Positions 1 to 64,000 of a DNA stretch of 64,000 nt are shown piece by piece. The stretch comes from Dehalococcoidia bacterium (GTDB lineage Bacteria; Chloroflexota; Dehalococcoidia; SpSt-223). Below the pieces are notes generated by a model that was not told where the DNA came from, did no database searches, and saw only the letters and a list, made by a program, of their open reading frames with translations. Numbering within the stretch: the stretch's first letter is position 1; every line of letters begins with the position of its first letter. Where the stretch lies: assembly GCA_025054935.1 (NCBI GenBank), contig JANWZD010000001.1, forward strand, positions 201,008 through 265,007, read 5' to 3'. A program made the translations under genes and the position numbers.

Positions 1-1566
1 GTAGCGCTGCTCGATGTCGGCGGCGCGGCGGGCGAGCCCCTGCACCTTCTTGTTGGCGAAGATTAGGCGCGTGCCCTGAACCATGAACAGATACGGCGGG
101 TCGTTGTGGATGATCTCGAGCGCGCGCTGGAGGAGCTCCCGACGGCGGTTCTCGTTCACCTCAACGACGGATGCCATGTAGACCCGGTCGAACTCGGGAT
201 TGTTATAGTGCCATCGCCCCGGGTCAGCTTGGCAGGTGCAGAACCAGACGAGGGCGAAGTCTGCATCAAGCGCGGGCGTGTTGATCAGACCGGGCGCAAA
301 CAGGTCCGTGCGCTGGCGAACGCCGTAGAAGTAGTCGCGGAAGACGGCGTATTCGCCGATCGGCTGGATCTCAAGCTGGACCCCGATCTGGCGCAGCTGA
401 TCCTGCACCAGCAGGGCCTGCGCGTTCGCCTCCGCGTTGATGGTCAGCATGGCGAGCGTCAGCCGGAAGCCGTTGGCGTAGCCTGCTTCGGCGAGCAGCT
501 GCCGCGCCCGGTTCGGGTCGTAGGGGTACATCTTCAGGTTCGGATTGAACCCGAAGGTCTCCGGCTGGACGAACTGGCCCTGCTCCGGCTTGGTGTAGCC
601 CTTGTAGATGTTCCGGGCGACAAGCTCCTTGTCGATCGCGTAGTTCAGCGCAAGGCGAACGCGGCGGTCAGCAACGGGACCAGTCTTCGGCTCGCGGCCG
701 ACGACCGTGTCAATCCAGTAGCCGGTCGAGCTGCCGGAGTCGACAACGATGACGTTGAATCCGGCGGCCTTGAGGCTATCGGCTTGATCGATCGGGATGT
801 TGTCGGCCATATCAAGCTCGCCCGACTTCAAGCCGGCGACGCGCGCTGCGGCCTCCGGGATGTTGCGGATCTCGACTTCAGTGACGCCGGTCGCCTTGCG
901 GAACGGATGCTCCGGCACAGCCCGGACGACCACCTTGCTGTCGGGGATAAACTCGACGAGCCGGAAGGGCCCCGTGCCGATCGCCTTGTTGCCGAACTCG
1001 GCGTCGCCCACGCGCTCGAGATACTCTTGCGGCAGCACCGAGACCATCGCCATCCGTTTCAGCAGGAGCCCGTCGGGCTGCTTGGTGATGACGCGGACCG
1101 TGGTGTCGTTCACCTTAACGGCGTCGGCGATCGTTTCGAGGCGGCTCGTGATTGCGTACTTGAACGAGATGTCGGACGCGCGCTTGATGCTGAAGACGAC
1201 ATCTTCGGCGCGCATCGGCGTCCCGTCGTGGAACTTCATGTCCTGACGGATCGTGAACTCCCATGTCGTGGGGTCGACCGACCGCCAGGCGATCGCGGCG
1301 CCGGGCTCGACGCTGCCGTCATCCTTCTGATGAAGAACCGGGTCGAAGACGTCATAGCGCCGCTGCGTGCAGCAGATCGAGATGTAGGGATGCATCTGGG
1401 GCGTGATTGACGCTTGGCCGATGACGAGCCGCTGCGGCCCGCTCGGCGGTCTTTGTCCCTCTGGCCCCATGACGCCGCCCGGCTCAACCGCGGGGGCGCA
1501 GGCGGAGAGGATGATCGCGATGCCGGCAAGACCGGCGAAGGCGCGCGAACGGTTCCACGATCGCAT
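1..1566 (-). CDS. ABC transporter substrate-binding protein, family 5 (peptide/nickel type), lipoprotein; 3' end runs off the window
   Basis: Reverse-strand translation from ATG 1566 gives MRSWNRSRAFAGLAGIAIILSAC (signal peptide with lipobox L-S-A-C). SBP_bac_5-like body follows (GTGPFRLVEF..., KSGELDMADNIP..., LNYAIDKELV...). SD AAGGAG lies 5-10 nt upstream. The long + strand ORF 106..1410 is its antisense shadow. Confidence 0.85.
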   Translation of the reverse strand, partial: MRSWNRSRAFAGLAGIAIILSACAPAVEPGGVMGPEGQRPPSGPQRLVIGQASITPQMHPYISICCTQRRYDVFDPVLHQKDDGSVEPGAAIAWRSVDPTTWEFTIRQDMKFHDGTPMRAEDVVFSIKRASDISFKYAITSRLETIADAVKVNDTTVRVITKQPDGLLLKRMAMVSVLPQEYLERVGDAEFGNKAIGTGPFRLVEFIPDSKVVVRAVPEHPFRKATGVTEVEIRNIPEAAARVAGLKSGELDMADNIPIDQADSLKAAGFNVIVVDSGSSTGYWIDTVVGREPKTGPVADRRVRLALNYAIDKELVARNIYKGYTKPEQGQFVQPETFGFNPNLKMYPYDPNRARQLLAEAGYANGFRLTLAMLTINAEANAQALLVQDQLRQIGVQLEIQPIGEYAVFRDYFYGVRQRTDLFAPGLINTPALDADFALVWFCTCQADPGRWHYNNPEFDRVYMASVVEVNENRRRELLQRALEIIHNDPPYLFMVQGTRLIFANKKVQGLARRAADIEQRY

Positions 1567-1636
1567 AAGGCTCCTTTCCCGGCGATCTCCGCTCCCTTTG
1601 CGGGGTGGGTGACGGCTCTGCCTCATTGTCGTCTTC

Positions 1637-1665
1637 ATTAGGCAATCTACTGTTTTCCATGTCAA
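1637..1665 (-). promoter_or_regulatory. sigma70-like promoter for the SBP gene: TTGACA - 17 nt - CCTAAT on the minus strand
   Basis: AT-rich patch in a GC-rich genome. Reverse complement reads ...aatacTTGACAtggaaaacagtagattgCCTAATgaag..., about 65 nt upstream of ATG 1566. Confidence 0.35.
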
Positions 1666-2007
1666 GTATTGCATGTATGCCTTTTTGGGCTCCCCCGTTC
1701 AGGCTATCTATCGCCGGTCATTTGCTGTCCTGAAGGCGGGCGCGGCACTCCGCTGCCGCGGCGCGCTCACCAGCGGGGCAGCGCTGCTTGGCGGCAACGC
1801 TTCCCGGCACGCGCTCTCCTCGGCAGGCGCTCTGGCATCTTCTCGGGGGTAAGCGCCGAGCGGCCCTCGCTAATGCGCAAGCGAGCGCCGCGTTCGAGGG
1901 GATGAGCGGCATGCCGCTGCGCGAGTGGCGCGCTGCTGCGGCAGCGTCGCTCGTGATCCGGGGCCGAACAGCCGCTCCTGAGGAGGGGAACTGACCGCTT
2001 GAGAAAA

Positions 2008-2070
2008 CAGCTGCGGCTGTTCCTCCGATAAAGAAAAGAGCGGCCTCTGCCTCGCGGGCAGAAGCCGCCG
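2008..2070 (-). terminator. Tandem intrinsic terminator hairpins downstream of the DUF4397 gene
   Basis: On the minus strand: gcggcttctgccCGCGAggcagaggccgc (about 11 bp stem) followed by tcttttctttat. A second hairpin acagcCGCAgctgt followed by tttctc. Lies just 3' of the stop codon at 2086. Confidence 0.5.
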
Positions 2071-2085
2071 AAGCTGGGGGATGCC

Positions 2086-2847
2086 TTAGCGCGGTCGCGC
2101 GGCGAAGGCGATGATGCGGGCGATCACGCTCTGGATGTCGGTTGCCGTTTGCGGGAAGCGGGCATCTGCCGCGACTTGCGCGCGAATGGGGGTGCGCGTC
2201 AGGAAGCCGATGGCGGCAACGCTCAGAACATCACCCGCCTGCAGCTGCGTATTCGGCAGCGCGAGAGCGACGGTGGTCGTCCCGGCAACGCGGACTTCGA
2301 GATTGTAGGTCCCGGCGTCCACCTCGAGATAGGGGGTTACCTCACGGAAGGCGAGGTTGCGCACGAGCACCGGTCCGCCGGCGACGGCGATGTCAACCGC
2401 TGGCGCATCGGGAGAGAGGTGAAGAACTCGGATCCTCGTTTTCCCCTGCGCTGGCGCGATGATGGCGTCCTCAACGACGACCGGCGCGATCTGGGCGAGG
2501 GGACCTGTCGCAATCACGGTGAAGTTCCGTCCCGCCACCGGAGAGACGCGGGCGTCGATCACCGGGGTTGCGGCCGCCGGGTTCGCGCCGGCCGCGAACA
2601 CCTGAATTCGGCGCTCGCCCGCTGGCACCGCGGCATAGGCCGAAACTTCGCCGAAGGCGAGGTTTGCAATGGCGCGCTGACCATCGATATAGATATCGAC
2701 CGGCGGTGCATCCGGCGACGCATGCCAGGCGCGGACATTCGCGGTTGCCGCCTGAGCGCCTGCGCTTGCTGGCATCAGCGCTAGGCTTCCGATGAGCGCC
2801 GCAAGCGCAGCGCTGACCACGCCGCGACGCGAGAACGAAAATCGCAT
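2086..2847 (-). CDS. Secreted DUF4397 domain-containing protein (two tandem repeats)
   Basis: N-terminal signal peptide MRFSFSRRGVVSAALAALIGSLALMPASAGA. Two repeats of the pattern (V)R(A/V)(W/L)H(A/L)SPDAP.VD(I/Y)..G; SD GGGAGG lies 8 nt upstream of ATG 2847. Confidence 0.8.
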   Translation of the reverse strand: MRFSFSRRGVVSAALAALIGSLALMPASAGAQAATANVRAWHASPDAPPVDIYIDGQRAIANLAFGEVSAYAAVPAGERRIQVFAAGANPAAATPVIDARVSPVAGRNFTVIATGPLAQIAPVVVEDAIIAPAQGKTRIRVLHLSPDAPAVDIAVAGGPVLVRNLAFREVTPYLEVDAGTYNLEVRVAGTTTVALALPNTQLQAGDVLSVAAIGFLTRTPIRAQVAADARFPQTATDIQSVIARIIAFAARPR

Positions 2848-3293
2848 TTGAACCTCCCACGGAACAGGATCGTCACTAGTATAAATCTCGAGTCAAGATT
2901 TATAGAGGCGCTGTTGACGCCTCCGCCGCTTTTCCCGACAATCGCCGGTCTCAGCGAGGGCAGCTCGCGTCCGAGAGTGTCGTCGGGCGTCGCTGCCCTC
3001 ATCTTGACTGGTGTTGCTCTCGCGTCGGGGGTGTCGACCGAGCGCTGCTCTCCTTTCTGCTGCTTCTTCTCGGTCACGGATTTCTGCTCAGCCTGAGCCG
3101 GCTTGAGGCGGGTCCCCACGACCAGCTGCTCGAGGTCGTGGCAGCGTTCGGCCTCGCTCTCGTCCTCTTCCTTGACTCGGTCAAGCTCCCGCTGGATGAG
3201 CTGTGCCAAGAGTAGTGCGTTCCTCTGCTTAGGCGAGGGCATGGCACGCTGCTCGTCATCGCCGGGGGCAGCGATCGCCGCGACTGAGATCAT
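2781..3293 (-). CDS. Hypothetical protein (charged/helical; possible small regulator). Doubtful: the 3' end overlaps the DUF4397 start and crosses the AT-rich palindrome
   Basis: ORF-track frame 2781..3311 contains a protein-like stretch (LLAQLIQRELDRVKEEDESEAERCHDLEQL...KSVTEKKQQKGEQRS). First in-frame ATG is at 3293. No convincing SD. Confidence 0.25.
   Translation of the reverse strand: MISVAAIAAPGDDEQRAMPSPKQRNALLLAQLIQRELDRVKEEDESEAERCHDLEQLVVGTRLKPAQAEQKSVTEKKQQKGEQRSVDTPDARATPVKMRAATPDDTLGRELPSLRPAIVGKSGGGVNSASINLDSRFILVTILFRGRFKCDFRSRVAAWSALRLRRSSEA
2881..2903. promoter_or_regulatory. AT-rich inverted repeat ATAAATCT-N7-AGATTTAT (candidate operator) overlapping a TATACT -10 element upstream of the DUF4397 gene
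   Basis: Perfect 8 bp arms read directly from the sequence. Located 34-56 nt upstream of start 2847. Minus-strand reading: ctctataaatcTTGACTcgagatttaTACTAGtgacg. Confidence 0.4.
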
Positions 3294-3593
3294 GAGGACC
3301 GCCCAACTCAAGGGTCTGCCGCTGGGCGCAGTGCTCGCCTCGACTAACCGGGGCGTTCTCCGTGACCCTCAGCGGTCCGGCGGGCGCGCTCCGCTGAAGC
3401 GGGCACCGACGACATCGTCGTACTGCCATCGTCCAGATCCTCATTGCGCTTCTGCATCGGCGCCCGGCTAATCGCGAAAGCGGATGCTGCCGTTGGGATG
3501 CGGCGTGAAGAGCAGGCGCTCGCCTCCCCGCTCGCGGCCGACTTCGCGGGCGCCGACGCCCGATTGCCGGGGAGGGGCGCGTGCGCGCAGCTG

Positions 3594-4058
3594 TCAGGGA
3601 ACGGTGCTCAAACACTCGACCCCAATCGCCTTCATGCCGGCGGCGCCGGCCCACGCCTTAAACAGCTCGCCGGATGGCCAGAGCACTGCCTGTCCTGCCG
3701 CGATCGCTCTCCGGTCGCCGCTCTCGCCCCCAATCCGCACGAAACCGGAGCCGTGGGTCACCACGAAAATGATCGGGAAGCGCGATCGCCGCTCGCCCGT
3801 CTCCCCGTAGGGGTCAAACTCCATTGCCATCACGCTGACCGGCTCATCGAGAATGATCGGTCTGCCGTTGAAGCGAGCTGCCAGCTCCTCGGGCGAGAAC
3901 CGTTCGGCAAACGAGCGCCGGATTTGGATCGCGTTGACGCGCAGCCCGCGGCTTTCTCCGAGCTCGGTCTCGGTCAAAAATGGCGTGAAATCGCGTATCT
4001 CCACCACGCTCTCCCTCCTTCCTCCGCCCAGGGTACGATAAAACCGATGCGTCACCAT
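3594..4058 (-). CDS. Cupin domain-containing protein
   Basis: C-terminal half (FVVTHGSGFVRIGGE...AGQAVLWPSGELF) matches cupin_2 motifs. Start is uncertain; an internal Met (MAMEFDPYGE) would give a shorter cupin-only protein. Confidence 0.55.
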   Translation of the reverse strand: MVTHRFYRTLGGGRRESVVEIRDFTPFLTETELGESRGLRVNAIQIRRSFAERFSPEELAARFNGRPIILDEPVSVMAMEFDPYGETGERRSRFPIIFVVTHGSGFVRIGGESGDRRAIAAGQAVLWPSGELFKAWAGAAGMKAIGVECLSTVP

Positions 4059-4481
4059 CTTGCGGTCTTCGCCCCGCAGCCGCTTGCCGACATTCTCGCC
4101 GGGCGCAAAACGATTGAGAGCCGCTTCGCGCGCGACCGCCGCCCTCCATACGGGCGGGTCGCCCCGGGCGATCTCCTCTGGCTGAAGCAGAGCGGAGGAC
4201 CGCTCGTCGGGGTCGCGACCGCGGCGTGGGTAGAGGAGGTCGCGAACTTGACGCCGGACCGCGTGACCGAGCTGTTCGAGCGCTATCCCGGCATCCTTGC
4301 TGACCCGCCCTACCGCGCCGCAAAGCGGAGCGCGCGCTTCGCCACGATCATCGGGCTGACTGCGGTGCGCCCGCTCGACGCCTGCGTCATCGCCGGGCGC
4401 GGCCGCAGTGGATGGCGGCTCCTTGCCGGTCCTCCGGTCGACTGCTCAGTCTTCCCCTCCCCGCGTCTCCCGCGAAGATGA
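4047..4481 (+). CDS. ASCH domain-containing protein
   Basis: MRHHLAVFAPQPLADILAGRKTIESRFARDRRPPYGRVAPGDLLWLKQSGGPLVGVATAAW... fits the ASCH (ASC-1 homology) beta-barrel family pattern (GxKTIExR). It is the 3' portion of + ORF 3444..4481. Its start overlaps the divergent cupin gene start by 12 nt. Confidence 0.6.
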   Translation: MRHHLAVFAPQPLADILAGRKTIESRFARDRRPPYGRVAPGDLLWLKQSGGPLVGVATAAWVEEVANLTPDRVTELFERYPGILADPPYRAAKRSARFATIIGLTAVRPLDACVIAGRGRSGWRLLAGPPVDCSVFPSPRLPRR

Positions 4482-4914
4482 ACGGCCCAGTCGGCTAGAC
4501 TGGAAACGACGCCGCGACCGTGGGGGGCTTCTGTCGCTTGCTCACCTCCTGCTGATTGGGCTTGGCGGCGCTCTCGGTGCGCTCGCCCGCTTCTTCATTG
4601 CAAATGTGCTCGCGCTCTGGCTGGGGCCGCACTTTCCCTTCGGGACGTTTGCAGTCAACGTCTCGGGGAGCTTTGCTGTCGGCATGCTCCTTGCAGTCAT
4701 CGTGCCCCGCGTCTCGGAGGCGAGCGAACTGCGAGCGTTCCTCGTTGTTGGGTTCTTCGGCGCATACACCACGTTCTCGACGTGGTCCTACGAAACGCTC
4801 GCGCTCTTCCAAGCGGGCCGGTTTGTCGCGGCGGTGGTCAATCTGGGCGGTCAGCTCGCGCTGGGATTGGCCGCCGTCGTGCTCGGGAGCGCGATCGGTC
4901 GCTTGCTGCTGTAG
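4408..4914 (+). CDS. crcB: Fluoride ion channel CrcB/Fluc
   Basis: GGALGALARF...FPFGTFAVNVSGSFAVG...GFFGAYTTFSTWSYE are the CrcB hallmark motifs. No in-frame ATG/GTG/TTG lies between the ASCH stop (4481) and the first TM helix, so the start is probably ATG 4408, overlapping ASCH by 74 nt, or a non-canonical start. Confidence 0.8.
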   Translation: MDGGSLPVLRSTAQSSPPRVSREDERPSRLDWKRRRDRGGLLSLAHLLLIGLGGALGALARFFIANVLALWLGPHFPFGTFAVNVSGSFAVGMLLAVIVPRVSEASELRAFLVVGFFGAYTTFSTWSYETLALFQAGRFVAAVVNLGGQLALGLAAVVLGSAIGRLLL

Positions 4915-5016
4915 CGCCTTTCGGGCGGCGCTGCTCCTCTGCTCAGCGCGAGCAGTTCCGCTCGGCGCACCGCTGAGAACGGGCGCAGCGGCAGAGGAAG
5001 CGCGGGTGACGCTCTG

Positions 5017-5889
5017 TTAGCGCCAGTTGGTAACGAGCAGTTCGCTCACGAGGCCGCGGCGCTCGGGGTCGGAGTTGATCGCCCGGGGAGCGCTCACCGT
5101 CTCGATGCGATAGTCGGCGTAGAGCCAGCGCGTGAAGGGCGTGTCGCTGTTGGAGAGCAGCACGTAGACGCCGCGTTCGGTCAGGCGGTCGACAAGGGCT
5201 TTCAGCCATTTCTGGTCGTTCTCGCTGAAGCCGTGGGCGTTATAGCGAGTAAAGGAGGCGGTGTGCGCTGTCGGCCAGTAGGGCGGGTCAAGGTAGACGA
5301 AATCGCCGGCTTGGGCAGTCTGGACGCTGCGGTCGAAACTTGCCAGCATGATCTCGGCATGCGCTAGGGCTGCGCTTGCGGCAAGCAGCACGTTGGGATC
5401 GTAGAGGCGAAGCGGGCGCCGGTAGCGCCCCATCGGAACGTTGAACTCGCCTCGTCGGTTGACCCGATACAAGCCGTTGTAGCACGTCCGGTTGAGGTAG
5501 AGGAAGCGCGCTGCGCGCGTCTGGCGGTCTAGTGCTGCTGCCGGAAGCGCGCGGACACGGTAGTAGACGTCGCGGTCATACTCGTAGCGGTCGAGTGCCC
5601 GCATCAGCCCGACGGGGTCGTCGCGCACCTCGAGGTAGGCGCTGATCAGATCTTCGTTGATATCGCCGAGCACTGCCCGCGGGGGCCGGAGCGCGAAAAA
5701 GAGCGCGCCGCCGCCGAGAAACGGCTCGAAGTAAACGCCGAAGCGGGGGGGAACCCGCCGCATCAGCTCAGGGAGCAGGCTGGTTTTGCCGCCTGCCCAT
5801 TTCACGAATGGCTGGGCAGCGGGCGCTCCCCTCCCGACGCCGGACGAGGATGACGCCGGGCGAGGCCCGTTCGCTGTTCGCTCAATCAT
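5017..5889 (-). CDS. dam: DNA adenine methyltransferase, Dam/D12 class (N6-adenine, GATC-type family)
   Basis: N-terminal FVKWAGGK (SAM-binding motif of the PF02086 D12 class) and catalytic DPPY (in YLDPPYWP). About 290 aa. ATG 5889 overlaps the stop of the upstream small ORF by 8 nt (ATGATTGA). Confidence 0.85.
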   Translation of the reverse strand: MIERTANGPRPASSSSGVGRGAPAAQPFVKWAGGKTSLLPELMRRVPPRFGVYFEPFLGGGALFFALRPPRAVLGDINEDLISAYLEVRDDPVGLMRALDRYEYDRDVYYRVRALPAAALDRQTRAARFLYLNRTCYNGLYRVNRRGEFNVPMGRYRRPLRLYDPNVLLAASAALAHAEIMLASFDRSVQTAQAGDFVYLDPPYWPTAHTASFTRYNAHGFSENDQKWLKALVDRLTERGVYVLLSNSDTPFTRWLYADYRIETVSAPRAINSDPERRGLVSELLVTNWR

Positions 5890-6334
5890 CGGCTCCGATG
5901 CTGGGGCGGTCGGGAGAGTCGCGCTCGGGGGCGCCGCTCACCGCGGAAGGGAGGCCGAGCCCGGCGGGACGGTGTGCCTCGAGGAGCGAGAAGATGACCG
6001 GGATGGCGTCGGCAGGCTGCGGGAAGAGCCGCTCAACAAACTCGTTGAGGAACCAGGCGCGCAGCCGGGCTTGAATTGGTCCCCGCCGGAACAGACGGGC
6101 GAGACGACGGGCGAGCCCTGTCCGCTCGAACCCTCGGTTGACCTCAACGATAACCCGCAGCCCCTCTCCCCGCAGCTCGAAGTCGCTGCTGCCGGCAGGG
6201 AAGATCATCTCCCAGCGGCCGCGCAGCTGGCGCGCCTCGACCTCCCGTTCTATCGCCCGGACGAGCGCTTCGGCAACGGCCCGCGGCTGATCCGCTCCCG
6301 GCTGCACCCGCTGCCCTCGCGATTGGTCGCTCAT
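5882..6334 (-). CDS. Hypothetical protein (150 aa), translationally coupled between the EF-G paralogue and dam
   Basis: Protein-like composition (…RQLRGRWEMIFPAGSSDFELRGEGLRVIVEVNRGFERTGLARRLARLF…). Starts 3 nt after the EF-G stop. Its stop overlaps the dam start. I recognise no family. Confidence 0.5.
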   Translation of the reverse strand: MSDQSRGQRVQPGADQPRAVAEALVRAIEREVEARQLRGRWEMIFPAGSSDFELRGEGLRVIVEVNRGFERTGLARRLARLFRRGPIQARLRAWFLNEFVERLFPQPADAIPVIFSLLEAHRPAGLGLPSAVSGAPERDSPDRPSIGADD

Positions 6335-8400
6335 GAGACGTTCTCGGCCGCTTTCTTCGCCTCCGCAATGATCCCTTGGGCGAGGTGGGGAGGCACTTCC
6401 TCATAGTGACTGAACGACATGGTGAAGGAGCCGCGCCCTTGGGTAATCGACCGGAGGTCGGTGGCGTAGCGGCGCATCTCGGCGAGCGGCGCCTGCGCCG
6501 TGATGACGCTCACGCCGCCGCTCGTTGTCATCCCTTGGACACGGCCGCGCTTGGTGTTCAGGTCGCTGAGGATATCGCCGAGGAACTGCTCCGGCACCGT
6601 GATCTCGACATTCATGATCGGCTCAATGAGGACGGGGTTTGCCTGCATGACGCCCTTTTTCAGCGCTTGGGCAGCGGCGATTTTGAAGGCGATTTCCGAA
6701 GAGTCAACCGGGTGATAGCTCCCGTCATAGAGGACAACGCGCAGGTCGACGATGGGATAGTGCGCGAGCACCCCTTCCTGAAGCCCCTCTTCGATCCCCT
6801 TCTGCACCGCGGGGAAGAAGTTCTTCGGGACTGTGCCCCCGACGACACGCTCGGCAAACTCAAATCCCTCGCCGCGCGGCTTTGGCTCGAGCTCGATCAT
6901 CACATGACCGTACTGACCATGCCCGCCGGTCTGTTTCTTGTGCTTGTATTCGGCGGTCGCTTTGGTCGTGATCGTCTCTTTGTACGGGACGCGCGGCAGG
7001 GTCGTGGTCAGGTCGACCCCGAACTTGCGCTTCAGCTTCTCGAGCGAGACATCGATGTGCGACTCGCCGAGACCGGACAAGATTGTCTCGTTGGTGTCAG
7101 GGTCGCGGCGCACAGTCAGCGTCGGGTCTTCTTCGACGAGCCGCGCGAGGGCGGTGCCCATCTTGTCGACATCGGCTTTCGACTTGGGATGCACTGCCGC
7201 CGAGAAGACCGGCTTCGGGAACTCGATCGCCGGCAGCAGGATGGGCCGCTCGCGGGTTGTCAGCGTGTCGCCGGTGCCGGTCTCCGTGAGCTTTGTTACT
7301 GCGCCGATATCTCCCGCGGCAAGGGCTTGCACGGCTTCTTGGTGCTTTCCGCGGACGACGTAGACTGTCCCAATCCGCTCTTCTTTGCCTTTATTGGCGT
7401 TGAAGACGTGGCTGTCTGCTTTGAGTGTCCCCGAGTAGACGCGGAAGTAGGTCAGCTTGCCCACAAACTGGTCGGCCGAGGTTTTGAAGACGAGGGCAGC
7501 GAGCGGACCGGCGGGGTCCGGAGCAAGGTCGACCGGCTGACCGTTGACGGTCGCGGGAACGGGACCGCGGTCGGCCGGGGAGGGAGCGAGGTCGATGAGC
7601 GCGTCAAGGAGGAGCGAGCACGCCTTGTTGGCGAGCGCCGACCCGACCAGCACCGGCGTCAGCTTGGCGGCGCGAATCCCGTCTCGCAGTCCCTTGACGA
7701 TCTCTTCGACCGAGAGCTCTTCTCCTTCGAGATACTTGGTCATCAAGTCGTCGTCCTGCTCCGCGACTGCCTCAACGAGCATCTCCCGGTAGGAGGCGAC
7801 CTCATCGGCGAGTTCGCTGGGGATCGGGCCGGCCTCCAGCTTGGGCCCGCTTCTCGCTTCCCGTCGGATCAGGTCGACGACGCCGACGAATCGGTCCTGC
7901 GCCCCGATCGGCGCTTGGATAGGGACGCAGGATGCCCCAAACAGCTCGCGGATCTGGGCGAGCGTCTTCGCGAAATCGGCATTCTCGCGATCGATCTTGT
8001 TGATGAAGAGAAATCGCGGCAGGCGTGCCTCCTGCGCGACTTTCCAATTCAATTCGGTGCCCACCTCAACGCCGCTGACAGCGTCGACGACAAAAACGGC
8101 GGTATCCGCGACGCGGAGGGCTTCTCGGACCTCGCCGACGAAGTCGGCATACCCGGGAGTATCCAGGACATTGATCTTGTGGTCGCGCCACTCACAAGGA
8201 AGAACGGAGAGGCTGATCGAGATCCGGCGTCGCTGTTCATCCGGCTCGAAGTCGGAGACGGTCGTCCCTTCTTCGACTTTGCCAAGCCGCGTGATTGCGC
8301 CGGACGCGAACAGCAGCGCCTCACCGAGGCTCGTCTTGCCGGCGCCGCCATGGCCGACTAGAGCCACATTCCGCAACTGCTCAGTGCGGTAGCTCTTCAT
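6331..8400 (-). CDS. Elongation factor G family translational GTPase (EF-G paralogue; not in a str-operon context)
   Basis: G1 AHVDHGKTT-type motif as LVGHGGAGKTSLGEAL, then DTPGYADF, NKIDR. C-terminal EF-G domains IV/V present (HYPIVDLRVVLYDGSYHPVDSSEIAFKIAA). ATG 8400 is preferred because an SD GGAGGA lies 7 nt upstream; the ORF-track start at 8415 is itself part of that SD. Confidence 0.9.
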   Translation of the reverse strand: MKSYRTEQLRNVALVGHGGAGKTSLGEALLFASGAITRLGKVEEGTTVSDFEPDEQRRRISISLSVLPCEWRDHKINVLDTPGYADFVGEVREALRVADTAVFVVDAVSGVEVGTELNWKVAQEARLPRFLFINKIDRENADFAKTLAQIRELFGASCVPIQAPIGAQDRFVGVVDLIRREARSGPKLEAGPIPSELADEVASYREMLVEAVAEQDDDLMTKYLEGEELSVEEIVKGLRDGIRAAKLTPVLVGSALANKACSLLLDALIDLAPSPADRGPVPATVNGQPVDLAPDPAGPLAALVFKTSADQFVGKLTYFRVYSGTLKADSHVFNANKGKEERIGTVYVVRGKHQEAVQALAAGDIGAVTKLTETGTGDTLTTRERPILLPAIEFPKPVFSAAVHPKSKADVDKMGTALARLVEEDPTLTVRRDPDTNETILSGLGESHIDVSLEKLKRKFGVDLTTTLPRVPYKETITTKATAEYKHKKQTGGHGQYGHVMIELEPKPRGEGFEFAERVVGGTVPKNFFPAVQKGIEEGLQEGVLAHYPIVDLRVVLYDGSYHPVDSSEIAFKIAAAQALKKGVMQANPVLIEPIMNVEITVPEQFLGDILSDLNTKRGRVQGMTTSGGVSVITAQAPLAEMRRYATDLRSITQGRGSFTMSFSHYEEVPPHLAQGIIAEAKKAAENVS

Positions 8401-8511
8401 CCGTCGATCCTCCATGCGAGGTGCATTGCCGGCGCGCCAAAATTGCCAGACGGCAGGATGAGCGGGGGAAGGAGGTCGTGCCGTCGAGGCGCGCCGGATT
8501 AGGTATGCGCT

Positions 8512-8540
8512 ATTCTATCGGAACATCCTTTTCGTCTCAA
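8512..8540 (-). promoter_or_regulatory. sigma70-like promoter TTGAGA - 17 nt - TAGAAT driving the EF-G paralogue operon
   Basis: Minus strand reads ...tTTGAGAcgaaaaggatgttccgaTAGAATagcgca... Predicted TSS is about 8505, giving a roughly 90 nt leader to ATG 8415/8400. Confidence 0.4.
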
Positions 8541-8953
8541 AATCCGAGACCGAAGACGCGACGGATAGACGGGCGCGTCAGGAGGCCGATCGAGAGCAGC
8601 GCGTGCGCCATCGGGATGGGCGCCGGGGGGACAAGCACGCCAGCTGTCAGGAAGCTGACAAGGGTCGGCACTGTCGAAAGGCCGCCGATGAGCAGCGCCA
8701 ACGCGATCGACAGGGTCCTCCCCCACGGCCGGTAGGAAAGCACGCCGGCGCCGGCAACGACAAGCGCGCCGCCGGCAGCAAGGTAGAGAGGGGCGAGCGC
8801 GGGGGGCGGCGCATCGTCTGGCGGAGCGACGAGAGCGAGCGCTCCGCCAATCAGTGAGAGTGTGCCGAGAATGACATGCTCCCAGGCGAGGAGGCGCAGG
8901 AGGAACAGCCAGCCGGGTGGCGGCTGACGATCGGGAGAGAGGTCCGCGCTCAT
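8537..8953 (-). CDS. Hypothetical integral membrane protein (about 138 aa, 4 predicted TM helices)
   Basis: MSADLSPDRQPPPGWLFLLRLLAWEHVILGTLSLIGGALALVAPP...LLIGGLSTVPTLVSFLTAGVLV... is hydrophobic and helical. The ATG at 8953 is internal to ORF-track frame 8537..9136. Confidence 0.5.
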   Translation of the reverse strand: MSADLSPDRQPPPGWLFLLRLLAWEHVILGTLSLIGGALALVAPPDDAPPPALAPLYLAAGGALVVAGAGVLSYRPWGRTLSIALALLIGGLSTVPTLVSFLTAGVLVPPAPIPMAHALLSIGLLTRPSIRRVFGLGF

Positions 8954-9061
8954 ACGGAGAGTGTAGCGACATCCGCCGTCCGGTGTCGCCCCGCTCTCCG
9001 GTATGATTGACGGTGCGCGAGGGCGAGGCGGTGCGCAGCGTCTGGCCAGCGGGAGGGCGCG

Positions 9062-9718
9062 ATGTGTGGTCGCTATACACTCACAGCCGTGTCGCAACTG
9101 CGGGGCCGTTTTTCCCTTGACGACATGCCCGCGCACCTGCCGCAGCGGTTCAATATCGCCCCTTCGGAGCCGGCGCCGATCATCAGCCGGGCAGGCCGCA
9201 ATCAGCTCGAGATACTGCAGTGGGGAATCCAGCCGCGCTGGGCGAAGGAGCGAGCGGGAGGACGGCTGCTCATCAATGCGCGCGCCGAGTCGGTCGCCGA
9301 CTCTCGGCTGTTCGCCCCCGCCCTCCGCGCCCGTCGTGTCATCGTCCCTGCCACCGGCTGGTATGAGTGGAAAGAGACCCCCGCGGGGAAGCAGCCCTAC
9401 TACTTCCGCCGCAAGGACGGCGAGTTGGTAGGGTTTGCGGGCCTAGCGCTTGAGGAGCCTGAGGAGCGGGGCTTCGTCATCATCACTACGGAAGCGCCTC
9501 CGCACCTCCGCCAGGTCCACGATCGGATGCCGGCGGTCCTCCACCGCGAGGATGAGGATCCTTGGCTCGACCGGCACAACCGCGAGCCGGCTGATGTGCT
9601 GCCGCTCCTGCGGCCGTACGACGAGGAGCTGCTCGTCTGGTATCCTGTCTCACGAATGGTTAACCGCAGCGGCTACGACGACCCCCGCATGATCGAGCCC
9701 CTCCCCGCCAGTTCCTAG
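9062..9718 (+). CDS. SOS response-associated peptidase (SRAP/YedK/HMCES family; abasic-site DNA-protein crosslinking)
   Basis: Starts MCGRY with the catalytic Cys2. The rest of the sequence is SRAP-like (WGIQPRW, RLLINARAESV, PATGWYEW, DRMPAVL). Confidence 0.85.
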   Translation: MCGRYTLTAVSQLRGRFSLDDMPAHLPQRFNIAPSEPAPIISRAGRNQLEILQWGIQPRWAKERAGGRLLINARAESVADSRLFAPALRARRVIVPATGWYEWKETPAGKQPYYFRRKDGELVGFAGLALEEPEERGFVIITTEAPPHLRQVHDRMPAVLHREDEDPWLDRHNREPADVLPLLRPYDEELLVWYPVSRMVNRSGYDDPRMIEPLPASS

Positions 9719-9988
9719 GGGCGCACGGCAAGGTGTAGAGCCTCTCCTCTGCCGCTGGCGCTATTTGCGGGCAGCGCAGTCGGGGCAGATCCTGCCGAAC
9801 GGCGCGCAACCGGCCAGCTCCTGCAGCGTCGGCGCTCATCATCGGCAGGGCGGTCCGCGCCGCTCGGCGACATGCCGTGACGGTATCCTCTCGCAGTGCC
9901 TCCCTCCCCCTCTTCCGCAGCAGGGATTGGCTCGCCCTGCCGATGCTTGCTGCCGCTGGTTGTGCCGTCAGCAGAGGGCCAAGGGCGC

Positions 9989-11236
9989 TTAGATCACAAT
10001 GAACGGTACCCGCATTTCCGACGGCGTCAGCCCAGAGTGATGGGAGACAAGAGCGGCGAACCGGTCCACTTTTCCGGGGGCATATTCGATGACGTCGGTG
10101 CCGGTCGAGATGACGATCAGGTCGCCGAGGCGGGCGCGGGTGTGGCTGCTCAGCGGGCCGGGCCCAAACAGTTCGAGGCGCTCTGCTTCGTCAGTTGAAA
10201 TCACCAAGAATCGCGAGCCGTAATGGTGATGGAACCAAGCCCGCACCCGGTCAGCCGCTCCATCGCGGACATGGAGGTAGAGCACCCGGCTATCGCCTGA
10301 GGGAGGAAAGCGCAGAGCTTCGAAAAGGCCGGCGGACGGCCGCAGATAGTGGCGGGCCGTCACCGGCGTGTCGAGGAGACCGTGGTCGGCCGTGATCACG
10401 ATCCGGCTCCGACCGTTGAGGCTGCGTGCGAGCCGTTCGACCTGACGGCTCAGTTCGGCGATGGCGGTTCCGACCATCGGATGAAAGACCCCGTGGTAAT
10501 GCGCTTCGAGATCGATCTGGGGCGCGTAGAGATAGCTGTAGGTTGGTTCGCACGCTCGGGCGATGCGGTCGACCAGAAAATCGACTGCATCGGTCAGCGC
10601 CCGATAGCCGCCGCGAACTCGCTCTCCCGTGAAGTAGGCAGATGAGACACTGTTGACCAAGTTGTCGGGGAAAAGCGCGATGGTGTCCCGCCGCAGCGCC
10701 GCATAGACCGATGGAATTGGAAACGCTTGAGAGACGGTAATCCCGAGACTGGCGAGGGAGCGGCCGCCCGCGCGGGTCGCGAACTGAAGGAGCCCCGCTG
10801 CCGCCTCCGCCTCGGGCAGGTGGGTCCATTGCCCGGTCACGCCGTGGAGGTTGGGCCAGGTGCCGGTCGCAAGCGAGGTGAGCGCCACCGAGGAGGTGGA
10901 GGGGAAGACAGTCCGCAGTTCGTCGACGACTGCTGCGGCGAGAATGTTGTCCCGCGGCAGCCGCTCCACCAGGTTCATCCCGAGCCCATCCGCTAGAATG
11001 AAAATCAAATGATCCGGGTCGCCAATGAGGGCGGCGAGCTTACGCGCGGTCGGGGTCAGGTCAACGGTGTCGGCTCCGGCGACGTGAGCCAGCGCCCGCG
11101 AAAGGTCAACGATGTTCGGGGACGCGGCGCTGGGGCGCAGCAGAGACCCTTCCTCAAATCGTCGCAGCAGCCGGTGGACATCAGTCTGGTCGGTCAGTTT
11201 GGCGTTCCCCCCTCGGTCAGATCTCAGGTGCGACAT
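9989..11236 (-). CDS. Alkaline phosphatase superfamily protein (type I phosphodiesterase/nucleotide pyrophosphatase-like)
   Basis: LIFILADGLGMN, STSSVALTSLATG and IVITADHGL are the metal-binding/nucleophile motifs of the AP/NPP family. The start is uncertain; the gene lies only 23 nt from the divergent GTG of the next gene. Confidence 0.75.
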   Translation of the reverse strand: MSHLRSDRGGNAKLTDQTDVHRLLRRFEEGSLLRPSAASPNIVDLSRALAHVAGADTVDLTPTARKLAALIGDPDHLIFILADGLGMNLVERLPRDNILAAAVVDELRTVFPSTSSVALTSLATGTWPNLHGVTGQWTHLPEAEAAAGLLQFATRAGGRSLASLGITVSQAFPIPSVYAALRRDTIALFPDNLVNSVSSAYFTGERVRGGYRALTDAVDFLVDRIARACEPTYSYLYAPQIDLEAHYHGVFHPMVGTAIAELSRQVERLARSLNGRSRIVITADHGLLDTPVTARHYLRPSAGLFEALRFPPSGDSRVLYLHVRDGAADRVRAWFHHHYGSRFLVISTDEAERLELFGPGPLSSHTRARLGDLIVISTGTDVIEYAPGKVDRFAALVSHHSGLTPSEMRVPFIVI

Positions 11237-11259
11237 AATCCTAGCGCAGCGAGGGCGCA

Positions 11260-13422
11260 GTGCTAGCAGCGTTCACGCTCGACGATCTCGCCGCCCAGCT
11301 TGGAGAAGAGTACTGCACGTTGCCGGAGGCCGACCGCCGACGTCACCTTGAACTGCTGCGCGAGGTGCGTCGCCCTGATGCCGTTGCACTCGACGTAACG
11401 CCGCTCGGCGAGAACCGCTGGCGGGTGACAGTCTGTATGGCAGATGCGCTCGGCGCGCTCTCGGTGCTGGCCGGACTGTTTACCGCGCTCCGCTTAGATA
11501 TCGTTCGCGCGGATATTTACACCGTTCGGGTTCCTGTGCGCCAGACGGGAAAGCGGCCCCTCTTTCGCCGGGGAACGAGTGAACTTCCTGAGCCCTCGCG
11601 CCGACTGCTCGATATCTTTGAGGTGCGCGACCTCGCGGCTCGCTCCAACGCGCTGTGGGAGGAGTTTGCCGCCGAACTGCGCCGCCTCGTCGCTGCCCGG
11701 GTTGCGGGAGCGTGGGAGAATGCGCGGGCCGATCTTATCGACCGGGTGAGCGCGGTCTTCCGCGAGGCAGAGCCAGGGTCGGTGCGGGTGCGGCCCGTAC
11801 AGATCGACGTGGCCAACGACCCGGGGGTCCCCCTCACCCGGGTGACGGTCCGTTCTGCCGACAACCTCGGCTTTCTCTTTGCCTTCACCAACGCGCTCGC
11901 CGGGATCACCGTGAATATCGAACGCGCGACGGTCCGGACCGATGCCGGCGAGGCGGTCGACACCTTCTGGGTGACCGATGTTGCCGGTCGGCAGATCACC
12001 TCGCCGGAGCAGCTCCGTGAACTGCGGGTGGCCACCGCCCTCATTAAGCAGTTCACCGACCTGCTTCCGCACTCGCCGGACCCGGCGCAGGCGCTTCACC
12101 AGTTCAGCGCCCTCATCCAGCAGATGCTCTCGCGTCCGCAGTGGACGAACGAGCTCGCCGACCTCGAGTCGCCGGCTGTCCTCGAGACCCTCGCCGAGCT
12201 GATGGGAGTCAGCCGCTTTCTCTGGGAGGACTTTCTCCGGCTCCAGCATGAGAACCTCTTTCCGGTGCTGCTCGACCTCGGCGGACTGAGCCGGTCCATC
12301 ACCCGCGACCAGCTTGAGCAGCGGCTGAACAGCGTGCTCGCCCCGCTTGCCAGCCGCGCCGAGCGGGTCGACGCTCTGAATGCCTTTAAGGACCGCGAGA
12401 TGTTCCGGATCGATCTCCGGCACATCACCGGCCGCAGCACCTTTCAGACCTTTTCCCGCGAGTTGACTGACCTCGCCGAGCTCGTGATCGACACCGCTGT
12501 TCGCCTCAGCTACGACGAACTTGTTCTCCGCCACGGCGAGCCGCGCAGCGGGAGCGGCCGGTGCGGCTGGGCGGTCGGCGGGCTGGGCAAGTTTGGCGGC
12601 CAAGAGCTCGGGTTTGGCTCCGACCTTGAGCTTGTGCTGGTCTTTGAGGAGGAGGGCGAGACCGCAGGGCCAGAGGTGGTGCGCAACTCGCAGTTCTTTG
12701 CCCAGCTCGTTCTCTCGTTGAAAGAGCACGTGCGCGCTCGAGAGCAAGGGATCTTTCAGCTCGACCTCCGCCTCCGTCCCCACGGCGAGGCTGGCGCACT
12801 TGCCTCCTCCCTTGAGGGATACGCGGCCTACTACACTCCGGGCGGAGGCGCAGAGCAGTTCGAGCGGCTCGCGCTCGTTCGCTTGCGGCCGGTAGCAGGC
12901 GACCGGTCGGTCGGCGAGCGCATGCTCGCTATTCGGGATGCCTTCGTCTATGCCGACCGCCCGCTTGATTTTGACAACATTCTTCACCTTCGCCACCGTC
13001 AAGCCACCGAGCTGGTTCCCCGAGGGCGGCTCAACGCGAAGTACAGTCACGGCGGGCTGGTCGATATTGAGTACTACGTTCAGGCATGGCAGATCGGCGC
13101 CGGCCGAACCGACCACTCCGTTCGCGTCACGAACACCCTGCTCGCCACAGAGCGGCTGCGCGCCGGCGGCCATCTTCCTGAGCTCCTTGTCGAGGAGCTC
13201 CAGTCGACCTACAGCTTCCTGCGGCGCCTGATCGATGCGCTCCGTGTCGTCCGCGGCAATGCCAAGGACCTGACCATCCCCGAGGAGCGGTCGCGCGAGC
13301 TCGCCTATCTTGCCCACCGGCTTGGAATTGCCGAGCCGTCTCTCCTGCTCACCGCTATCCGTGACCGGATGGCATTTGCGTCTCGCCTGTGGCAAGGGCC
13401 GCTTCCGCGATGGGACAACTGA
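11260..13422 (+). CDS. GlnE/GlnD-family nucleotidyltransferase with two N-terminal ACT domains (putative glutamine-synthetase adenylyltransferase-like regulator)
   Basis: NTase signature GWAVGGLGKFGGQELGFGSDLELVLVFEEEG. It is followed by a GlnE-type helical domain (LDLRLRPHGEAGALASSLEGYAAYY...FERLALVRLRPVAGD). Two ACT-like segments at the N-terminus (RVTVCMADALGALSVLAGLF...; RVTVRSADNLGFLFAFTNALAGITVNI). GTG start with a GAGGG SD. Confidence 0.8.
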   Translation: MLAAFTLDDLAAQLGEEYCTLPEADRRRHLELLREVRRPDAVALDVTPLGENRWRVTVCMADALGALSVLAGLFTALRLDIVRADIYTVRVPVRQTGKRPLFRRGTSELPEPSRRLLDIFEVRDLAARSNALWEEFAAELRRLVAARVAGAWENARADLIDRVSAVFREAEPGSVRVRPVQIDVANDPGVPLTRVTVRSADNLGFLFAFTNALAGITVNIERATVRTDAGEAVDTFWVTDVAGRQITSPEQLRELRVATALIKQFTDLLPHSPDPAQALHQFSALIQQMLSRPQWTNELADLESPAVLETLAELMGVSRFLWEDFLRLQHENLFPVLLDLGGLSRSITRDQLEQRLNSVLAPLASRAERVDALNAFKDREMFRIDLRHITGRSTFQTFSRELTDLAELVIDTAVRLSYDELVLRHGEPRSGSGRCGWAVGGLGKFGGQELGFGSDLELVLVFEEEGETAGPEVVRNSQFFAQLVLSLKEHVRAREQGIFQLDLRLRPHGEAGALASSLEGYAAYYTPGGGAEQFERLALVRLRPVAGDRSVGERMLAIRDAFVYADRPLDFDNILHLRHRQATELVPRGRLNAKYSHGGLVDIEYYVQAWQIGAGRTDHSVRVTNTLLATERLRAGGHLPELLVEELQSTYSFLRRLIDALRVVRGNAKDLTIPEERSRELAYLAHRLGIAEPSLLLTAIRDRMAFASRLWQGPLPRWDN

Positions 13423-13477
13423 GCCGCACGTCGTCGCGCGCTCTTCTTCGGCGGCACGGGAGCGCACGATCGTAGCG

Positions 13478-15169
13478 TCATCGCCGGCGAATGCTCGCCC
13501 CCGCGCCCTGATGCCCGCGCTCCATTCGCGGGTCGCGTTGGTTCGGGTCGATTTTGACGGCGATGAAAACGGGGCCGTCGATCGTGCCGAGCCCTGCTAA
13601 AACCCGGCGATACTCCTCTGCGCTGGCAACATTGAAGGCACGGCATCCCATCGCCGCGGCAATTGCCGCAAAGTCGGGGTTGTCGAAGTCGCTCAGGAAG
13701 GTCGGCTCGCCGCGCGTCTGGAAGAGAACGCGCTCCGCGCCGTAGCCGCCGTCGTCTTCGCAGATCACCAGAAGCGGAATGCGCTGTCGGGCGGCGCTTT
13801 CGAGTTCTGCCACTGTCATCATCAGGCCGCCGTCGCCGATGAAGAGGACAGTCAGCCGGTCGGGCCGGCCGACTGCCGCGCCGATCGCCTCCGGAAGCGC
13901 TGTGCCGATGGCGCCCAGTCGCCACGGGAAGAGCAGGTCATCGGGATGGGGCGTCCGCAGGTGCGCGGCGGGCAGGCCCATGAAGTGACCGATGTCGACG
14001 ACGAGCAACCGATTAGCCGGTAGCAGCTCGTCGGCGATCTGCACCACGAGCCGCCGGTCGAGGTAGCCGGGCGATCCCGCGAAGGAGCCTTCGCGCCAGG
14101 GGTCGATTGCCGCGATCCGCAGCGCCAATTCTTCGCTGCGCCAGCCTCGGCGCGCGCCCGGCCCGAGCGCCTCGGCCAGAGCGTGCGCCGTTGCGCGGGC
14201 GTCGGCGATGATGGCGCGGTCGACCCGCGTTATCGCGCCGATAGCAGCCGGGTCGGTGTCGATCTGGACAAGCGTTGCCTCCGGAAAGAGACGTCCAGCG
14301 TCGAGCGTGTAGTGCGTGAGCGCTGCCCCAAACGCGAGCACGAGGTCGGACTCGTTGAGAATGGCGCGAGCGTCTTCGGGAGCAAACCCGCCGGCCAGCC
14401 CCACGTTAAAGGGATGCCCGTCGAACCAGCCGCGGGCGAATAACGTCGTCGAAAGCACCGCTCCGATCCGGTCGGCGAGGGCGATCAAGGCGTCGCGAGC
14501 GCCGGCGCGGATGGCGCCGCGGCCGGCAAGGATGACGGGACGCTCGCTGCGTTCCGCCAGCTGGGCCACCTCGGCAACGAGCCGAGGGTCGGGGAGCGGA
14601 GCTTGCCGCTCCGGCAGCACTCGCTCCGCCGGCTCATAGCGCCAGCCCGCAGGCAGCGGCTGCTCAGCGACGTCATAGCTGAGCTGGAGCACAATCGGCC
14701 CCTGCCCGAGACGGGCGTGGCGGAAGGCGAGCTGAATCTCTTCGGCGGCGGTGGCGGGGGTTGAGATCGGCTGGAGCGCCCCGGCGGTTGCGAGGATGAT
14801 CGGGGGCTGGTCGATGTCCATGTTCCCGAGTCGGCTGCCGGCGGGCTTATCCGCGGCGATGACGACGAGAGGCGTCCGCGACAGCCGCGCCGCGGTAAGG
14901 GCGGTGGCCGCATTTGTCAGCCCGGGGCCTTGGGCGACCACGGCGACCCCCACTCGCCCCGTCGCGCGCGCGTAGCCGTCGGCCATGTGAACCGCCCCTT
15001 GCTCATGCCGCGCCGCAATGTATCGCCGGCGGTGGCGTGTCACCCAGTCGAGCATCATCCGGTCGATGACAGCTCCGACGACGCCGAAGACCACCTCGAC
15101 GCCTTCCGCCGCAAGCGCATCTGTCACGCCGTGGATGACCTGAAACGAGGCCTGCTCATCGCCGCTCAT
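13478..15169 (-). CDS. Thiamine pyrophosphate-dependent enzyme (acetolactate synthase/benzoylformate decarboxylase family)
   Basis: Three-domain TPP-enzyme layout, with an N-terminal Pyr domain (HEQGAVHMADGYARATGRVGV) and a C-terminal TPP-binding motif (LFIGDGGLMMTVAELESA). Confidence 0.8.
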   Translation of the reverse strand: MSGDEQASFQVIHGVTDALAAEGVEVVFGVVGAVIDRMMLDWVTRHRRRYIAARHEQGAVHMADGYARATGRVGVAVVAQGPGLTNAATALTAARLSRTPLVVIAADKPAGSRLGNMDIDQPPIILATAGALQPISTPATAAEEIQLAFRHARLGQGPIVLQLSYDVAEQPLPAGWRYEPAERVLPERQAPLPDPRLVAEVAQLAERSERPVILAGRGAIRAGARDALIALADRIGAVLSTTLFARGWFDGHPFNVGLAGGFAPEDARAILNESDLVLAFGAALTHYTLDAGRLFPEATLVQIDTDPAAIGAITRVDRAIIADARATAHALAEALGPGARRGWRSEELALRIAAIDPWREGSFAGSPGYLDRRLVVQIADELLPANRLLVVDIGHFMGLPAAHLRTPHPDDLLFPWRLGAIGTALPEAIGAAVGRPDRLTVLFIGDGGLMMTVAELESAARQRIPLLVICEDDGGYGAERVLFQTRGEPTFLSDFDNPDFAAIAAAMGCRAFNVASAEEYRRVLAGLGTIDGPVFIAVKIDPNQRDPRMERGHQGAGASIRRR

Positions 15170-15322
15170 CCGTCCGCCCTCCGAACGTTGCTCGGTCCAG
15201 CATACACGGTGCTGCCGAGGCAGGGTTCACGCACCTGGTTGCGTTCTGCACCTAACCAAGCGCAGAATTTGCCCGTCTCGCGGTGCGCGACGGCGGGCCG
15301 GAGCGAGGCGAGTGAGGGGAAC

Positions 15323-17278
15323 GTGCAGGTCAAGACGGCGCTCGCAGCAAGCATGCTCATGCTGGCGGGAAGCGCCCTTTTTTTGCTTGGGGTCGTCGCC
15401 GCGGTCGTGATCGCGGAAGGGCGAGGCGCGCCGCTCGAAGAGCGGTTCTTCGAACTCCCGCTTCTGCCGACTGCCTCCCCAACCGCGACGGCGACGCAAG
15501 TCCGGCCCTCGCCGACGGCAACAGCGCCGCCTCCCCCGGCTTCCCAGCTCTATTTCCGCTGTAACGACGGCACGCTGCTCATCGGCACAAGCCGGGTCGG
15601 CGCCTGTGAAGGACGCGGCGGAATTGCCCAAGTGTCCGATGTGCCATTTTCCGCCGAGAGCCCGGTGCCTGCCTTGATCCCGCCGCTGCTGGCTACTCCT
15701 CCCGCTGAGACCGGCGCTCCCAGCACTCCCACGCCGACCCCGACGACCTTCACCTCTTTCGCTCCCGCGTTGCCGAATGCTCCCCGGGAAGCTGCGCAGC
15801 CGTCTCCCACCCCAACCCCAGAAGCGACCCCAGAGCCGACCGCAACGGCCACGCCGACCCCTCGCGCAGAGCCGACGCCGACCCCAACCCCGCTCCCTGC
15901 CCCAACGGTCACTGTCGTTCCAGCCGACCAGCAGCCTCGGCTGCCGCCGGGCGCGCCAGCCAGCCGCTCCACCCTCGCCGGGCTGTGGCACGCGCCGGTC
16001 GAAGATGATGTCTTTCTCGGACGACTGGAGGAGAGCGGCGCAGGATGGGTGCGCATCTTTCTGAGGTGGGAGCGTATCGAGCCGGTTGAAACGACGCCGC
16101 CGTCGTACGACTGGGCAGCGAGCGACCAGGCGCTTCGATTCGTGCGCGAGCGCGGGCTTCAGCCTCTCGTCACCATCGTTGATCCGCCGTCATGGGCAGC
16201 ATTTCCGACCTGTGGTCCCTTCCGGACTGAGGCGGCGCGGGACCGCTGGCTGCGGTTCGTCCGCGCGGCGGTCGAACGCTACTCGCGGCTTCCCTACGCC
16301 GTTCGCTATTGGGCGCTCTACGACGAGCCGGATTTCCGCATCCAGAACCCGAACGACAAGTTCGGGGGAGGCGCGGGCGGCGGCTGCTGGGGCAGCCATC
16401 CAGCCGACTACGGCGCGATGCTGCGGGCAACCTACCCTGTCATCAAGGCCGCGGACCCTGCGGCGCTCGTTGTGCTCGGACCGCTCGCTGCTGATGGCTG
16501 CGAGCCGACCTACAACTGCGAGTTCTTGCGTGAGGTCCTCGACCCGGCGAAGGGAAACGCGGGCGCAAGCTTCGATGTGGCGGCGTTCAATTACTTTCCC
16601 GTGTACCGCCGCGGCTGGGAGCGGTTTGGTGCCTCATTGCTTGGGAAAGCGGAAGGCATCCGGCGCACGATGGCCGAGTTCGGGGTCTCGAAACCGGTGC
16701 TGGTCGCCAAAACAGGCATTCTGCTCGACGGCAGCGAGGCGGCAAGGGCGCAAGCGAATTACGTCGCTCAGGCGCTTACGCTCGGCTTGGCCGACGCGGG
16801 CCGCCCTGACGGCCTCGGGACGCAGGCGGTCATCTGGTTCTCGCTTCGGGATAGCGATGACCCCAACGACCGGTGGGGGCTGGTTGATGCCTCGGGAAAC
16901 CCGAAAGAGTCGTTCTTGGTCTTCCAGGCATGGGTCAAGGAGATGACGGGGCTGCGCTTCGCCCGGAATGAGAGCGAGCCGACCTACGGCAGCGGCCCGG
17001 CGACGCCCTGCGACAGCGGCCCCTATCGATGCGACGCGCTTCAGAAATATGTCTTCGCCGCCGGAGACCGGGAGAAATGGGTGCTCTGGGTTGACGCCGG
17101 TCCCCATCGCCAGCCCGACCGGTTCACCACCACCGCAACGCGGGTTGTCGAGGTGCCTGCTTCCCGGGTGATCGCGCTGCGCAATCGCACCGGCGACCCT
17201 CTTCCCTATGAAGTCGTCCAAGATCAGGCGCGCATTGTGGTGGGAGAGAGCCCGCTCTATCTGACGCTCCGCCGCTAG
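15323..17278 (+). CDS. Membrane-anchored glycoside hydrolase-like protein (GH5/GH39-type TIM-barrel) with an N-terminal Cys-containing DUF3761-like module and a Pro/Thr-rich linker
   Basis: GTG 15323 with a GAGGGG SD. N-terminal TM anchor (ALAASMLMLAGSALFLLGVVAAVVIA). YFRCNDGTLLIGTSRVGACEGRGG module. A roughly 90 aa PT-rich linker. The catalytic domain carries WALYDEPDF and GH-like motifs. Upstream ORF-track residues (from 14930) are antisense to the TPP gene. Confidence 0.7.
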   Translation: MQVKTALAASMLMLAGSALFLLGVVAAVVIAEGRGAPLEERFFELPLLPTASPTATATQVRPSPTATAPPPPASQLYFRCNDGTLLIGTSRVGACEGRGGIAQVSDVPFSAESPVPALIPPLLATPPAETGAPSTPTPTPTTFTSFAPALPNAPREAAQPSPTPTPEATPEPTATATPTPRAEPTPTPTPLPAPTVTVVPADQQPRLPPGAPASRSTLAGLWHAPVEDDVFLGRLEESGAGWVRIFLRWERIEPVETTPPSYDWAASDQALRFVRERGLQPLVTIVDPPSWAAFPTCGPFRTEAARDRWLRFVRAAVERYSRLPYAVRYWALYDEPDFRIQNPNDKFGGGAGGGCWGSHPADYGAMLRATYPVIKAADPAALVVLGPLAADGCEPTYNCEFLREVLDPAKGNAGASFDVAAFNYFPVYRRGWERFGASLLGKAEGIRRTMAEFGVSKPVLVAKTGILLDGSEAARAQANYVAQALTLGLADAGRPDGLGTQAVIWFSLRDSDDPNDRWGLVDASGNPKESFLVFQAWVKEMTGLRFARNESEPTYGSGPATPCDSGPYRCDALQKYVFAAGDREKWVLWVDAGPHRQPDRFTTTATRVVEVPASRVIALRNRTGDPLPYEVVQDQARIVVGESPLYLTLRR

Positions 17279-17453
17279 GACGGGTGCGAGGCAGCCGCGG
17301 CAGCTGGGCCCGCAGGCCTAGCGCGGCTCCCCGAGTCCGATCATGGGCTCGGCACGGGAAAGTCGGCGCAACCGGGACACAACTCCTTGTTTCGACCCTT
17401 GCGGGTCAGGTATTTCACAACCACGCCAAGCGTCGTCTCATCGGGAGTGTTGG

Positions 17454-17993
17454 ATGCCTGTGGTCGAAGCGAAGCCGACGGTCGACGCCGCCTCGCCGAT
17501 CGTCCGGCTGACGGCTGACCTCCGCCGCAGCACAATTGCAGCCTGCGAAGATGAACGCGGCCGCCCGTACGTTCTCGTCACTGCGGAACCGCTGCGCTTC
17601 GACCGTGAGCATCTGCTCGCTGAGGCAGACAGCAACTTTGGCTTCTGTCTTGTCATTCGCCTCACGGGGCACGCGCCGGCGATTGGGATCCTCCGCCAAA
17701 CCGAGCGCGGCTTTCGCGAATATTGGCGCACCCTTGCGCCAAGCGCGCGGGCACTGCTCCGGCGGCTTCAGACTGCGGTCGAAGAGGCCGAGACGGTCCC
17801 GGTCTTCTGGCGAACGGCAGATGACACCGTCGTTGAGTTTCACCTCGGCGGCTATAACCGCCAGCACCGTGTCTGGTACAGTCGGCTCGACGCCGTGGAC
17901 CCGGAGGCGCCGCTCTTTCTCCTCTGTCCGCCGACCCCCGACGAGCCGGAGCGCCGCCCGCTCCGCTACGGCAGTCCAGCGCCGCGCCGGTAG
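17454..17993 (+). CDS. Hypothetical protein (about 180 aa)
   Basis: ATG 17454 preceded by a GGAGTG SD. Protein-like composition. I recognise no family. The upstream part of the ORF-track frame is Ser/Arg-rich junk. Confidence 0.45.
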   Translation: MPVVEAKPTVDAASPIVRLTADLRRSTIAACEDERGRPYVLVTAEPLRFDREHLLAEADSNFGFCLVIRLTGHAPAIGILRQTERGFREYWRTLAPSARALLRRLQTAVEEAETVPVFWRTADDTVVEFHLGGYNRQHRVWYSRLDAVDPEAPLFLLCPPTPDEPERRPLRYGSPAPRR

Positions 17994-18001
17994 GCGGGCC
18001 C

Positions 18002-18436
18002 TCAGGCCCATACCCAGGCGAGCGTAAAGCCGAGAAGCGCGCCGGCGACGACCTGGATGGGGGTGTGGCCGATGAGCTCGAAGAGCCGCTTCTCAGAGAA
18101 TCGATGCTCCACAAAGTACTCGTCGAGCATCCGGTTCAAAATGCCGGCCTGAATGCCCACAGCACGCCGGACGCCCGCGGCGTCATACATCACGATCGCC
18201 GCGAAGACGAGACTGAGCGCGAACAGCGGCGTATGCACGCCGTCCAGCTTGCCGATAACCGTGGCGAGGGACATGACGACTGCGGAATGAGCGCTCGGCA
18301 TGCCGCCGGGCCGGGTGAACGTCCGGGGGCTGAGGCGATGCTCGCGGATGAGGATCCAGAGCACCTTAATGCTTTGACTGAGTAGCCACGCGAAGAAAGG
18401 AATGGTCAGATATTTATTGGCAAGCAGCGCTTCCAT
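18002..18436 (-). CDS. Divergent PAP2 family membrane protein (YuiD-like, acid phosphatase/haloperoxidase-related)
   Basis: MEALLANKYLTIPFFAWLLSQSIKVLW...GGMPSAHSAVVMSLATVIG...MYDAAGVRRAVG matches the PF02681 'divergent PAP2' pattern (PSxHSA). Start ATG 18436. Confidence 0.75.
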   Translation of the reverse strand: MEALLANKYLTIPFFAWLLSQSIKVLWILIREHRLSPRTFTRPGGMPSAHSAVVMSLATVIGKLDGVHTPLFALSLVFAAIVMYDAAGVRRAVGIQAGILNRMLDEYFVEHRFSEKRLFELIGHTPIQVVAGALLGFTLAWVWA

Positions 18437-18512
18437 CGTGTCTACGCCGAGAGCGGCTGGCGGACGGGAGCTCGCCGGTCTGCGCGACCTGGCGCGCCTC
18501 TCGTCGATCGGC

Positions 18513-18728
18513 TCAGCGCGGCGGAAGGTCGGTCTCGTCTTGGAGTTGGACGAGGCGAAGCTCCGCCGTTTCGATAATGGTGGCACAGGTCTTGACGAGG
18601 CGCATCCCCTGTTCGTAAAGCCCCATCGCCTCTTCCAGCTCGAGCCCCCCTTCTTCGAGCCGTTGGACGATCGCCTGCAGCTGGGCAAAGGCAGCCTCGA
18701 AGGTTAGGGGGGCAACGTCATTCGTCAT
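18513..18728 (-). CDS. xseB: Exodeoxyribonuclease VII small subunit
   Basis: 71 aa; FEAAFAQLQAIVQRLEEGGLELEEAMGLYEQGMRLVKTC is the canonical XseB sequence. Overlaps the xseA stop by 11 nt. Confidence 0.85.
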   Translation of the reverse strand: MTNDVAPLTFEAAFAQLQAIVQRLEEGGLELEEAMGLYEQGMRLVKTCATIIETAELRLVQLQDETDLPPR

Positions 18729-19929
18729 GGTACCCCTCGCTCTTCAACTCGATGGCGTTCGCGGTCGCGCGGACTGTCCCATCCACGAACAGAATGCGCA
18801 GCGTATCGCCCGCCTCTATCGCTGTTGCGCGCCGAACGACGGCGTGCCGGGTCGCATTTTCAACAACGGCGTAGCCTCGCGCCAGCGTTTGCGCCGGGCT
18901 GAGCGTTTCGAGGCGTTGGCGGATGCCGGCGAGATGGGCGGCGTGCAGCTGCAGCATCGCCCGCGCGCTGTCGCCGAGACGGCGGCCGAGATCGTCGACC
19001 TGCTGGCGCAGCCGGTTAAGGTCTGGCGCTGCCCGGTCAAGGCGGTGGCGGAGGAAGCGGAGCTCGGCTGCAGCCTCGGCGAGCCGGTTTGTCATCTCGC
19101 CGACCAGCGTGGCGCGACAAGACTCGAGCTGCGCCTGCAGCTCGGTGATGTCCGGAACGCACAGCATCGCCGCAGCAGAGGGGGTCGGTGCGCGGAGGTC
19201 GGCGACGTAGTCAGCGATCGTGAAGTCGGTCTCGTGGCCGACCGCCGAGACGACAGGGATACGGCTGGAAAAGATCGCCCGGGCGACACGTTCATCGTTG
19301 AAGCACCAGAGGTCTTCCGCTGACCCGCCGCCGCGCGCGACGATGATCAGGTCGATATCGTCGCGCGCGTTGACCCGCGCGATCGCCTCGGCGATCTGGG
19401 CGGGCGCCGCATCTCCTTGGACCTGACAGGGTGCAAGCACCAGCTCGACCAAAGGGTAGCGCTGGGCGATGATGGTGTAGATATCGTGCAGGACTGCCCC
19501 GCTCGGCGAGGTGACGAGCGCAATTCGGCGGGGGAAAGCAGGGAGCGGACGCTTGCGGGAGGGGTCGAACAGCCCTTCTGCTTCCAGCCTCGCTTTGAGA
19601 AGCTCGAACTGAAGCTGCAGGGCGCCGAGACCGGCAGGCTCGATGAGGTCGGCGACAATCTGCAGCTCGCCGCGCGCCTCATAAACCGACAGGCGGCCAT
19701 GGACGACGACGTGGTCTCCATCGGCGATCGAGTGCGCGGACTTCCCTCGGCGGAAGAAGACACACTTAATCGCCGCGTTCGTGTCCTTCAGCGTGAAGTA
19801 CAGGTGGCCAGCCGTCGAACGGTACGAGTTCGAGACCTCTCCCTCCACGAAAACGTCGGCGAGAGCGCTCTCTCGCTCAACAACCTCCCGGAGATAGCCG
19901 ACCAGCTCGGTCACCGAGAGAACCGTCAT
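18718..19929 (-). CDS. xseA: Exodeoxyribonuclease VII large subunit
   Basis: N-terminal OB fold (LSVTELVGYLREVVE...VFVEGEVSN...HLYFTLKD). Catalytic core with conserved motifs. 403 aa. Confidence 0.9.
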   Translation of the reverse strand: MTVLSVTELVGYLREVVERESALADVFVEGEVSNSYRSTAGHLYFTLKDTNAAIKCVFFRRGKSAHSIADGDHVVVHGRLSVYEARGELQIVADLIEPAGLGALQLQFELLKARLEAEGLFDPSRKRPLPAFPRRIALVTSPSGAVLHDIYTIIAQRYPLVELVLAPCQVQGDAAPAQIAEAIARVNARDDIDLIIVARGGGSAEDLWCFNDERVARAIFSSRIPVVSAVGHETDFTIADYVADLRAPTPSAAAMLCVPDITELQAQLESCRATLVGEMTNRLAEAAAELRFLRHRLDRAAPDLNRLRQQVDDLGRRLGDSARAMLQLHAAHLAGIRQRLETLSPAQTLARGYAVVENATRHAVVRRATAIEAGDTLRILFVDGTVRATANAIELKSEGYHDE

Positions 19930-20378
19930 GGCTGCGGCGTCCCAATCCGGAAGAGCGGCTGGCCGTAGCCGACCCCTTCGCCATCGGCGACGAGCACCTC
20001 AAGGATCGTCCCGGCGCATTCCGCGATCACGTCATGCACAACCTGCACTGCTTCGATAACGGCAAGGCGCTGGCCGGCCTCCACCGTTTGGCCGACGTCG
20101 ACGAGGGGCGGACCGTCAACTGTCGCGCTGCGTCGGAACCAGCCGACGACCGGAGCCGTGACGATGGTGCTGTCCTCCTCTGCCTGCAGCGCAAGCGGGG
20201 CAGCCTCATCTCCACTCGGTGCCGGCGCAGGCGCCGCCATGCTCCGCCGGATGCGCAGCCGCACCCCTCGGCGTTCGAACTCCAGCTCTTCGACATCGGA
20301 GTGGGCAAGAAGCCGGAGAATGTCGGTTGCCTCTCCGGTGAGGTAGGCGATGGGGTCGGGTGGGTCCTGGTCGGCCAC
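19926..20378 (-). CDS. Biotin carboxyl carrier protein (AccB)-like protein lacking the canonical biotinyl-lysine
   Basis: BCCP N-domain (ATDILRLLAHSDVEELEFERRGVRLRIRR) and biotinyl-domain fold (GQTVEAGQRLAVIEAVQVVHDVIAECAGTILEVLV). Where E. coli BCCP has EAMKM, this protein reads EAVQV, with codon CAG (Gln) at the Lys position. Confidence 0.75.
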   Translation of the reverse strand: MADQDPPDPIAYLTGEATDILRLLAHSDVEELEFERRGVRLRIRRSMAAPAPAPSGDEAAPLALQAEEDSTIVTAPVVGWFRRSATVDGPPLVDVGQTVEAGQRLAVIEAVQVVHDVIAECAGTILEVLVADGEGVGYGQPLFRIGTPQP

Positions 20379-20383
20379 GGCGC

Positions 20384-20947
20384 TTAGCTCGTCACCCGCT
20401 CGATATAGCTTCCATCCCGCGTATCGATGCGGAGAATATCGCCGACGTTGATGAAAAACGGCACATTGACGACGACGCCCGTCTCCAGCGTCGCCGGTTT
20501 GGTGCTCCCGCTGGCAGTGTCGCCTTTGAAGCCGGGCGGCGTGTCGACCACCGCGAGGTCAACCGTGAACGGCAGCTCCAAGCTGATCGGGATCTCGTCC
20601 TGGAGGAGCAGGTCGAGCGTCATCCCCTCTTTCATGAACGGCGCGGCATCGGCCACCTGCTCGGCGTTCATCTCAAACTGCTCGAACGTCTCGCGGTCCA
20701 TGAAGTGGAAAGTGTCGCCGTCGCGGTAGAGGAATTCGACCGGCCGGCGGTCGAGGCGAACGCGATTGAACTTTTCTCCCGCTTGGAAAGTCCGTTCGAT
20801 GGTGTGGCCGGCTTTCACATCCTTCAGCTTGAGCCGGATCTGGGCGCTCCCCCGCCCCATTTTGATGTGCTGGTACTCCACGACGCTGTAGAGCTTGCCG
20901 TCGAGCTCGATGACAATGCCGCGGCGGAGATCCCCGACGCCGATCAT
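20384..20947 (-). CDS. efp: Elongation factor P
   Basis: 187 aa, canonical EF-P three-domain sequence. The loop residue equivalent to E. coli K34 is Arg (KMGRGSA). Confidence 0.9.
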   Translation of the reverse strand: MIGVGDLRRGIVIELDGKLYSVVEYQHIKMGRGSAQIRLKLKDVKAGHTIERTFQAGEKFNRVRLDRRPVEFLYRDGDTFHFMDRETFEQFEMNAEQVADAAPFMKEGMTLDLLLQDEIPISLELPFTVDLAVVDTPPGFKGDTASGSTKPATLETGVVVNVPFFINVGDILRIDTRDGSYIERVTS

Positions 20948-22026
20948 CCTCTCCTCCTGATCGCTGGCTCTTTGGGCGCTTTGCTCAGCACACGCACGCC
21001 CTCCTCTTCCAGCACAACAAGATCTTCGATCCGCACCCCGAACTTGCCGGGGAGGTAAATGCCGGGCTCGACCGAAAAGACCATCCCAGGCTGCAGCACG
21101 TCTTCACTCTCGCGGCGGACGAGGGGTCCCTCATGGGTCTGCAGTCCGATCCCATGGCCGAGGCTGTGCCCGAACTGGTCGCCGTAGCCCGCTTCGGCGA
21201 TCAGATCGCGCGCGATCTTGTCTGCCTCGCCCCCTTTCATCCCCGGCCGAATCCCAGCCTCGGCCGCCTGCTGCGCTCGCAGGACGATGTCATAGATCTC
21301 AAGGTAGTAGGGGTCCGGCTCTCCGAGGCAGAACGTTCGGGTCAGGTCGCTGCGATAGCCATCGACGATGCAGCCGAGATCGAGGACAATCGGCTCGCCC
21401 GCCTCGATCCGCTTCCTTGTCGGCTGGGCATGGGGAAGCGCGCCCCGCGCGCCGCTTCCCACGATCACGGAGAAGGCGAGGCCTTCTGCGCCCGCCTCGC
21501 GCATCCGCTTCTCGAGCTCCCACGCTACCTCGAGTTCGGTGACCCCCGGACGAAGCCAAGCGGCAACCGCCTCGACAGCGGCGTCAGCGATGGCGACGGC
21601 GCGCTCGATCGCATTCAATTCCTCGCGGTCCTTGATCATCCGCACCGGCTCCACTATCTCTTTGGTCGGCACAAGCTCGATCCCCGCCTCCGCGGCAGCG
21701 GCCTGCAACTGCTCCCATTGGAGGTAGGTCAGTGCGCCGGCCTCAAACCCCAGCTGCGTCAGCCCAAAATCGCTTTTGAGCGCCGGCAGTTCTTTGAGGA
21801 GGCCGTTCTCCAGCTTGCGGACGACGAAATGAGGCGCTTCCTCGGCCGCTTGTTCGACATAGCGAAAGTCGGTGAGGAGCACGGCCTCGGTCGGCGTGAT
21901 CAGGAGATGGCCGGCAGAGCCGGTGAACCCGCTCAGATAGCGCCGGTTCTCAGCACTGCTGATGAGGATGGCTGGCAGGGAGCGCGCTGCCAAGATCGCG
22001 CGGACACGCTCTACTCGATCGCTCAT
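20944..22026 (-). CDS. pepP: Xaa-Pro aminopeptidase / M24 family metallopeptidase
   Basis: From MSDRVERVRAILAARSLPAILISS... to HGIGLQTHEGP...VFSVEPGIY, i.e. Creatinase_N plus the M24 'pita-bread' metal ligands. ATG 22026; the 4 nt overlap with efp suggests an operon. The N-terminal part of ORF-track frame 20944..22269 is a spurious extension. Confidence 0.85.
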   Translation of the reverse strand: MSDRVERVRAILAARSLPAILISSAENRRYLSGFTGSAGHLLITPTEAVLLTDFRYVEQAAEEAPHFVVRKLENGLLKELPALKSDFGLTQLGFEAGALTYLQWEQLQAAAAEAGIELVPTKEIVEPVRMIKDREELNAIERAVAIADAAVEAVAAWLRPGVTELEVAWELEKRMREAGAEGLAFSVIVGSGARGALPHAQPTRKRIEAGEPIVLDLGCIVDGYRSDLTRTFCLGEPDPYYLEIYDIVLRAQQAAEAGIRPGMKGGEADKIARDLIAEAGYGDQFGHSLGHGIGLQTHEGPLVRRESEDVLQPGMVFSVEPGIYLPGKFGVRIEDLVVLEEEGVRVLSKAPKEPAIRRRG

Positions 22027-22049
22027 CGCTTCCTCGTTGTGCGTAGAGT

Positions 22050-24299
22050 CTACCGGCGCGCGCCGGCCGGCGTCCGGTCGCCACGGGAAGAGCGGGCCGT
22101 GCGGGACGTTCGGCGCGAGGTCGTGCTGCCGGCGCCCTGCTTCGCGGCCGAGCCGGTTGGGCTCGTCTGCGCGGCGGCAGCAGGCGCTGGCTCGCGGATG
22201 ACGGGGTTTTCCGTCAAACATCGCGCGCCGCTCGCCGTCTGCACCTGGAAGCCGCCGCAGTTGGGGCAAGGCTCAGGAAGAGGGCGGTCCCACACTGTGA
22301 AAGTGCAGGCGGGATAGCGGTCGCAGCCGTAGAAGGTACGACCTTTCTTGCTCGACCGGACGACAAGCTCTCCCTCGGCGCACGCCGGACAGCGGACGCC
22401 GACCTTCTCCAGAAGCGGCTTTGCGTTCCGGCAGGTCGGAAAGCCGCTGCAGGCGATGAAGCGCCCGAAGCGCCCCCGTTTGATCACGAGGGGACGCCCG
22501 CATTTGTCACAGTCTTCGCCGTACGGCTCATCTTCCACCTTCACCGTCGGCATCGCCTCGGCGGCGCGCTCAACCTCCCGGTGGAAGGGGAGGTAGAAGT
22601 CGCGCAGCACCGGAACCCATTCGCGCTCTCCATTGGCGATGTCGTCCAACTGCTCCTCGAGCTGCGCCGTGAAGCCGACGTCGACGATATTGGGGAAGTA
22701 GGTCACGAGCAGGTCGTTGACGGTGACCCCGAGCTCTGTGGGCACCAGCCGGCGGTCAACGCGCTTGACATATCCCCGTTCGATAATCGTCGAGATGATG
22801 GGGGCATAGGTGCTGGGCCGTCCGATCCCCTGCTCCTCTAGCGCCTTGACGAGCGAGGCTTCGGTATAGCGCGGGGGCGGCTGCGTGAAGTGCTGCTCCG
22901 GAACGAGCGCGACGAGGTCGAGCTGATCGCCGACTTGGAGCGCCGGCAGCGGGCGTTTTCCCTCGTCGTCGACTTCCCCCTCCTCATCTGTGCTCTCGCG
23001 ATACAGTTCGAGGAAGCCGGGGAACTTGATGACCGACCCGCTTGCGCGGAGCAGATAGTCTGTTCCGCTCGGCGTGTCGCTGGCGCGGATCTCCACCGTC
23101 GTCGTGTCGAGGGTGGCGGCTTCCATCTGGCTGGCGACGAAGCGCTTCCAAATGAGTTCGTAGAGGCGATACTGCTCCGGGGTGAGCGCCGCTTTGATGC
23201 GCTCCGGCTCGCGGAACGTACTCGTCGGGCGGATCGCTTCGTGCGCCTCTTGCGCGTTGCGGGCTTTCTTTGTGAAAACTCGCGGGGCGGCAGGCACAAA
23301 GTCGCCGCCGAACTTCTGCGCGATGTACCGGCGCGCCTCCTGCTGAGCCGACTCGGCGACGTGTGTCGAGTCCGTGCGCATATAGGTGATGAGCCCGACG
23401 CTTTCTCCCTCGTCAGGCAGGTAAATGCCCTCGTACAGCTGCTGGGCGACGAGCATCGTCCGTTTGGCGGTGAAGCGCAGCTTGCGCGCTGCTTCCTGCT
23501 GGAGGGTGCTTGTCGTAAAGGGAGGCGCGGGCTGCCGCTGCACCTCCCGTCGGCGCACCTCGGCGACAGTGAATGTCGCCGGCCGGAGGTCAGCAACAAG
23601 CGCCGAGGCCCGTTCCTCGTTCGGGATCGTGAGCTTTTCGCGCTGCCCCCACTGCCCGATCAGGCTCGCCCGAAATTGATCGCGCTTGCTCCGAGACTGC
23701 TGCTTTGTCAGGTCGGCGTCGATCGTCCAATACTCGGTCGGCACAAACGCGGCGATCTCCCGCTCTCGGTCGACAATCAGCCGCACTGCCACGGATTGGA
23801 CACGGCCGGCGGAGAGCCGCCCTTTCACTTTCCGCCACAGGAGCGGGCTGAGCTCATAGCCGACTAAGCGATCGAGGATCCGGCGCGCCTGCTGGGCGTT
23901 CACCAGTTCCATGTCGATCGTGCGCGGGTGACGGAAGGCTTCAGTCACCGCCTCCTTTGTGATCTCATGGAAGACCACGCGCCGTACCTTGGCCGGGTCG
24001 ACGCCGGTCGCCTCCGCGAGGTGCCACGAGATTGCCTCTCCTTCTCGATCGGGGTCGGTGGCGAGCCAGACCGACGGCGCCTCTTTGACCGCCTCGCGCA
24101 GTTCTTTGATCAGCTCCTTTTTCTCGCGCGGAACGAGATATTTCGGAGCGAAATCGTGCTCGACATCCACGCCGAGCTGGCTCTTCGGCAGGTCGCGGAC
24201 GTGTCCGAGTGACGCTCGAACCGAGTAGCGAGCCCCGAGAAACCGGCTCAGGGTTTTGGCTTTCGTGGGCGACTCGACAATGACGAGGTCTTTTGCCAT
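22050..24299 (-). CDS. topA: DNA topoisomerase I with C-terminal zinc-ribbon repeats
   Basis: TOPRIM N-terminus (LVIVESPTKAKT...GHVRDLP). Catalytic Tyr region. Three to four C4 zinc ribbons (CDKCGRPL..C; CPACAEGELV; CPNCGG). Basic tail. Confidence 0.9.
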   Translation of the reverse strand: MAKDLVIVESPTKAKTLSRFLGARYSVRASLGHVRDLPKSQLGVDVEHDFAPKYLVPREKKELIKELREAVKEAPSVWLATDPDREGEAISWHLAEATGVDPAKVRRVVFHEITKEAVTEAFRHPRTIDMELVNAQQARRILDRLVGYELSPLLWRKVKGRLSAGRVQSVAVRLIVDREREIAAFVPTEYWTIDADLTKQQSRSKRDQFRASLIGQWGQREKLTIPNEERASALVADLRPATFTVAEVRRREVQRQPAPPFTTSTLQQEAARKLRFTAKRTMLVAQQLYEGIYLPDEGESVGLITYMRTDSTHVAESAQQEARRYIAQKFGGDFVPAAPRVFTKKARNAQEAHEAIRPTSTFREPERIKAALTPEQYRLYELIWKRFVASQMEAATLDTTTVEIRASDTPSGTDYLLRASGSVIKFPGFLELYRESTDEEGEVDDEGKRPLPALQVGDQLDLVALVPEQHFTQPPPRYTEASLVKALEEQGIGRPSTYAPIISTIIERGYVKRVDRRLVPTELGVTVNDLLVTYFPNIVDVGFTAQLEEQLDDIANGEREWVPVLRDFYLPFHREVERAAEAMPTVKVEDEPYGEDCDKCGRPLVIKRGRFGRFIACSGFPTCRNAKPLLEKVGVRCPACAEGELVVRSSKKGRTFYGCDRYPACTFTVWDRPLPEPCPNCGGFQVQTASGARCLTENPVIREPAPAAAAQTSPTGSAAKQGAGSTTSRRTSRTARSSRGDRTPAGARR

Positions 24300-24468
24300 G
24301 AGGGCAATTTCCAGCTAAAAGGATACCCCTCTCGTGCGAAGACCGCTCGGACAGGTCGTCCGAGCGGCTCCTTCCTGAGTGTACCAAAGGGGGATCGGCG
24401 GGTCCAAGGCGCTCGTCGCTCATTTCTCCCCTCTCGCGCTACACTTTTCCCGCTGCACTGGAGGAGCG

Positions 24469-24921
24469 ATGAAGATCGTCGTCGGAAGCGATGAGCGGAC
24501 ACCCCTTACTGACGCGGTCGTGCGCGAATTGCGCGAGCGCGGGCATGAGGTCGAAATGCTGCTCCCCGACCCGGGGGCGACCCTCCCGTGGGCCGAGGTG
24601 GGGGCGTGGGTTGGCTGGAAGGTAGCGCGCGGCGAGGCGGAGCAAGGCGTGCTGTTCTGCTGGACAGGCACCGGCGTCAGCATGGCGGCGAACAAAGTGC
24701 CCGGCGTGCGTGCCGCGCTCTGCGGCGACCCCGAGACAGCGCGCGGCGCCCGCCGGTGGAATGACGCCAATGTGCTTGTGATGAGCCTGCGCGCTACTGC
24801 TGAGCCGGTCGCTAAGGAGATCCTTGACGCATGGTTCAGCACGCCGCCGAGCGACCAGCCAGAGGACCGCGCCAATATCGCCAAACTCGAAGAAATCGCC
24901 CAGTCCCCCTCCCTCGCCTGA
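24469..24921 (+). CDS. rpiB: Ribose-5-phosphate isomerase B (RpiB/LacAB family)
   Basis: MKIVVGSDERTPLTDAVVRELRERGHEV...CWTGTGVSMAANKVPGVRAALC matches RpiB. GGAGGAG SD 6 nt upstream. Confidence 0.85.
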   Translation: MKIVVGSDERTPLTDAVVRELRERGHEVEMLLPDPGATLPWAEVGAWVGWKVARGEAEQGVLFCWTGTGVSMAANKVPGVRAALCGDPETARGARRWNDANVLVMSLRATAEPVAKEILDAWFSTPPSDQPEDRANIAKLEEIAQSPSLA

Positions 24922-24993
24922 GCGTCCCGCAGGCGAGGACACCCCCTTCCTCGGCGGGCACCGCCGCGCAGCGGGGCTGCTTCCGCTGCGTAC

Positions 24994-25022
24994 TTGACAG
25001 TGCCGATCACTGCGAGTAGGGT
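24994..25022 (+). promoter_or_regulatory. Near-consensus sigma70 promoter TTGACA - 17 nt - TAGGGT ending 6 nt before the LLM gene ATG (implies a leaderless mRNA)
   Basis: cgtacTTGACAgtgccgatcactgcgagTAGGGTtctcgcATG; the spacer is exactly 17 nt, so the predicted TSS falls at or near the A of ATG 25029. Confidence 0.45.
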
Positions 25023-25028
25023 TCTCGC

Positions 25029-26129
25029 ATGCACGCAGGACTGTATCTCAACCCCCAGACTCGCGGCCCCGAAGACGACCACGGCATCATTCAAGCAGTG
25101 ATCGATCACACTCGGCTGGCTGAGCGTGTTGGCTTTCGCGCCGTCTGGGCGACGGAGCACGCCTTCACGGGGTACAACGCCTACAGCGACCCCATCGTGC
25201 TCGGAAGCCATTTGGCCGCGGTGGCACCGCGGCTGCATATCGGCTTTTCGGTGGCGGTCGGCCCGCTGCATCACCCGATCCGGTTCGCGACTCAAGTCGC
25301 GCTCCTCGATAACCTGACAAATGGCAAGACGATCGCGGGGGTGGGGAGCGGGATCGGCCCGGATGAATATGCCGGCTACGGGCTTGACGCTAAGGACCGG
25401 CATCAGCTTTTTGACGCCTGGGCCGAGATTGTCCTCGGGGCGTGGCAGCATCGTGGGCCGGAGCCGTTCGTCTACGAAACGCCATGGTGGAGAGGCAAGG
25501 TCGACGGCCGGATCATTCCCGCTCCGGTCCAGAAGCCCTATCCCCTTTTTGCGCGCGCGACGCTCACGCCCGCCTTCTGCCGCAGGTGGGGGAAGATGGC
25601 GCAGCCGCTGCTTCTCTCGCTGACGGCCGGCACCGGCGAGCTGCTTTGGAACTCCTATCTCGATGGCCTTGCGGAGAGCGACGCGCCGGAGGAGCAGAAA
25701 CGCCGCGCTCTGGAGTGGAGCTGCTTCACCCAGCAGACCCATATCAGCGACGCAGCTGACCCTGTCGCTGAGATCTGGGAATACTCTAAATACTACCTGC
25801 ACAAAGGCGTGCGGGCGAACATGGGCTACGACTGGGCACCGCCCGAGGAGTGGGAGCGACGCAAGGCAAACTACCGACGGGGGACAATGCTCGCCGGCTC
25901 GCCGCAGAAGGTGCTGGAGAAGCTTGCGCCCTGGGCAGAGCGCGGTCTCGGTCATGTCATGATCTGGGCGTACTTCGGGGCGATGCCGCCGGAACTGGCT
26001 GCCGAGACAATCCAGCGGTTCGGCGAAGAAGTGCTTCCCCACCTCGAGCGGATTCGCCCCGCTGCCCCCAGCAAAGCGCCGGTTCCTGAAGGCGTCGAAG
26101 CAGCCCGCCCGACGATCCTGGCGCCGTAG
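25029..26129 (+). CDS. LLM class flavin/F420-dependent oxidoreductase (luciferase-like monooxygenase family)
   Basis: TIM-barrel LLM hallmark N-terminus (GFRAVWATEHAFTGYNAYSDP) and overall length. Paralogue of the gene at 51591..52730. Confidence 0.8.
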   Translation: MHAGLYLNPQTRGPEDDHGIIQAVIDHTRLAERVGFRAVWATEHAFTGYNAYSDPIVLGSHLAAVAPRLHIGFSVAVGPLHHPIRFATQVALLDNLTNGKTIAGVGSGIGPDEYAGYGLDAKDRHQLFDAWAEIVLGAWQHRGPEPFVYETPWWRGKVDGRIIPAPVQKPYPLFARATLTPAFCRRWGKMAQPLLLSLTAGTGELLWNSYLDGLAESDAPEEQKRRALEWSCFTQQTHISDAADPVAEIWEYSKYYLHKGVRANMGYDWAPPEEWERRKANYRRGTMLAGSPQKVLEKLAPWAERGLGHVMIWAYFGAMPPELAAETIQRFGEEVLPHLERIRPAAPSKAPVPEGVEAARPTILAP

Positions 26130-26135
26130 CCCGCG

Positions 26136-27317
26136 CTAGCGGCTCAGTTCGCGCAGCCGAGCGAGAAACTGCCGCGCGCGCGCTTGGTAGTCGGCCTCGA
26201 GAAGCGCGAGGGCGTCCTCCTCACTGCTACCGCTGGCGAGCAGTTCCGCGCCTCGGCGCAGCACTGCCGCACGATCTTCTTCCTGCGCCTCGCGCAGCGC
26301 TTGGAGGGCTGCGGCCGACCAAGCGCTGAGCGGGGTTTCCGGCGGCTGTCCGACCGCGGCATTCAGTTCTTCCCGGCTTGCGGGACGACGGAGAAGGCGC
26401 CGCAGCCGCGCCTCTTGCGCACGTCGCTCATCCAGCAGGGGCCGCGCGCGCTCGATCGCTGCGGCAGTGGAGCGAATAGCGTGGCGGCGGCACCACGCTT
26501 CAACCGCATCGAGCGAGGCCGGCAGCGTCGCGGCGTGTTCGGCGAAGAGCGGCCGCGTGAGGCGGCCGACCGCCCCCGCAACGGCGGCGCCAAGACGGTA
26601 GTAGGCTTCGGCGAGGTCAAAGTCGTCGTGAATCGGCCCGATTTCATCGAGCTCGGTCAGCCAAGCGGCAATCGGTGCGGCAGGCAGCGGCGGGAAGAAC
26701 TCTTCGATGGCGGCATCCACCCAGCGGATGAGGGGACGGCCCGGGACCCGCGCGCGTCGGTTTGACTGGCTGGGGGGAGAGACGAGCGCGCCGGGCACCA
26801 GGCGCTCGGTCCAGTCCCCCCGCAGACGATGCTGAAGGGCCATCTCGAGACGGGCGGCAAACCGCTCGCCGAGAAGCTGCCCCGCCGCGACGGCGACCTC
26901 GACCCCGATCTGTCCTGCCTCGGCGTGGTCGAGCGAAAATTTGAAATCGACCGGCTGGATGATGACAGCGCGGTGGGATCGTCCGACGACGAGGGCATCC
27001 GGCGCCCGCTGACCGGCCACGCTCAGTCGAAGGCCGAACTCAGCGTCAATGCCCAGCGGCACCACGGCGAGCGGGCGATACCGCTCCCCGCCCGGCAGGA
27101 GCCACGGGCGCCGATCGTCGAGCAGCCGCGCCGCAGCGTAGCGTTCCCACGCGCTGCCAAGGTGGTTACTCGCGTGGCCCCAATCGCCGAGGCGGCGGAT
27201 CTCCGCGAGCGACCACGGGATCTTCTGCCATCCAGCCGGGCGGCGCTTGATCGCCTCGTGGGCGTTCCCCGACCCGCCTCGCTGGCTGACCGGTGCTGCC
27301 GAGGCTGAAGGGGACAC
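26136..27317 (-). CDS. Hypothetical protein (393 aa), last gene of the yebC operon
   Basis: Long protein-like ORF. Start abuts the stop of the upstream Trm112-like gene. I recognise no family. Contains PLGIDAEFGLRL, weakly reminiscent of an actin-like/ASKHA phosphate-1 motif. Confidence 0.55.
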   Translation of the reverse strand: MSPSASAAPVSQRGGSGNAHEAIKRRPAGWQKIPWSLAEIRRLGDWGHASNHLGSAWERYAAARLLDDRRPWLLPGGERYRPLAVVPLGIDAEFGLRLSVAGQRAPDALVVGRSHRAVIIQPVDFKFSLDHAEAGQIGVEVAVAAGQLLGERFAARLEMALQHRLRGDWTERLVPGALVSPPSQSNRRARVPGRPLIRWVDAAIEEFFPPLPAAPIAAWLTELDEIGPIHDDFDLAEAYYRLGAAVAGAVGRLTRPLFAEHAATLPASLDAVEAWCRRHAIRSTAAAIERARPLLDERRAQEARLRRLLRRPASREELNAAVGQPPETPLSAWSAAALQALREAQEEDRAAVLRRGAELLASGSSEEDALALLEADYQARARQFLARLRELSR

Positions 27318-27854
27318 TTAGCGGCGGAACCACCCGCGGCGGGCTGGCGCAGCGGGGAGGCGAACCTCTGGCAGGTCGGGCAGCCGCTCGCGCAGTTCTG
27401 AGACGGGCGGGAGACGAAGGTCCTGCACCTGTTCGCGCAGGTCGGCAAGGTTTGGCATCTGCGGGAGCTTGACATCGCTCAAGCTTGGTACCTCGACCTT
27501 GCCCACGACGGGGAGGGTCACCATCTTTTTCTGACGGCGCGCTCGTCCGCGCAGGAAGAGCGCGAGGAACACGAGCCCAACGACGGCAGCGATGCCGAGG
27601 AGGATCGGAATGATGGGGCGCGACTCCTCCTCGTCAAAGTCATCGAGGTCTTCAAAGTCGTCGGCGCCGCTCGCTTCGCGGAGGCTCGGCGGACGAAGGT
27701 CGGGGATGGTGTCCGTGATGGGATAGACTTCGCCGCACTGCTTGCAGGTGAGGGTGCCCCGAACGATCTCCTGATCGTTCTCTTCTTCGACCTTCAGCTC
27801 AAATTCGCCCTTGCACGTTGGGCAGGCGAGGATATCCATCAAGTCGCGCTTCAT
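27318..27854 (-). CDS. Trm112-family zinc-ribbon domain fused to a transmembrane helix and a repetitive C-terminal tail
   Basis: MKRDLMDILACPTCKGEFELKVEEENDQEIVRGTLTCKQCGEVYPITDTIPDL is the Trm112p-like CxxC...CxxC fold. Followed by IIPILLGIAAVVGLVFLALFL (TM helix), then an LP-rich tail. Strong GGGAGGAGG SD before ATG 27854. Confidence 0.65.
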   Translation of the reverse strand: MKRDLMDILACPTCKGEFELKVEEENDQEIVRGTLTCKQCGEVYPITDTIPDLRPPSLREASGADDFEDLDDFDEEESRPIIPILLGIAAVVGLVFLALFLRGRARRQKKMVTLPVVGKVEVPSLSDVKLPQMPNLADLREQVQDLRLPPVSELRERLPDLPEVRLPAAPARRGWFRR

Positions 27855-27876
27855 CGGCAACCTCCTCCCAGTAAGC

Positions 27877-28623
27877 TTATCCGAGCCTGCTGAGGACAGC
27901 GTCGTCGAGTTCAGCGTTGGTAAAAACCTGCTGAACGTCGTCCAGCTCCTCAAGCCGGTCGATCAGGCGTATCAGCGCTTCCGAGTCCTTCGCGTTGAGC
28001 GGGATCGGTGTCGAAGGCACCATGGAAACTTCGGCATGAAGGACCGAGCGCTTGGCCGACTCAAGCGCGCTCTTGACGGCTTCAAGCTGGGCAGGATCGG
28101 TATATACGATGACCTCGTCGCCTTCGACCTTGGCGTCTTCGGCGCCCGCTTCGATGGCCTCGAGCGCGATTTCGTCGGGATCGTGGCCGGTCGCGGCGAC
28201 GGTGATGACGCCGAGATTGCGAAACTGCCAGGCGACTGACCCCGCTTCGCCAAGGCTGCCGCCGCTGCGCGTAAGGACATTGCGCACTTCCGCGACCGTC
28301 CGGTTGCGGTTGTCAGTCATCGCTTGGATCAGCAGCGCCGCTCCGCCGGGGCCGTAGCCCTCATACAGCACCTCATGAAGCTCCGTGGCGTCAGTGGCGC
28401 CCATTGCTCGCTTGATCGCCCGCTCGATATTTTCAGCAGGCATGTTATTTTCGCGGGCATGCTGGATCGCGAGCCGCAGCCGAAAATTATGTTCTGGGTC
28501 GGGCAGACCAGATTTCGCGGCGATCGTGATCTCCCGCGCCAGTTTCGTAAAGATTGCGCCCCGCTTCATATCAGCGGCGCCCTTTTGCCGCTTGATCTGG
28601 GCCCACTTCGAGTGGCCAGCCAT
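27877..28623 (-). CDS. yebC: YebC/PmpR family DNA-binding transcriptional regulator
   Basis: MAGHSKWAQIKRQKGAADMKRGAIFTKLAREI... is the invariant YebC N-terminus. Full-length family match. Confidence 0.9.
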   Translation of the reverse strand: MAGHSKWAQIKRQKGAADMKRGAIFTKLAREITIAAKSGLPDPEHNFRLRLAIQHARENNMPAENIERAIKRAMGATDATELHEVLYEGYGPGGAALLIQAMTDNRNRTVAEVRNVLTRSGGSLGEAGSVAWQFRNLGVITVAATGHDPDEIALEAIEAGAEDAKVEGDEVIVYTDPAQLEAVKSALESAKRSVLHAEVSMVPSTPIPLNAKDSEALIRLIDRLEELDDVQQVFTNAELDDAVLSRLG

Positions 28624-28745
28624 TGAGAACGCTCCGAAACGAACCGTCACACGCGTCTAGGATGCGCGAAGTATAGGCTGCCGTTTCGAGAGCCGACAAG
28701 GCAGCATTCGGGGTACCATTCGAGAAACCACGATCAGGACACCCT

Positions 28746-31040
28746 ATGTCGGACGAATCACCGCGGCAGTCGCGTCGCCGTGTCGGGAGCGAAGCCGGCG
28801 CTCGCTCTTCCGCTGTCGCAGCAAGCGACTGGCGGCCGTCGGCGTTCCGGCCTACTCCTGTCGCGCGTCAACGGGCAGCGCAGTTCGCCGCCCGCTACCC
28901 GTTCGAGTTGGACCCCTTTCAGCGCGACGCGATCGCTGCGCTCGCTGATGGTCACTCGCTCCTCGTCACGGCGCCAACCGGCACAGGCAAAACCGTCATC
29001 GCCGAGTTTGCGGTGCAGGACGCGCTCGATGCCGGCCAGCGCCTGATCTACACCACGCCGCTGCGCGCGCTCTCGGCGCAGAAATTTCGCGATTTCGTTG
29101 CCATTTGGGGGGCAGAGCGCGTTGGCATGGTGACCGGCGAGACAGCGATCAACGATCGTGCTCCGATCCTCGTCATGACCACGGAAATCCTGCGCAATCG
29201 CCTCGTCAGCGAGGGGGGAGACGAGGTGCGCGACCTGCGGGCGGTTGTTCTCGATGAGTTTCACTATCTCGCTGACCTCGACCGGGGGCGGGTCTGGGAG
29301 GAGGTTGTCCTGCTCATTCCTCCCTCCGTTCAGTTAGTCTGCCTCTCGGCCACTCTTCCGAACGTCGCCGAGGTGGCAGACTGGCTGCACGAGGTTCACG
29401 GCTCGACGGTTGTGGTGACCCATGATCAACGCGCCGTTCCGCTCGATGTCTACTACTTCGATGGAAGCAAGCTGCTCCGCGTCGCCGACCCCTCCGGGAA
29501 GATCGTGGCTCGCCCGCGCGGGCGGACACGCGACCCCGAGAACCCGGACCTTCTCGCTGCCGAGGTCGTCGCGCACCTGGCTCAGCGCCAGTTTCTCCCC
29601 GCGATTGTTTTCGTCATGAGCCGACGGCGGACGGAAGAGCAATGCGACTTGACTGTCGACTCCGGGCTCGACCTGCTCCTCGACCCGACGGCGCGCGACG
29701 ACATCGAGCGCGAAATCCGGGCCGTCGAAGAGCGGATCGGGAGCGAGGAGCTGGCGATGGCGCAGCTCGACCGGCTGGCGGCGGCGCTGCCGCGCGGGGT
29801 CGCGTTTCACCATGCGGGCTTGGTGCCGGCGCTGCGCGAACTGGTCGAGCGACTCTTCGAATCCGGTCGCATCGGTGTCGTCTTCGCAACGGGCACGCTG
29901 GCGCTGGGGATCAACATGCCCGCCCGCACCGTCGTTCTCGAGCAGCTCTCCACGCGGGACGAACGGGGGTGGCGCCCGCTGCACAAGCGCGAATTTCTGC
30001 AGATGGCCGGGCGTGCCGGCCGGCGAGGCAAGGATCGCCTCGGCCATGTTGTGGTCCTAAAGCATCCCTTCGACCTCTTTGACCATCTGGAGCGGCTGCT
30101 CAAGCTGCCACCCGAGCCGATCACAAGCGCCTTTCAACTGGACTACGCCTCGGCGCTCTACCTGCTCGACCGGTATGGAGCGGAGGGGATGGTGGAGATG
30201 TACCGCCGCTCGTTCGCAACCTTTCAGAAGCTGCGGGCGGCAGAGGCGATTGCGCGAGGAGGGAAAAGGAGCCGGTCGGGGGAGCCCCTCTTCCTCGTTC
30301 GCCGGCGCGCCCAAATCGAGAACGACATCATCGACCACGCCCGCCGGCTCGAATCGATACTCGGCCGCTACGGCTATTGGGATGGAAGGCGCGTGACGCT
30401 GCGGGCGGCGTTTCTCCGGCGGTTTTTCCACGGCAATGCGCTGCTCACGAGCGAACTCGTCATCGGGGGAGCGCTGAAAGGGCTGCTGGCGACAGAACTC
30501 GCCGAGGTCGCGAGCTGGCTTGAAGGCGGCGGTCGGACGGGGCGGGGACGGCGCCCTCCCTCTCTGCCGCCGCGACTTGCTCACCTCTACCGGGTCATCT
30601 GGCTGAAAAGCCGGGTAATCGAGCGCCACGAGCAGGAGAACCTCCTCGCGGTTTCTGCCGGTTTGGGCCCGCCTGCGCTGCACGGCCTCGTCTGGCGCGC
30701 CGTGCGCGGCGAGTCCTTGGCAAAGCTGTGCGAGGATTACGCTGTTGACCCGGGAGACGTCTACGGGCGGCTGACCGACACGGCGATGTGGCTGCGGCAG
30801 CTCGAGAGCGCCCTGCTCGCCTCCGGGCTCGACCCGGCACTGGCGGATGTCGCTCGGACGGCGCGACACCTCCTTGTCGAGCGCGCCGGCTCAGTGGGGT
30901 TCACGCCGCTGATCCCCTCGATCGCGGCAATTGCCGAGCCGCCCGAGCCCGCCCTCGACATTCCCGAACCCGATTCTCCGATCGACCGCCCCCCGGAGGA
31001 GGACCATCGCTATGGCCGACCCATTACGTCCGAGCGCTGA
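28746..31040 (+). CDS. Ski2-like DEAD/DEAH-box helicase (HelY-type)
   Basis: Motif I TAPTGTGKT, motif II DEFH, motif VI QMAGRAGRRG. The C-terminal region is Ski2/HelY-like. Confidence 0.85.
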   Translation: MSDESPRQSRRRVGSEAGARSSAVAASDWRPSAFRPTPVARQRAAQFAARYPFELDPFQRDAIAALADGHSLLVTAPTGTGKTVIAEFAVQDALDAGQRLIYTTPLRALSAQKFRDFVAIWGAERVGMVTGETAINDRAPILVMTTEILRNRLVSEGGDEVRDLRAVVLDEFHYLADLDRGRVWEEVVLLIPPSVQLVCLSATLPNVAEVADWLHEVHGSTVVVTHDQRAVPLDVYYFDGSKLLRVADPSGKIVARPRGRTRDPENPDLLAAEVVAHLAQRQFLPAIVFVMSRRRTEEQCDLTVDSGLDLLLDPTARDDIEREIRAVEERIGSEELAMAQLDRLAAALPRGVAFHHAGLVPALRELVERLFESGRIGVVFATGTLALGINMPARTVVLEQLSTRDERGWRPLHKREFLQMAGRAGRRGKDRLGHVVVLKHPFDLFDHLERLLKLPPEPITSAFQLDYASALYLLDRYGAEGMVEMYRRSFATFQKLRAAEAIARGGKRSRSGEPLFLVRRRAQIENDIIDHARRLESILGRYGYWDGRRVTLRAAFLRRFFHGNALLTSELVIGGALKGLLATELAEVASWLEGGGRTGRGRRPPSLPPRLAHLYRVIWLKSRVIERHEQENLLAVSAGLGPPALHGLVWRAVRGESLAKLCEDYAVDPGDVYGRLTDTAMWLRQLESALLASGLDPALADVARTARHLLVERAGSVGFTPLIPSIAAIAEPPEPALDIPEPDSPIDRPPEEDHRYGRPITSER

Positions 31041-31833
31041 GGAAGCGATTGCCGAATGGCGGCGCCGTGTCCGCGCCAACCGCGAACAAGTCGACCGCGT
31101 GCGCGAAGTCGAGGATGGCGCCGACTTTTACGCCCCAGTTGCCTCTGCCTTCCGCGCCGATCCTCACCGTCAGGATGATCCTGTGCTCAATGTCCTGCGG
31201 ACGATGATCCGTCCCCACGAATGCTGGCTCGACATCGGCGCCGGCGGCGGACGCTACGCGCTTCCGATTGCCCTTCAGGCGCGCGAGGTGATCGCCGTCG
31301 AGCCGTCCGCAGGGATGCTGGCGGTGCTCCAAGAAGGGATGGAGAACTACGGCATCCGCAATATCCGGATCGTCCATGGCCGCTTCCCGATGAGCGGGCT
31401 CGAAGCGGATGTCGCCCTGATCTGCCACGTCGGCTATGACATCGAAGAGATCGGCCCCTTTCTCGCGATGATGGAGCGGAGCGCTCCGCGCCGGATAGCG
31501 GTGCTTTTCGAGCGGCAGCCCACCGCGCCCGCCGACGCGCTCTGGCCGGCAGTGCACGGCGAGCCGCGGGAGACCCTCCCCGCCCTTCGCGAGTTCATCA
31601 TCCTGCTGCTCGCGCGGCGGGTCGTCCCGAACATTGTCACGCTCGAGGTGCCCGGCCCCTCCTACGACTCGCCCGAGCGGGCGCTCGACTTCGCCCGCCG
31701 GCAGACGTGGGTGCGGCCGGGAAGTGAGAAGGACGCGCGTCTCGAACGGATTGTCCGCGAGCGGCTGATCGAGCGCGATGGCCGGTTTGCCTATAGCTGG
31801 GACCCGGTGACGATCGGGATCGTCAGCTGGTAG
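31012..31833 (+). CDS. Class I SAM-dependent methyltransferase
   Basis: Rossmann motif I WLDIGAGGGRYAL. GGAGGAGG SD before ATG 31012. Overlaps the helicase 3' end by 29 nt. Confidence 0.7.
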   Translation: MADPLRPSAEEAIAEWRRRVRANREQVDRVREVEDGADFYAPVASAFRADPHRQDDPVLNVLRTMIRPHECWLDIGAGGGRYALPIALQAREVIAVEPSAGMLAVLQEGMENYGIRNIRIVHGRFPMSGLEADVALICHVGYDIEEIGPFLAMMERSAPRRIAVLFERQPTAPADALWPAVHGEPRETLPALREFIILLLARRVVPNIVTLEVPGPSYDSPERALDFARRQTWVRPGSEKDARLERIVRERLIERDGRFAYSWDPVTIGIVSW

Positions 31834-31968
31834 CAGACGTGGGGGCATAGGGCGCTGCTGCAGAGGCAGGGAGGCGACGGGGCACCAGCTGCGTTTCCCC
31901 GCGCTGGCCGCCGGCGCCGCTGCCCAGCACTGTCGGCCCGAGGAGGAGCGCGCCGCAGCCTGGGAGGT

Positions 31969-32415
31969 TCAGTAGCGGATCCGAGTTGCGCGATGTTTCG
32001 CGACCAGCTTGCCGTGCTGATTGGTGTAGGTCGTCTCCCAGACCGTGAAGACCATCTGTCCAAGCCGACCGGTGCGCTCGTAGAGGTCGGTCCATTTCGC
32101 GATCACGACAATGATGTCGTCGGGACGAACAACGCCGAAGTACTCGAACTCGTCGCCCCCGTTGAGGAGCCGAGTGGTCTTGAGCGGAAGTTCCGGAAAC
32201 GCGCCCGGCTTGAGGTTGTAGACGAAGGTCGGGGGAGCGATGATGCCGCCCCACCGGGTCGTTCGGGCGTACTCTTCGTCAAAGTAGAGCGGGTTGGGGT
32301 CGCCAATCGCCTCGGCAAAGAGCCGGATCTGGCTCCGGTCGACGCGGTGGACGCCCGGCTCGCTGGTGACCCCAATCATGGCGCGCGCTTCGTCGGTGAT
32401 CAGGCTCTCCGTCAT
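31969..32415 (-). CDS. MaoC/FAS1-like (hot-dog fold) dehydratase domain protein
   Basis: MTESLITDEARAMIG...IGDPNPLYFDEEYAR...PPTF pattern (PF13452). GAGGGAGG SD before ATG 32415. Confidence 0.75.
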   Translation of the reverse strand: MTESLITDEARAMIGVTSEPGVHRVDRSQIRLFAEAIGDPNPLYFDEEYARTTRWGGIIAPPTFVYNLKPGAFPELPLKTTRLLNGGDEFEYFGVVRPDDIIVVIAKWTDLYERTGRLGQMVFTVWETTYTNQHGKLVAKHRATRIRY

Positions 32416-32435
32416 CGCCTCCCTCTTCGCGTCTG

Positions 32436-33428
32436 TCACGGCGACGGATCGGCAGTCGGCGCCGCGAGCCCGAGACGGGTGAACCGCCACTGGCTGTAGA
32501 CAAAGAGCGCCCCGGCACCGACTGCGACGCCGAACCACAGTGTACACGCTCGAATCAGGATCGTGGCGGCGGCGGTAACGTCGCTCGGCGCCCCGACGAG
32601 CAGCCTGGTCAGGGCGGCGATCCCGCCTTCGGCGACCCCAAGCCCGCCCGGGGTGAGGAAGAGACCGCCTGCGAGCGATGAGACTGCGAGGATAAAACTT
32701 GCCTGGAGGAGGAGCATGCCGCTCGGCTCGAGGCCGAGGCCGGCGAGGACGAGAAAGAAGGCGACGCATTCGCCCGCCCAGGAGAGAACGCCAAGGGCGA
32801 TCCCGAACCCGAAGCTGGGACCGCGGAAGAGCACCGCGCTGCCCTCATAGAAATGCCGAAGGTGGTGCGCGCGGGTCCGGATGAGGGGGAGGCGCTCAGC
32901 AAGGGCAAGCACAGCCACAGCGAGCGGCGGATACTGGCTCAGGAGGAGCACCATCGCGGCCAAGAGGAGCGTGCCCACCATCACCTCAAACCCGAGCCCG
33001 AAAACAACGATCCCGGCGCTGGCGAGGATTAGAAGAGCAAGACCGTCAGTCAAGCGCTCCGCGATGATAATCGGCGCTGCCCGGCTGAACTGAATGCCGC
33101 TCTGCTGCTGGAGCAGGTAGCATTTCAGCCACTCGCCGACCTTTCCCGGGGTGATGGTCATGCTCAGGCCGCTGAAAAAGATAAGCAGGCTATCGAGCGG
33201 AGCGACCGTGCGCGCCCCGAGCAGCCGGATGTAGTAGTGCCATTTCCCGAAGCGGATGACATAGTTGGCCAGCGTTAGGCCGATGATGGCCGGCAGGAGC
33301 CCGACCTGGAAGCGACTGATTGCGGCGACAGTCTCAGACAGGTCGCCATAGACGAGGAGCGCAAGCAGCACGAGAACGCCAAAGGCGAGCGAGAGGAGAA
33401 TGCGCCCGCGGAAGCGTGCGAGGTTCAT
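32436..33428 (-). CDS. Lysylphosphatidylglycerol-synthase-TM-region-like (UPF0104, flippase-like) integral membrane protein
   Basis: Eight or more TM helices. Conserved N-terminal RFGKWHYYIRLLG-type motif of PF03706. Confidence 0.75.
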   Translation of the reverse strand: MNLARFRGRILLSLAFGVLVLLALLVYGDLSETVAAISRFQVGLLPAIIGLTLANYVIRFGKWHYYIRLLGARTVAPLDSLLIFFSGLSMTITPGKVGEWLKCYLLQQQSGIQFSRAAPIIIAERLTDGLALLILASAGIVVFGLGFEVMVGTLLLAAMVLLLSQYPPLAVAVLALAERLPLIRTRAHHLRHFYEGSAVLFRGPSFGFGIALGVLSWAGECVAFFLVLAGLGLEPSGMLLLQASFILAVSSLAGGLFLTPGGLGVAEGGIAALTRLLVGAPSDVTAAATILIRACTLWFGVAVGAGALFVYSQWRFTRLGLAAPTADPSP

Positions 33429-33438
33429 TCGGTTCGCG

Positions 33439-34560
33439 TCAGTATTGGTTGAACAGCGCGCCCCACGGGCCCTCTTTGATCTTCTGGATCCGTTTCAGCC
33501 CGTGGACGCGGTACCAATACCAATTGTGATAGATATTGGAGGCAAGATAGCTCCACGGCACCAGCGGAGAGCGAAGCAGCAGGTTTTCGAGCGGCTTCAA
33601 CGGACCGTGATAGATCAGCTTTTGTCCTCGGCTGGCAAACGTGTCTTGATTGCCGTGGAAATGCCAGTTGACGTTTGAGATGTCATCGCCGACGTACTCG
33701 ATCGCGCGCGTGTCGCCGACGCCGAGACCGCGCTCGTGCCCATTGCGAATGAACCCGATCGAGAGGGGGTCGAACCCCATCAGCCTCGCTGAGGTGGCGT
33801 CAATCGCCACCTGATCGCGGCTGGCGAGGATCACGTTCTTGACGTGGGGCACCATGCAGCGGGGTCCAGGGCCGTCCCCGGCGATGGTGCCATCCATGAC
33901 AGCGAAGACGCCGGGATGGATCTCGTACTGGATCGCGAGCAGATCGATGATCGCTTGATGGATCACCGAATGGGTCCAATGCCGCTGGAAATTAAGAAGC
34001 CCCCCGAAGGCATTTTTGACTGCCCCGGTGATCTGGGTGAAGACGTGGGTCTTCACGGTCGGGAGATGGATGATGTTTTTGCCGATCAAAAAGTCTGGGA
34101 TGTAGATGCCGTCGGGGTAGACATCGTTCAGCACTTCCATCTTGGCGCGCGGCTCGTAGCGGATCCACTTCACCGGCGGCTCTTCGAGGTGAACGGAAGG
34201 AACGCCGTGCCGGTCTGTCACCGCTTGATGCTTGTTCTTGATCGCTCCCTCGTGGGCGTCGACCACGACCGTGCTGTTATGCACGGCGACAAGGCGGTCA
34301 AACCCCTGCGCCTTCAGCGAGCGGATCGTGCCGTCCAGCTGCCACGGGGCGGTCGAGCAGCCGGGGTACCAATGCTGCCACGAAATGTTGACCTTCAGGA
34401 TCGTATCGACGCTGCGGTCGAGTTCCTGGTCGACGTCGGCAAGCCGGATGAGACGGTCATAGTCGTCGAGGACAGTCTCCGGTGACGTGAACAGGACCGC
34501 CACTTTCGGCTTGCCGGTATAGCGCGGCCCCGCGGGCCGGCTGGGCGATGTCTGGATCAT
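33439..34560 (-). CDS. DUF362 domain-containing protein
   Basis: Full-length match to DUF362-like proteins (AVMDGTIAGDGPGP...). First gene of a three-gene minus-strand operon, with 10 and 20 nt intergenic gaps. Confidence 0.8.
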   Translation of the reverse strand: MIQTSPSRPAGPRYTGKPKVAVLFTSPETVLDDYDRLIRLADVDQELDRSVDTILKVNISWQHWYPGCSTAPWQLDGTIRSLKAQGFDRLVAVHNSTVVVDAHEGAIKNKHQAVTDRHGVPSVHLEEPPVKWIRYEPRAKMEVLNDVYPDGIYIPDFLIGKNIIHLPTVKTHVFTQITGAVKNAFGGLLNFQRHWTHSVIHQAIIDLLAIQYEIHPGVFAVMDGTIAGDGPGPRCMVPHVKNVILASRDQVAIDATSARLMGFDPLSIGFIRNGHERGLGVGDTRAIEYVGDDISNVNWHFHGNQDTFASRGQKLIYHGPLKPLENLLLRSPLVPWSYLASNIYHNWYWYRVHGLKRIQKIKEGPWGALFNQY

Positions 34561-34661
34561 CAGTTCCTCCGAGGCGCTCGAGCAGGGCCGAGTATAGGAG
34601 TGTCAACCTGGAGGCGTCCACCTGATGCGCGGAAGCAAGCGCGTCGGCGAGCGGTCCTGCT

Positions 34662-35663
34662 CTAGCGCTCAATGCGGACGACGCGCCGCTCGGCGGCCGA
34701 GCGCGCGATCGCGTGGGTCAGCCGTACGCCCTCTAAGCCATCATAGCCGGTGGCGAGGAGCGTTCCGCCCTCGAGGATAACCGAGCTAATCTGCTCAATC
34801 TCGGCGACGTACACATCGTAGTTCGGCCGTGGCGGCACAAACTCATACGTCCGGCGGCCGTTCGGGAGCGTGACTTCAACCTGCCCGGCGATGTCGTAGG
34901 AGATCGTGCCCGCGGTGCGGACGTACCCGCGGGTTGCGTGGACGACAAGACCGTTGGCGGGATACGGCAAGCGTCGGCTCGAGAGCATCTGGGCGAAGAT
35001 TCCTCCATCGAGACGGAGGGAGGAGACTGACAGCTCCTCGACCCCTCCTTCCACCGCGTCATCGAGCGCTGCGACGAGCTCGACTTCCTTGTTGGTCACG
35101 TAGCGGAGAAGGTCGGCGGCATGGATGCCGATATTGAGCAGCGACCCGCCGCCCCGCTCGGCGCGGTAGCGCCATTCAGCATGGCGGACGAGGCCGGCGT
35201 TTGCGCAGTCGGACCGGATGAAAACGACTTCCCCGATCTCACCCGAGAGGATCAGCTCTCGAACGACGATATGTCCGGGCTGGTAGCGGTTGTTGTACCC
35301 CGTTGCAAGGAGCCGGCCGCACTCGTCGGCGACATCGATCATCCGTTGACACTGTTCCACTGTCACGGCGAGCGGCTTATCGCACAAGACATGCTTGCCG
35401 GCGCGCAGTGCGGCGATCGTTTGCTCGCAGTGCACATCGTTCGGAGAGCCGATATAGACCGCCTCAATCGTCGGGTCTGCAAGAAAGGCGGCAAGGTCGC
35501 TGTAGGCGCGCGGCGCGCCGTGTTTGGCGGCAAAGGCCTCTGCCCGGCGTTGATCTCGGCTGTAGACGCCGACGAGGCGAGCGTTCCTGCTGTTGACAAT
35601 CGCCGGCGCCATCCGCGCGTCAGCGTGCCGGCCGATCCCGATGATCCCCCATCCGACGCTCAT
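34662..35663 (-). CDS. Gfo/Idh/MocA family NAD(P)-dependent oxidoreductase
   Basis: N-terminal Rossmann fold GIIGIGRHA...; EAVYIGSPNDVHCEQTIAALRAGKHVLCDKP is the family consensus. Confidence 0.85.
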   Translation of the reverse strand: MSVGWGIIGIGRHADARMAPAIVNSRNARLVGVYSRDQRRAEAFAAKHGAPRAYSDLAAFLADPTIEAVYIGSPNDVHCEQTIAALRAGKHVLCDKPLAVTVEQCQRMIDVADECGRLLATGYNNRYQPGHIVVRELILSGEIGEVVFIRSDCANAGLVRHAEWRYRAERGGGSLLNIGIHAADLLRYVTNKEVELVAALDDAVEGGVEELSVSSLRLDGGIFAQMLSSRRLPYPANGLVVHATRGYVRTAGTISYDIAGQVEVTLPNGRRTYEFVPPRPNYDVYVAEIEQISSVILEGGTLLATGYDGLEGVRLTHAIARSAAERRVVRIER

Positions 35664-35719
35664 CGCTCTCGCTCCAACGCCTCATCGTAGCAGCCTGAGG
35701 AAAAGAGAGGCGATATACT

Positions 35720-35735
35720 TGTGACAAAGCTCACA
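35720..35735. promoter_or_regulatory. Perfect CRP/FNR-type palindrome TGTGA-N6-TCACA in the Gfo/typA divergent intergenic region
   Basis: Sequence tTGTGAcaaagcTCACAg read directly. It sits immediately downstream of a TATACT -10-like hexamer (35714-35719). Confidence 0.35.
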
Positions 35736-35751
35736 GAACAGCCAGAGCAGC

Positions 35752-35774
35752 GGGCGCGTCGTCGCGCCTTTTTT
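35752..35774 (+). terminator. Intrinsic-terminator-like hairpin (GGCGCG-tcgt-CGCGCC + TTTTTT) in the typA leader, 18 nt upstream of ATG 35793
   Basis: 6 bp all-GC stem, 4 nt loop, run of six T; an unusual feature in a 68% GC genome. No upstream same-strand gene to terminate, so it is a candidate attenuator or the end of a short leader RNA. Alternative reading: it lies inside the CDS if typA starts at GTG 35721. Confidence 0.45.
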
Positions 35775-35792
35775 GTGCAGCAGAGAGAGACC

Positions 35793-37655
35793 ATGCGCAC
35801 CCAACGGACTGATCTTCGCAATCTTGCGATCATCGCGCACGTCGACCATGGGAAGACGACCCTTGTCGACGCGATGCTGAAACAGAGCCGGGTCTTTCGC
35901 GAGCACCAGCAGGTGGGGAGCCTCATTCTCGACTCGCATGAGTTGGAGCGTGAGCGCGGCATCACCATCTTGGCCAAGAACACCGCAATCCGCTACCGGA
36001 ACGTCAAGATCAACATCATCGATACGCCCGGCCACGCTGACTTCGGCAGCGAAGTGGAACGAGTGCTGACGCTGGCCGACGGCTGTCTCCTGCTTGTCGA
36101 CGCGGTCGAAGGACCGATGCCGCAGACACGCTATGTGCTCAAGAAGGCCCTTGCGCTCGGGCTGCGCCCTATCGTGGGAATCAACAAAGTCGACCGGCCG
36201 CGCGCCCGTCCTCTCGAGGCGCTCGAAGCGACCCAAGACCTCTTCCTTGAAGTAGCGACCGACGCTGATCAGCTGGAGTTTCCCGTCGTCTATCTGGTCG
36301 CCAAAGAGGGGCGCGCCGGTGTTCAGCCCGACGCGCTCGCGCCGGACTTGACCCCCCTGTTCGAAACGATCCTCGCCGCCATCCCGTGCCCGACGGTTGA
36401 ACGGGATGCGCCCGTTCAAGCCCTGATCGCCGCGCTCGACTATGACCCGCACCTCGGCCGGATCGCTATCGGCCGCCTCATGCGCGGAACGCTTCGAACC
36501 GGCGCGCCGGTGGTGCGGGTGCGAAGCGATGGAGCCATCGCCCCCGAAAGCGGGCGCAAGGTCCGGCAGCTTCTCGTGTTCGAAGGGTTGAAACGGGTCG
36601 AGGTCACCGAGATCGCGGCTGGCGAGATCGTTGCGCTGGTCGGGCTCGACGACGTCGCGATCGGCGACACAATCGCCGACCCGGCATTCCCGGAGCCGCT
36701 GCCGGCGATCGCGGTCGATGAGCCGACAGTCCGGATCACGCTCGGCGTCAATACCTCGCCCTTCGCCGGCCGCGAGGGCAAATACCAGACCTCCCGCCAA
36801 CTGCGCGATCGGCTCGAGCGCGAACTGGAGACGAATCTCGGGCTGCGGGTAGAGGAGACCGAAAGTCCTGACCGCTTCCTCCTCAGCGGGCGGGGAGAGC
36901 TGCACCTCTCGATCCTGATCGAGACGATGCGTCGCGAGGGCTATGAGTTCGAAGTGTCGCGGCCGGAAGTGATCGTGAAGCGGGTCGATGGTCAGCTTCA
37001 GGAGCCGGTCGAAGAGCTCGTGATCGACACGACCGACGAGTACGTCGGCGCCGTCGCCGAACTTGTTGGGCCCCGCCTCGCGCGGCTCGTGAATATCCGC
37101 CACCGGGAGACAAGCGCCGGCACGACCGACGTTCGGCTCGTCTACCGCATTCCGACACGCGGGCTTATCGGGCTGCGCACCCAGCTGCTGACTGCTACCC
37201 GCGGCAACGCGACAATGAGCACTCTCTTTCTCGGCTATGAACCGTGGCAAGGCCCGCTCGCAGCGTCGCGCGGCGGCGCTCTGATCGCAACCGAGTCGGG
37301 CCGCGCCGTCGCCTACGGGCTGGCGAGCGCCCAAGAGCGGGGCCAGCTGTTCATCGAACCCGGGACCGAGGTGTATGAAGGGATGATTGTCGGCGTGGCG
37401 CCGCGGGCACTGGATATTCCGGTGAACGTCTGCCGTCAGAAGAAGGCGACGAACATTCGCTCCTCAACAGCAGAGATCGCCGTCAAGCTGACGCCGCCGC
37501 GCCGCCTCAGCCTCGAGGATGCGCTCGACTTTCTCGCCGCCGACGAACTGCTTGAGGTGACGCCAAAGAGCTTGCGTTTGCGGAAGCGGCTGCTCAGCGA
37601 GCACGAACGCGCTCGGGCGCGCAAGCAGGAAGCGAAGGCGGCTCTCGCGCTCTAG
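35793..37655 (+). CDS. typA: Translational GTPase TypA/BipA
   Basis: [36 protein letters not shown]. BipA-specific C-terminal domain. ATG 35793 gives an E. coli-like N-terminal length; GTG 35721 is an alternative. Confidence 0.9.
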
Positions 37656-37734
37656 CCGCTCGCGCTCTCCTCAGGCAGCGGCCGCTTGCCCGCCCGGCTG
37701 CAGGCGGGAGCAGGCACCCGGCGGAGACGGATGG

Positions 37735-40700
37735 CTAGTTCTCAATCACGATGCGGACGACTTTTCTGCCTCCTGTATCGACGACATAGAACCTGCCGTC
37801 GTCCGCCGCGACAATCTCAACCGGCAGCGTGAACAGCCCGGGCGCGCCGCCAACCTGCTGGACCCCTTCACGAACGTCGTAGCGCACGAGGCGGCCTCGG
37901 TCCGGGTCGGTGACCACCGGTCGGGAAGCAGCGTCGAGCACGAGGTGAGGTCCGTTCAGCGGGACAGACCAGTTGATCGGCCATTCCGCTTGATAGCGGC
38001 CGCCGGGGTCGAACCATTGGAGACGCTTGTTGCCGGTGTCGAGAACGAGGAGGTCGCCGGTCGGAAGCAGGGCAGCGTCGGTCGGTTCCAGCATCTCGCC
38101 CGGACCGGCGCCCTTTCTCCCGCCGTAGATGGTCAGCAGCTGGCCGTCGGAAGCGAACTTGAGCACGCGGTTTTGCCCCGTGTCGGAGATATAGAGATTG
38201 TCCGCCTCATCGATCGATAACCCGCGCGGCTTGTAGAAGTCGGACCGCGCTAACGGCAGCCGCCCCACAAACCGGCCGTCATCAAGGCGGTATTCGTGGA
38301 TCCCGGCTGTTGTCGCATCAAGGATGAACACTCGCCCCGATCGGGTGATGGCGATCCCGGTCGGCTCTTGGAGGCCGCCTGCTGTCGGCTCTGGACCCGC
38401 ATACGCGCGGATAAACTGCCCCTGGGGATCGAAGACGAGCACTCGCCGCGCTCCTCCATCAAGCACGTGCAGAGCGCCGGTAGGGTCAAGAGCAGCAGCG
38501 CGCGGCTCCTCAAGCCGTCCCTCAGGGGAAAGTCCGTAGGTCATCTCGACTCGAAGCGAGAGCGGCGGGCCGCTTGCGAAGCGCACGACGCCGCTCGGGA
38601 CGCGGACGGCGGCCTCTCGGGGAGCCGCAGGCACGGTCGGGCTCGGGGGAAGATCGCTCCCTTGGGGAGGCAGCAGCACCGCTGACGGGATCAGCTCGCG
38701 TCGTCGCCCTGGCGGCGTCCAGTAGAGGTAGATGCGCGAATAGGGATCGCGGTCGACGAACTTCAGCTGGAGATCGTGCAGCCCTGCCTCGAGCGGCACA
38801 TCTACCTCGTGGAGTTCGCTGCCGCGACGATTGTCGATAATCAGCCGGCCATTGAGAAAGAGTTGGGAAGTGCTGATCTGCTCTGTCCCAAAGCGGTAGA
38901 CACCTGGCTGGTCGATCCGGAGCGTGCCGCGCCACTCCACGCTGTAGGGGCGAGGAAGGGGCAGAATGTGGAAGTACATGCCGATCTGCGGATCGATCCG
39001 GAGAAGGGCGGGCTCTCCTGCCCACTCGGCGTTGGGATAATACGCGCCGAGCAGCCCTGTCGCCGCAACGGGAGGGAGATAGAAGAGGTTGGAGGGGATC
39101 GGGCTGAGCGTGCCGCCCGGCGGCTCCCAGGCCAATCGGACTGGTTGGCCTGGGCGGTCGGCACGAGCTCGGAGCAGGAGAGCGTGGTTGCCGGCTGCGA
39201 GGGTCAGCCGCGCTGCCTGGCCTCCGGTGAGCACGCGCGCGCCGTTGAGGAACAGCTCGGCACTGCTCGGTCCTTCAAGGAGCAGCCGGTAGCTGCCGTG
39301 CCGGGGAACGTGGAGCGTGCTCCGCCACTCCGCAAGCACCGGAACCGCGAGGCCGAGCGTGGCCGGGTCGATGTTGATCTCGGTCTCGCGGCGGCTGAGA
39401 TCGGGCCGCTCGCGTTCAGTTCCGTGCGCGAAGTAGCGCGCCTCAACGCCTTGGATGGCGACGATATCGGCCGGCGCGAGCTGAACAGCGTAGACGAGCG
39501 GAGGTCCGCCGAAGGGCGGACGCAGCTCCTCGACTTGGGCGCTGGGATAATAGAGCCGAAGCTGGCTGAACGCCGCCTGCTCGCTCGGGTCGAGGAAGAA
39601 GAAGGTCCGCGGAGCAACGGCGCGCACCGGTACGTCTGTTGCGGCGTTGAACAGGGCGCCTTCGGGCGCCTTCGGGGCGAGGAACCGGATTGTAGGCGGT
39701 CGGCCGGAGAAGAACTGGCTGAGGTAGACTGCATCGTTCGGAGAGAGCTCGCGAAGCCGCAGGGCAACGAGCGTTTCGGCCGCGGAATGGGCCGCAAAGG
39801 CGGCGAAGTCGTTTGCCCAGGCGACGAAGTAGCGATGATGGTTGACGACGGCGACGAAGAGGAGGGCGCTGCCGAGAGCGATGGTGCCCCCCGCTCGCCA
39901 AGCTCGCGACCATGCCGACGGGCCATGCCACCGCGCGGGGAGACGCGGAAACGTTCCAACCAGCAGCGCTCCGAGCGAGAGCGGGGTGCGGCTGCTGCGC
40001 GCGGCGGCCGCCGGGTTGCCGTACGTCCCCCAGGGGCTGCGCACCCAGCGGTCCCAGAGCGCGCCGAGCGGCAGCGCCGCAAAGATGAGCGTCGGCGGCA
40101 GCGCGGTCGATGCGCGCAGCGACTGCGGAGCTTCAAAGTTGAGGGAGAGGATCCCTCCAAGCAGCATCGTTCCCCACCAGATGATGAGGGTCGGCCCAGT
40201 CGGGCGGCGAAGCAGTCCCAACGTCAGCCCCACGCCGAGAACGAAGAGCGGCGCCAGAAGCGGGTCGAGCATCGGCCGGCCGGGAAGGTTATGGCGGCCA
40301 TTGCGGTCCCCCGCCACGTTAAACATCAGCAGGTGCTTCTCGATGTTGTCGAGCAGCGGGCCCCAGTGACCGGCTCGCTCCACTTCGGGCATCACGCTTG
40401 CGACCCCAAGCCTACGGTTGAACTCCTCGGGGAAGCGGACTGCAAACCATGCCAACGGCCCGGCCGCAATCAGCGCCGCGAGGGCGAGGAGGAGTGCGCC
40501 TTGGCTGATCGATGGCCAGAGCGATCGCCGCCAGAGCGCAGCCGCGAGGAGCAGAACGGCGAGGGTTACCGGGAAGATCCGTGACGGGAAGTAGAACTGG
40601 AGGTCGAACCCGACAAGAAGGCCGGCGATAACGAAGTCGCGCGGCCGGCGGTCTTGCAGTCCCCGCACGAGGAAAAACAGGACGAGCGTCTCGAGGGTAA

Positions 40701-41550
40701 TGCTGAAGATTGCGGTGCTGGTCGGAAAGCGGCTTAGGGTGACGTGCCAGCTGGAAACGGCGAGAAACCACGCCGCAATGAGCGCGATCCGCGGCGAGCC
40801 GAAGAGCCGGCGGGTGAGGAGGTAGATCGCGGGGATCCCCACGGTTCCCGCAATCGCTGTGGTCACCCGCAAGGCAAGAGGAGTCTCTCCGAAGACGAGC
40901 ATCGCGAGGGCGGCAAGGTAGATATTCGCCGCCGGGTTTTGGTTTTCGACGTAAAAAATCGGCCGGTATGTCGGCGAGGCGAGGATCTGCTGGGCGCCAA
41001 GGCCGACGACCGCCTCGTCGTACCACACTCCGAAGGGGAGCGTCGCTAGTTCTGCGGTACGGAACCAGAGCCCGACTGCGGTCGCGAGGGCGAGGATGGC
41101 CAGTTCAGCTCGGCCGATTGGCGGGCTGACCGGTGTCCGCGTGCCGGCCGGCAGCAGGAAGGCTGCGCCGAGTGTCATCGCAACAGCGGCGAGGTAGAGG
41201 AGCCAGGCGAGGTTTGGATTGCGGTCGCTTGAAAACAGCCAGAGGGAGCCTCCAAGGAAGAGGAAGGCAGCCGCGCCGGCAAAAGCTGACGGAAGCGCGG
41301 CCGTCAGCCGCGGCCAACGGCCTGTGCTCTCCCAGCCGTCAGGACCGGTGGCGGGCAGCGCGTACTGCGCCAGCGCGATTGCAATAAGGAACGCCGCCCC
41401 AGCAGCGATGAGGTCCGGCGGCTGGCTCAGGTAGCGAGCATTGGCGGCGACGGCGAGGACAATGGCGACGATCCCAGCGAGGAGGCGGCGCGGCTGCGAC
41501 GGGAAGAGGAGCCGGGTCGCCGAGCGGGAGGAGGGCGCCGCTGGTGCCAT
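37735..41550 (-). CDS. Large GT-C/GT39-like polytopic membrane glycosyltransferase homologue fused to tandem PA14 domains and a C-terminal NHL-repeat beta-propeller (1271 aa)
   Basis: N-terminal about 550 aa with more than 10 TM helices and a PMT/ArnT-like loop (GVWYDEAVVG). Middle: two PA14 signatures (GLLGAYYPNAEWAGEP...YRFGTEQISTSQLFLNGRLIID...LYW and an earlier degenerate copy). C-terminus: NHL repeats (YISDTGQNRVLKF, LVLDTGNKRLQWF, FYVVDTGGRKVVRI). Confidence 0.8.
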   Translation of the reverse strand: MAPAAPSSRSATRLLFPSQPRRLLAGIVAIVLAVAANARYLSQPPDLIAAGAAFLIAIALAQYALPATGPDGWESTGRWPRLTAALPSAFAGAAAFLFLGGSLWLFSSDRNPNLAWLLYLAAVAMTLGAAFLLPAGTRTPVSPPIGRAELAILALATAVGLWFRTAELATLPFGVWYDEAVVGLGAQQILASPTYRPIFYVENQNPAANIYLAALAMLVFGETPLALRVTTAIAGTVGIPAIYLLTRRLFGSPRIALIAAWFLAVSSWHVTLSRFPTSTAIFSITLETLVLFFLVRGLQDRRPRDFVIAGLLVGFDLQFYFPSRIFPVTLAVLLLAAALWRRSLWPSISQGALLLALAALIAAGPLAWFAVRFPEEFNRRLGVASVMPEVERAGHWGPLLDNIEKHLLMFNVAGDRNGRHNLPGRPMLDPLLAPLFVLGVGLTLGLLRRPTGPTLIIWWGTMLLGGILSLNFEAPQSLRASTALPPTLIFAALPLGALWDRWVRSPWGTYGNPAAAARSSRTPLSLGALLVGTFPRLPARWHGPSAWSRAWRAGGTIALGSALLFVAVVNHHRYFVAWANDFAAFAAHSAAETLVALRLRELSPNDAVYLSQFFSGRPPTIRFLAPKAPEGALFNAATDVPVRAVAPRTFFFLDPSEQAAFSQLRLYYPSAQVEELRPPFGGPPLVYAVQLAPADIVAIQGVEARYFAHGTERERPDLSRRETEINIDPATLGLAVPVLAEWRSTLHVPRHGSYRLLLEGPSSAELFLNGARVLTGGQAARLTLAAGNHALLLRARADRPGQPVRLAWEPPGGTLSPIPSNLFYLPPVAATGLLGAYYPNAEWAGEPALLRIDPQIGMYFHILPLPRPYSVEWRGTLRIDQPGVYRFGTEQISTSQLFLNGRLIIDNRRGSELHEVDVPLEAGLHDLQLKFVDRDPYSRIYLYWTPPGRRRELIPSAVLLPPQGSDLPPSPTVPAAPREAAVRVPSGVVRFASGPPLSLRVEMTYGLSPEGRLEEPRAAALDPTGALHVLDGGARRVLVFDPQGQFIRAYAGPEPTAGGLQEPTGIAITRSGRVFILDATTAGIHEYRLDDGRFVGRLPLARSDFYKPRGLSIDEADNLYISDTGQNRVLKFASDGQLLTIYGGRKGAGPGEMLEPTDAALLPTGDLLVLDTGNKRLQWFDPGGRYQAEWPINWSVPLNGPHLVLDAASRPVVTDPDRGRLVRYDVREGVQQVGGAPGLFTLPVEIVAADDGRFYVVDTGGRKVVRIVIEN

Positions 41551-41555
41551 CGCGG

Positions 41556-44500
41556 TTAGGGAAGCGGGTCAAATCGTTGGACGCGAGCGTTATTGCTGTC
41601 AACGACAAAGAGCGCGCCGTCCGGCCCGACGGCGACGCCAATGGGGAGATTGAAGCTCCCGGGCTCGGCGCCGAAGCGGCCCACGACATTGAGAAGCTGC
41701 CCTTCCGGCGAGAACCGGAGCAGCCGGTGGTTCTCGGGGTCGGAGACGATGACATTGCCGCTCGGGTCGACCGCGAGATACGGCTTGTTCAGAATGCCGG
41801 TGCTCTCCCAGCCGCGGATCGGGGTCGCCCCCAGGGGGCGCAGGCTCGCGTCGAACCGCTGGATCCGTCGGTTCCAAGTGTCGGCGACGAAGATCGTGCC
41901 ATCGGGAGCAACGGCAATCCCGACCGGTTCTTGGAACTGCCCGAGCATGGCGCCGGCGCCGCCGAAGGCGCCGAGAAACTGCCCGTCCGGCCGGAAGCGC
42001 TGTATCCGCTTGTTGCCGGTGTCGGTGACGAGCAGCGACCCGTCATCGAGGAAGGCGATCGCGCGCGGCCCGTAGAACCGGCCGGGATTTCCCGTCACCT
42101 GCCCGACCGACTCGCCGAACTCGCCAAACTTCCGCAGAAAGCGGAGATCGGCGGTGAACTGCTGGAGGCGATGGTTCCAGGTATCAGCGACCCAAACGGT
42201 GCCGTCAGGCGCGATGGCGATCCCCCACGGCTCGGTGAATTCACCATCAAGCGTTCCCCGGCGGCCGACCTGAGCGACCACGCGGCCGGAGGGATCGAAC
42301 TTCTGCACCCGATGGTTACCCGTATCGACGACGTAGATGAAGCCGTCTCCATCGACGGCGATGCCGCGGGGCTCGAGCAGTTGTCCTGCGCCGCTGCCGC
42401 GAGCGCCGAAGGCTGCGCTCGGCTGAAGAGGGGTAAGCGCGAGAGCGTATTCATCCGGTTGCGCCGGCCGCGCCGGGCCGGCGGTCAGCGGCTCGCCGGC
42501 GAGAAGGGAGCTCTTGACGAAGAAATAGCCGTCTTCCGAGCCGAGCGGCTTGCCCAGGTCGCGGTTGAAAAAGTACTGCCACAGCCGTTCTAGCCCGGTG
42601 GGACTGAGCGACGCCGCGACGGCATCGCTGAACCCAAACGCGCTGTTCGGGCGTCCCGGCTGAGCGGCCAAGGGGGAGCCCATCGCGGCCACCCACTCGA
42701 TAGCGCTCTTGTAATCCTCGGGGAACCACCAGCGATGACGGTAGCGCTGCCCGGGGGTGTAGTCGCTCAAATACGGGCGCATCCGCTCCACATTGTTGGC
42801 GTGGATAAGCACCACCTGCCCGGCGGGCGGAGCAGCAGCACCGCTGTAGGAGGGGTAGTCGACGTTCGGGTAGTGGCGGAGATACCACGCCCAGGGCCAA
42901 GTAAAGCCGCTGGTGCTGTCGACGGAAATGCGCAGCTCTTTTCCGCCTGTAGCCCGGAGAGAGAGCCGTTCGATTTCGCGGTACAGCCGAGGGATATCCG
43001 GGGAGGTTTGGGTGTAGATCAGCATCTCGGTGGCGATATCGCCGTGTTTGTAGGTGACAGTCCACGCAGCGCGCATCGTGAGGACGAGCAGGATCAGGAC
43101 GATCGCGCCGCTTGCGGCGCGGACGATCCCCGAGCCCCCGAACGGTGCCCCAACCTGAACAGCGGCCCCGACAAGGAGCAGCGCGATCCCGATCAGGGCG
43201 AGCGCTTGGCCGTTCCATCCCGGTGCGAGGTCGGCGGCGGCTTGAATCAGGCCGGCGGCCCCTGCCGCAAGAACGACCGCTGCCGCGATGAAGAGCGCAA
43301 CCACCGCGGCGGCCCGCCACGCCACGTCCGAGTTCCACCGCACCCCCTCAAGCCACCAGCCTGCTGAGCGACCCGCAAGCACGATCAGCGGCAGCGCGAC
43401 GTGGACAAGCAGCCACGGCATCTTCTCGCCTGCCCAGCTGTACGCAACGAGCGAGCCGACAAACCAGTAGAAGAGAAACGCAACGAATGGTGTCAGCCTC
43501 TCCCGGTGGCGAACGAGGGAGGCAATCCCTGCGCCGGCAAGGGCAAGCGGAAGGAATTCATAGAGCGGCAGCAGCAGGAGGTAGTAGTACCACGGCTGGT
43601 TGCCGCGCTGCACCCCATGCTGGTCGAGCCAGTAGGCGAGACTGCCCCAGACCCCAGACCCGATCCCCGGCAGATTGGTAAAGAAGGTGCTGTACAGGAG
43701 CACGAACACTGTCCAGAAGAGCGCCGCATATCCCGGCCAGACGGTTCGGTTCCACCACAAGCCGACGGCGGTCGAGATGACAAAACAGATGCCAGCGATC
43801 ACGAACTGCGAGAAGATCGCCCGCGTGGTCACCCAGGGCCCAAAAGCGATGACAGTCGGGTCTGTCGAGACGAGGGGTGTCAGCTTCGCAAAAGCGGCGA
43901 GCAGGGGCAGAGTGAGCGTGCCGAGCAGGATCAGGACGCCGAAGATCCTGTTGTCCCGCACCTCCTCCAAGCGAGGAAGGCGCCCTTTCCCAGCGAGATC
44001 CCACAGCCAATAGGCGGTGAAAAAGCTGCCGAACACCGCAACGGTAATGTAGTGGGTCTCCTTTGCCGAAAAGCCGAGCGCCATCATCAGCGTCCCGAGA
44101 TAGAGCCAGCGAACTTCCTTGCGCTCGATGTACCGCCAGGCCGCGAGTGCCAAGAGGAGGGTGAAGACCGCCATCAGGATGTCGTTGCGGGAAAAGCGGC
44201 TGTAGTACAGCATCGTCGGCGAGAAGGCGAGCAGCACCGCCGTGACGAGCGCGCCGCCGCGGCCGAGGAGGTCGCGCATGAAGAAGGGGAGGAGAACGAG
44301 GACGGTCCCAAAGGTCGCGTAGAGGAGGCGAGCCGTGACGTCGTTGTCGCCAAACAGAAAGTAGATCAGGGCGTTTACGTGAAACTGAAAGGGGCCGTGC
44401 ATCATCGGGTCGTGCTGGTAGCCCCGCCCGGCGTAGAGATACCAGCTATAGAGCACGTGCAAGCTCTCATCGTGATGCATCGCGCGCGTTCCGAGATCCC

Positions 44501-44660
44501 AGAACCGCATGATGGCTGCGACAAGGGTCAGCCCAGCGTAGGCCAGCGTCTCCCAAGTGACGCTGACGACGCTGAACACCCGGTCAACAGCGTCGCCGCG
44601 AGCGGAGAGCGAGCGGAGAGGGAGAAGAGCTCGAGTCATGCGCCTGCTCCTCGCTGGCAC
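41556..44660 (-). CDS. GT-C fold membrane protein (DE motif HHDESLH; TIGR03663-like by my recollection) with a C-terminal six-bladed NHL-repeat beta-propeller (1034 aa)
   Basis: N-terminal roughly 650 aa hydrophobic, with an extracytoplasmic first-loop DE motif typical of GT39/GT83. C-terminal NHL repeats (YVVDTGNHRVQKF, WVADTWNHRLQQF, LVTDTGNKRIQRF, FVADTWNRRIQRF, IVSDPENHRLLRF, FVVDSNNARVQRF). 5 nt gap to the downstream gene. Confidence 0.8.
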   Translation of the reverse strand: MPARSRRMTRALLPLRSLSARGDAVDRVFSVVSVTWETLAYAGLTLVAAIMRFWDLGTRAMHHDESLHVLYSWYLYAGRGYQHDPMMHGPFQFHVNALIYFLFGDNDVTARLLYATFGTVLVLLPFFMRDLLGRGGALVTAVLLAFSPTMLYYSRFSRNDILMAVFTLLLALAAWRYIERKEVRWLYLGTLMMALGFSAKETHYITVAVFGSFFTAYWLWDLAGKGRLPRLEEVRDNRIFGVLILLGTLTLPLLAAFAKLTPLVSTDPTVIAFGPWVTTRAIFSQFVIAGICFVISTAVGLWWNRTVWPGYAALFWTVFVLLYSTFFTNLPGIGSGVWGSLAYWLDQHGVQRGNQPWYYYLLLLPLYEFLPLALAGAGIASLVRHRERLTPFVAFLFYWFVGSLVAYSWAGEKMPWLLVHVALPLIVLAGRSAGWWLEGVRWNSDVAWRAAAVVALFIAAAVVLAAGAAGLIQAAADLAPGWNGQALALIGIALLLVGAAVQVGAPFGGSGIVRAASGAIVLILLVLTMRAAWTVTYKHGDIATEMLIYTQTSPDIPRLYREIERLSLRATGGKELRISVDSTSGFTWPWAWYLRHYPNVDYPSYSGAAAPPAGQVVLIHANNVERMRPYLSDYTPGQRYRHRWWFPEDYKSAIEWVAAMGSPLAAQPGRPNSAFGFSDAVAASLSPTGLERLWQYFFNRDLGKPLGSEDGYFFVKSSLLAGEPLTAGPARPAQPDEYALALTPLQPSAAFGARGSGAGQLLEPRGIAVDGDGFIYVVDTGNHRVQKFDPSGRVVAQVGRRGTLDGEFTEPWGIAIAPDGTVWVADTWNHRLQQFTADLRFLRKFGEFGESVGQVTGNPGRFYGPRAIAFLDDGSLLVTDTGNKRIQRFRPDGQFLGAFGGAGAMLGQFQEPVGIAVAPDGTIFVADTWNRRIQRFDASLRPLGATPIRGWESTGILNKPYLAVDPSGNVIVSDPENHRLLRFSPEGQLLNVVGRFGAEPGSFNLPIGVAVGPDGALFVVDSNNARVQRFDPLP

Positions 44661-44696
44661 GGGTGCGGCCAGCTCGCAGAAGAAGTCGAAGCGGTG

Positions 44697-46493
44697 TCAT
44701 CTCAGTATGACCAGAAGAGCTTCGCGGCGAAATCCCGTTTCGCCGGCCGTGCGCCAGACATACCAGCGCCAGAAGGAACGCGCCCCTTCTGGCGGACCGT
44801 AACTTCCAAGAGCGTAGACGCTGCGTATCCCGCTTGCTGCCGTCTCCGGGAGAGACGTGCCGACCGGCACAATCGCTGCATCGAGCCCTCCCGCGAGGTC
44901 AGCGCGCATGCGCATGCCCGGCTGATCGCGGAGGAGCCAGGCAAACGGAACCCGCAGCTCCGGGGCGACACCGTAGGCGATGATGCCTCCCCGCGCGGCG
45001 CGCAGTTCCGCAATCTGCTCGGGAAAGATCTGCGCGGCGGGGCCGGGAACGTCTGGCAGCACCCACTCCCCGGCGCTCGGTCGGGCGTTCAGCGCGAACG
45101 AGGCGTGGATCGACCCCATCAGCAGGAGCGCCGCTCCGGCAAGTGCCGTCACCGGCAGGGCGTTCCGGCCGAGGGAAGCAACGACGAGCACGCTGTAGCC
45201 GCCGGCGAGGGCAAGACTGAGAAAAACGGCCAGCCACTGCAGCGGCGTTCCCCCATCGCTGCGTGTCAGCACCGCCGATTGGATATAGGCGTAGACCAAG
45301 AGGGGGATTGCGCCGAGCAGCGCTGCTCCTCGCGCGAGGTCGTCGCGTCGCAGCGCGCAAAGTACATCCGCAAGCGCGGTGGCGGCGAGGAGGGCAAGGG
45401 GGAACGCGATCGCGGCGAGCGGTCCGACGAGGCGCTGTCCGCCGAGCACCGCGACGGCAAGCGCGACACCGCTCCAAAGAGCGAGAAAAGCGAGCGCCTG
45501 CCGGCTCCGCGGCTCGCGCGCTCTCCCGCTCAGCAGCCACAGGATGCCCGCAGTCCCCGCGCCGAGCGTGAGCGGGTCGTAGCTCACCAACGCCAGGGGC
45601 GGCAGGAGCGCGCTGCCGCCGGTCGTAAATTCGCGGACCCAGCCGTTGACCGCGGGCAGCGCGAGCCCGCTCGGGTCGAGGAAGAACCGGGTCGAGACGA
45701 GAAGGAACAACAGGAGCGCCGCAAGCACTGCACCGCCGAGCGAGGGGGTCTGCCCCCTCTCAGTGCGCCACCGCGTCAGGAGCGCCGTGAGCGGCGTCGA
45801 CGTCCCGAGCAGCCGGGCGATGACGAGAGCGACGGCAGCCGCGAGGAGGAGGGTGACCGCGCGAGGACCGCTCGTCAGCAGCATGGCGAAGGCGAGAATG
45901 GCCGTCGCGGCCCAGCCGGCCTGGCCATCCCGCTCGAAGCGCAGGAGACCAAGCAGCGCCACCACCGCCGCCAGAAGAGCGAGCGCGTCCGGTTCCCCGC
46001 GGCGCGAGATGGCGAGCGAGAAGGGACTGACGGCGAGCAAAAACGCGGCCAGAAGGGCGGCAAGCCGCCCGAGGAACGGTCGGAACGCGGGCATCAGGGC
46101 GACTGTCGCCGTTCCAGCGACGACCGACGGAAAGCGGGCAGCGAGATCTGAGGGAGTGGCAAGGAAGAAAACCAGCGCAGTGAGCAGGTCGGCGAGCGGC
46201 GCGCTGCTCCCCGCGGGGCGGCCGAGAGTGAGGTCAAGCGCTGCAAGCGCGGTCGCGCTTTCACCGAGCGAGAGCGGGTCGCTCGCGGCGAGCCCAAGCC
46301 GCAGTCCGGCAGCGACGACAATCGCCACGCCGTAGAGGAGCCATTCGAGCGGGACCGCAACCGCGGGGCGGTTGAGCATCGCCTCGAGAGCGGGAGGCGC
46401 GCTGCCGCTCGCGCTGCGGACGGAGGGCGACAGCTCTGCCACCGCGCTAGCGGGCTCGGAAAATCGTTGCGCTGCCATTCTGAAATGCCACAT
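44697..46493 (-). CDS. GT39-like polytopic membrane protein (putative glycosyltransferase), start uncertain
   Basis: Multiple TM helices and a D..E-containing first loop. ORF-track frame begins at TTG 46559, overlapping the YYY gene by 113 nt. ATG 46493 or 46478 avoids the overlap. Confidence 0.6.
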   Translation of the reverse strand: MWHFRMAAQRFSEPASAVAELSPSVRSASGSAPPALEAMLNRPAVAVPLEWLLYGVAIVVAAGLRLGLAASDPLSLGESATALAALDLTLGRPAGSSAPLADLLTALVFFLATPSDLAARFPSVVAGTATVALMPAFRPFLGRLAALLAAFLLAVSPFSLAISRRGEPDALALLAAVVALLGLLRFERDGQAGWAATAILAFAMLLTSGPRAVTLLLAAAVALVIARLLGTSTPLTALLTRWRTERGQTPSLGGAVLAALLLFLLVSTRFFLDPSGLALPAVNGWVREFTTGGSALLPPLALVSYDPLTLGAGTAGILWLLSGRAREPRSRQALAFLALWSGVALAVAVLGGQRLVGPLAAIAFPLALLAATALADVLCALRRDDLARGAALLGAIPLLVYAYIQSAVLTRSDGGTPLQWLAVFLSLALAGGYSVLVVASLGRNALPVTALAGAALLLMGSIHASFALNARPSAGEWVLPDVPGPAAQIFPEQIAELRAARGGIIAYGVAPELRVPFAWLLRDQPGMRMRADLAGGLDAAIVPVGTSLPETAASGIRSVYALGSYGPPEGARSFWRWYVWRTAGETGFRREALLVILR

Positions 46494-48786
46494 CAAGGTG
46501 CGACGCCAGCCGCTCTCCGACGCCTGCGCCGTATTTCTGCCTTTCGAGGCTGCCGACAAAGACGTACTCTGCGTTGTACTTCTTCAGGAGAGCAAGCAGT
46601 TCGTCGCGGCTTGCAGCAGTGTAGATGCGGTCGATCTCGGCATCGCGGCCGCGGAACGGCGCGTCGGACCCGCGCCACTGACGCTGATGGCCTGCCCAGC
46701 CGAGGATCGTCGGAATTCCGGTGCGCGCCGAGACCCGCCCAAACTCGGAGTACTGCCCCCCTGTCGCCTCAACGACGACGGCGCCTCGGCTCGCCTGAGC
46801 GGCCAGCCAGTCGATCGCTTCCGCTTCCCCGGGGGCAGCGGCGCGGGCGAACGCCAAGCCGTCGAGCGTCGGCTGCCCGGTGAAGCCGTCAGCCCTGCTC
46901 CACGTTGCAGCAAGCGTGTAATACATTCCCCCTGCAATCAGGATAAGACATGCCGCGACGATCACCCCGCGCTTCCACTGGCGCAGCGTTTGCGGCCAGA
47001 GCGAGACAAGAGCGTAGCCCCCTGCGACGGCGAGGAGGGTCCACGCTTGGAAATACAGCTTGAAGACCGTGTTCATTCGGTTCCCAAAAACGTCCAGAAT
47101 GAAAAAGTGTTCGGCCGCAAGATGCAAGAGGAAGGCGGTGCCGAGGAGCAGCGCTGCGAAGGCATCAGGGCGCGAGGGGGTCCGAAAGGCAACTAGGAGC
47201 GCAAGGGTGACGATGGCGGCAAGAGGAAGCGAGATCGCCGCCTTCGCCGGCAGAGAGTCGATCACGAGCGGCGCTGTCCCAGTGCGCACGGCGGCGGGCA
47301 GCGTCACCAGCAGCCAAGCAGCTGGGAGAGCGGCCCCGATGAGGAGCGCCGGCTGAAGCGCGCGGCGCCAGCCGGCATCGAGCTGCCCCAGCTGCCAGCC
47401 GACGAAGGCGATGGCCGGGAGAGCCAGGGGGCCCCAGAAGAGCGCCCAATGGTGCGGCTGGGTCGCGACTTGGACGACAGGGCGAATGCCCGACGCCTGT
47501 GACGAGAACGAAAGGTAGAACGGAAGGTAGAGAACGAGACTTGCTCCTCCAAGCGCGAGGGCAAACAGGCCGACATCGCGGATCAGCCGGCGGTCGAGAT
47601 GGCCAGCTTTGCGGTACGCGCTCAGGGCGACTGCCGCGACGACGAGCCCGCCGTAGGTCGGCAGGTCCCACGAGTTGAGAAAGCCGAGCGCGCCGACGCA
47701 GATCGGTAGTGCCGCTGCCTGCCAGGGGTGAGCGCGCGCCCACCGCATTCCCCAAGGATACGGAGAGTGAAAGGCAGCAGCAGCGATGCCGACAACGAGG
47801 AGGTTAAACGGCAGGGCCAGCACGTGCGGATGCAGATCGCCGAGCACGAAGCTGAAGATCGGGAACTCGTTGATGGTGTAGTCGATTCCTTGGCCGTCAC
47901 GGAACGTGTTGATGACCCGGGTCGCCTTCCACCACCACCAGTGTTCTGTTGGGGTCCAACTGGCGGCACGGTAGGGATGCGTCAGCCCGTCGATGGCAAG
48001 CGCGCTCCAGAATTCCGCGGTGCCCCAGCCCCGCGACCGCGCGAAATCGAGCAGGCCGACCAAGTTGCCCATCCCGACCAGCAGCACCGTGCCAAGCAGG
48101 CCGGCGAGCATGGTCTGCCGCGGCGTGGCCGCAGGCCAGCGCGCAATGACGAGCGACGAGACGAGCCCGAAAGCGGCGTGAGCGGAGAGCGCCATGACGA
48201 GCGCCAAGGCGAGATTGAACGCGACCGAGGCCGGGGTTGCGGCGAGGTGGGCGAGCATCCCAACGAGGACATAGCCGAAGTAGTAGTACGAGACGGTGTA
48301 GCCGGCAAGCCAGGGGTCAGGGGGAGGGAAGGCGTCGGCGCGCAGCACCGCATTGAGGAACAGCAGCTCCATCGGCTTCTCGGTGCCGGCAATCTCGGGA
48401 GCGTAGGCGCGGACACTTGCCCACCCGATGAAGATCACCGCAAAAAGCGCCTCGCCCGCCAGCAGCCGTTGCCAGTTGTCGCGCATCCAGGCAAGCTGCA
48501 GCGCTGCCTGCACGCGTCCGCCGAGCGCTGCCAGCCCGCCGAGAGCGAGGAGAGCCACGCCGAGCACCGCAGCCCCGCGGTTTGGCGGAAACAGAGAAAG
48601 CGAAGCGCCAATCCAGAAGAAGAAGCCCGTGAAAATGATGCCGAGCGGCCGCGCGAGGCTGAGGCCGCGGTCGGCAAGCTCCGGAAAGAGGCGCAGTGCC
48701 AAGGGCGCCGCCGCAAGCCCAATCAGGGTGGAGAGCAGCCACCAGCCGAGAACTGGCAGCGCGACTGCCTCGATCAGCGCGGACAT
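46447..48786 (-). CDS. DUF2298 / 'Chlor_Arch_YYY' family polytopic membrane protein
   Basis: The YTVSYYYFGY motif and the overall about 780 aa multi-TM layout match what I recall as the TIGR03662-type family, which is restricted to Chloroflexi and Archaea. C-terminal soluble domain (EATGGQYSEFGRVSARTGIPTILGW). 3 nt gap after ftsY. Confidence 0.8.
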   Translation of the reverse strand: MSALIEAVALPVLGWWLLSTLIGLAAAPLALRLFPELADRGLSLARPLGIIFTGFFFWIGASLSLFPPNRGAAVLGVALLALGGLAALGGRVQAALQLAWMRDNWQRLLAGEALFAVIFIGWASVRAYAPEIAGTEKPMELLFLNAVLRADAFPPPDPWLAGYTVSYYYFGYVLVGMLAHLAATPASVAFNLALALVMALSAHAAFGLVSSLVIARWPAATPRQTMLAGLLGTVLLVGMGNLVGLLDFARSRGWGTAEFWSALAIDGLTHPYRAASWTPTEHWWWWKATRVINTFRDGQGIDYTINEFPIFSFVLGDLHPHVLALPFNLLVVGIAAAAFHSPYPWGMRWARAHPWQAAALPICVGALGFLNSWDLPTYGGLVVAAVALSAYRKAGHLDRRLIRDVGLFALALGGASLVLYLPFYLSFSSQASGIRPVVQVATQPHHWALFWGPLALPAIAFVGWQLGQLDAGWRRALQPALLIGAALPAAWLLVTLPAAVRTGTAPLVIDSLPAKAAISLPLAAIVTLALLVAFRTPSRPDAFAALLLGTAFLLHLAAEHFFILDVFGNRMNTVFKLYFQAWTLLAVAGGYALVSLWPQTLRQWKRGVIVAACLILIAGGMYYTLAATWSRADGFTGQPTLDGLAFARAAAPGEAEAIDWLAAQASRGAVVVEATGGQYSEFGRVSARTGIPTILGWAGHQRQWRGSDAPFRGRDAEIDRIYTAASRDELLALLKKYNAEYVFVGSLERQKYGAGVGERLASHLDVAFQNGSATIFRAR

Positions 48787-48789
48787 GGG

Positions 48790-49749
48790 CTACTCGAACA
48801 ATTGCCGCACGTACTCGGCTGGGTCGAAGTCGACAAGATCGTCGAGCTGTTCCCCAGTCCCCAGATAGCGGATCGGCAGGCCCAGCTCATTGGCGATGGT
48901 GAAAGCGATCCCGCCCTTGGCAGTGCCATCGAGCTTTGTCAGCACGATCCCGTCGATATCGGCGGCTTGGGCGAACGCTTCCGTCTGCAGGATACCGTTC
49001 TGGCCGGTGGTGGCATCGATGACGAGCAGCACCTGATGGGGCGCGGTCGGGTCGACCTTAGCGATGACGCGCCGGATTTTCCGCAGTTCCTCCATCAAGT
49101 TCGTCTTCGCGTGCAGCCGGCCAGCGGTATCGATGATGACCACATCTGCTCCCCGGCTGCGTCCCGCTTCAACGGCGTCGTAGGCAACAGCGCCGGGGTC
49201 GGCGCCGGGCTGATGGGCCACAACTTGGACGCCGATCCGGTCCGCCCACACCTTCAGCTGCTCGATGGCGGCGGCACGGAAGGTATCTGCGGCGCCGATC
49301 AGTACCCGCTTCCCCTGCCGGTGCCAGCGGTGCGCAAGTTTGGCGATAGTCGTCGTTTTGCCAGTTCCATTGACGCCGACGATAAGGAGTACGAAGGGTC
49401 GGCCGTCGGGAAATCGCCGCGGTTCCCGCTCAAAGGGGCGGTCGTCCTCCTCCTCCACCTCGCGCAGCACGGCGCTCATCTCTTCTTGCAGCGCCTGCTT
49501 GGCGCGGTGCGCATCCGTAATCCCCTCCTCGCGGACACGCTCGCGGAGCCGGCTGAGGAGCTCTTCCGTCGTGCTCAGGCTGAGATCGGCGCTAATCAGC
49601 GTCTCTTCCAGCGCTTCCCAGAAAGCATCATCGATCTGACGGCGCTCAAAGACCGCCGCAACGCGCTGGAAGACCGCGTCTCGGGTTCGACGGAGGCCAA
49701 AGTCGATCTTGCGAAGGCGCTCGAACATCGCTCTCTCGAATGCTAGCAC
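48790..49749 (-). CDS. ftsY: Signal recognition particle receptor FtsY (short form)
   Basis: SRP54-type GTPase motifs: GVNGTGKTTT, DTAGR, TKLDG. GTG 49749 or ATG 49728 start. Confidence 0.9.
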   Translation of the reverse strand: MLAFERAMFERLRKIDFGLRRTRDAVFQRVAAVFERRQIDDAFWEALEETLISADLSLSTTEELLSRLRERVREEGITDAHRAKQALQEEMSAVLREVEEEDDRPFEREPRRFPDGRPFVLLIVGVNGTGKTTTIAKLAHRWHRQGKRVLIGAADTFRAAAIEQLKVWADRIGVQVVAHQPGADPGAVAYDAVEAGRSRGADVVIIDTAGRLHAKTNLMEELRKIRRVIAKVDPTAPHQVLLVIDATTGQNGILQTEAFAQAADIDGIVLTKLDGTAKGGIAFTIANELGLPIRYLGTGEQLDDLVDFDPAEYVRQLFE

Positions 49750-49790
49750 CGCTCTCGGCGCAGCACCATCGCGCTGCCGGCGTCATGTCG

Positions 49791-50150
49791 CTAGGGAAGA
49801 AAGAGGCGGACTGTTGTTCGCTGACCGTAGGCACGCTCAATATCGCGGCCGAATTCCCGGTCGGGAGCGTAGAGATCGATCCATCCCTCGCTGCCGAGAT
49901 TTCCTCGGTCGAGGCAGATCACCGGCCGGCCATCCTTGAAGACGGCGACCGTGCCGAGGGGGATGTCCCACGAACAGGCAGCCGCCCCGACAAACGGCGG
50001 GATGCCGGAAAAGGTAGCTCGCCCGGTCGGAAGATAGTAGCTGACGCGGACCTGCTTCGCGGGGACAAAAGTGACCGCGCCGGCGACCCCCGGATTTGTC
50101 CCGACGACCACGATCAGGGCGGCAGCGATTGCGCTGAAGCGAAGGATCAC
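49791..50150 (-). CDS. 3D (MltA-like) domain protein with an N-terminal signal anchor
   Basis: YLPTGRATFSGIPPFVGAAACSWDIPLGTVAVFKDGRPVICLDRGNLGSEGWIDLY fits the 3D-domain pattern (TASG...IPxGT...DxG..I.G..IDxY). Only start candidate in frame is GTG 50150 (VILRFSAIAAALIVVVG); poor SD spacing. Confidence 0.5.
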   Translation of the reverse strand: MILRFSAIAAALIVVVGTNPGVAGAVTFVPAKQVRVSYYLPTGRATFSGIPPFVGAAACSWDIPLGTVAVFKDGRPVICLDRGNLGSEGWIDLYAPDREFGRDIERAYGQRTTVRLFLP

Positions 50151-50276
50151 GCCAGGAAGATAGCAGGTCCCCTCTCCCCGATCGAGCGTTTCCCATGCGA
50201 CCGCCCGACTTCGATATGCTTCAGGAGCGCGCCTCCGGCGCCAGGGAAATGTCGTTCCACCTTCTCGAGGTGTCGC

Positions 50277-51584
50277 TTGGTCCAAGCACAGAATACTGAC
50301 GTGGCGGCGCTGCGCGCGCTGCCGCGCGAGGAGCTCGCAGAAGACCTGCTCAGCCGGAGCCCGAGCGAACTCGCCGAGCTGTTGAGCCGGCTGGGGGATG
50401 ACGCGCTCGCGGAGATCGTTGCCGAGCTCGATCCTGCCGACGCGGCACGGCTTTTGGGGAAACTGAGCCGCGCCCAGGCAGCGGCGCTGCTCGAAGAGAT
50501 GGACCCCGACGATGCCGTCGACATTGCCGGCGAACTCGAGGACGATGATGCCGAGGCGATCTTCATCGAGATGAACCCCCATGACGTCGAGGAGTTACGC
50601 CGGCTGATGAATTACCCGCCGGACAGCGCCGGCGGGATCATGACGACAGATTACGTCGCGATCAGTCCCGATCTCACTGCCGATGAGGCCTTAGTCGCGC
50701 TGCGCGCCGTGGCGGAGGAAGCGGAGACAATCTACTACATCTACGTCACCGACCCGGCAACGAACCGGCTGCTCGGGGTGCTCTCCCTGCGCAATCTCGT
50801 CCTCACTCGGCCGGAGACCCCGGTCCGCGACCTCATGGTGACGGAGATCGTCAAGACCCGCGTCGATGCCGACCAAGAGGAAGCCGTTCGCCTCCTCGAC
50901 CGGTACGGGCTCCTCGCGCTGCCGGTCGTCGACGAGGAGGACCGCCTTGTCGGCATTATCACCGCCGATGACGCCGCTAGCGTCCTGATGGAGGAGGCAG
51001 GAGAGGACATCGAGCGCCTCGGCGGCTCGCAACCGCTCGAAGAGCCGTATCTTCGGGCATCGATCCTGCATCTCGTCCGAAAGCGGCTTCCTTGGCTGCT
51101 CATCCTCTTTGTCGGCGGCGCCTACACCGGAACGGTGATCGCGGCGTTCGAGGAGACGATCTCCCAAGTGGTGGCGCTGACATTTTTCATCCCGATGCTG
51201 ATCGGCACCGGCGGCAATGCCGGATCGCAAATCGTGACGACCCTCGTTCGAGCGCTCGGCATGGGCGAAGTCAATCTGGGTCACCTCGGGCGCGTCCTCT
51301 GGCGCGAAGTGCGGGTCGCGGCGCTGCTCGGCACTGCGATGGGGATAGCGACCTACATCCGCGCCTGGACCTTGGGGGTCGGGGTCGAGATCGGCCCGGT
51401 TGTTGCCCTTTCGACCGTGACCATCGTTCTCTGGGCGGCGATCGTCTCCTCGCTCTTGCCCCTGCTGATCAGCCGGACCCGGATCGACCCTGCGGTCGTC
51501 TCGACCCCATTTATTACGACCCTCGTCGACGGCACCGGCCTGCTTATCTACTTCGTTATCGCGAGCAGGCTGCTGGGGATCTAG
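50277..51584 (+). CDS. mgtE: Magnesium transporter MgtE
   Basis: MgtE_N then tandem CBS domains then 5-TM MgtE domain (FIPMLIGTGGNAGSQ). TTG 50277 start with a GAGGTG SD. The upstream part of ORF-track frame 49740..51584 is not coding. Confidence 0.85.
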   Translation: MVQAQNTDVAALRALPREELAEDLLSRSPSELAELLSRLGDDALAEIVAELDPADAARLLGKLSRAQAAALLEEMDPDDAVDIAGELEDDDAEAIFIEMNPHDVEELRRLMNYPPDSAGGIMTTDYVAISPDLTADEALVALRAVAEEAETIYYIYVTDPATNRLLGVLSLRNLVLTRPETPVRDLMVTEIVKTRVDADQEEAVRLLDRYGLLALPVVDEEDRLVGIITADDAASVLMEEAGEDIERLGGSQPLEEPYLRASILHLVRKRLPWLLILFVGGAYTGTVIAAFEETISQVVALTFFIPMLIGTGGNAGSQIVTTLVRALGMGEVNLGHLGRVLWREVRVAALLGTAMGIATYIRAWTLGVGVEIGPVVALSTVTIVLWAAIVSSLLPLLISRTRIDPAVVSTPFITTLVDGTGLLIYFVIASRLLGI

Positions 51585-51590
51585 CGCCCG

Positions 51591-52730
51591 TTACGGGATC
51601 GGCTGCGTCGGAAGGAGCGGCTCGGCCGGGGAGTCGACGTTGCGGGTCCTCCCGGTCACCTCGCCGGCGCGGATGCGGGCGATCCAGTCCTCATCGACCG
51701 GGGTCTCTTTCAGCACGGGCAGAACGCGCGTCGCGAACCGTTCGATCGAAGCGCGCACGATCCGGTCCTCGAGATGGCCGAAGGCGAACCAGCACATCAG
51801 ATTGCGGAAGCCGAGGCGGGCGAAGGGGCGAAGACGCTCGATCACTTCGTCCGCAGTTCCGGCAATGAGCCAGTTTTTGAGGTAGCCGATCTTGCGCTGC
51901 TCAAGGTCGGTTTTGGAGAGGTCGTCGATGCCGACATTCGCTTTCGCGCTCTTGCGGAGATAGACCTCGATCGCGTCGCCGAGCGTATCGAGCCAGTCCT
52001 CGCCGGGCTCAGCGACGTAGATCTGACGGTTGAAGCCTGTGTGATCGAGAGCCCGCTGGCGCGCCGCCTCGTCCAACCCGGCCTCGTCTTGGCCCTTGAA
52101 GTAGTAATACAGGCGGCTTGCGAGACTGTCCGGGTCGTGGGGGCCGGCGAGCAGCGACCATCCCTTCCGGCCGATACGCTCGAGGGTAGCGGGGGTCGCC
52201 GAGGCGTACGCGATCGGCGGATGCGGCTTCTGATATGGGGCGGGGATAATCCGGCCGTTCACCACGCCTCGGTAGTAGCGCCCGTCGTACCGAAATCCCT
52301 CCGGCGGCGCGTTCCACGCTTGTTCCATTACAGCGAGAAACTCCTCCATCATCGCATGGCGCTCGCTCGCGGAGAAGCCGAACCCGGCGAATTCATCCGG
52401 CGAGTTGCCCGCGCCGATGCCGACGACCAAGCGGCCTTTCGACAACTGGTCGAGCAGGTTGCACTCAGTGACGAAGGTGATGGGGTGGCGAAGCGGGAGG
52501 ACGGCGACCGCAAACCCGATCCGCAGCGAGCGGTTGCGCTGGCTGATCGCGGCGGCAAGGGTGATCGGCTCGGAGTAAGCGTTGTAGCCGGTGAACTGAT
52601 GGTCGGTCAGCCAGACATCGCTGAAACCGAGCCGCTCCGCGAGATCGACCTGCCCGAGCACCTCGTCGATAACGCGGCCGTCATCGTCCGGTCCGGGGGT
52701 CTGAGGATTCAGGTAGATCGAGAAGCGCAT
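51591..52730 (-). CDS. LLM class flavin/F420-dependent oxidoreductase (paralogue of 25029..26129)
   Basis: MRFSIYLNPQTPGPDDDGRVIDEVLGQVDLAERLGFSDVWLTDHQFTGYNAYSEP aligns closely with the N-terminus of the other copy. Confidence 0.8.
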   Translation of the reverse strand: MRFSIYLNPQTPGPDDDGRVIDEVLGQVDLAERLGFSDVWLTDHQFTGYNAYSEPITLAAAISQRNRSLRIGFAVAVLPLRHPITFVTECNLLDQLSKGRLVVGIGAGNSPDEFAGFGFSASERHAMMEEFLAVMEQAWNAPPEGFRYDGRYYRGVVNGRIIPAPYQKPHPPIAYASATPATLERIGRKGWSLLAGPHDPDSLASRLYYYFKGQDEAGLDEAARQRALDHTGFNRQIYVAEPGEDWLDTLGDAIEVYLRKSAKANVGIDDLSKTDLEQRKIGYLKNWLIAGTADEVIERLRPFARLGFRNLMCWFAFGHLEDRIVRASIERFATRVLPVLKETPVDEDWIARIRAGEVTGRTRNVDSPAEPLLPTQPIP

Positions 52731-52744
52731 CGCTCCCTCCTCCG

Positions 52745-53773
52745 CTAGCGGTAGCGCTCCCAGCGCGTGATATCGTCTCCCTCGCAGACGAGCAGCCCGA
52801 TCCCGGACACGCCTTGAGCGCTGAACCCGACGTAATACAGCTTGAGCGAGCCGTCCGGCTCCGGCACAAGGTAGGGCGTTCCCATTGCGCGCTCGTCAAA
52901 CGAGCCCGCAGCGCCGTAGTCGATAAGCGACCCTTTCGGGCCGCGGCCGGCGACCCGGCGCCACGACTGCCACTCATCGGCTTCGGCCATGCCGAGCCGA
53001 AACCGTCCTTCGGCGTCGATCGCTTCGTAGACCATCAGCAGCCGGCCGCGGTAGGCGACGATCGAGCGGGAGCCGACCGAGCGCGCATCGAACGCTGCCT
53101 CGTCGCTGGAGGGGAAAAAGATAGGCCCCCGTTTCTCCCAGTGAAACCCGTCTGGGGAGTCGGCCATCCCGATCGCGGGACCGTTTCGGCCCGCCCCGGA
53201 ATAGGTCATGCGGAACGTGCCGTCGCTCAGGACGGTGACGCGGGGAAAGCCGGCGTACCATTCGTCCCACTCCCCGGGAGCACCGTGAGCGAGGATCGCG
53301 CCGCCCGGCAAGGAACCTGGCACGCGGCGAAAGTGGATCCCGTCGGGGGAGACCGCCAGCCCGACGTTGAGCGGGAACCCCTTGCGCCGCTGCGTGCCGA
53401 CAAGACCTTCGCTCTGCCAGCCGCCTTGATAGTAGAGACGGTACTCGCCTTCCCACAGCAGGACGTCCGTCCCGCCGACCTGGAACGAGTCGAAGCAGCC
53501 CGGCTGCGGGTTGGGGTCGAGCACCGAGCCTCGGAACCCCGGTCCTGAGACTTTTTGCCACTGGACCCCATCGCGCGAGATCGCAAGACCGGTGCGCCCC
53601 ATCGGGATGACGCTGCGCTCATTCTCGGGGGTGACGCCGGGGAAACCGCGCTCGCGGCCGTAATACCACATCCGATAGCCGTCGGCGGCGTGGCGGACGC
53701 CCGGGCTGGAGGCCCGGTCGTCGTCCCAATTTCCAAGCGGCCCCGGGCCGAAAAGAAAGCCGGGGTCTGTCAT
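52745..53773 (-). CDS. Five-bladed beta-propeller glycoside-hydrolase-like protein (GH43/GH32/GH130 clan; family not resolved)
   Basis: Repeated blade motifs (RMWYYG, RLYYQGG, LAVSPDGIHF, RMTYSGAG, LKLYYVGF) plus acidic residues typical of the furanosidase/phosphorylase clan. 14 nt upstream of the LLM gene. Confidence 0.55.
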   Translation of the reverse strand: MTDPGFLFGPGPLGNWDDDRASSPGVRHAADGYRMWYYGRERGFPGVTPENERSVIPMGRTGLAISRDGVQWQKVSGPGFRGSVLDPNPQPGCFDSFQVGGTDVLLWEGEYRLYYQGGWQSEGLVGTQRRKGFPLNVGLAVSPDGIHFRRVPGSLPGGAILAHGAPGEWDEWYAGFPRVTVLSDGTFRMTYSGAGRNGPAIGMADSPDGFHWEKRGPIFFPSSDEAAFDARSVGSRSIVAYRGRLLMVYEAIDAEGRFRLGMAEADEWQSWRRVAGRGPKGSLIDYGAAGSFDERAMGTPYLVPEPDGSLKLYYVGFSAQGVSGIGLLVCEGDDITRWERYR

Positions 53774-53828
53774 GCTTCTCCCTTGCCCCGCAGCGTCCTT
53801 GCGCGCGCTGCCGGCCCCCTGCCTCGCG

Positions 53829-54584
53829 CTACGTACCGCGCCCCGTCAGCTTGCGGGCAACCCATGCCACGGGGTCATAGTAGCGCGAGACAACGCGCTC
53901 TTTCAGCGGAATGATGGCGTTATCGGTGATGTGAATGTGCTCGGGGCAGACCTCGGTGCAGCATTTGGTGATGTTGCAGAATCCAAGCCCCGCCTGATAG
54001 CGCAGGAGCGGGATGCGGTCATTGGTATCGAGCGGGTGCATCTCCAGTTCGGCGAACCGGAGGAAGAGGCGCGGACCGGAGAACGCTTTCTTGTTCTCTT
54101 CGTGGTCCCGAATGACGTGGCAGACGTTTTGACACATGAAGCATTCGATGCACTTGCGGAACTCCTGCAAGCGATCGATGTCTTCTTGGTACATCCGCCG
54201 CTTGCCGTCGGGGTCGACCGGCTTCGGCTTGAAGGGGGGAACCTCTTTCGCCTTCTCGTAGTTGAACGAGACGTCGGTGACGAGGTCGCGGATGATCGGG
54301 AAGGTTTTCAGCGGGGCGACGGTGACTGTCGCGCCGGCCGGAAACTGATCCATCCGCGTCATGCACATCAGGCGCGGCTTGCCGTCGATCTCGGCGCTGC
54401 AGGAGCCGCATTTGCCGGCCTTGCAGTTCCAACGCACGGCAAGGTCAGGCTGGGGGCCCGCTTGAATGCGGTGGATGACATCGAGCACCACCATTCCTTC
54501 GTCGACCGGCATGACATAATCGTGAAAAGCGCCGCCGCTGGCGTCTCCACGCCAGACGCGCATCGTGTAGTTGACGGTCGGCAT
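53829..54584 (-). CDS. sdhB: Succinate dehydrogenase/fumarate reductase iron-sulfur subunit
   Basis: 2Fe-2S (CKAGKCGSCS), 4Fe-4S (CIECFMCQNVC) and 3Fe-4S (CNITKCCTEVCP) cysteine clusters. Confidence 0.9.
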   Translation of the reverse strand: MPTVNYTMRVWRGDASGGAFHDYVMPVDEGMVVLDVIHRIQAGPQPDLAVRWNCKAGKCGSCSAEIDGKPRLMCMTRMDQFPAGATVTVAPLKTFPIIRDLVTDVSFNYEKAKEVPPFKPKPVDPDGKRRMYQEDIDRLQEFRKCIECFMCQNVCHVIRDHEENKKAFSGPRLFLRFAELEMHPLDTNDRIPLLRYQAGLGFCNITKCCTEVCPEHIHITDNAIIPLKERVVSRYYDPVAWVARKLTGRGT

Positions 54585-56389
54585 CAGTGCGACTCCTCGA
54601 ACAACTTCTTCAGTTCATCCGGCATCTCGGGCAGCGGCTCGGGCGTGACCGTGAACTCGCCATTCCGCACCCGAGTGACAAAGTTCACCTTGCCGAGTTG
54701 GGGATCGGCGTTGGGATAGTCTTCGCGGGTATGACCGCCGCGGCTCTCTTTGCGTGCGAGGGCGGAGCGGGTCGTCGCCTCGGCGACGGTCAGCATGGAG
54801 TGCAGGTCTAGGGCGAGGTGCCAAGCGGCGTTGTACATCCGGCTGCCGCTGACAGCGACCCGGCTGAGCCGATGGCGAAGCTTGGCGATCTCCTCGAGCG
54901 CGATGAGCAGTTCGCTTTCAGTCCGGATGATGCCGACGTGGGTCTGCATCAGGTCCTGCAGGTCAGCATGGATGGCGTACGGGTTCTCTCCCTCGTGGCG
55001 TTCCCACGGGGCAAGCATCGCCGCCACCGCCGCCTGCACTTGAGCGGGGTCAAGCGCCGGCAGGGTCTTGACGCACTTGGCATATTCAGCGGCGGCGAGG
55101 CCGGCGCGCCGTCCAAAGACCAGCAGGTCTGAGAGCGAGTTGCCGCCGAGACGGTTTGCGCCATGGAGGCCGGCAGCGACTTCGCCGGCGGCAAAGAGGC
55201 CGGGCACCGTCGCGGCGGTAGTCTCGGCGTCCACTCGGACCCCGCCCATGATGTAGTGGCAGGTCGGCCCGACTTCCATCGGCTCTTTCGTGATATCGAT
55301 GCCGGCGAGCTGGAGGAATTGGTGATACATTGAGGGGAGGCGCCGCTTGATGTACTCCGGGGGACGCCGCGTCGCAATATCGAGGTAGACGCCGCCGTGC
55401 GGGCTGCCGCGCCCGGCTTTCACCTCGGCATTGATCGCACGGGCGACTTCGTCGCGAGGCAGGAGGTCGGGCGTCCGGCGATTATTTTTCTTATCCTCGT
55501 ACCAGCGGTCGGCCTCGGCCTCGTTGTCGGCGGTCTCCGCCTTGAAATACTCCGGGATGTAGCGGAACATAAACCGCTCGCCGTCTTTGTTGCGCAAGGT
55601 GCCTCCGTCGCCGCGGACGCCTTCGGTGACGAGGATCCCGCGCACGCTCGGCGGCCAGACCATACCGGTGGGATGGAACTGGACCATCTCCATATCGATG
55701 AGGTCGGCGCCGGCATCTGCGGCGAGCGTGATGCCGTCCCCTGTCGACTCCCAGGAGTTGGAGTTGATCTTCCAGACCCGGCCAGTGCCGCCAGTGGCGA
55801 GCACCACGGCTTTGGCGCGAAACACCGCGATTTCGCCGCTCGCGCGCCAGTACGCGACAAGCCCGGCAATCCGGCCGCCGTCAAGCAGCAGCCGCTGCAC
55901 TGTCATCTCCATGAAGATGTCGATCGGCTGGTGAATCGCATGCTGCTGCAAAGTCCGGATCATCTCGAGGCCGGTCCGGTCGCCGACATGCGCGAGGCGC
56001 GCGTAGCGATGCCCGCCGAAGTCGCGCTGGAGGATCAGCCCATCTTTCGTCCGGTCGAACAGCGCCCCCCACGACTCCAGTTCGAGGACGCGGTCTGGCG
56101 CTTCCATGGCGTGGATCTGCGCCATGCGCCAGTTGTTCAGCATCTTCCCGCCGCGCATCGTGTCACGGAAGTGCACTTTCCAGTTGTCTTCCGGCCAGAC
56201 ATTGCCAAGCGCGGCGGCTATCCCGCCCTCGGCCATGACCGTATGCGCTTTGCCGAGGAGCGATTTGCAGATAATGGCGGTTTTCACGCCGAGAGCGGCG
56301 GACTCGATCGCGGCGCGCAGCCCGGCGCCCCCGGCGCCGACGACGACGACATCGTATTCGTGAGTCTCGTAGCGAGCAGTGACATCCAT
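54584..56389 (-). CDS. sdhA: Succinate dehydrogenase/fumarate reductase flavoprotein subunit
   Basis: FAD dinucleotide fold (YDVVVVGAGGAGLRAA). Active-site HPTGM...; RLGGNSL. ATG 56389 overlaps the sdhC stop (TGATG). The N-terminal 30 aa of the ORF-track frame is an extension. Confidence 0.9.
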   Translation of the reverse strand: MDVTARYETHEYDVVVVGAGGAGLRAAIESAALGVKTAIICKSLLGKAHTVMAEGGIAAALGNVWPEDNWKVHFRDTMRGGKMLNNWRMAQIHAMEAPDRVLELESWGALFDRTKDGLILQRDFGGHRYARLAHVGDRTGLEMIRTLQQHAIHQPIDIFMEMTVQRLLLDGGRIAGLVAYWRASGEIAVFRAKAVVLATGGTGRVWKINSNSWESTGDGITLAADAGADLIDMEMVQFHPTGMVWPPSVRGILVTEGVRGDGGTLRNKDGERFMFRYIPEYFKAETADNEAEADRWYEDKKNNRRTPDLLPRDEVARAINAEVKAGRGSPHGGVYLDIATRRPPEYIKRRLPSMYHQFLQLAGIDITKEPMEVGPTCHYIMGGVRVDAETTAATVPGLFAAGEVAAGLHGANRLGGNSLSDLLVFGRRAGLAAAEYAKCVKTLPALDPAQVQAAVAAMLAPWERHEGENPYAIHADLQDLMQTHVGIIRTESELLIALEEIAKLRHRLSRVAVSGSRMYNAAWHLALDLHSMLTVAEATTRSALARKESRGGHTREDYPNADPQLGKVNFVTRVRNGEFTVTPEPLPEMPDELKKLFEESH

Positions 56390-57168
56390 CAGAACACCCA
56401 CCGTGGTTCGCTGATGATGCCGGCGGCAAGAAGCCGGACGTAGAGGTCGGTCAGCGCGACGCCGATGAGGCTGACCCACGCGATTTGCATGTGTCGCTCG
56501 TTGAGGCGGCTGACGATCTTCCAGAGGGAGAAGCGGACCGGCGCCGACGAGAACTGCTTAAGGCCCCCACCGCAGAGATGCCGCCCGGCATGACACGACG
56601 CCGTGTAGAGCGTGAGCAGCGTCGTGTTCGCCGCAAGGATCACAGTCCCCAAGCCGATCCCGAAGCGCCCGTCAAAGTTGAACGCCATGAAGACGTCGAC
56701 CCAGAGGAAGACGAGGATAGGGATCGACAGCCAGAAGAAGTAGCGATGGAGGTTTTGAAGGATGAAGGGGAATTTCGTCTCCCCGCTGTAGCGCTTTCTG
56801 GCGTCCGGCACTGCGCAGGCGGGAGGCGACCAGAAGAACGCCCGGTAGTACGCCTTGCGATAGTAGTAGCAGGTAGTCCGGAAGCCGAGCGGCACCCAGA
56901 GGATCAGAATGGCTGGCGACAACGCCCACCACGCTCCAAAGAGCGGCAAGCTCACATGCTCGCACGTCACCACTAGGCACGGCGAGTAGAACGGCGAGAG
57001 ATAGGGCGCCGCGTAATACCCAGCGTTGCCGAAGAGGGCTGCCCACGTGGCATAGAGACCAAACGCTACCAAGACGAGCCCGGAGATCAGCGGCTCGACC
57101 CACCAACGGTCTTTCCGTTCGATTGCGGGACGGAATTGCTGGCCGGGACGAAGGGCTTCCGTCGTCAT
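56389..57168 (-). CDS. sdhC: Succinate dehydrogenase cytochrome b (b558-type) membrane subunit
   Basis: Five TM helices with conserved His ligands. Bacillus-type single-anchor SdhC. AGGAGTG SD before ATG 57168. Confidence 0.8.
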   Translation of the reverse strand: MTTEALRPGQQFRPAIERKDRWWVEPLISGLVLVAFGLYATWAALFGNAGYYAAPYLSPFYSPCLVVTCEHVSLPLFGAWWALSPAILILWVPLGFRTTCYYYRKAYYRAFFWSPPACAVPDARKRYSGETKFPFILQNLHRYFFWLSIPILVFLWVDVFMAFNFDGRFGIGLGTVILAANTTLLTLYTASCHAGRHLCGGGLKQFSSAPVRFSLWKIVSRLNERHMQIAWVSLIGVALTDLYVRLLAAGIISEPRWVF

Positions 57169-57248
57169 CTGCTCACTCCTGTTCGCAAAGACACCGCGCT
57201 CCTCCTTTGCCTGCGCTATTGGCTGGTGCGGCAATGACTCTCGTCGTC

Positions 57249-57257
57249 AGTATACCA
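57249..57257 (-). promoter_or_regulatory. Extended -10 element TGGTATACT upstream of sdhC
   Basis: Minus strand reads ...ggctttGGTATACTgacgacgagagtc... about 75 nt upstream of ATG 57168. No good -35 at canonical spacing. Confidence 0.3.
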
Positions 57258-57917
57258 AAGCCGTTCTAGAACCGATTGTCAAAAGGGAAAAGGGTGAAGA
57301 GGAGAGCGCTCCTCTCTTTCGAAATTGGGGCGCATCTCCGCAACGCAACAACGATCTGACGATATACAGCGTACGGCGCGCAAAACATCTCGTCTCGATG
57401 CGACGAAATATTCTCGCTGCTGCTCCGAAAACGAGGCGGAAAGAGCGCGGAGATCCCGCTCTTGCTGCGGTCAATGGCCGAAGGTTCACTCCGTTCTCAA
57501 CGTGTGAAAAGGCCGCACCAGGGAGCGCCATCAGCGCACATGCTGACCGAGACGACGGCAGCGGGAAGCGACTCGCCGGCCGAGGGGCGGTCAGTATTTC
57601 CCGCGGCTTGCTGTGCCGCGCCAGAGTTGTCGGGCGCTCTTCTGCAATCCGGGGCTGCTTCCGGGAGGAGCCAAATTCGCTCTGGCACGGCGCGTCCGCC
57701 TCGATAGCGGGAACGAAAAGGAGCGCCTCTCTCACAGGGCGTATTACAGCAGGATGCCGGAGCACATCGTCGGCGCCGCAGCCGTTCATCTCCTTGGGCT
57801 ACCTGCCGAGGGCGCTCTTCTCTATCCTGAAGAACGCAGGCGTGGACCGACGGGGCTGGGAAGCGACCTGCGCCCGCACGTGTGCGCCGGGCCAGCACGG
57901 CGAGTGAGGAGACGAAG

Positions 57918-58721
57918 ATGACCGGGTCGCTGCAGGGACAGGTGGCGCTTGTCACCGGTGGCGCGGGGCTGATCGGGGCGGCGATCTCGCGGCGTCTCGC
58001 GCGCGAGGGAGCCGCTGTCGTCATCAACGGACGCGACCGCGCCAAAGCTGCGCAGCTCGCGGCCGCGCTTGCGGCGGCAGGAGGACATGCTGAGGTGGCG
58101 ATTGCCGATGTCCGCGATGAAGCGGCAGTCAGCGACATGGTCAGCGGCATTCTTGCGCGTCATGGTCGGTTGGACATCCTGGTGAACAATGCCGGGGGCG
58201 TGCGCGTGGCGGGTGCCGGCCGGCCGGCATATGTTGCTGACACGCGCCTCCAAGACTGGCAGCAGGTGCTCGATCTGAACTTGACAGCAGCGTTTCTCTG
58301 CACCCGCGCGGTTCTCCCGGCAATGGTCGAGCGGCGGTACGGCCGGATTGTCTCTATCTCCTCGGCAGGGCAGTTCGGGGTGATGGGGCTCGCCCACTAC
58401 GCGGCGGCGAAAGCCGGCCTGATCGGCTTGACGAAGACGGTCGCGCTCGAGTACGGCCGCCTCGGGATTACCGCGAACATCGTCGCCCCCCACCTGACCG
58501 AGAGCGGGCGGCCGCGCTCGGCGATGGCGGAGACCCTGCTCGCGCAGCAACCGATCCCGCGCTATGGTCGGCCGGAGGAGATCGCGGGAGCGGTCGCCTA
58601 TTTGGTCGGGCCGGATGCAGCCTATATCACCGGCCACGTGATGAATGTGATGGGCGGCTTGGAATGGCTCGGCCCGACGATCGACATGACGGCGCTCCGC
58701 CGAGCCGATGGCGCCCCCTAG
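57918..58721 (+). CDS. SDR family oxidoreductase (FabG-like 3-oxoacyl-ACP reductase family)
   Basis: TGGAGLIGAAI (TGxxxGxG), NNAG, catalytic YxxxK (YAAAKAG). GAGGAG SD 6 nt before ATG 57918. Confidence 0.85.
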   Translation: MTGSLQGQVALVTGGAGLIGAAISRRLAREGAAVVINGRDRAKAAQLAAALAAAGGHAEVAIADVRDEAAVSDMVSGILARHGRLDILVNNAGGVRVAGAGRPAYVADTRLQDWQQVLDLNLTAAFLCTRAVLPAMVERRYGRIVSISSAGQFGVMGLAHYAAAKAGLIGLTKTVALEYGRLGITANIVAPHLTESGRPRSAMAETLLAQQPIPRYGRPEEIAGAVAYLVGPDAAYITGHVMNVMGGLEWLGPTIDMTALRRADGAP

Positions 58722-58790
58722 CGGCCGGGCTCTCCTGCACGGCGGCCTGATGCGATCGGTGCTACCATTTCAGTTGCTGGGAGCGCGCAC

Positions 58791-59918
58791 ATGCAGTCTG
58801 GTCGACCGGGGTGCTATCAGCTCGGCCTCGTCGCCCTCATCAGTCTGATCGTCGGAAGCGCGGCGGGCGCGGCCGCGGCGATCCTCGTTCCGCCGCTCGT
58901 GGGGTATCGGCCGGCGGTCATCGACCGGTCGCCGGCGGCGCAGGTGAATGTTGCGCTCCGGCTGACAGAAGAGTCTGCGATTATCCAAGCCGCCGAGCGC
59001 GTCGGACCGGCGGTGGTCACTCTGCAGACCAGCAACCGGATCTCCTTCTACCGCACGGGGGAGATCAGCGGCTTCGGGTCGGGGGTGATTTTCGATCGCC
59101 GGGGCTATGTCCTGACGAACAAACACGTCATCGAAGGTGCCCGCCAGATTGTGGCAGTGCTGGCCGACGGCCGTCGGGTCGAGGCGACTACGCTGGGGCT
59201 GGACCCGCTGACCGACTTGGCGATTGTCAAGTTGCGCGACGGCGACTATCCTGCTGCGGAGCTCGGCGATTCCTCGGGGCTCCGGCCGGGGCAGTTGGTG
59301 ATCGCGATCGGCAGCCCCCTCGGCTCCTATCAGAATAGCGTGACCGCCGGCGTGGTGAGCGCTGTCAACCGGACAATCGAAGCTGACCAGACCAACCGGG
59401 GGGAGCCGCTGCACGACCTGATCCAGACCGACGCCGCGATCAACCCCGGCAACAGCGGCGGCCCGCTCGTCAATGCTCTTGGCCAAGTGATCGGCATCAA
59501 CACCGTGATTGCGAGCCGCGCCCAGAACATCGGCTTCGCGATCGCGATCAACAGCGCCAAACCGATCGTGGCGTCAGCGCTTGAACAAAATCGCGTTGTT
59601 CGGCCGTGGCTCGGGATCCGCTATCTGCCGAACAGCCAAGCGGTAGCGGCGGCGCAAGGACTGCCGATCGATTATGGAGTGGTGATCTACTCGGAGAATC
59701 CGCGGCTGCCGGCGGTGGAGCCGAACAGCCCGGCAGCGCGCGCCGGGCTGCGCCAAGGAGATATCATCACCGAACTGAATGGCCAGCGGCTCGATGCTAC
59801 GCGGAGCCTGGCGGATGTGATCCAGAAACTGCGGGTCGGCGACCGCGTTCCTCTCAAGGTGTATCGCGACGGCGTCGAGCGCACGCTCGAGATCACCTTA
59901 GTCGAGCGTCCTTCCTAG
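58791..59918 (+). CDS. HtrA/DegP-family trypsin-like serine protease with a PDZ domain
   Basis: N-terminal TM anchor. Catalytic triad motifs (TNKHV; DLAIVK; GNSGGPL). C-terminal PDZ. Confidence 0.85.
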   Translation: MQSGRPGCYQLGLVALISLIVGSAAGAAAAILVPPLVGYRPAVIDRSPAAQVNVALRLTEESAIIQAAERVGPAVVTLQTSNRISFYRTGEISGFGSGVIFDRRGYVLTNKHVIEGARQIVAVLADGRRVEATTLGLDPLTDLAIVKLRDGDYPAAELGDSSGLRPGQLVIAIGSPLGSYQNSVTAGVVSAVNRTIEADQTNRGEPLHDLIQTDAAINPGNSGGPLVNALGQVIGINTVIASRAQNIGFAIAINSAKPIVASALEQNRVVRPWLGIRYLPNSQAVAAAQGLPIDYGVVIYSENPRLPAVEPNSPAARAGLRQGDIITELNGQRLDATRSLADVIQKLRVGDRVPLKVYRDGVERTLEITLVERPS

Positions 59919-59922
59919 AGCC

Positions 59923-60471
59923 GTGCGGGTGACCGGCGGCACCTGCCGCGGACGTCCGCTTCTTGTTCCCAAGACTGGCGCGACCCGGCCCACCTCCGAC
60001 CTGCTGCGCGGCGTCATTTTCAACCTGCTTGAGCGCGAAGCGGAGACGTGGGAGCGCGTGCTCGATCTCTACGCGGGGAGCGGAGCACTCGGCATCGAGG
60101 CACTCAGCCGGGGGGCGGGGCACGCAACCTTTGTCGAGCGTCATCCCGAGGCGTGCCGCACGATAGCGGAGAACCTGCGCCGGCTCGGCCTCACCGACCG
60201 GGCTACTGTCCGCTGCCAAGCGGTTCGGTCGGCGCTCGCAACGCTGACAGACCCCTACTCTATAATCTTCCTCGACCCGCCGTACGCCGATCCTGACGTC
60301 GACGCGGTACTGGCCGAGCTTGCCGGCTCGCCGGTGGTGGGGCCGGAAACGGTTATCGTTCTCGAACATTCTCGGCAGCGCGACCCAGCCCCAGCTCCGC
60401 CGCGGTTGCGGCGTGTCACGCTGCGCTGCCATGGCGACACCTGCGTCTCACTATTTCGGCGTGGGGAGTGA
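59923..60471 (+). CDS. rsmD: 16S rRNA (guanine966-N2)-methyltransferase RsmD
   Basis: LDLYAGSGALGIEALSRGA and DPPY motifs; about 180 aa. GTG start 4 nt after the htrA stop. Confidence 0.8.
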   Translation: MRVTGGTCRGRPLLVPKTGATRPTSDLLRGVIFNLLEREAETWERVLDLYAGSGALGIEALSRGAGHATFVERHPEACRTIAENLRRLGLTDRATVRCQAVRSALATLTDPYSIIFLDPPYADPDVDAVLAELAGSPVVGPETVIVLEHSRQRDPAPAPPRLRRVTLRCHGDTCVSLFRRGE

Positions 60472-60474
60472 GCG

Positions 60475-60963
60475 GTGGTCCGTGCCCTCTACCCCGGGAC
60501 CTTTGATCCGGTGACGAATGGCCATCTCGACGTCACCGAGCGCGCCTCTCGGCTGTTCGACGAGGTGATCGTCGCCGTTTACGATGCTCCTCCGAAGCAG
60601 CTGCTCTTCTCGACGGAGGAGCGCGTGGCCCTTTTTCAAGCGGCGGTCATGGAGCGAGGGCTCGCAAATGTCCACGTCCAATCGTACACCGGCCTGACTG
60701 TCCGCACCGCGCGCCGCCTTGGCTGCAGTGTCGTTGTCCGCGGCATCCGGGCGCTGGGGGATTTTCTCTACGAGGCCGATATGGCGATGACGAACCGCTC
60801 TCTCGAACCAGACGTGGAAGTGGTCTTTTTGATGACCCTTCTTGAATATTCTTTCATCAGCTCCAGCCGGGTGAAAGAGTTGGCGGCGCTCGGCGAGCCA
60901 GTCGGCAATTACGTGCCGAAGCCGGTGGAACGGGCGATCGTCGAGAAGCTGGCGCGGCGGTAG
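60475..60963 (+). CDS. coaD: Pantetheine-phosphate adenylyltransferase
   Basis: YPGTFDPVTNGHLDV (HxGH nucleotidyltransferase motif) and the full CoaD sequence. Confidence 0.9.
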   Translation: MVRALYPGTFDPVTNGHLDVTERASRLFDEVIVAVYDAPPKQLLFSTEERVALFQAAVMERGLANVHVQSYTGLTVRTARRLGCSVVVRGIRALGDFLYEADMAMTNRSLEPDVEVVFLMTLLEYSFISSSRVKELAALGEPVGNYVPKPVERAIVEKLARR

Positions 60964-60977
60964 AGGAGGCGACGGCC

Positions 60978-61466
60978 GTGGACATTCTCCATCTGATCGA
61001 CCGTCTCGAAGCATTGGTCGCCCAGGGCACCCGGGTGCCCGGGCTTGGCAAAATCATCGTCGACCCTGACCAGCTGCTCGACCTCATCGATCAGATGCGG
61101 ATCTCGGTGCCGAAAGAGATGCATGAGGCACGGCGGATCCTCGAAGAGCGCGACCTCCTTTTGTCGCAAGCGCGAGCTGAAGCGGAGTCGATGCTGGCCG
61201 CCGCGCGCGAGGAGATCGAGCAGCGGCTGCAATCGAGCGACATTGTGCGCCAGGCCCAGGAGCGCGCCCAAGAGATCATTGCGCAGGCGCAGCGTTCTGC
61301 CCAGCTGATCGAGGCCGATGCGAACGCCGACGCAGCAGCAACCCGCCGCGAAGCCGACGAATACTCGATCGACGTTATCCGGCGGATGCTGGCGCAGATT
61401 GAGTCGGTGGAAGGTCAGCTTCGCCGCTATATTGAACAGGTGCAGCAAGGTGCTGGCCGCGGTTGA
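60978..61466 (+). CDS. Hypothetical coiled-coil protein (162 aa)
   Basis: Heptad-rich Glu/Arg/Ala/Gln sequence. GTG start 14 nt after coaD. Followed by a strong terminator. Confidence 0.5.
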   Translation: MDILHLIDRLEALVAQGTRVPGLGKIIVDPDQLLDLIDQMRISVPKEMHEARRILEERDLLLSQARAEAESMLAAAREEIEQRLQSSDIVRQAQERAQEIIAQAQRSAQLIEADANADAAATRREADEYSIDVIRRMLAQIESVEGQLRRYIEQVQQGAGRG

Positions 61467-61500
61467 ACCGAATAGCCGCCTCGGGCTACACTTGACAAAG

Positions 61501-61534
61501 AGCCGGGGTGCGCCCCGGCTCTCCTTCCTCTTGA
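61501..61534 (+). terminator. Intrinsic terminator: perfect 9 bp hairpin GAGCCGGGG-tgcg-CCCCGGCTC followed by TCCTTCCTCTTG
   Basis: Read directly from the sequence. Lies 35 nt after the stop at 61466. A second perfect 9 bp hairpin GTTCTCGCC-ggcgga-GGCGAGAAC follows at 61555-61578, just upstream of yceD. Confidence 0.55.
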
Positions 61535-61590
61535 GGTGAGAAGACGAAAGCGCGTTCTCGCCGGCGGAGGCGAGAACACCCTCGATCACA

Positions 61591-62112
61591 ATGCAGTACA
61601 ACGTTTCGCAGTTTCTTCGCAGTCCTGTTGGGGAAACCCGCCACTTTCCCGTGGAAGGGGACATCAGCGGCGTGGACGACCGCCGGCAGCGGACGGCGGT
61701 GACCGGCTCGGTCGAACTGCTCCGCACCAACCAGGGGGTCCTTGCGCGGGTCGTTGCCGGCCTCCACTCGATTGAGGAGTGCAGCCGCTGCCTTGCGCTG
61801 TTTGAGCATCCCCTCACCATTACGTTCGAAGAAGTGTTCTATCCCACCATCGACCCAGTGTCCGGTTTTCCGCTTCCCCTGCCCCCTGAAGACGACCCCT
61901 TCCTGATCGACCACAACCATCTGCTCGACCTGAGCGATGCGATCCGCGAATATGCGGTGATGGCGCGTCCGATCCAGCCGCTCTGCCACGCCGAGTGCGC
62001 TGGCCTCTGCCCGACCTGCGGCGTTAACCGGAATGAAACCGCCTGCCGGTGCGCCGACGCGCCCGTCGACCCGCGCTGGGCAGCGCTTTGGCAGCTGCAC
62101 CTTCAGGAGTAA
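61591..62112 (+). CDS. yceD: YceD/DUF177 family protein (ribosomal large subunit accumulation protein)
   Basis: C-terminal CxxC...CxxC (CHAECAGLCPTCGVNRNETACRC). Position immediately upstream of rpmF is conserved. Confidence 0.8.
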   Translation: MQYNVSQFLRSPVGETRHFPVEGDISGVDDRRQRTAVTGSVELLRTNQGVLARVVAGLHSIEECSRCLALFEHPLTITFEEVFYPTIDPVSGFPLPLPPEDDPFLIDHNHLLDLSDAIREYAVMARPIQPLCHAECAGLCPTCGVNRNETACRCADAPVDPRWAALWQLHLQE

Positions 62113-62115
62113 TCG

Positions 62116-62313
62116 ATGGCTGTTCCGAAGAAGAAAACTCCGCGCTCCTACAAGTTGAGTCGCCGGAGCCACCACCATCTGACGAAGCCCCAACTGCAGC
62201 CCTGTCCGCAGTGTCGTCAGCCCATGCTTAGTCACCGCGCCTGTCCTCACTGCGGCACCTACAACGGCCGTGAGGTCATTCCCGAGAAGGCGCAACTGCC
62301 AGACTCACGCTAA
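62116..62313 (+). CDS. rpmF: 50S ribosomal protein L32
   Basis: [23 protein letters not shown]...[25 protein letters not shown]. Confidence 0.9.
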
Positions 62314-62318
62314 GCCCG

Positions 62319-63203
62319 GTGGCGGACGGCGCGCCGGTCTTCGATGTGGCGGCACTGCGTGCTGGGGTCGCTCCGCTGGGGGTGCCGCTCGACGACGATC
62401 GGCTCGCTCAGCTCGACCAGTACGCGCGGCTCATTCTCGCTTGGAACCAGCGTATCAATCTGACGGCCGTTACCGACCCGACCGGGATCGCGCTCCGGCA
62501 TTTTGCGGACTCGCTCTCGGTGGCCGCCGTTTGGCAGCCAAAGCGAGCCGAGACCGTGGTTGATGTCGGCAGCGGCGCCGGCTTCCCTGGGCTCGTCCTC
62601 AAGATCGTCTGGCCCGCGATTGCGCTCACGCTCATCGAGGCAACGGGCAAAAAAGCGGCCTTTCTTCTCGAGGCGGTGCGGGTTCTTCAACTTGGAGGAG
62701 TGCAGGTCGTTGCTGCCCGTGCTGAAGAAGCGGCGCACCGCCCCGACCTGCGGGAACAGTTTGACCGGGCCCTCGCTCGCGCTGTCGCTCCCCTGCCGAC
62801 CCTGCTGGAGCTGACAGTGCCGTTCCTCAAGGTCGGCGGCCGGGCGCTCCTGCATAAGTCCGGCGACCTTGGCGGCGAACTTACTGCTGCTGAGCAGGCG
62901 ATGCGCCCGCTCGGCGCTGCCGGCCTGCGCGTCATCCCGGTGGACCTGCCCGGCCTCAGCCGCCGGCTCCTCGTCGAGGTCAGCAAAGATGCGCCGACCC
63001 CCCCTGCCTATCCCCGTCGTCCGGGCATTCCCAGCAAGCGCCCTCTCGGGAGCCGCGGGGAGCGGTCGGCTCAGGCGCGCAGCGTTTCGAAGTTCGCGAC
63101 ACCGAACGTCGGGCTGGGAGGAAGCACGCCGGCGCGGAGGGCGTCGAACCAACGGTCGGTTGCCCAGAGCAGCGTTGGGGCGCCCGCGGTCGGCAGGAGG
63201 TAG
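62319..63203 (+). CDS. rsmG: 16S rRNA (guanine527-N7)-methyltransferase RsmG (GidB) with an unusual about 55 aa basic C-terminal extension
   Basis: VVDVGSGAGFPGLVLKI (SAM motif) and the RsmG-family core through ...LLVEVSK. The ORF continues to stop 63203, overlapping the convergent CMD gene by 133 nt. Confidence 0.8.
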   Translation: MADGAPVFDVAALRAGVAPLGVPLDDDRLAQLDQYARLILAWNQRINLTAVTDPTGIALRHFADSLSVAAVWQPKRAETVVDVGSGAGFPGLVLKIVWPAIALTLIEATGKKAAFLLEAVRVLQLGGVQVVAARAEEAAHRPDLREQFDRALARAVAPLPTLLELTVPFLKVGGRALLHKSGDLGGELTAAEQAMRPLGAAGLRVIPVDLPGLSRRLLVEVSKDAPTPPAYPRRPGIPSKRPLGSRGERSAQARSVSKFATPNVGLGGSTPARRASNQRSVAQSSVGAPAVGRR

Positions 63204-63733
63204 CTGAGCGCTTCGGCAATCTCGACTTCCGCGGCACCGGCATCGTGCAGACGGCGGAGATGATAGGTAAAGGCGCCAGCGCGCTGATGGATCGCCTGCA
63301 CTGTCAGCAGCGCGAGGTCGGCGAGCCGAGGCTCGATCGTTCCGCGAACGGTGTCAACCAAGCGCTGATACTGCTCCTCCGGGCTGCTCTGGAGCCAAGC
63401 AGCCCAGTGCTCCGCGCCGAAGGCGAGCGCGGTCCACCCGTCGCCCGCGGCGGCGAGCGCAACCGCTGCTCGCATCTCCTCAGGGGGAACGCCGGCTGCA
63501 ACGGCACGGTCAAGGTGGAGGCTGCCCACCCGCTGTCGCTGGGCGGTCAGCAGGGCAATCCAGATGATTTCGCGCTCACGGTTGGTCAGGCGTCTCGGAA
63601 CGAGATTGAGCGTCCGGTAGAGGTCGCCCCACTTTTCGAGCACTGTCGGCTCAAGGTGACCGTAAACAATGTGGTAGCTGAGGGTGTAGCCGCGTTCTCG
63701 CTGGATCCGCTCCAGCAGCGCGTGGTCTGCCAT
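63071..63733 (-). CDS. Carboxymuconolactone decarboxylase (AhpD-like) family protein, two CMD repeats
   Basis: Two helical CMD-like halves (…EREIIWIALLTAQRQRVGSLHLDRAV…; …ALLTVQAIHQRAGAFTYHLRRL…). 220 aa. Confidence 0.6.
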   Translation of the reverse strand: MADHALLERIQRERGYTLSYHIVYGHLEPTVLEKWGDLYRTLNLVPRRLTNREREIIWIALLTAQRQRVGSLHLDRAVAAGVPPEEMRAAVALAAAGDGWTALAFGAEHWAAWLQSSPEEQYQRLVDTVRGTIEPRLADLALLTVQAIHQRAGAFTYHLRRLHDAGAAEVEIAEALSYLLPTAGAPTLLWATDRWFDALRAGVLPPSPTFGVANFETLRA

Positions 63734-64000
63734 TGCTCCTCCTCGTGAGTCTCCGGCGCAGTCTAGCGTGCGAGCGGGTGGAGCAGCGGGCAGAGGCGCG
63801 GCAGGCTTGGCAGAGAACGACGTCCGAGTTGACTGCTTGGCTGTTCTCCACCAAGATCTGCGCGTGCGCGTCCTCGTCGCTCTTCTTCTCGTGAGTATCG
63901 TTCTGATCCCCCTTCTGCTGCGCGAGCTGCCCGAGCGCGCGTCCGCTGCGCCCCTCCCGCCTCCTGCTCCGGCGAAAGGGATTGGCTATGGCGTAATGAC

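Follow-up and report, generated by a model that had tools for sequence, protein, structure and literature searches.

What does a protein of 1271 residues do that joins a polytopic membrane domain to two PA14 modules and an NHL beta-propeller, and is the combination peculiar to this genome? We asked this of a gene within a window (the whole stretch of DNA that was analysed) of 64,000 nucleotides from a Dehalococcoidia bacterium. The reading frame runs on the minus strand from an ATG to a stop codon, and its features are:

37735..41550, minus strand: whole ORF, predicted GT-C-fold membrane glycosyltransferase with an outer tail (two PA14 modules, NHL propeller); 1271 aa plus stop
41149..41493, minus strand: four extra N-terminal transmembrane helices before the GT-C core, residues ~20-134 (hydropathy, AF2, alignment)
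39817..41112, minus strand: GT-C core of 11 transmembrane helices, residues ~147-578 (Pfam, AF2, Foldseek)
40882..41055, minus strand: first outer loop with the motif LPFGVWYDEA, residues 166-223 (conservation)
40258..40437, minus strand: long outer loop EL4, residues 372-431 (family signature H406-LLMFN-x2-GD415-x-NGRH420-NLPG-x-PMLD)
39460..39813, minus strand: small alpha/beta outer domain past the last transmembrane helix, residues ~580-697 (AF2 secondary structure)
39073..39453, minus strand: PA14 module A, degenerate in this protein, residues ~700-826 (orthologue Pfam scores, hhalign)
38677..39063, minus strand: PA14 module B, canonical, residues ~830-958 (Pfam, RsgI3 match)
38566..38670, minus strand: proline-rich, low-confidence linker between module B and the propeller, residues ~961-995 (AF2 pLDDT)
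37741..38559, minus strand: six-bladed NHL beta-propeller, residues ~998-1270 (Pfam, AF2 strands)

The codon composition of the ORF is as in a real gene (GC3 0.78, GC2 0.52). NCBI contains an identical protein (P0001), to which the database already gives an automatic annotation, “glycosyltransferase family 39 protein”.

The membrane core

The protein has about 15 transmembrane helices, of which four precede the 11-helix core. In the AF2 model these extra helices occupy residues 20-40, 47-64, 86-108 and 112-132; they are kept across the family, with Q37 and W116 nearly invariant (alignment A1). A first-pass annotation of this DNA had described a polytopic region of 550 residues; the region is indeed polytopic, but it ends at ~570-578.

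The membrane domain has the fold of the GT-C superfamily (GT-C_A type). Pfam PMT_2 matches residues 209-361 with 62.2 bits (cutoff 26.1), and the AF2 model of residues 1-700 reaches a pLDDT of 90.2 and a pTM of 0.91. In a Foldseek search of the PDB, the best 31 matches are all GT-C enzymes, led by ArnT (5f15, E 3.8e-10) and followed by STT3, EmbA/B/C, Pmt4, PglB and AftA, with GPI-MT-I also among them. For the membrane part, this search gave no match outside GT-C under E 0.05.

The label “GT39-like” in the first-pass annotation holds only loosely, for a PMT_2-type GT-C core, and membership of GT39 is not supported: the protein scores 26.9 bits with the PMT equivalog NF058602, whose cutoff is 800. 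The broad PMT_2 model alone matches, and neither PF02366 PMT nor PMT_4TMC is reported for the protein at E <= 0.01; some homologues give weak PF02366 matches. By these curated models the protein is not a true GT39/PMT enzyme, nor, with 15.3 bits for the ArnT equivalog PRK13279 (cutoff 567), a true ArnT (GT83). The protein is also not a member of Agl23 TIGR03663 (24.8 bits, cutoff 126.25).

ArnT (CAZy GT83), the undecaprenyl-phosphate-L-Ara4N:lipid A transferase, matches the same Pfam model, PMT_2, and is the best structural match, yet the TM scores are 0.40-0.55 (5ezm, TMt 0.55) and identity is 16%. In both proteins, loop 1 contains juxtamembrane helices and the last helix is followed by a small alpha/beta domain on the periplasmic side. 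The one in our protein can be compared with the soluble GT-C domains of AftD and ArnT; the alignment with ArnT spans ~613 columns. However, ArnT has neither the four extra N-terminal helices nor the 570-aa PA14/NHL extension. The GT39 PMTs (PMT1/2/4 and bacterial Pmt) share the GT-C fold and a D-E pair in the first outer loop with our protein, and Pmt4 is one of its structural matches. In contrast to them, it has no PMT_4TMC and no MIR; the accessory lectin-like MIR domain of eukaryotic PMTs is inserted in a loop, whereas the accessory domains here are C-terminal.

The putative active site involves two loops. D178 and E179 begin a juxtamembrane helix (177-191) after core TM1 (147-165), and P172, G174, W176, D178 and E179 are the same in all 40 homologues (31-75% identity). 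A catalytic Asp after TM1 is a general feature of GT-C enzymes (PMC11127046). D178/E179 provide the acidic residue in the first extracytoplasmic loop, just past TM1, that characterizes GT-C_A, and are the putative catalytic acids. They also form the loop-1 D-E motif of GT39/PMT enzymes, which is common to other GT-C families and hence not diagnostic. In EL4, twelve residues are invariant in all 40 homologues (H406, M409, F410, G414, D415, N417, G418, R419, H420, L422, P426 and L428). E473, P475, Q476 and R479 are likewise invariant in this set, down to 31% identity.

The outer tail

Topology was derived from hydropathy, loop charge and the AF2 helices. Loops assigned to the inside hold 17 K+R and 2 D+E, and those assigned to the outside hold 11 K+R (8 of them in EL4) and 16 D+E. 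Based on the positive-inside rule and the GT-C architecture, the N-terminus is predicted to be inside and the whole 700-aa tail to be outside the cell, where the invariant WYDE catalytic loop is also placed. The charge bias thus supports a location of the accessory modules like that in AftD/Emb-type tails, and agrees with the first-pass expectation that PA14 and NHL lie on the side of the catalytic loop. The cytoplasmic parts of the protein are short loops, with no cytoplasmic signalling domain.

Pfam PA14 matches module B at residues 830-955 with 55.4 bits (cutoff 24). Module A scores 19.7 bits (E 7.6e-4), which is under this cutoff, but the corresponding segment of orthologues reaches 43.7, 36.9 and 27.2 bits, and a profile-profile comparison (hhalign) of module A with module B gives a probability of 99.9% (E 2e-32). 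By these orthologue scores and this comparison, module A also belongs to the PA14 family. The canonical PA14 and the second, more degenerate copy noticed earlier are therefore both real, the degenerate copy being N-terminal to the canonical one. Residues Y859, H861, R867, P868 and Y869 of module B are invariant specifically in this family.

The best match for residues 700-960 in sequence and fold is the PA14 dyads of RsgI3 and RsgI4 (PDB 6QE7, 6QDI), which likewise place two consecutive modules on the outer side of the membrane. Modules A and B can both be aligned to the RsgI3 dyad, and module B matches 6qe7 in both sequence and fold. The RsgI3/RsgI4 dyads of cellulolytic clostridia bind pectin or xylan (PMC6852018). 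However, they are carried by a single-pass anti-sigma factor that signals to the cytoplasm, unlike the protein studied here, and they bind sugar via calcium coordinated by a DcisD motif. This motif, which together with CBL2 coordinates the sugar-binding calcium of lectin-type PA14 domains (Flo5, Epa1, RsgI), is absent from modules A and B. Where RsgI3 has D86-D87, module B has I892-S893 (most of the family: I-D) and module A has P761-S762 (the family: P-A). Given that DcisD is absent from both modules, the term “lectin-like” that had been applied to them is not established, and they are no more than putative carbohydrate binders.

The propeller matches Pfam NHL with 63.7 bits (cutoff 20). An AF2 model including the tail (pLDDT 89.3, pTM 0.75) has 24 strands, i.e., six blades, at residues 998-1270, and the propeller resembles the NHL domains of TRIM2, Thin, Brat and PknD (TMt 0.79-0.85). 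It also shares 32% identity, over 320 aa, with the propeller encoded by the upstream gene. The pLDDT falls below 50 at model residues 833-854, which correspond to residues 972-993 of the protein, in the linker. NHL propellers bind proteins or RNA more often than glycans. With Pfam and profile-profile comparison upholding the PA14 and NHL calls, and with the orthologue scores and AF2 models, the presence of a GT-C membrane domain, two PA14 modules and an NHL propeller in one protein is confirmed.

The two kinds of module differ in their constancy. The PA14 pair always accompanies the GT-C core of the family, even in forms of ~900 aa that have no NHL propeller (7/7 scanned). By contrast, the propeller is optional, and half of the core family can do without it.

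Candidate functions

We consider that the protein is probably, though by no means certainly, an extracytoplasmic GT-C glycosyltransferase with a polyprenyl-phosphate sugar as donor and a tail that holds the acceptor. Its catalytic activity, its lipid-linked donor, its kind of acceptor and the function of its tail are inferred, and the mechanism proposed here follows the established chemistry of the GT-C family. The polyprenyl-phosphate-linked sugar would be made in the cytoplasm, flipped outward and bound between the first outer loop and EL4. D178/E179 would activate a hydroxyl of the acceptor, and the sugar would be passed to this extracellular acceptor at the outer face of the cytoplasmic membrane. 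The 700-residue tail, in which a flexible linker joins the small alpha/beta domain and PA14 pair to the propeller, may hold or measure a polymeric acceptor, most likely a polysaccharide of the cell envelope or a surface-layer component that is heavily glycosylated.

The mycobacterial arabinofuranosyltransferase AftD joins a soluble domain and three CBMs to its GT-C core, and its acceptor is a complex glycan. In EmbC, the C-terminal domain is a lectin-like CBM (PMC3044687). AftD and the Emb proteins resemble our protein in layout: behind the GT-C core come a small soluble GT-C domain and, on the outside, several beta-sandwich modules. The carbohydrate-binding modules of AftD and EmbC are thought to hold the acceptor, and by analogy the tail could do so here. 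The first-pass suggestion of a GT-C enzyme tethered to its acceptor via lectin-like modules thus has a direct precedent in AftD and EmbC (PMC3044687). AftD and Emb enzymes use a lipid-phosphate sugar donor, as proposed for our protein, and each is one of several GT-C enzymes cooperating on one envelope polymer, as predicted for it. The Emb proteins are among the structural matches, yet share only 12-15% identity. Moreover, AftD and Emb proteins occur in a different phylum and have CBMs in place of the PA14 pair and NHL propeller. Unlike in AftD, the tail studied here is C-terminal, does not return into the membrane and has no known ACP partner.

A protein O-glycosyl (O-mannosyl) transferase in the PMT/TMTC sense seems unlikely, although it is the alternative that fares best. 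Such an enzyme would transfer sugar from polyprenyl phosphate to Ser/Thr of secreted or S-layer proteins, with the NHL propeller as a protein-binding platform. The MIR domain of PMTs and the TPR domain of TMTCs are platforms of this kind, and NHL propellers typically bind macromolecules. The PMT_2 match, the invariant loop-1 D-E pair, the weak PF02366 matches of some homologues and the NCBI name are also compatible with this function. However, the NF058602 score is far below its cutoff, the protein itself has neither PMT_4TMC nor PF02366, and the closest structure is that of ArnT and not of a PMT. In addition, the constant module is not the dispensable propeller but the PA14 pair, and PA14 pairs are known polysaccharide binders (PMC6852018).

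It is less likely still that the GT-C-like domain is not a transferase at all, but a translocase or scaffold for lipid-linked sugars, as proposed for Agl23, or a mere anchor for an extracellular PA14/NHL module that binds or senses, e.g., an adhesin or envelope organiser. Flippase activity has been reported for a GT-C-like protein of the Agl23 family (PMC11182771), RsgI anti-sigma factors have a similar PA14 pair as their sensor module, and the canonical sugar site is missing from the PA14 modules here. On the other hand, the whole family keeps unchanged the two elements that make up the active site in solved GT-C enzymes, namely the acidic pair behind TM1 and the EL4 motif; the score with the Agl23 model is well short of the cutoff; and the cytoplasmic side consists of short loops with no signalling domain.

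Distribution and gene array

The EL4 motif was used as a search pattern for loci of this family in GTDB species-representative genomes. At least 351 loci were found, and all 80 of those listed are in Chloroflexota. The listed relatives of the protein form >120 clusters at 90% identity. Therefore, what had been called an “unusual fusion” is the standard, database-annotated architecture of a large Chloroflexota family, and the protein is an ordinary member of this family, not a one-off. A literature search found no publication on the family. Although the ORF is unusually long and many relatives do not have the NHL part, a chimeric assembly or read-through joining separate GT-C, PA14 and NHL genes is refuted by full-length proteins of 1200-1300 aa in >120 independent clusters, on contigs of up to 14 Mb, by a codon GC pattern that is uniform across the whole ORF, by confident AF2 modelling of the domains within one chain and by an identical protein on two independent contigs.

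The gene starts 5 nt past the stop of the upstream gene (41556) and is preceded by three further genes:

41556..44660, minus strand: upstream partner, Agl23-like GT-C protein (TIGR03663) with a six-repeat NHL propeller, 1034 aa (profile scores)
44697..46559, minus strand: PMT_2-type GT-C paralogue, up to 620 aa (Pfam PMT_2, 47.3 bits)
46447..48786, minus strand: DUF2298 / chlor_Arch_YYY polytopic membrane protein, 779 aa (PF10060, 365 bits; TIGR03662, 554 bits)

The DUF2298 gene is the first of the array and directly follows ftsY. The ORF of the PMT_2 paralogue overlaps it by 112 nt, and the orthologue in locus L001 has 585 aa; the true start is probably further downstream. The upstream partner is a member of TIGR03663 (295.5 bits, cutoff 126) and scores 175 bits for NHL. 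Among 65 loci with at least 5 kb of upstream sequence, an Agl23-like GT-C protein is encoded within 8 kb in 48, the NHL propeller of this partner is present in 52, the DUF2298 gene in 30 and the PMT_2 paralogue in 33. The order DUF2298, PMT_2, Agl23-like with NHL, and the gene studied here is kept in L001, L003 and L086-L088; L004 has the same kinds of genes in a different arrangement. The gene is usually the last of the conserved array. In some lineages the array contains a PMT_2-DUF2298 fusion, and array genes are sometimes duplicated.

Pairs of Agl23/TIGR03663 and chlor_Arch_YYY (TIGR03662) proteins occur in Archaea and Chloroflexi. Both families are encoded directly upstream of our gene in an operon-like arrangement, and their proteins are GT-C-like and polytopic, as is ours. 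In the literature surveyed, no NHL tails are reported on the archaeal proteins, in contrast to the protein studied here. Agl23 translocates lipid-linked sugars and has been described not as a transferase but as flippase-associated (PMC11182771). No GT2-type polyprenyl-phosphate sugar synthase is encoded within the 64,000-nt window; a synthase like the one in L004 occurs in only 4 of 84 loci searched.

For the proposed glycosyltransferase, these neighbours suggest that it would come last among co-transcribed GT-C-type proteins that together build or decorate one envelope glycan, and that the Agl23-like partner may supply the flipped, lipid-linked sugar. More speculatively, and with considerable doubt, the array could be a dedicated extracytoplasmic assembly line, a counterpart of the mycobacterial Emb/Aft system, in which polyprenyl-phosphate sugars are assembled into an S-layer glycan or envelope polysaccharide not described so far. 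The related NHL propellers of adjacent enzymes would then form a shared extracellular platform, and the PA14 pair would bind the growing polymer via a non-canonical, calcium-independent site.

Soils, sediments, wastewater and hot springs all harbour abundant Chloroflexota, but the chemistry and biosynthesis of their envelopes are poorly known. The four to five GT-C enzymes, whose genes are tightly clustered across the phylum and of which two carry related NHL propellers and one a constant PA14 pair, make up a candidate machine for making an envelope glycan or glycosylating the S-layer. It would extend the design of a GT-C core with acceptor-binding modules, as in AftD, Emb, PMT and TMTC, to a new combination of modules, and it connects the co-occurrence of chlor_Arch_YYY and Agl23-like genes, unexplained in both Archaea and Chloroflexi, with a larger array.

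Domain architecture and distribution of the fusion

The target ORF runs for 1271 codons from ATG to stop (37735-41550, minus strand), and its codon-position GC (GC1 0.71, GC2 0.52, GC3 0.78) is like that of other genes of this 65% GC window. Pfam assigns residues 209-361 to PMT_2 (62.2 bits; cutoff 26.1) and residues 830-955 to PA14 (55.4 bits; cutoff 24), and there is an NHL match (63.7 bits; cutoff 20). A second PA14 domain, module A (residues ~700-826), lies N-terminal to this canonical copy (module B, ~830-958). Scanned alone, module A of the target scores 19.7 bits (E 7.6e-4), which is under the cutoff, and the same segment in three homologues scores 43.7, 36.9 and 27.2 bits. A profile-profile comparison over 40 homologues matches the two modules with 99.9% probability (E 2e-32). 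Pfam, the homologue scans and the profile-profile comparison thus uphold all four domains named in the first-pass annotation (its GT39-like membrane domain as PMT_2, two PA14 and NHL). The degenerate PA14 copy that it described is real, but precedes the canonical copy rather than following it.

A protein identical to the target is present in NCBI and is encoded on two independent contigs. Given this identity and the same architecture in many clusters and loci, an assembly or fusion artefact is ruled out.

The fusion had been called unusual, but it is common in Chloroflexota. Among the matches listed in a protein search, more than 120 clusters of 1200-1300 aa combine PMT_2, PA14 and NHL, and a scan covering a single genome for each GTDB species located relatives at 351 loci. 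The best 80 of these 351 loci are all from Chloroflexota (Anaerolineae, Caldilineaceae and Dehalococcoidia), and the Caldilineaceae among them include MAGs assigned to Caldilinea aerophila and Litorilinea aerophila.

With residues 140-700 (the GT-C core) as query, an exhaustive HMMER search yielded 704 50%-identity clusters at E <= 1e-30. Lengths in the best 150 of these clusters form two main groups, one of at least 1150 aa (59 clusters) and one of 830-999 aa (55 clusters). In the shorter group, all seven scanned members have PMT_2 and PA14 without NHL, and three of the seven have two PA14 stretches. Since PA14 is kept in all seven, the PA14 pair is the constant partner of this GT-C core, and the propeller is an optional addition. 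Variants of the family include P0131 (1436 aa), which has an N-terminal cytoplasmic double zinc ribbon, and P0243 (1874 aa), which has three PMT_2 stretches; both were retrieved in searches. One homologue locus, L087, has a tandem second copy of the target (13863-17252, 1129 aa).

Fold, predicted topology and conserved motifs

We ran AlphaFold2 twice from a 64-sequence alignment. The model of residues 140-1271 has a pLDDT of 89.3 and a pTM of 0.75, and that of residues 1-700 has values of 90.2 and 0.91. By fold, the top PDB match of the membrane part is ArnT (5f15, E 3.8e-10; 5ezm, TMt 0.55), followed by STT3/OST, EmbA/B/C, Pmt4, PglB, AftA and GPI-MT-I, and all fold matches below E 0.05 are GT-C glycosyltransferases. 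A sequence search of the PDB with the N-terminal 600 aa found no meaningful match; the GT-C relatives come from the fold search only. For the tail, fold matches include the tandem PA14 dyad of RsgI3, a clostridial anti-sigma factor (6qe7, E 2.6e-16), and the six-bladed NHL propellers of TRIM2, Thin, Brat and PknD (TMt 0.79-0.85). The model has 24 strands at residues 998-1270, corresponding to six propeller blades, and the proline-rich linker at 972-993 has a pLDDT below 50.

Hydropathy and the modelled helices give 15 transmembrane helices, of which four are extra N-terminal helices (20-134) and 11 form the GT-C core (147-578). The first outer loop (166-223) contains two short juxtamembrane helices, 177-191 and 208-220. 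We rejected a transmembrane assignment for the latter, which has only 13 residues and would set the long outer loop EL4 (372-431) and the tail opposite the catalytic loop. By analogy to ArnT, we treat this helix as the second juxtamembrane one. Loops assigned to the cytoplasm carry 17 K+R and 2 D+E, and those assigned to the outside carry 11 K+R (8 within the 60-residue EL4) and 16 D+E. This clear positive-inside pattern, together with hydropathy and the modelled helices, points to a topology with the N-terminus inside and with the catalytic loop, EL4 and the whole tail (570-1271) outside. A cytoplasmic PA14/NHL tail, which the first-pass annotation had named as incompatible with its proposal, is at odds with this derived topology.

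We scored motif conservation in an alignment of 40 homologues (31-75% identity). The motif LPFGVWYDEA in the first outer loop has invariant P172, G174, W176, D178 and E179. The invariant motifs also include an EL4 signature, H406-LLMFN-x2-G414-D415-x-N417-G418-R419-H420-NLPG-x-PMLD, and a third outer-loop motif consisting of E473, P475, Q476 and R479. Solved GT-C structures place the proposed catalytic Asp directly after the first transmembrane helix (PMC11127046). D178 occupies exactly this position, at the start of helix 177-191. We read this as good, though indirect, evidence that the active site is functional, and infer activity from it. Invariant His and Arg residues in the NHL propeller are limited to H1202 and R1109, and we therefore set aside a PAL-like catalytic propeller.

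The DcisD calcium/sugar site is missing from both PA14 modules. At the positions aligned to D86-D87 of RsgI3, module B has I892-S893 (I-D across the family) and module A has P761-S762 (P-A across the family). Any sugar binding by the PA14 pair would therefore need another surface. We speculate that the family-specific invariant residues Y859, H861, R867, P868 and Y869 could provide it.

The GT-C gene array

The target gene belongs to a four-gene GT-C array after ftsY, all on the minus strand with minimal gaps. The other three genes are:

46447-48786, minus strand, DUF2298/chlor_Arch_YYY gene (TIGR03662, 554 bits)
44697-46559, minus strand, PMT_2 paralogue, up to 620 aa
41556-44660, minus strand, Agl23-like GT-C gene, 1034 aa (TIGR03663, 295.5 bits; cutoff 126)

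The target starts 5 nt past the stop of the 1034-aa gene, which is itself a GT-C and NHL fusion with a clean six-repeat propeller. The propellers of the two genes share 32% identity over 320 residues; their membrane domains can hardly be aligned. The real start of the PMT_2 paralogue is probably further downstream, because the TTG start of the 620-aa ORF overlaps the DUF2298 gene by 112 nt; the orthologue in homologue locus L001 has 585 aa. Downstream of the target lies typA/bipA, in convergent orientation. A promoter and terminator scan of 37400-50200 found nothing over shuffled expectation.

In precomputed annotations, the array order of the window recurs in L001 (68% identity), L003, L086, L087 and L088 (34-36%). 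L004 (31%) has the same kinds of genes in another arrangement, L002 (35%) has none of them, and some loci have an additional PMT_2-DUF2298 fusion of ~1650 aa. We also searched 84 loci by tblastn with window proteins, a few of these loci being the same contig twice (e.g., L001/L005 and L002/L050).

Neighbours within 8 kb of target homologues, counted on the 65 loci whose upstream sequence spans 5 kb or more
Agl23-like membrane domain: 48 of 65
NHL propeller of the Agl23-like gene: 52 of 65
DUF2298: 30 of 65
PMT_2 paralogue: 33 of 65

Most of these neighbours lie directly upstream of the target homologue on the same strand. The Agl23-like gene with its propeller and the target are a conserved pair across Chloroflexota.

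No GT2-type polyprenyl-phosphate sugar synthase was found in the window, the remainder of which is housekeeping. In L004, a GT2 and methyltransferase fusion gene (8386-9942) lies immediately upstream of the target homologue and could encode a lipid-phosphate sugar synthase; genes like it are near the target at only 4 of 84 loci. A stand-alone LPG_synthase_TM gene (PF03706, a flippase-like membrane domain; 32436-33428, minus strand) lies ~4 kb beyond the array and could be a lipid-linked sugar flippase. In L088, a distant locus, a gene close to the array (17674-18684) has the same Pfam domain.

AT skew on the plus strand is strongly positive (0.18-0.27) at 40001-48000 and about 0 elsewhere. This region coincides with the minus-strand membrane-protein genes, and the skew probably reflects the codon composition of genes for hydrophobic proteins. 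Elsewhere in the window, we noticed the following, the last four lacking Pfam matches at the thresholds used and having gene-like codon GC:

5017-5889, minus strand, D12-class N6-adenine DNA methyltransferase gene (PF02086, 193 bits)
52745-53773, minus strand, 342-aa ORF with a sub-threshold GH130 (mannoside phosphorylase) match (21.2 bits; cutoff 26), adjoining a luciferase-like monooxygenase gene
14930-17278, plus strand, 782 aa
26136-27317, minus strand, 393 aa
60909-61820, minus strand, 303 aa
31024-31848, minus strand, 274 aa

Relation to known families and proposed activity

The target belongs to the GT-C superfamily, as it has both the GT-C fold and an acidic residue following TM1. Membership in GT39/PMT is not demonstrable (NF058602, 26.9 bits against a cutoff of 800; no PF02366 or PMT_4TMC match), and the broad PMT_2 model alone accounts for its database name, "glycosyltransferase family 39 protein". 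The scores also place the target outside GT83/ArnT (15.3 bits; cutoff 567) and Agl23 (24.8 bits; cutoff 126). The closest analogue in design is mycobacterial AftD, whose GT-C core is joined by a small soluble GT-C domain and by three carbohydrate-binding modules; its authors explain the modules by a complex glycan acceptor. A second is EmbC, with its lectin-like C-terminal domain (PMC3044687). Despite the AftD/EmbC-like design, identity to Emb proteins is only 12-15%.

Fold, motifs and predicted topology suggest that the target acts as a GT-C transferase on the extracytoplasmic side, where it would move a sugar from polyprenyl phosphate in the outer leaflet to an external acceptor. This acceptor may be a polymeric envelope glycan or glycoconjugate. 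We favour such an acceptor because the PA14 pair always accompanies this GT-C core and resembles polysaccharide-sensing dyads (PMC6852018), and because the gene lies within a multi-GT-C array. The tail might serve as a holder or ruler for the acceptor. Given that an archaeal Agl23 translocates lipid-linked sugars in vitro (PMC11182771), the Agl23-like neighbour could deliver the flipped lipid-linked sugar.

A protein acceptor, in a PMT/TMTC-like reading, is a live alternative to the envelope glycan, as NHL propellers usually bind proteins or RNA. A non-catalytic role as a flippase, scaffold, adhesin or sensor is less likely, since the active-site motifs are invariant and the target has no cytoplasmic output domain.

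Literature searches found no paper describing this architecture (GT-C, PA14 and NHL in Chloroflexota). Those combining PA14, GT39 and Chloroflexi returned only irrelevant Pseudomonas PA14 papers, and those on DUF2298/TIGR0366x only plant AGL23 papers besides the Agl23 flippase work. The first-pass annotation had read the fusion as suggesting processive or substrate-anchored glycosylation; its observation is confirmed and this interpretation is supported in part. The target is a typical representative of a large Chloroflexota family, automatically annotated and experimentally uncharacterised. A GT-C core with acceptor-binding modules is a known principle, of which the combination of a PA14 pair with NHL and the conserved multi-GT-C array are a new form. 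The family would be of greater interest should the array turn out to make a distinctive envelope glycan of Chloroflexota.

Follow-up and report, generated by a model that had tools for sequence, protein, structure and literature searches.

A TIGR03663-family GT-C membrane protein fused to an NHL propeller in a conserved gene cluster of Chloroflexota

The window analysed here, a 64,000-nucleotide stretch of DNA from a Dehalococcoidia bacterium, carries on its minus strand an open reading frame (41556..44660) whose longest version opens at an upstream in-frame GTG at 44660 and translates to 1034 amino acids. The preliminary description had used this full span; its reading frame stands but its start probably does not, as we prefer the ATG at 44639 because GAGGAG lies 7 nt 5' of it and because the product annotated by NCBI is also 1027 amino acids long. 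The coding sequence of this TIGR03663-family GT-C protein, whose C-terminal part is an NHL propeller, thus probably occupies 41556..44639 (minus strand, 1027 amino acids plus stop). Both the family and the exact sequence are already present in NCBI, where an identical protein (100%, P0001) is found in a Chloroflexota MAG (GCA_033578755.1, contig JAVQXA010000003.1), and the GT-C-NHL protein represents a variant within a known family. The TAA stop codon at 41556-41558 is followed by the 5 nt ccgcg and then by the ATG of the next gene at 41550, confirming the 5-nt gap to a PA14-bearing gene that had been described. Scanning for promoters and terminators revealed no difference from shuffled sequence.

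The gene downstream (37735..41550, minus strand, 1271 aa) encodes a GT-C protein with a PMT_2 membrane domain, a conserved W[YF]DEA motif in loop 1, and then PA14 and NHL domains. Its earlier designation as a paralogue holds in a loose sense only, as the NHL domains of the two proteins are 32% identical while their membrane domains can hardly be aligned (E 0.05). Immediately upstream lies a second GT-C gene, referred to here as P3 (44697..46442, minus strand, 581 aa in the NCBI model), which matches PMT_2 and, weakly, TIGR03663 (61 bits). SLGESAT in P3 aligns to the HHDESLH motif of the GT-C-NHL protein such that the Asp is lost, an HGP motif is lost as well, and P3 is a degenerate, probably non-catalytic member. 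The second gene upstream (46447..48786, minus strand) encodes a 779-residue polytopic membrane protein, DUF2298 (TIGR03662, 'Chlor_Arch_YYY'), the canonical partner of TIGR03663. These two upstream genes had not figured in the preliminary description. When the TIGR03663 and DUF2298 profiles were compared with each other, no relationship emerged (probability 5%), so we make no claim that DUF2298 is a GT-C protein, and a search of the PDB with the DUF2298 profile returned chance matches only. The first gene of this co-directional cluster encodes FtsY, the SRP receptor (48790..49749, minus strand). Elsewhere in the window, a flippase-like membrane protein of the MprF flippase-domain family (TIGR00374/PF03706; 32436..33494, minus strand) lies 4.2 kb from the cluster with three other genes in between; it, too, is absent from the preliminary description. 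Neither a GT2 polyprenyl-phosphate sugar synthase nor a GtrA gene turned up among the 34 further window ORFs that were scanned.

The polytopic GT-C membrane domain (residues 29-531; 43047..44555, minus strand) is predicted to contain 15 transmembrane (TM) helices with an N-in/C-out orientation. TIGR03663 aligned to residues 43-597 of the 1034-residue GTG-start translation at 295.5 bits (cutoff 126.25), covering model positions 6-430 of 435, and the protein also scored above the cutoff of Pfam PMT_2 (48.8 versus 26.1 bits). No match was found to PF02366 (PMT), even at E <= 10, to the NCBIfam Pmt equivalog NF058602 or, at E <= 0.01, to the ArnT equivalog NF009784/PRK13279, and the MIR domain was absent from the Pfam matches; PF02366 was reached by some homologues and by a haloarchaeal relative. 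By HMM comparison the protein falls in a separate GT-C family and is not a member of GT39 or GT83, so that of the families named for profile comparison in the preliminary description, TIGR03663 was recovered and GT39 and GT83 were not. As the full-length model matched only NHL propellers in Foldseek, a model of the membrane domain only was built, and this AF2 model, spanning residues 1-720, reached a pLDDT of 90.1 and a pTM of 0.90. The best 23 matches of the membrane model in the PDB were all GT-C enzymes, and no flippase fold occurred among its significant matches. STT3, ArnT, Pmt4, ALG9, PglB, Pmt1/2 and EmbB were all matched with probability 1.00, led by STT3 (8b6l_I, E 1.5e-7), ArnT (5f15, E 7e-7, TMt 0.53) and Pmt4 (9i5k, E 4e-5, TMt 0.54), followed in order by ALG9, PglB and Pmt1/2, with EmbB and AftD lower. 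TM-scores to solved GT-C enzymes were only 0.4-0.54, and searches of PDB sequences, by the membrane domain on its own or by two profiles, found no sequence-level relative. As modelled, the membrane domain has the GT-C_A fold, and together with the PMT_2 and TIGR03663 scores these matches uphold the GT-C similarity that had been proposed.

The HHDESLH motif (residues 55-61; 44457..44477, minus strand) is located where it had been described, where the first helix of extracytoplasmic loop 1 begins, 9-15 residues past TM1, and contains the putative catalytic pair D57/E58. Back-translated, the motif is found at a single place in the window and in none of 100 shuffles. In an alignment of 65 NHL-fused homologues H56, D57, E58, S59, and H61 are invariant, and in an 80-sequence alignment that includes unfused relatives (37-75% identity) all of H55-H61 is invariant, as are R104, R148, R151, D153, and E194. 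Loop 1 also contains HGP (residues 81-83; 44391..44399, minus strand), of which H81 and G82 are invariant. The sequence YYSRFSRND (residues 145-153; 44181..44207, minus strand) lies on a short loop whose predicted orientation is outward, and the invariant R148, R151, and D153 may contact the phosphate of a donor. Three further invariant motifs on the minus strand, KE (K193/E194; 44058-44063), QPWYYY (43581-43598) and GEKMPW (43413-43430), are likewise predicted to be outward. The TIGR03663 family is described as having an invariant DE dipeptide, an HGP tripeptide and two Arg residues near the N terminus, and all of these hallmarks are present here as D57-E58, H81-G82(-P83) and R104/R148/R151. 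A DE pair is a signature of GT39, whereas GT83 (ArnT) uses Asp residues in place of a DE pair. The earlier reading of the motif as a GT39/GT83 signature thus survives in its GT39 half only, and the protein reaches the HMM of neither family.

Across 80 homologues, loops predicted to be inside have a K+R density of 0.19 versus 0.05 in the outside loops, and the DE-bearing loop contains 1.7 K+R versus 6.8 D+E. The positive-inside rule predicts an outward orientation of the DE loop, in agreement with its proposed extracytoplasmic location. The loop preceding the last TM helix has the consensus ARRxGxR and is nearly free of acidic residues, which places the C-terminal domains outside. AlphaFold renders residues 477-531 as one continuous helix, which, if literally true, would put the C-terminal domains in the cytoplasm, and the 15-TM, C-out topology therefore rests on charge bias and the usual GT-C architecture.

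The last TM helix is followed by a soluble alpha/beta domain (residues 540-715; 42495..43022, minus strand), predicted to be extracytoplasmic, with the invariant aromatic motifs FTWPWAWYLR (42876-42905) and RWWFPEDY (42711-42734), both on the minus strand. The remainder of the protein is a six-bladed NHL beta-propeller (residues 745-1027; 41559..42407, minus strand), in which PF01436 (NHL) matches six stretches (175 bits, E 3.9e-53) and the AlphaFold model shows six four-stranded blades, the number previously read from the sequence. The propeller superposes on the NHL domains of TRIM71, Thin, and TRIM2 with target-normalised TM-scores of 0.89-0.92. It is probably outside the cell, and we count in support of this the extracellular NHL domain of PknD, as given in the title of its PDB entry, and the PA14 domain that precedes the NHL domain in the neighbouring sister protein. 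Since NHL propellers can act as extracellular sensor domains (PknD, 1rwi) and the adjacent P3 indicates that a GT-C in this operon can lose its catalytic residues, the protein could conceivably be a non-catalytic scaffold or sensor, whose GT-C-derived anchor would present an NHL ligand-binding domain in the manner of PknD and organise the neighbouring enzymes. Unlike P3, the GT-C-NHL protein keeps all family-invariant residues, including D57/E58 and HGP, which are shared with homologues at 37-80% identity; a role as a mere anchor is for this reason doubtful and we consider it very improbable.

We think it reasonably likely that the GT-C-NHL protein is instead a glycosyltransferase that faces outward, depends on polyprenyl-phosphate sugars and holds its acceptor with the propeller. 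In this mechanism the donor would be a polyprenyl-phosphate-linked sugar, used on the outer side of the cytoplasmic membrane to glycosylate an acceptor of the envelope, which could be a glycoprotein or a glycan. The active site would be formed by H55-H56-D57-E58-S59-x-H61 and H81-G82-P83 of loop 1, with possible contributions from the other outward invariant residues, namely R104, R148, R151, D153, K193/E194, QPWYYY and GEKMPW. The alpha/beta domain and the propeller, outside the membrane, would hold or select the acceptor, just as PMTs use their MIR domains, TMTCs their TPRs and Emb/AftD proteins their carbohydrate-binding modules. The protein would work within a set co-transcribed in the order DUF2298, P3, GT-C-NHL and PA14 GT-C, with the nearby TIGR00374 flippase-like protein as the more likely supplier of flipped donor. 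To our knowledge, there is no demonstrated case of sugar transfer in the TIGR03663 family, and a literature search on TIGR03663, DUF2298, and GT-C-NHL fusions found nothing.

Comparison of 83 related loci, 18 NHL-fused and 65 unfused, revealed that DUF2298 and P3 are upstream in 17/18 fused loci, with P3 absent from all 65 unfused loci, while the PA14 GT-C gene is downstream in 12/18 fused loci versus 0/65 unfused. This conserved synteny supports the suggestion in the preliminary description that the GT-C-NHL and PA14 genes work together. The fused proteins form one exclusive clade (17/17) inside a larger unfused family on a tree of membrane domains, from which we conclude that the NHL fusion arose once. 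A DUF2298 (YYY) gene is located upstream in 61/83 loci and the same module was found in one Anaerolineae MAG. A TIGR00374/PF03706 gene lies directly downstream in 48/83 loci, including 39 of the 44 unfused loci with DUF2298, suggesting that the module carries its own candidate flippase.

The ftsY gene is co-directional and adjacent in 42/83 loci, a linkage kept in Dehalococcoidia. Its position at the head of the operon would be explained if the protein were a GT39-like protein O-mannosyltransferase that modifies Ser/Thr residues of secreted or S-layer proteins emerging from the Sec translocon, and such an enzyme would fit the DE pair in loop 1, the PMT_2 match, the fold matches to Pmt4 and Pmt1/2, and the arrival of some relatives at PF02366. 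We regard this as improbable, given that the protein itself misses PF02366 and NF058602 and has no MIR domain, and that STT3 and ArnT are as close or closer in fold. The ftsY linkage was also lacking in the two Anaerolineae loci examined, and may thus be mere lineage-specific gene order.

The only studied member of TIGR03663 is Agl23 of Haloarcula hispanica, and NCBIfam, following its reported flippase activity, now names the family "flippase activity-associated protein Agl23"; the preliminary description did not take this into account. H. hispanica Agl23 is described as a putative hexose-P-dolichol flippase; it reportedly suppresses a yeast rft1-delta mutation, and the purified protein increases the accessibility or translocation of Man5GlcNAc2-PP-lipid in proteoliposomes (PMC11182771). 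By analogy, the GT-C-NHL protein could be an Agl23-type flippase or scramblase that moves polyprenyl-phosphate sugars or larger lipid-linked glycans without transferring them, its NHL domain being a docking accessory. The two share a score well above the TIGR03663 cutoff, that of an NCBI-annotated haloarchaeal Agl23 being of similar strength at 318.9 bits, as well as an N-terminal GT-C module and a polytopic architecture with a C-terminal soluble domain. The haloarchaeal Agl23-annotated homologue retains DE, HGP, YYSRFxRxD, and TKE (32% identity over residues 11-195, E 8e-23), but similarity is confined to these N-terminal ~185 residues. In contrast to the GT-C-NHL protein, with its different C-terminal domain, its propeller and its place in a multi-gene GT-C operon, haloarchaeal Agl23 proteins are ~570-650 aa long, carry Agl23_C (PF26681), have no NHL domain and are mostly encoded by stand-alone genes; in precomputed Pfam lists, PF26681 is given for 120/120 haloarchaeal matches and for 0/120 Chloroflexota matches, the exact protein among them. 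In Halogeometricum the Agl23-annotated gene and a gene of the GtrA family overlap, and because GtrA adjacency is absent from three other haloarchaeal genomes, we treat it as an anecdote rather than a general haloarchaeal trait. Several lines of evidence make a flippase unlikely: the protein has a GT-C fold and each of its significant structural matches is a transferase, its invariant residues, including a DE pair typical of PMT-type catalysis, cluster in predicted outward loops, and a separate TIGR00374 flippase-like gene adjoins in related loci. A build-up of Dol-P-hexose in a mutant would equally fit the loss of a consuming transferase.

Dehalococcoidia and related bacteria, whose envelope construction is little known, abound in subsurface and ocean habitats. 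The operon described here is conserved, tightly packed and composed of four very large membrane proteins of the kind expected to decorate or assemble an envelope. It also touches on the old question of which proteins flip dolichol- and undecaprenol-phosphate sugars, for which Agl23 has been proposed. Given the GT-C transferase anatomy, the predicted outward position of the conserved residues, and the separate flippase-like gene in bacteria, the flippase claim for Agl23 is worth re-testing. We tentatively propose, as a possibility that we would not yet favour, that TIGR03663/Agl23 proteins are outward transferases that consume polyprenyl-phosphate sugars rather than flippases, that in Chloroflexota TIGR00374 does the flipping, and that DUF2298 contributes another catalytic activity, so far unrecognised. 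Jointly they would make up an undescribed envelope-glycosylation machine, expanded here by a pseudo-enzyme and by NHL- and PA14-decorated transferases. If this were true, genome annotation would be spreading a mistaken 'flippase' name, and the flippases of polyprenyl-phosphate monosaccharides, long sought, would have candidates in the PF03706 proteins.

Among known GT-C systems, the GT39 enzymes (Pmt1-Pmt2, Pmt4 and bacterial Pmt) share with the GT-C-NHL protein the GT-C_A fold, a DE pair in the first extracytoplasmic loop and an additional extracytoplasmic domain thought to engage the acceptor. They differ in that the GT-C-NHL protein misses the PMT models of Pfam and NCBIfam, has no MIR domains, has ~15 predicted TM helices versus 11, and carries as its accessory domain a C-terminal NHL propeller in place of a loop-5 beta-trefoil. 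ArnT (GT83) and STT3/PglB/AglB (GT66) provide the best structural matches and have the same N-in/C-out membrane domain, with a C-terminal domain after it on the periplasmic or luminal side, but no relationship could be detected at the sequence level, STT3's WWDYG and DK/MI motifs are missing, and nothing supports lipid A or Asn sequons, the acceptors of these enzymes, as acceptors here. The mycobacterial EmbA/EmbB/EmbC and AftD proteins, which match in fold with probability 0.96-1.00 at weaker E-values of 0.02-0.2, are likewise GT-C proteins with large extracytoplasmic C-terminal domains, carbohydrate-binding in Emb/AftD, and are likewise encoded as tandem paralogues of one operon, which builds an envelope polymer in mycobacteria and would do so here; they differ in carrying CBM-like modules instead of NHL and PA14, in belonging to another phylum and presumably in the polymer made. 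As in the three-component Gtr system of GT2 synthase, small flippase and GT-C, a GT-C transferase would stand beside a dedicated flippase candidate, although this candidate resembles the MprF domain and not GtrA, no GT2 is encoded in the cluster or in the scanned ORFs of the window, and DUF2298 has no Gtr counterpart. Finally, PknD and the eukaryotic TRIM-NHL proteins have the same six-bladed NHL propeller (TMt 0.78-0.92, 23-39% identity), but there it is borne by kinases or E3 ligases and binds unknown ligands or RNA, whereas here it is attached to a putative GT-C membrane enzyme.

The target gene lies on the minus strand, in a window whose G+C content is about 65% throughout. Its open reading frame runs from an upstream in-frame start at 44660 to 41556, but the real start is likely the ATG at 44639, as GAGGAG lies 7 nt 5' of this codon and the resulting 1027-aa product is 100% identical to an NCBI entry titled 'MAG: TIGR03663 family protein [Chloroflexota bacterium]' (GCA_033578755.1, contig JAVQXA010000003.1); the protein is already public under this automatic family name. 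Numbering residues from the ATG, the HHDESLH motif singled out in the preliminary description occupies residues 55-61 (44457-44477, minus strand), and a search with its back-translated pattern gave a single hit in the window against none in 100 shuffles. Pfam places a PMT_2 domain at residues 88-208 of the GTG-start translation, equivalent to 81-201 from the ATG (E 1.2e-12), and the six NHL blades previously read from the sequence were recovered as six NHL repeats (E 3.9e-53). Exactly as had been described, 5 nt separate the target stop codon from the start ATG of the PA14 GT-C gene (37735-41550, minus strand), whose 1271-aa product contains PMT_2, PA14 and NHL domains (Pfam).

The target scored 295.5 bits against the NCBIfam model TIGR03663 (cutoff 126.25), with nearly the whole model covered. 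The GT39 models PF02366 and NF058602 and the GT83 ArnT model were not reached in Pfam and NCBIfam profile comparisons, which places the target in a separate GT-C family inside the PMT_2 superfamily that is neither GT39 nor GT83. The preliminary description, which took the DE motif as a GT39/GT83 signature, is thus borne out in its GT-C assignment; of the profile comparisons it suggested, the one with TIGR03663 was positive and those with GT39 and GT83 were negative. No sequence-related solved structure was found for the target, profile searches included. AlphaFold2 gave a confident model of the full-length protein using 65 homologues (pLDDT 88.4, pTM 0.74) and a better one of residues 1-720 (pLDDT 90.1, pTM 0.90). 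The only significant Foldseek matches of the modelled membrane part were GT-C glycosyltransferases: STT3 (E 1.5e-7), ArnT (E 7e-7, TMt 0.53), Pmt4 (E 4e-5, TMt 0.54), ALG9, PglB and Pmt1/Pmt2, with EmbB and AftD matching more weakly, and no transporter or flippase fold rose above noise. With TM-scores of 0.4-0.54, the model indicates a fold in common with GT-C enzymes and no close kinship to any single CAZy family. Similarity to GT-C proteins, on which the preliminary description had allowed itself to be refuted, is therefore seen in the TIGR03663, PMT_2 and structural matches alike. The C-terminal 283 residues were modelled as a six-bladed propeller that superposes on the NHL domains of TRIM71, Thin and TRIM2 (target-normalised TM ~0.9) and also matches the extracellular sensor domain of PknD.

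Alignment of 65 fused homologues (40-81% identity) revealed invariant residues at H56, D57, E58, S59, H61, P78, H81, G82, R104, R148, R151, Q348, P349, Y352, Y353 and E405-K406-M407-P408-W409. When unfused relatives from 79 genomes were added, giving 80 sequences, H55-H61, H81, G82, R104, R148, R151, D153 and E194 were still invariant. The soluble domain that follows the final transmembrane helix has two Trp-rich motifs that are likewise invariant, FTWPWAWYLR (42876-42905, minus strand) and RWWFPEDY (42711-42734, minus strand); in the former, W581, P582, W583, W585, Y586 and R588 are unchanged across all 80 sequences. Both are reminiscent of aromatic motifs that bind acceptor or sugar in the periplasmic domains of other GT-C enzymes (e.g. 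STT3 WWDYG), but cannot be aligned with these.

Topology was assessed by setting loops from the model helices and counting charges over the 80 sequences. This revealed a K+R density of 0.19 in loops assigned as cytoplasmic versus 0.05 in the alternate loops, and the loop bearing the DE and HGP motifs averaged 1.7 K+R versus 6.8 D+E, in agreement with the extracytoplasmic location first proposed for the DE pair; the predicted outer side holds nearly all of the invariant residues. Together with a consensus ARRxGxR, in which acidic residues are almost absent, in the loop preceding the final hydrophobic segment, this charge bias points to 15 transmembrane helices, an N terminus inside, and an alpha/beta domain and NHL propeller outside, as for the C-terminal domains of other GT-C enzymes. 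Both AlphaFold models instead contain, with high confidence, a single continuous 55-residue helix at residues 477-531 (43047-43211), which taken literally would put the C terminus inside, whereas hydrophobicity and the conserved ARRxGxR loop predict a two-helix hairpin here. The NHL domain would lie outside the cell on one reading and in the cytoplasm on the other. Many homologues have prolines in this loop, and in an archaeal homologue the equivalent loop is clearly longer and contains proline; as these features and the charge pattern carry more weight in our reading than the single modelled helix, we prefer the topology with the C terminus outside.

Proteins with the fused architecture occur widely across Chloroflexota. 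A search with the full-length target returned 2117 homologues, the best 120 of which are all 940-1170 aa proteins with PMT_2 and NHL domains from Chloroflexota, Dehalococcoidia and Anaerolineae MAGs. Searching exhaustively with just the membrane domain yielded 1098 cluster representatives at E <= 1e-30; among the best 150 of these, 55 are at least 940 aa long and 86 fall at 600-940 aa. Relatives occur in 395 species-representative genomes, and 83 loci were fetched, 18 NHL-fused and 65 unfused. In a neighbour-joining tree of the membrane domain, 17 fused sequences formed one exclusive clade which, with the wide spread among homologues, marks the fusion as a single old event defining a subfamily and no peculiarity of this genome. 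Of the best 80 genome loci, only one record is labelled as coming from outside Chloroflexota (Acidobacteriota; contig JAIVWR010000082.1, 6 kb). Its membrane domain shows 92% similarity to that of a Dehalococcoidia locus, and it keeps the gene order of its fused relatives (DUF2298, P3, fused gene); it is likely a mis-binned short contig. No account of an NHL-fused GT-C architecture was found in the searchable literature.

In the window, five co-directional minus-strand genes follow one another with gaps of 3, 4, 57 and 5 nt: FtsY, the SRP receptor (48790-49749), the DUF2298/TIGR03662 'YYY' membrane protein (46447-48786), the PMT_2 protein P3 (44697-46442), the target and the PA14 GT-C. DUF2298 and P3 each lie upstream in 17/18 fused loci, the exception having little upstream sequence; P3 was found beside none of the 65 unfused genes, 44 of which directly follow DUF2298. 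The PA14 GT-C is downstream in 12/18 fused versus 0/65 unfused loci. Across 15 P3 orthologues (among them L001 8258-9991, L002 8265-9998 and L004 6111-7892) HGP is missing and the DE pair retains its Glu, with G, S, Y, T, A, Q, E or D at the Asp position. This degenerate paralogue may be a pseudo-enzyme partner. PA14-type orthologues retain W[YF]DEA; of the three GT-C proteins in the operon, which also includes DUF2298, two thus have intact signatures and one is degenerate. Three tandem PA14-bearing paralogues follow the NHL-fused gene at L003 (12568-23059; contig shared with L025), one with HGDEG instead of W[YF]DEA, and thus show a local expansion of this part of the module. DUF2298 itself looks like an enzyme of unassigned type, with invariant polar sets in 31 orthologues (D39-R40, TEKPMD, FPPxDPWL, SYYYFGY, WWWWRATR, EFPFFSF-GDLHPH, RMNTVFK, GW-GHE-QWRG); sequence-level searches revealed no similarity to TIGR03663 or PDB entries. 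An Anaerolineae MAG (GCA_046760185.1) repeats the order DUF2298, P3, target-like, PA14-NHL, PA14, and just upstream encodes a 1557-aa PMT_2-DUF2298 protein (L089 314-4987), a Rosetta-stone fusion that would link GT-C and DUF2298 functionally. The ftsY gene immediately precedes the DUF2298-TIGR03663 module in the same orientation in 42/83 loci across Dehalococcoidia, is divergent in 7 more, and is absent from both Anaerolineae loci examined; this linkage could hint at glycosylation coupled to the translocon or be an inherited gene arrangement.

A TIGR00374/PF03706 gene is immediately downstream and co-directional in 48/83 loci (e.g. L020 10290-11423, L041 10194-11339, L001 15883-16893), including 39/44 unfused loci with DUF2298. 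PF03706 is the MprF flippase-domain family, and NCBI names TIGR00374 'flippase-like domain-containing protein'. The homologue in the window (32436-33494, minus strand, as the target) is displaced by ~4 kb, with BipA, GFO/IDH/MocA oxidoreductase and DUF362 genes in between. No donor synthase was found among the window ORFs scanned. A gene of the divergent PAP2 phosphatase family DUF212 (18002-18703, minus strand) lies 19 kb from the cluster, and nothing ties it to the operon; PAP2 enzymes can recycle polyprenyl pyrophosphate.

Beyond the features established here (GT-C fold, TIGR03663 membership, the invariant DE/HGP/Arg set, charge-bias topology, six-bladed propeller, conserved operon and single-origin fusion), we propose that the target binds a polyprenyl-phosphate sugar, probably supplied in flipped form by TIGR00374, at the outer leaflet. 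R104, R148 and R151 would hold the donor phosphate, D57/E58 would activate the acceptor or position the donor, as in PMTs, and the sugar would pass to an envelope acceptor held by the alpha/beta domain and propeller. By analogy to GT-C enzymes that work as heterodimers, P3 may serve as a partner without catalysis of its own, and the PA14 GT-C may carry out a neighbouring step. For GT-C enzymes such a scheme is plausible and no surprise. The preliminary description and its interpretation hold overall, and the target is best classed as a GT-C enzyme of TIGR03663 to which an NHL acceptor module has been added, in an expanded multi-GT-C operon.

NCBI's present name for TIGR03663 is 'flippase activity-associated protein Agl23', and experimental work on the family is confined to Agl23 of Haloarcula hispanica. 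This protein is described as a putative hexose-P-dolichol flippase (Lu et al. 2020, as cited in PMC11182771); it suppresses yeast rft1-delta and, when purified, makes Man5GlcNAc2-PP-lipid in proteoliposomes more accessible to mannosidase (PMC11182771). The anatomy of the target points to a transferase, given its modelled GT-C fold, its conserved acidic and basic residues on the predicted outer face and its separate flippase-like partner. Dol-P-hexose build-up would also be expected if the enzyme consuming it is lost, and lipid scrambling is common to many reconstituted polytopic proteins. This family-level tension between label and anatomy, with the recurrent TIGR00374 partner, makes a useful, testable lead. 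An NCBI-annotated Agl23 on Halogeometricum borinquense plasmid pHBOR02 (WP_013440783.1; NC_014731.1) reaches 318.9 bits against TIGR03663 and also exceeds the threshold of the Pfam PMT model. It is 32% identical to the target over residues 11-195, with DE, HGP, YYSRFxRxD and TKE kept, so that archaeal members share a transferase-like N-terminal module with the target. On pHBOR02 (L084 8980-11351) the stop of this Agl23-annotated gene overlaps the start of a GtrA-family gene, a putative small lipid-sugar flippase, near two GH18 chitinase and two PKD-domain protein genes; this adjacency was not seen in three other haloarchaeal genomes. Downstream of the shared module the two groups diverge: haloarchaeal Agl23-type proteins, mostly standalone genes, carry Agl23_C (PF26681) and no NHL domain, whereas the Chloroflexota proteins are without Agl23_C in precomputed annotations, so that moving the 'flippase' label onto the target is weakly founded.
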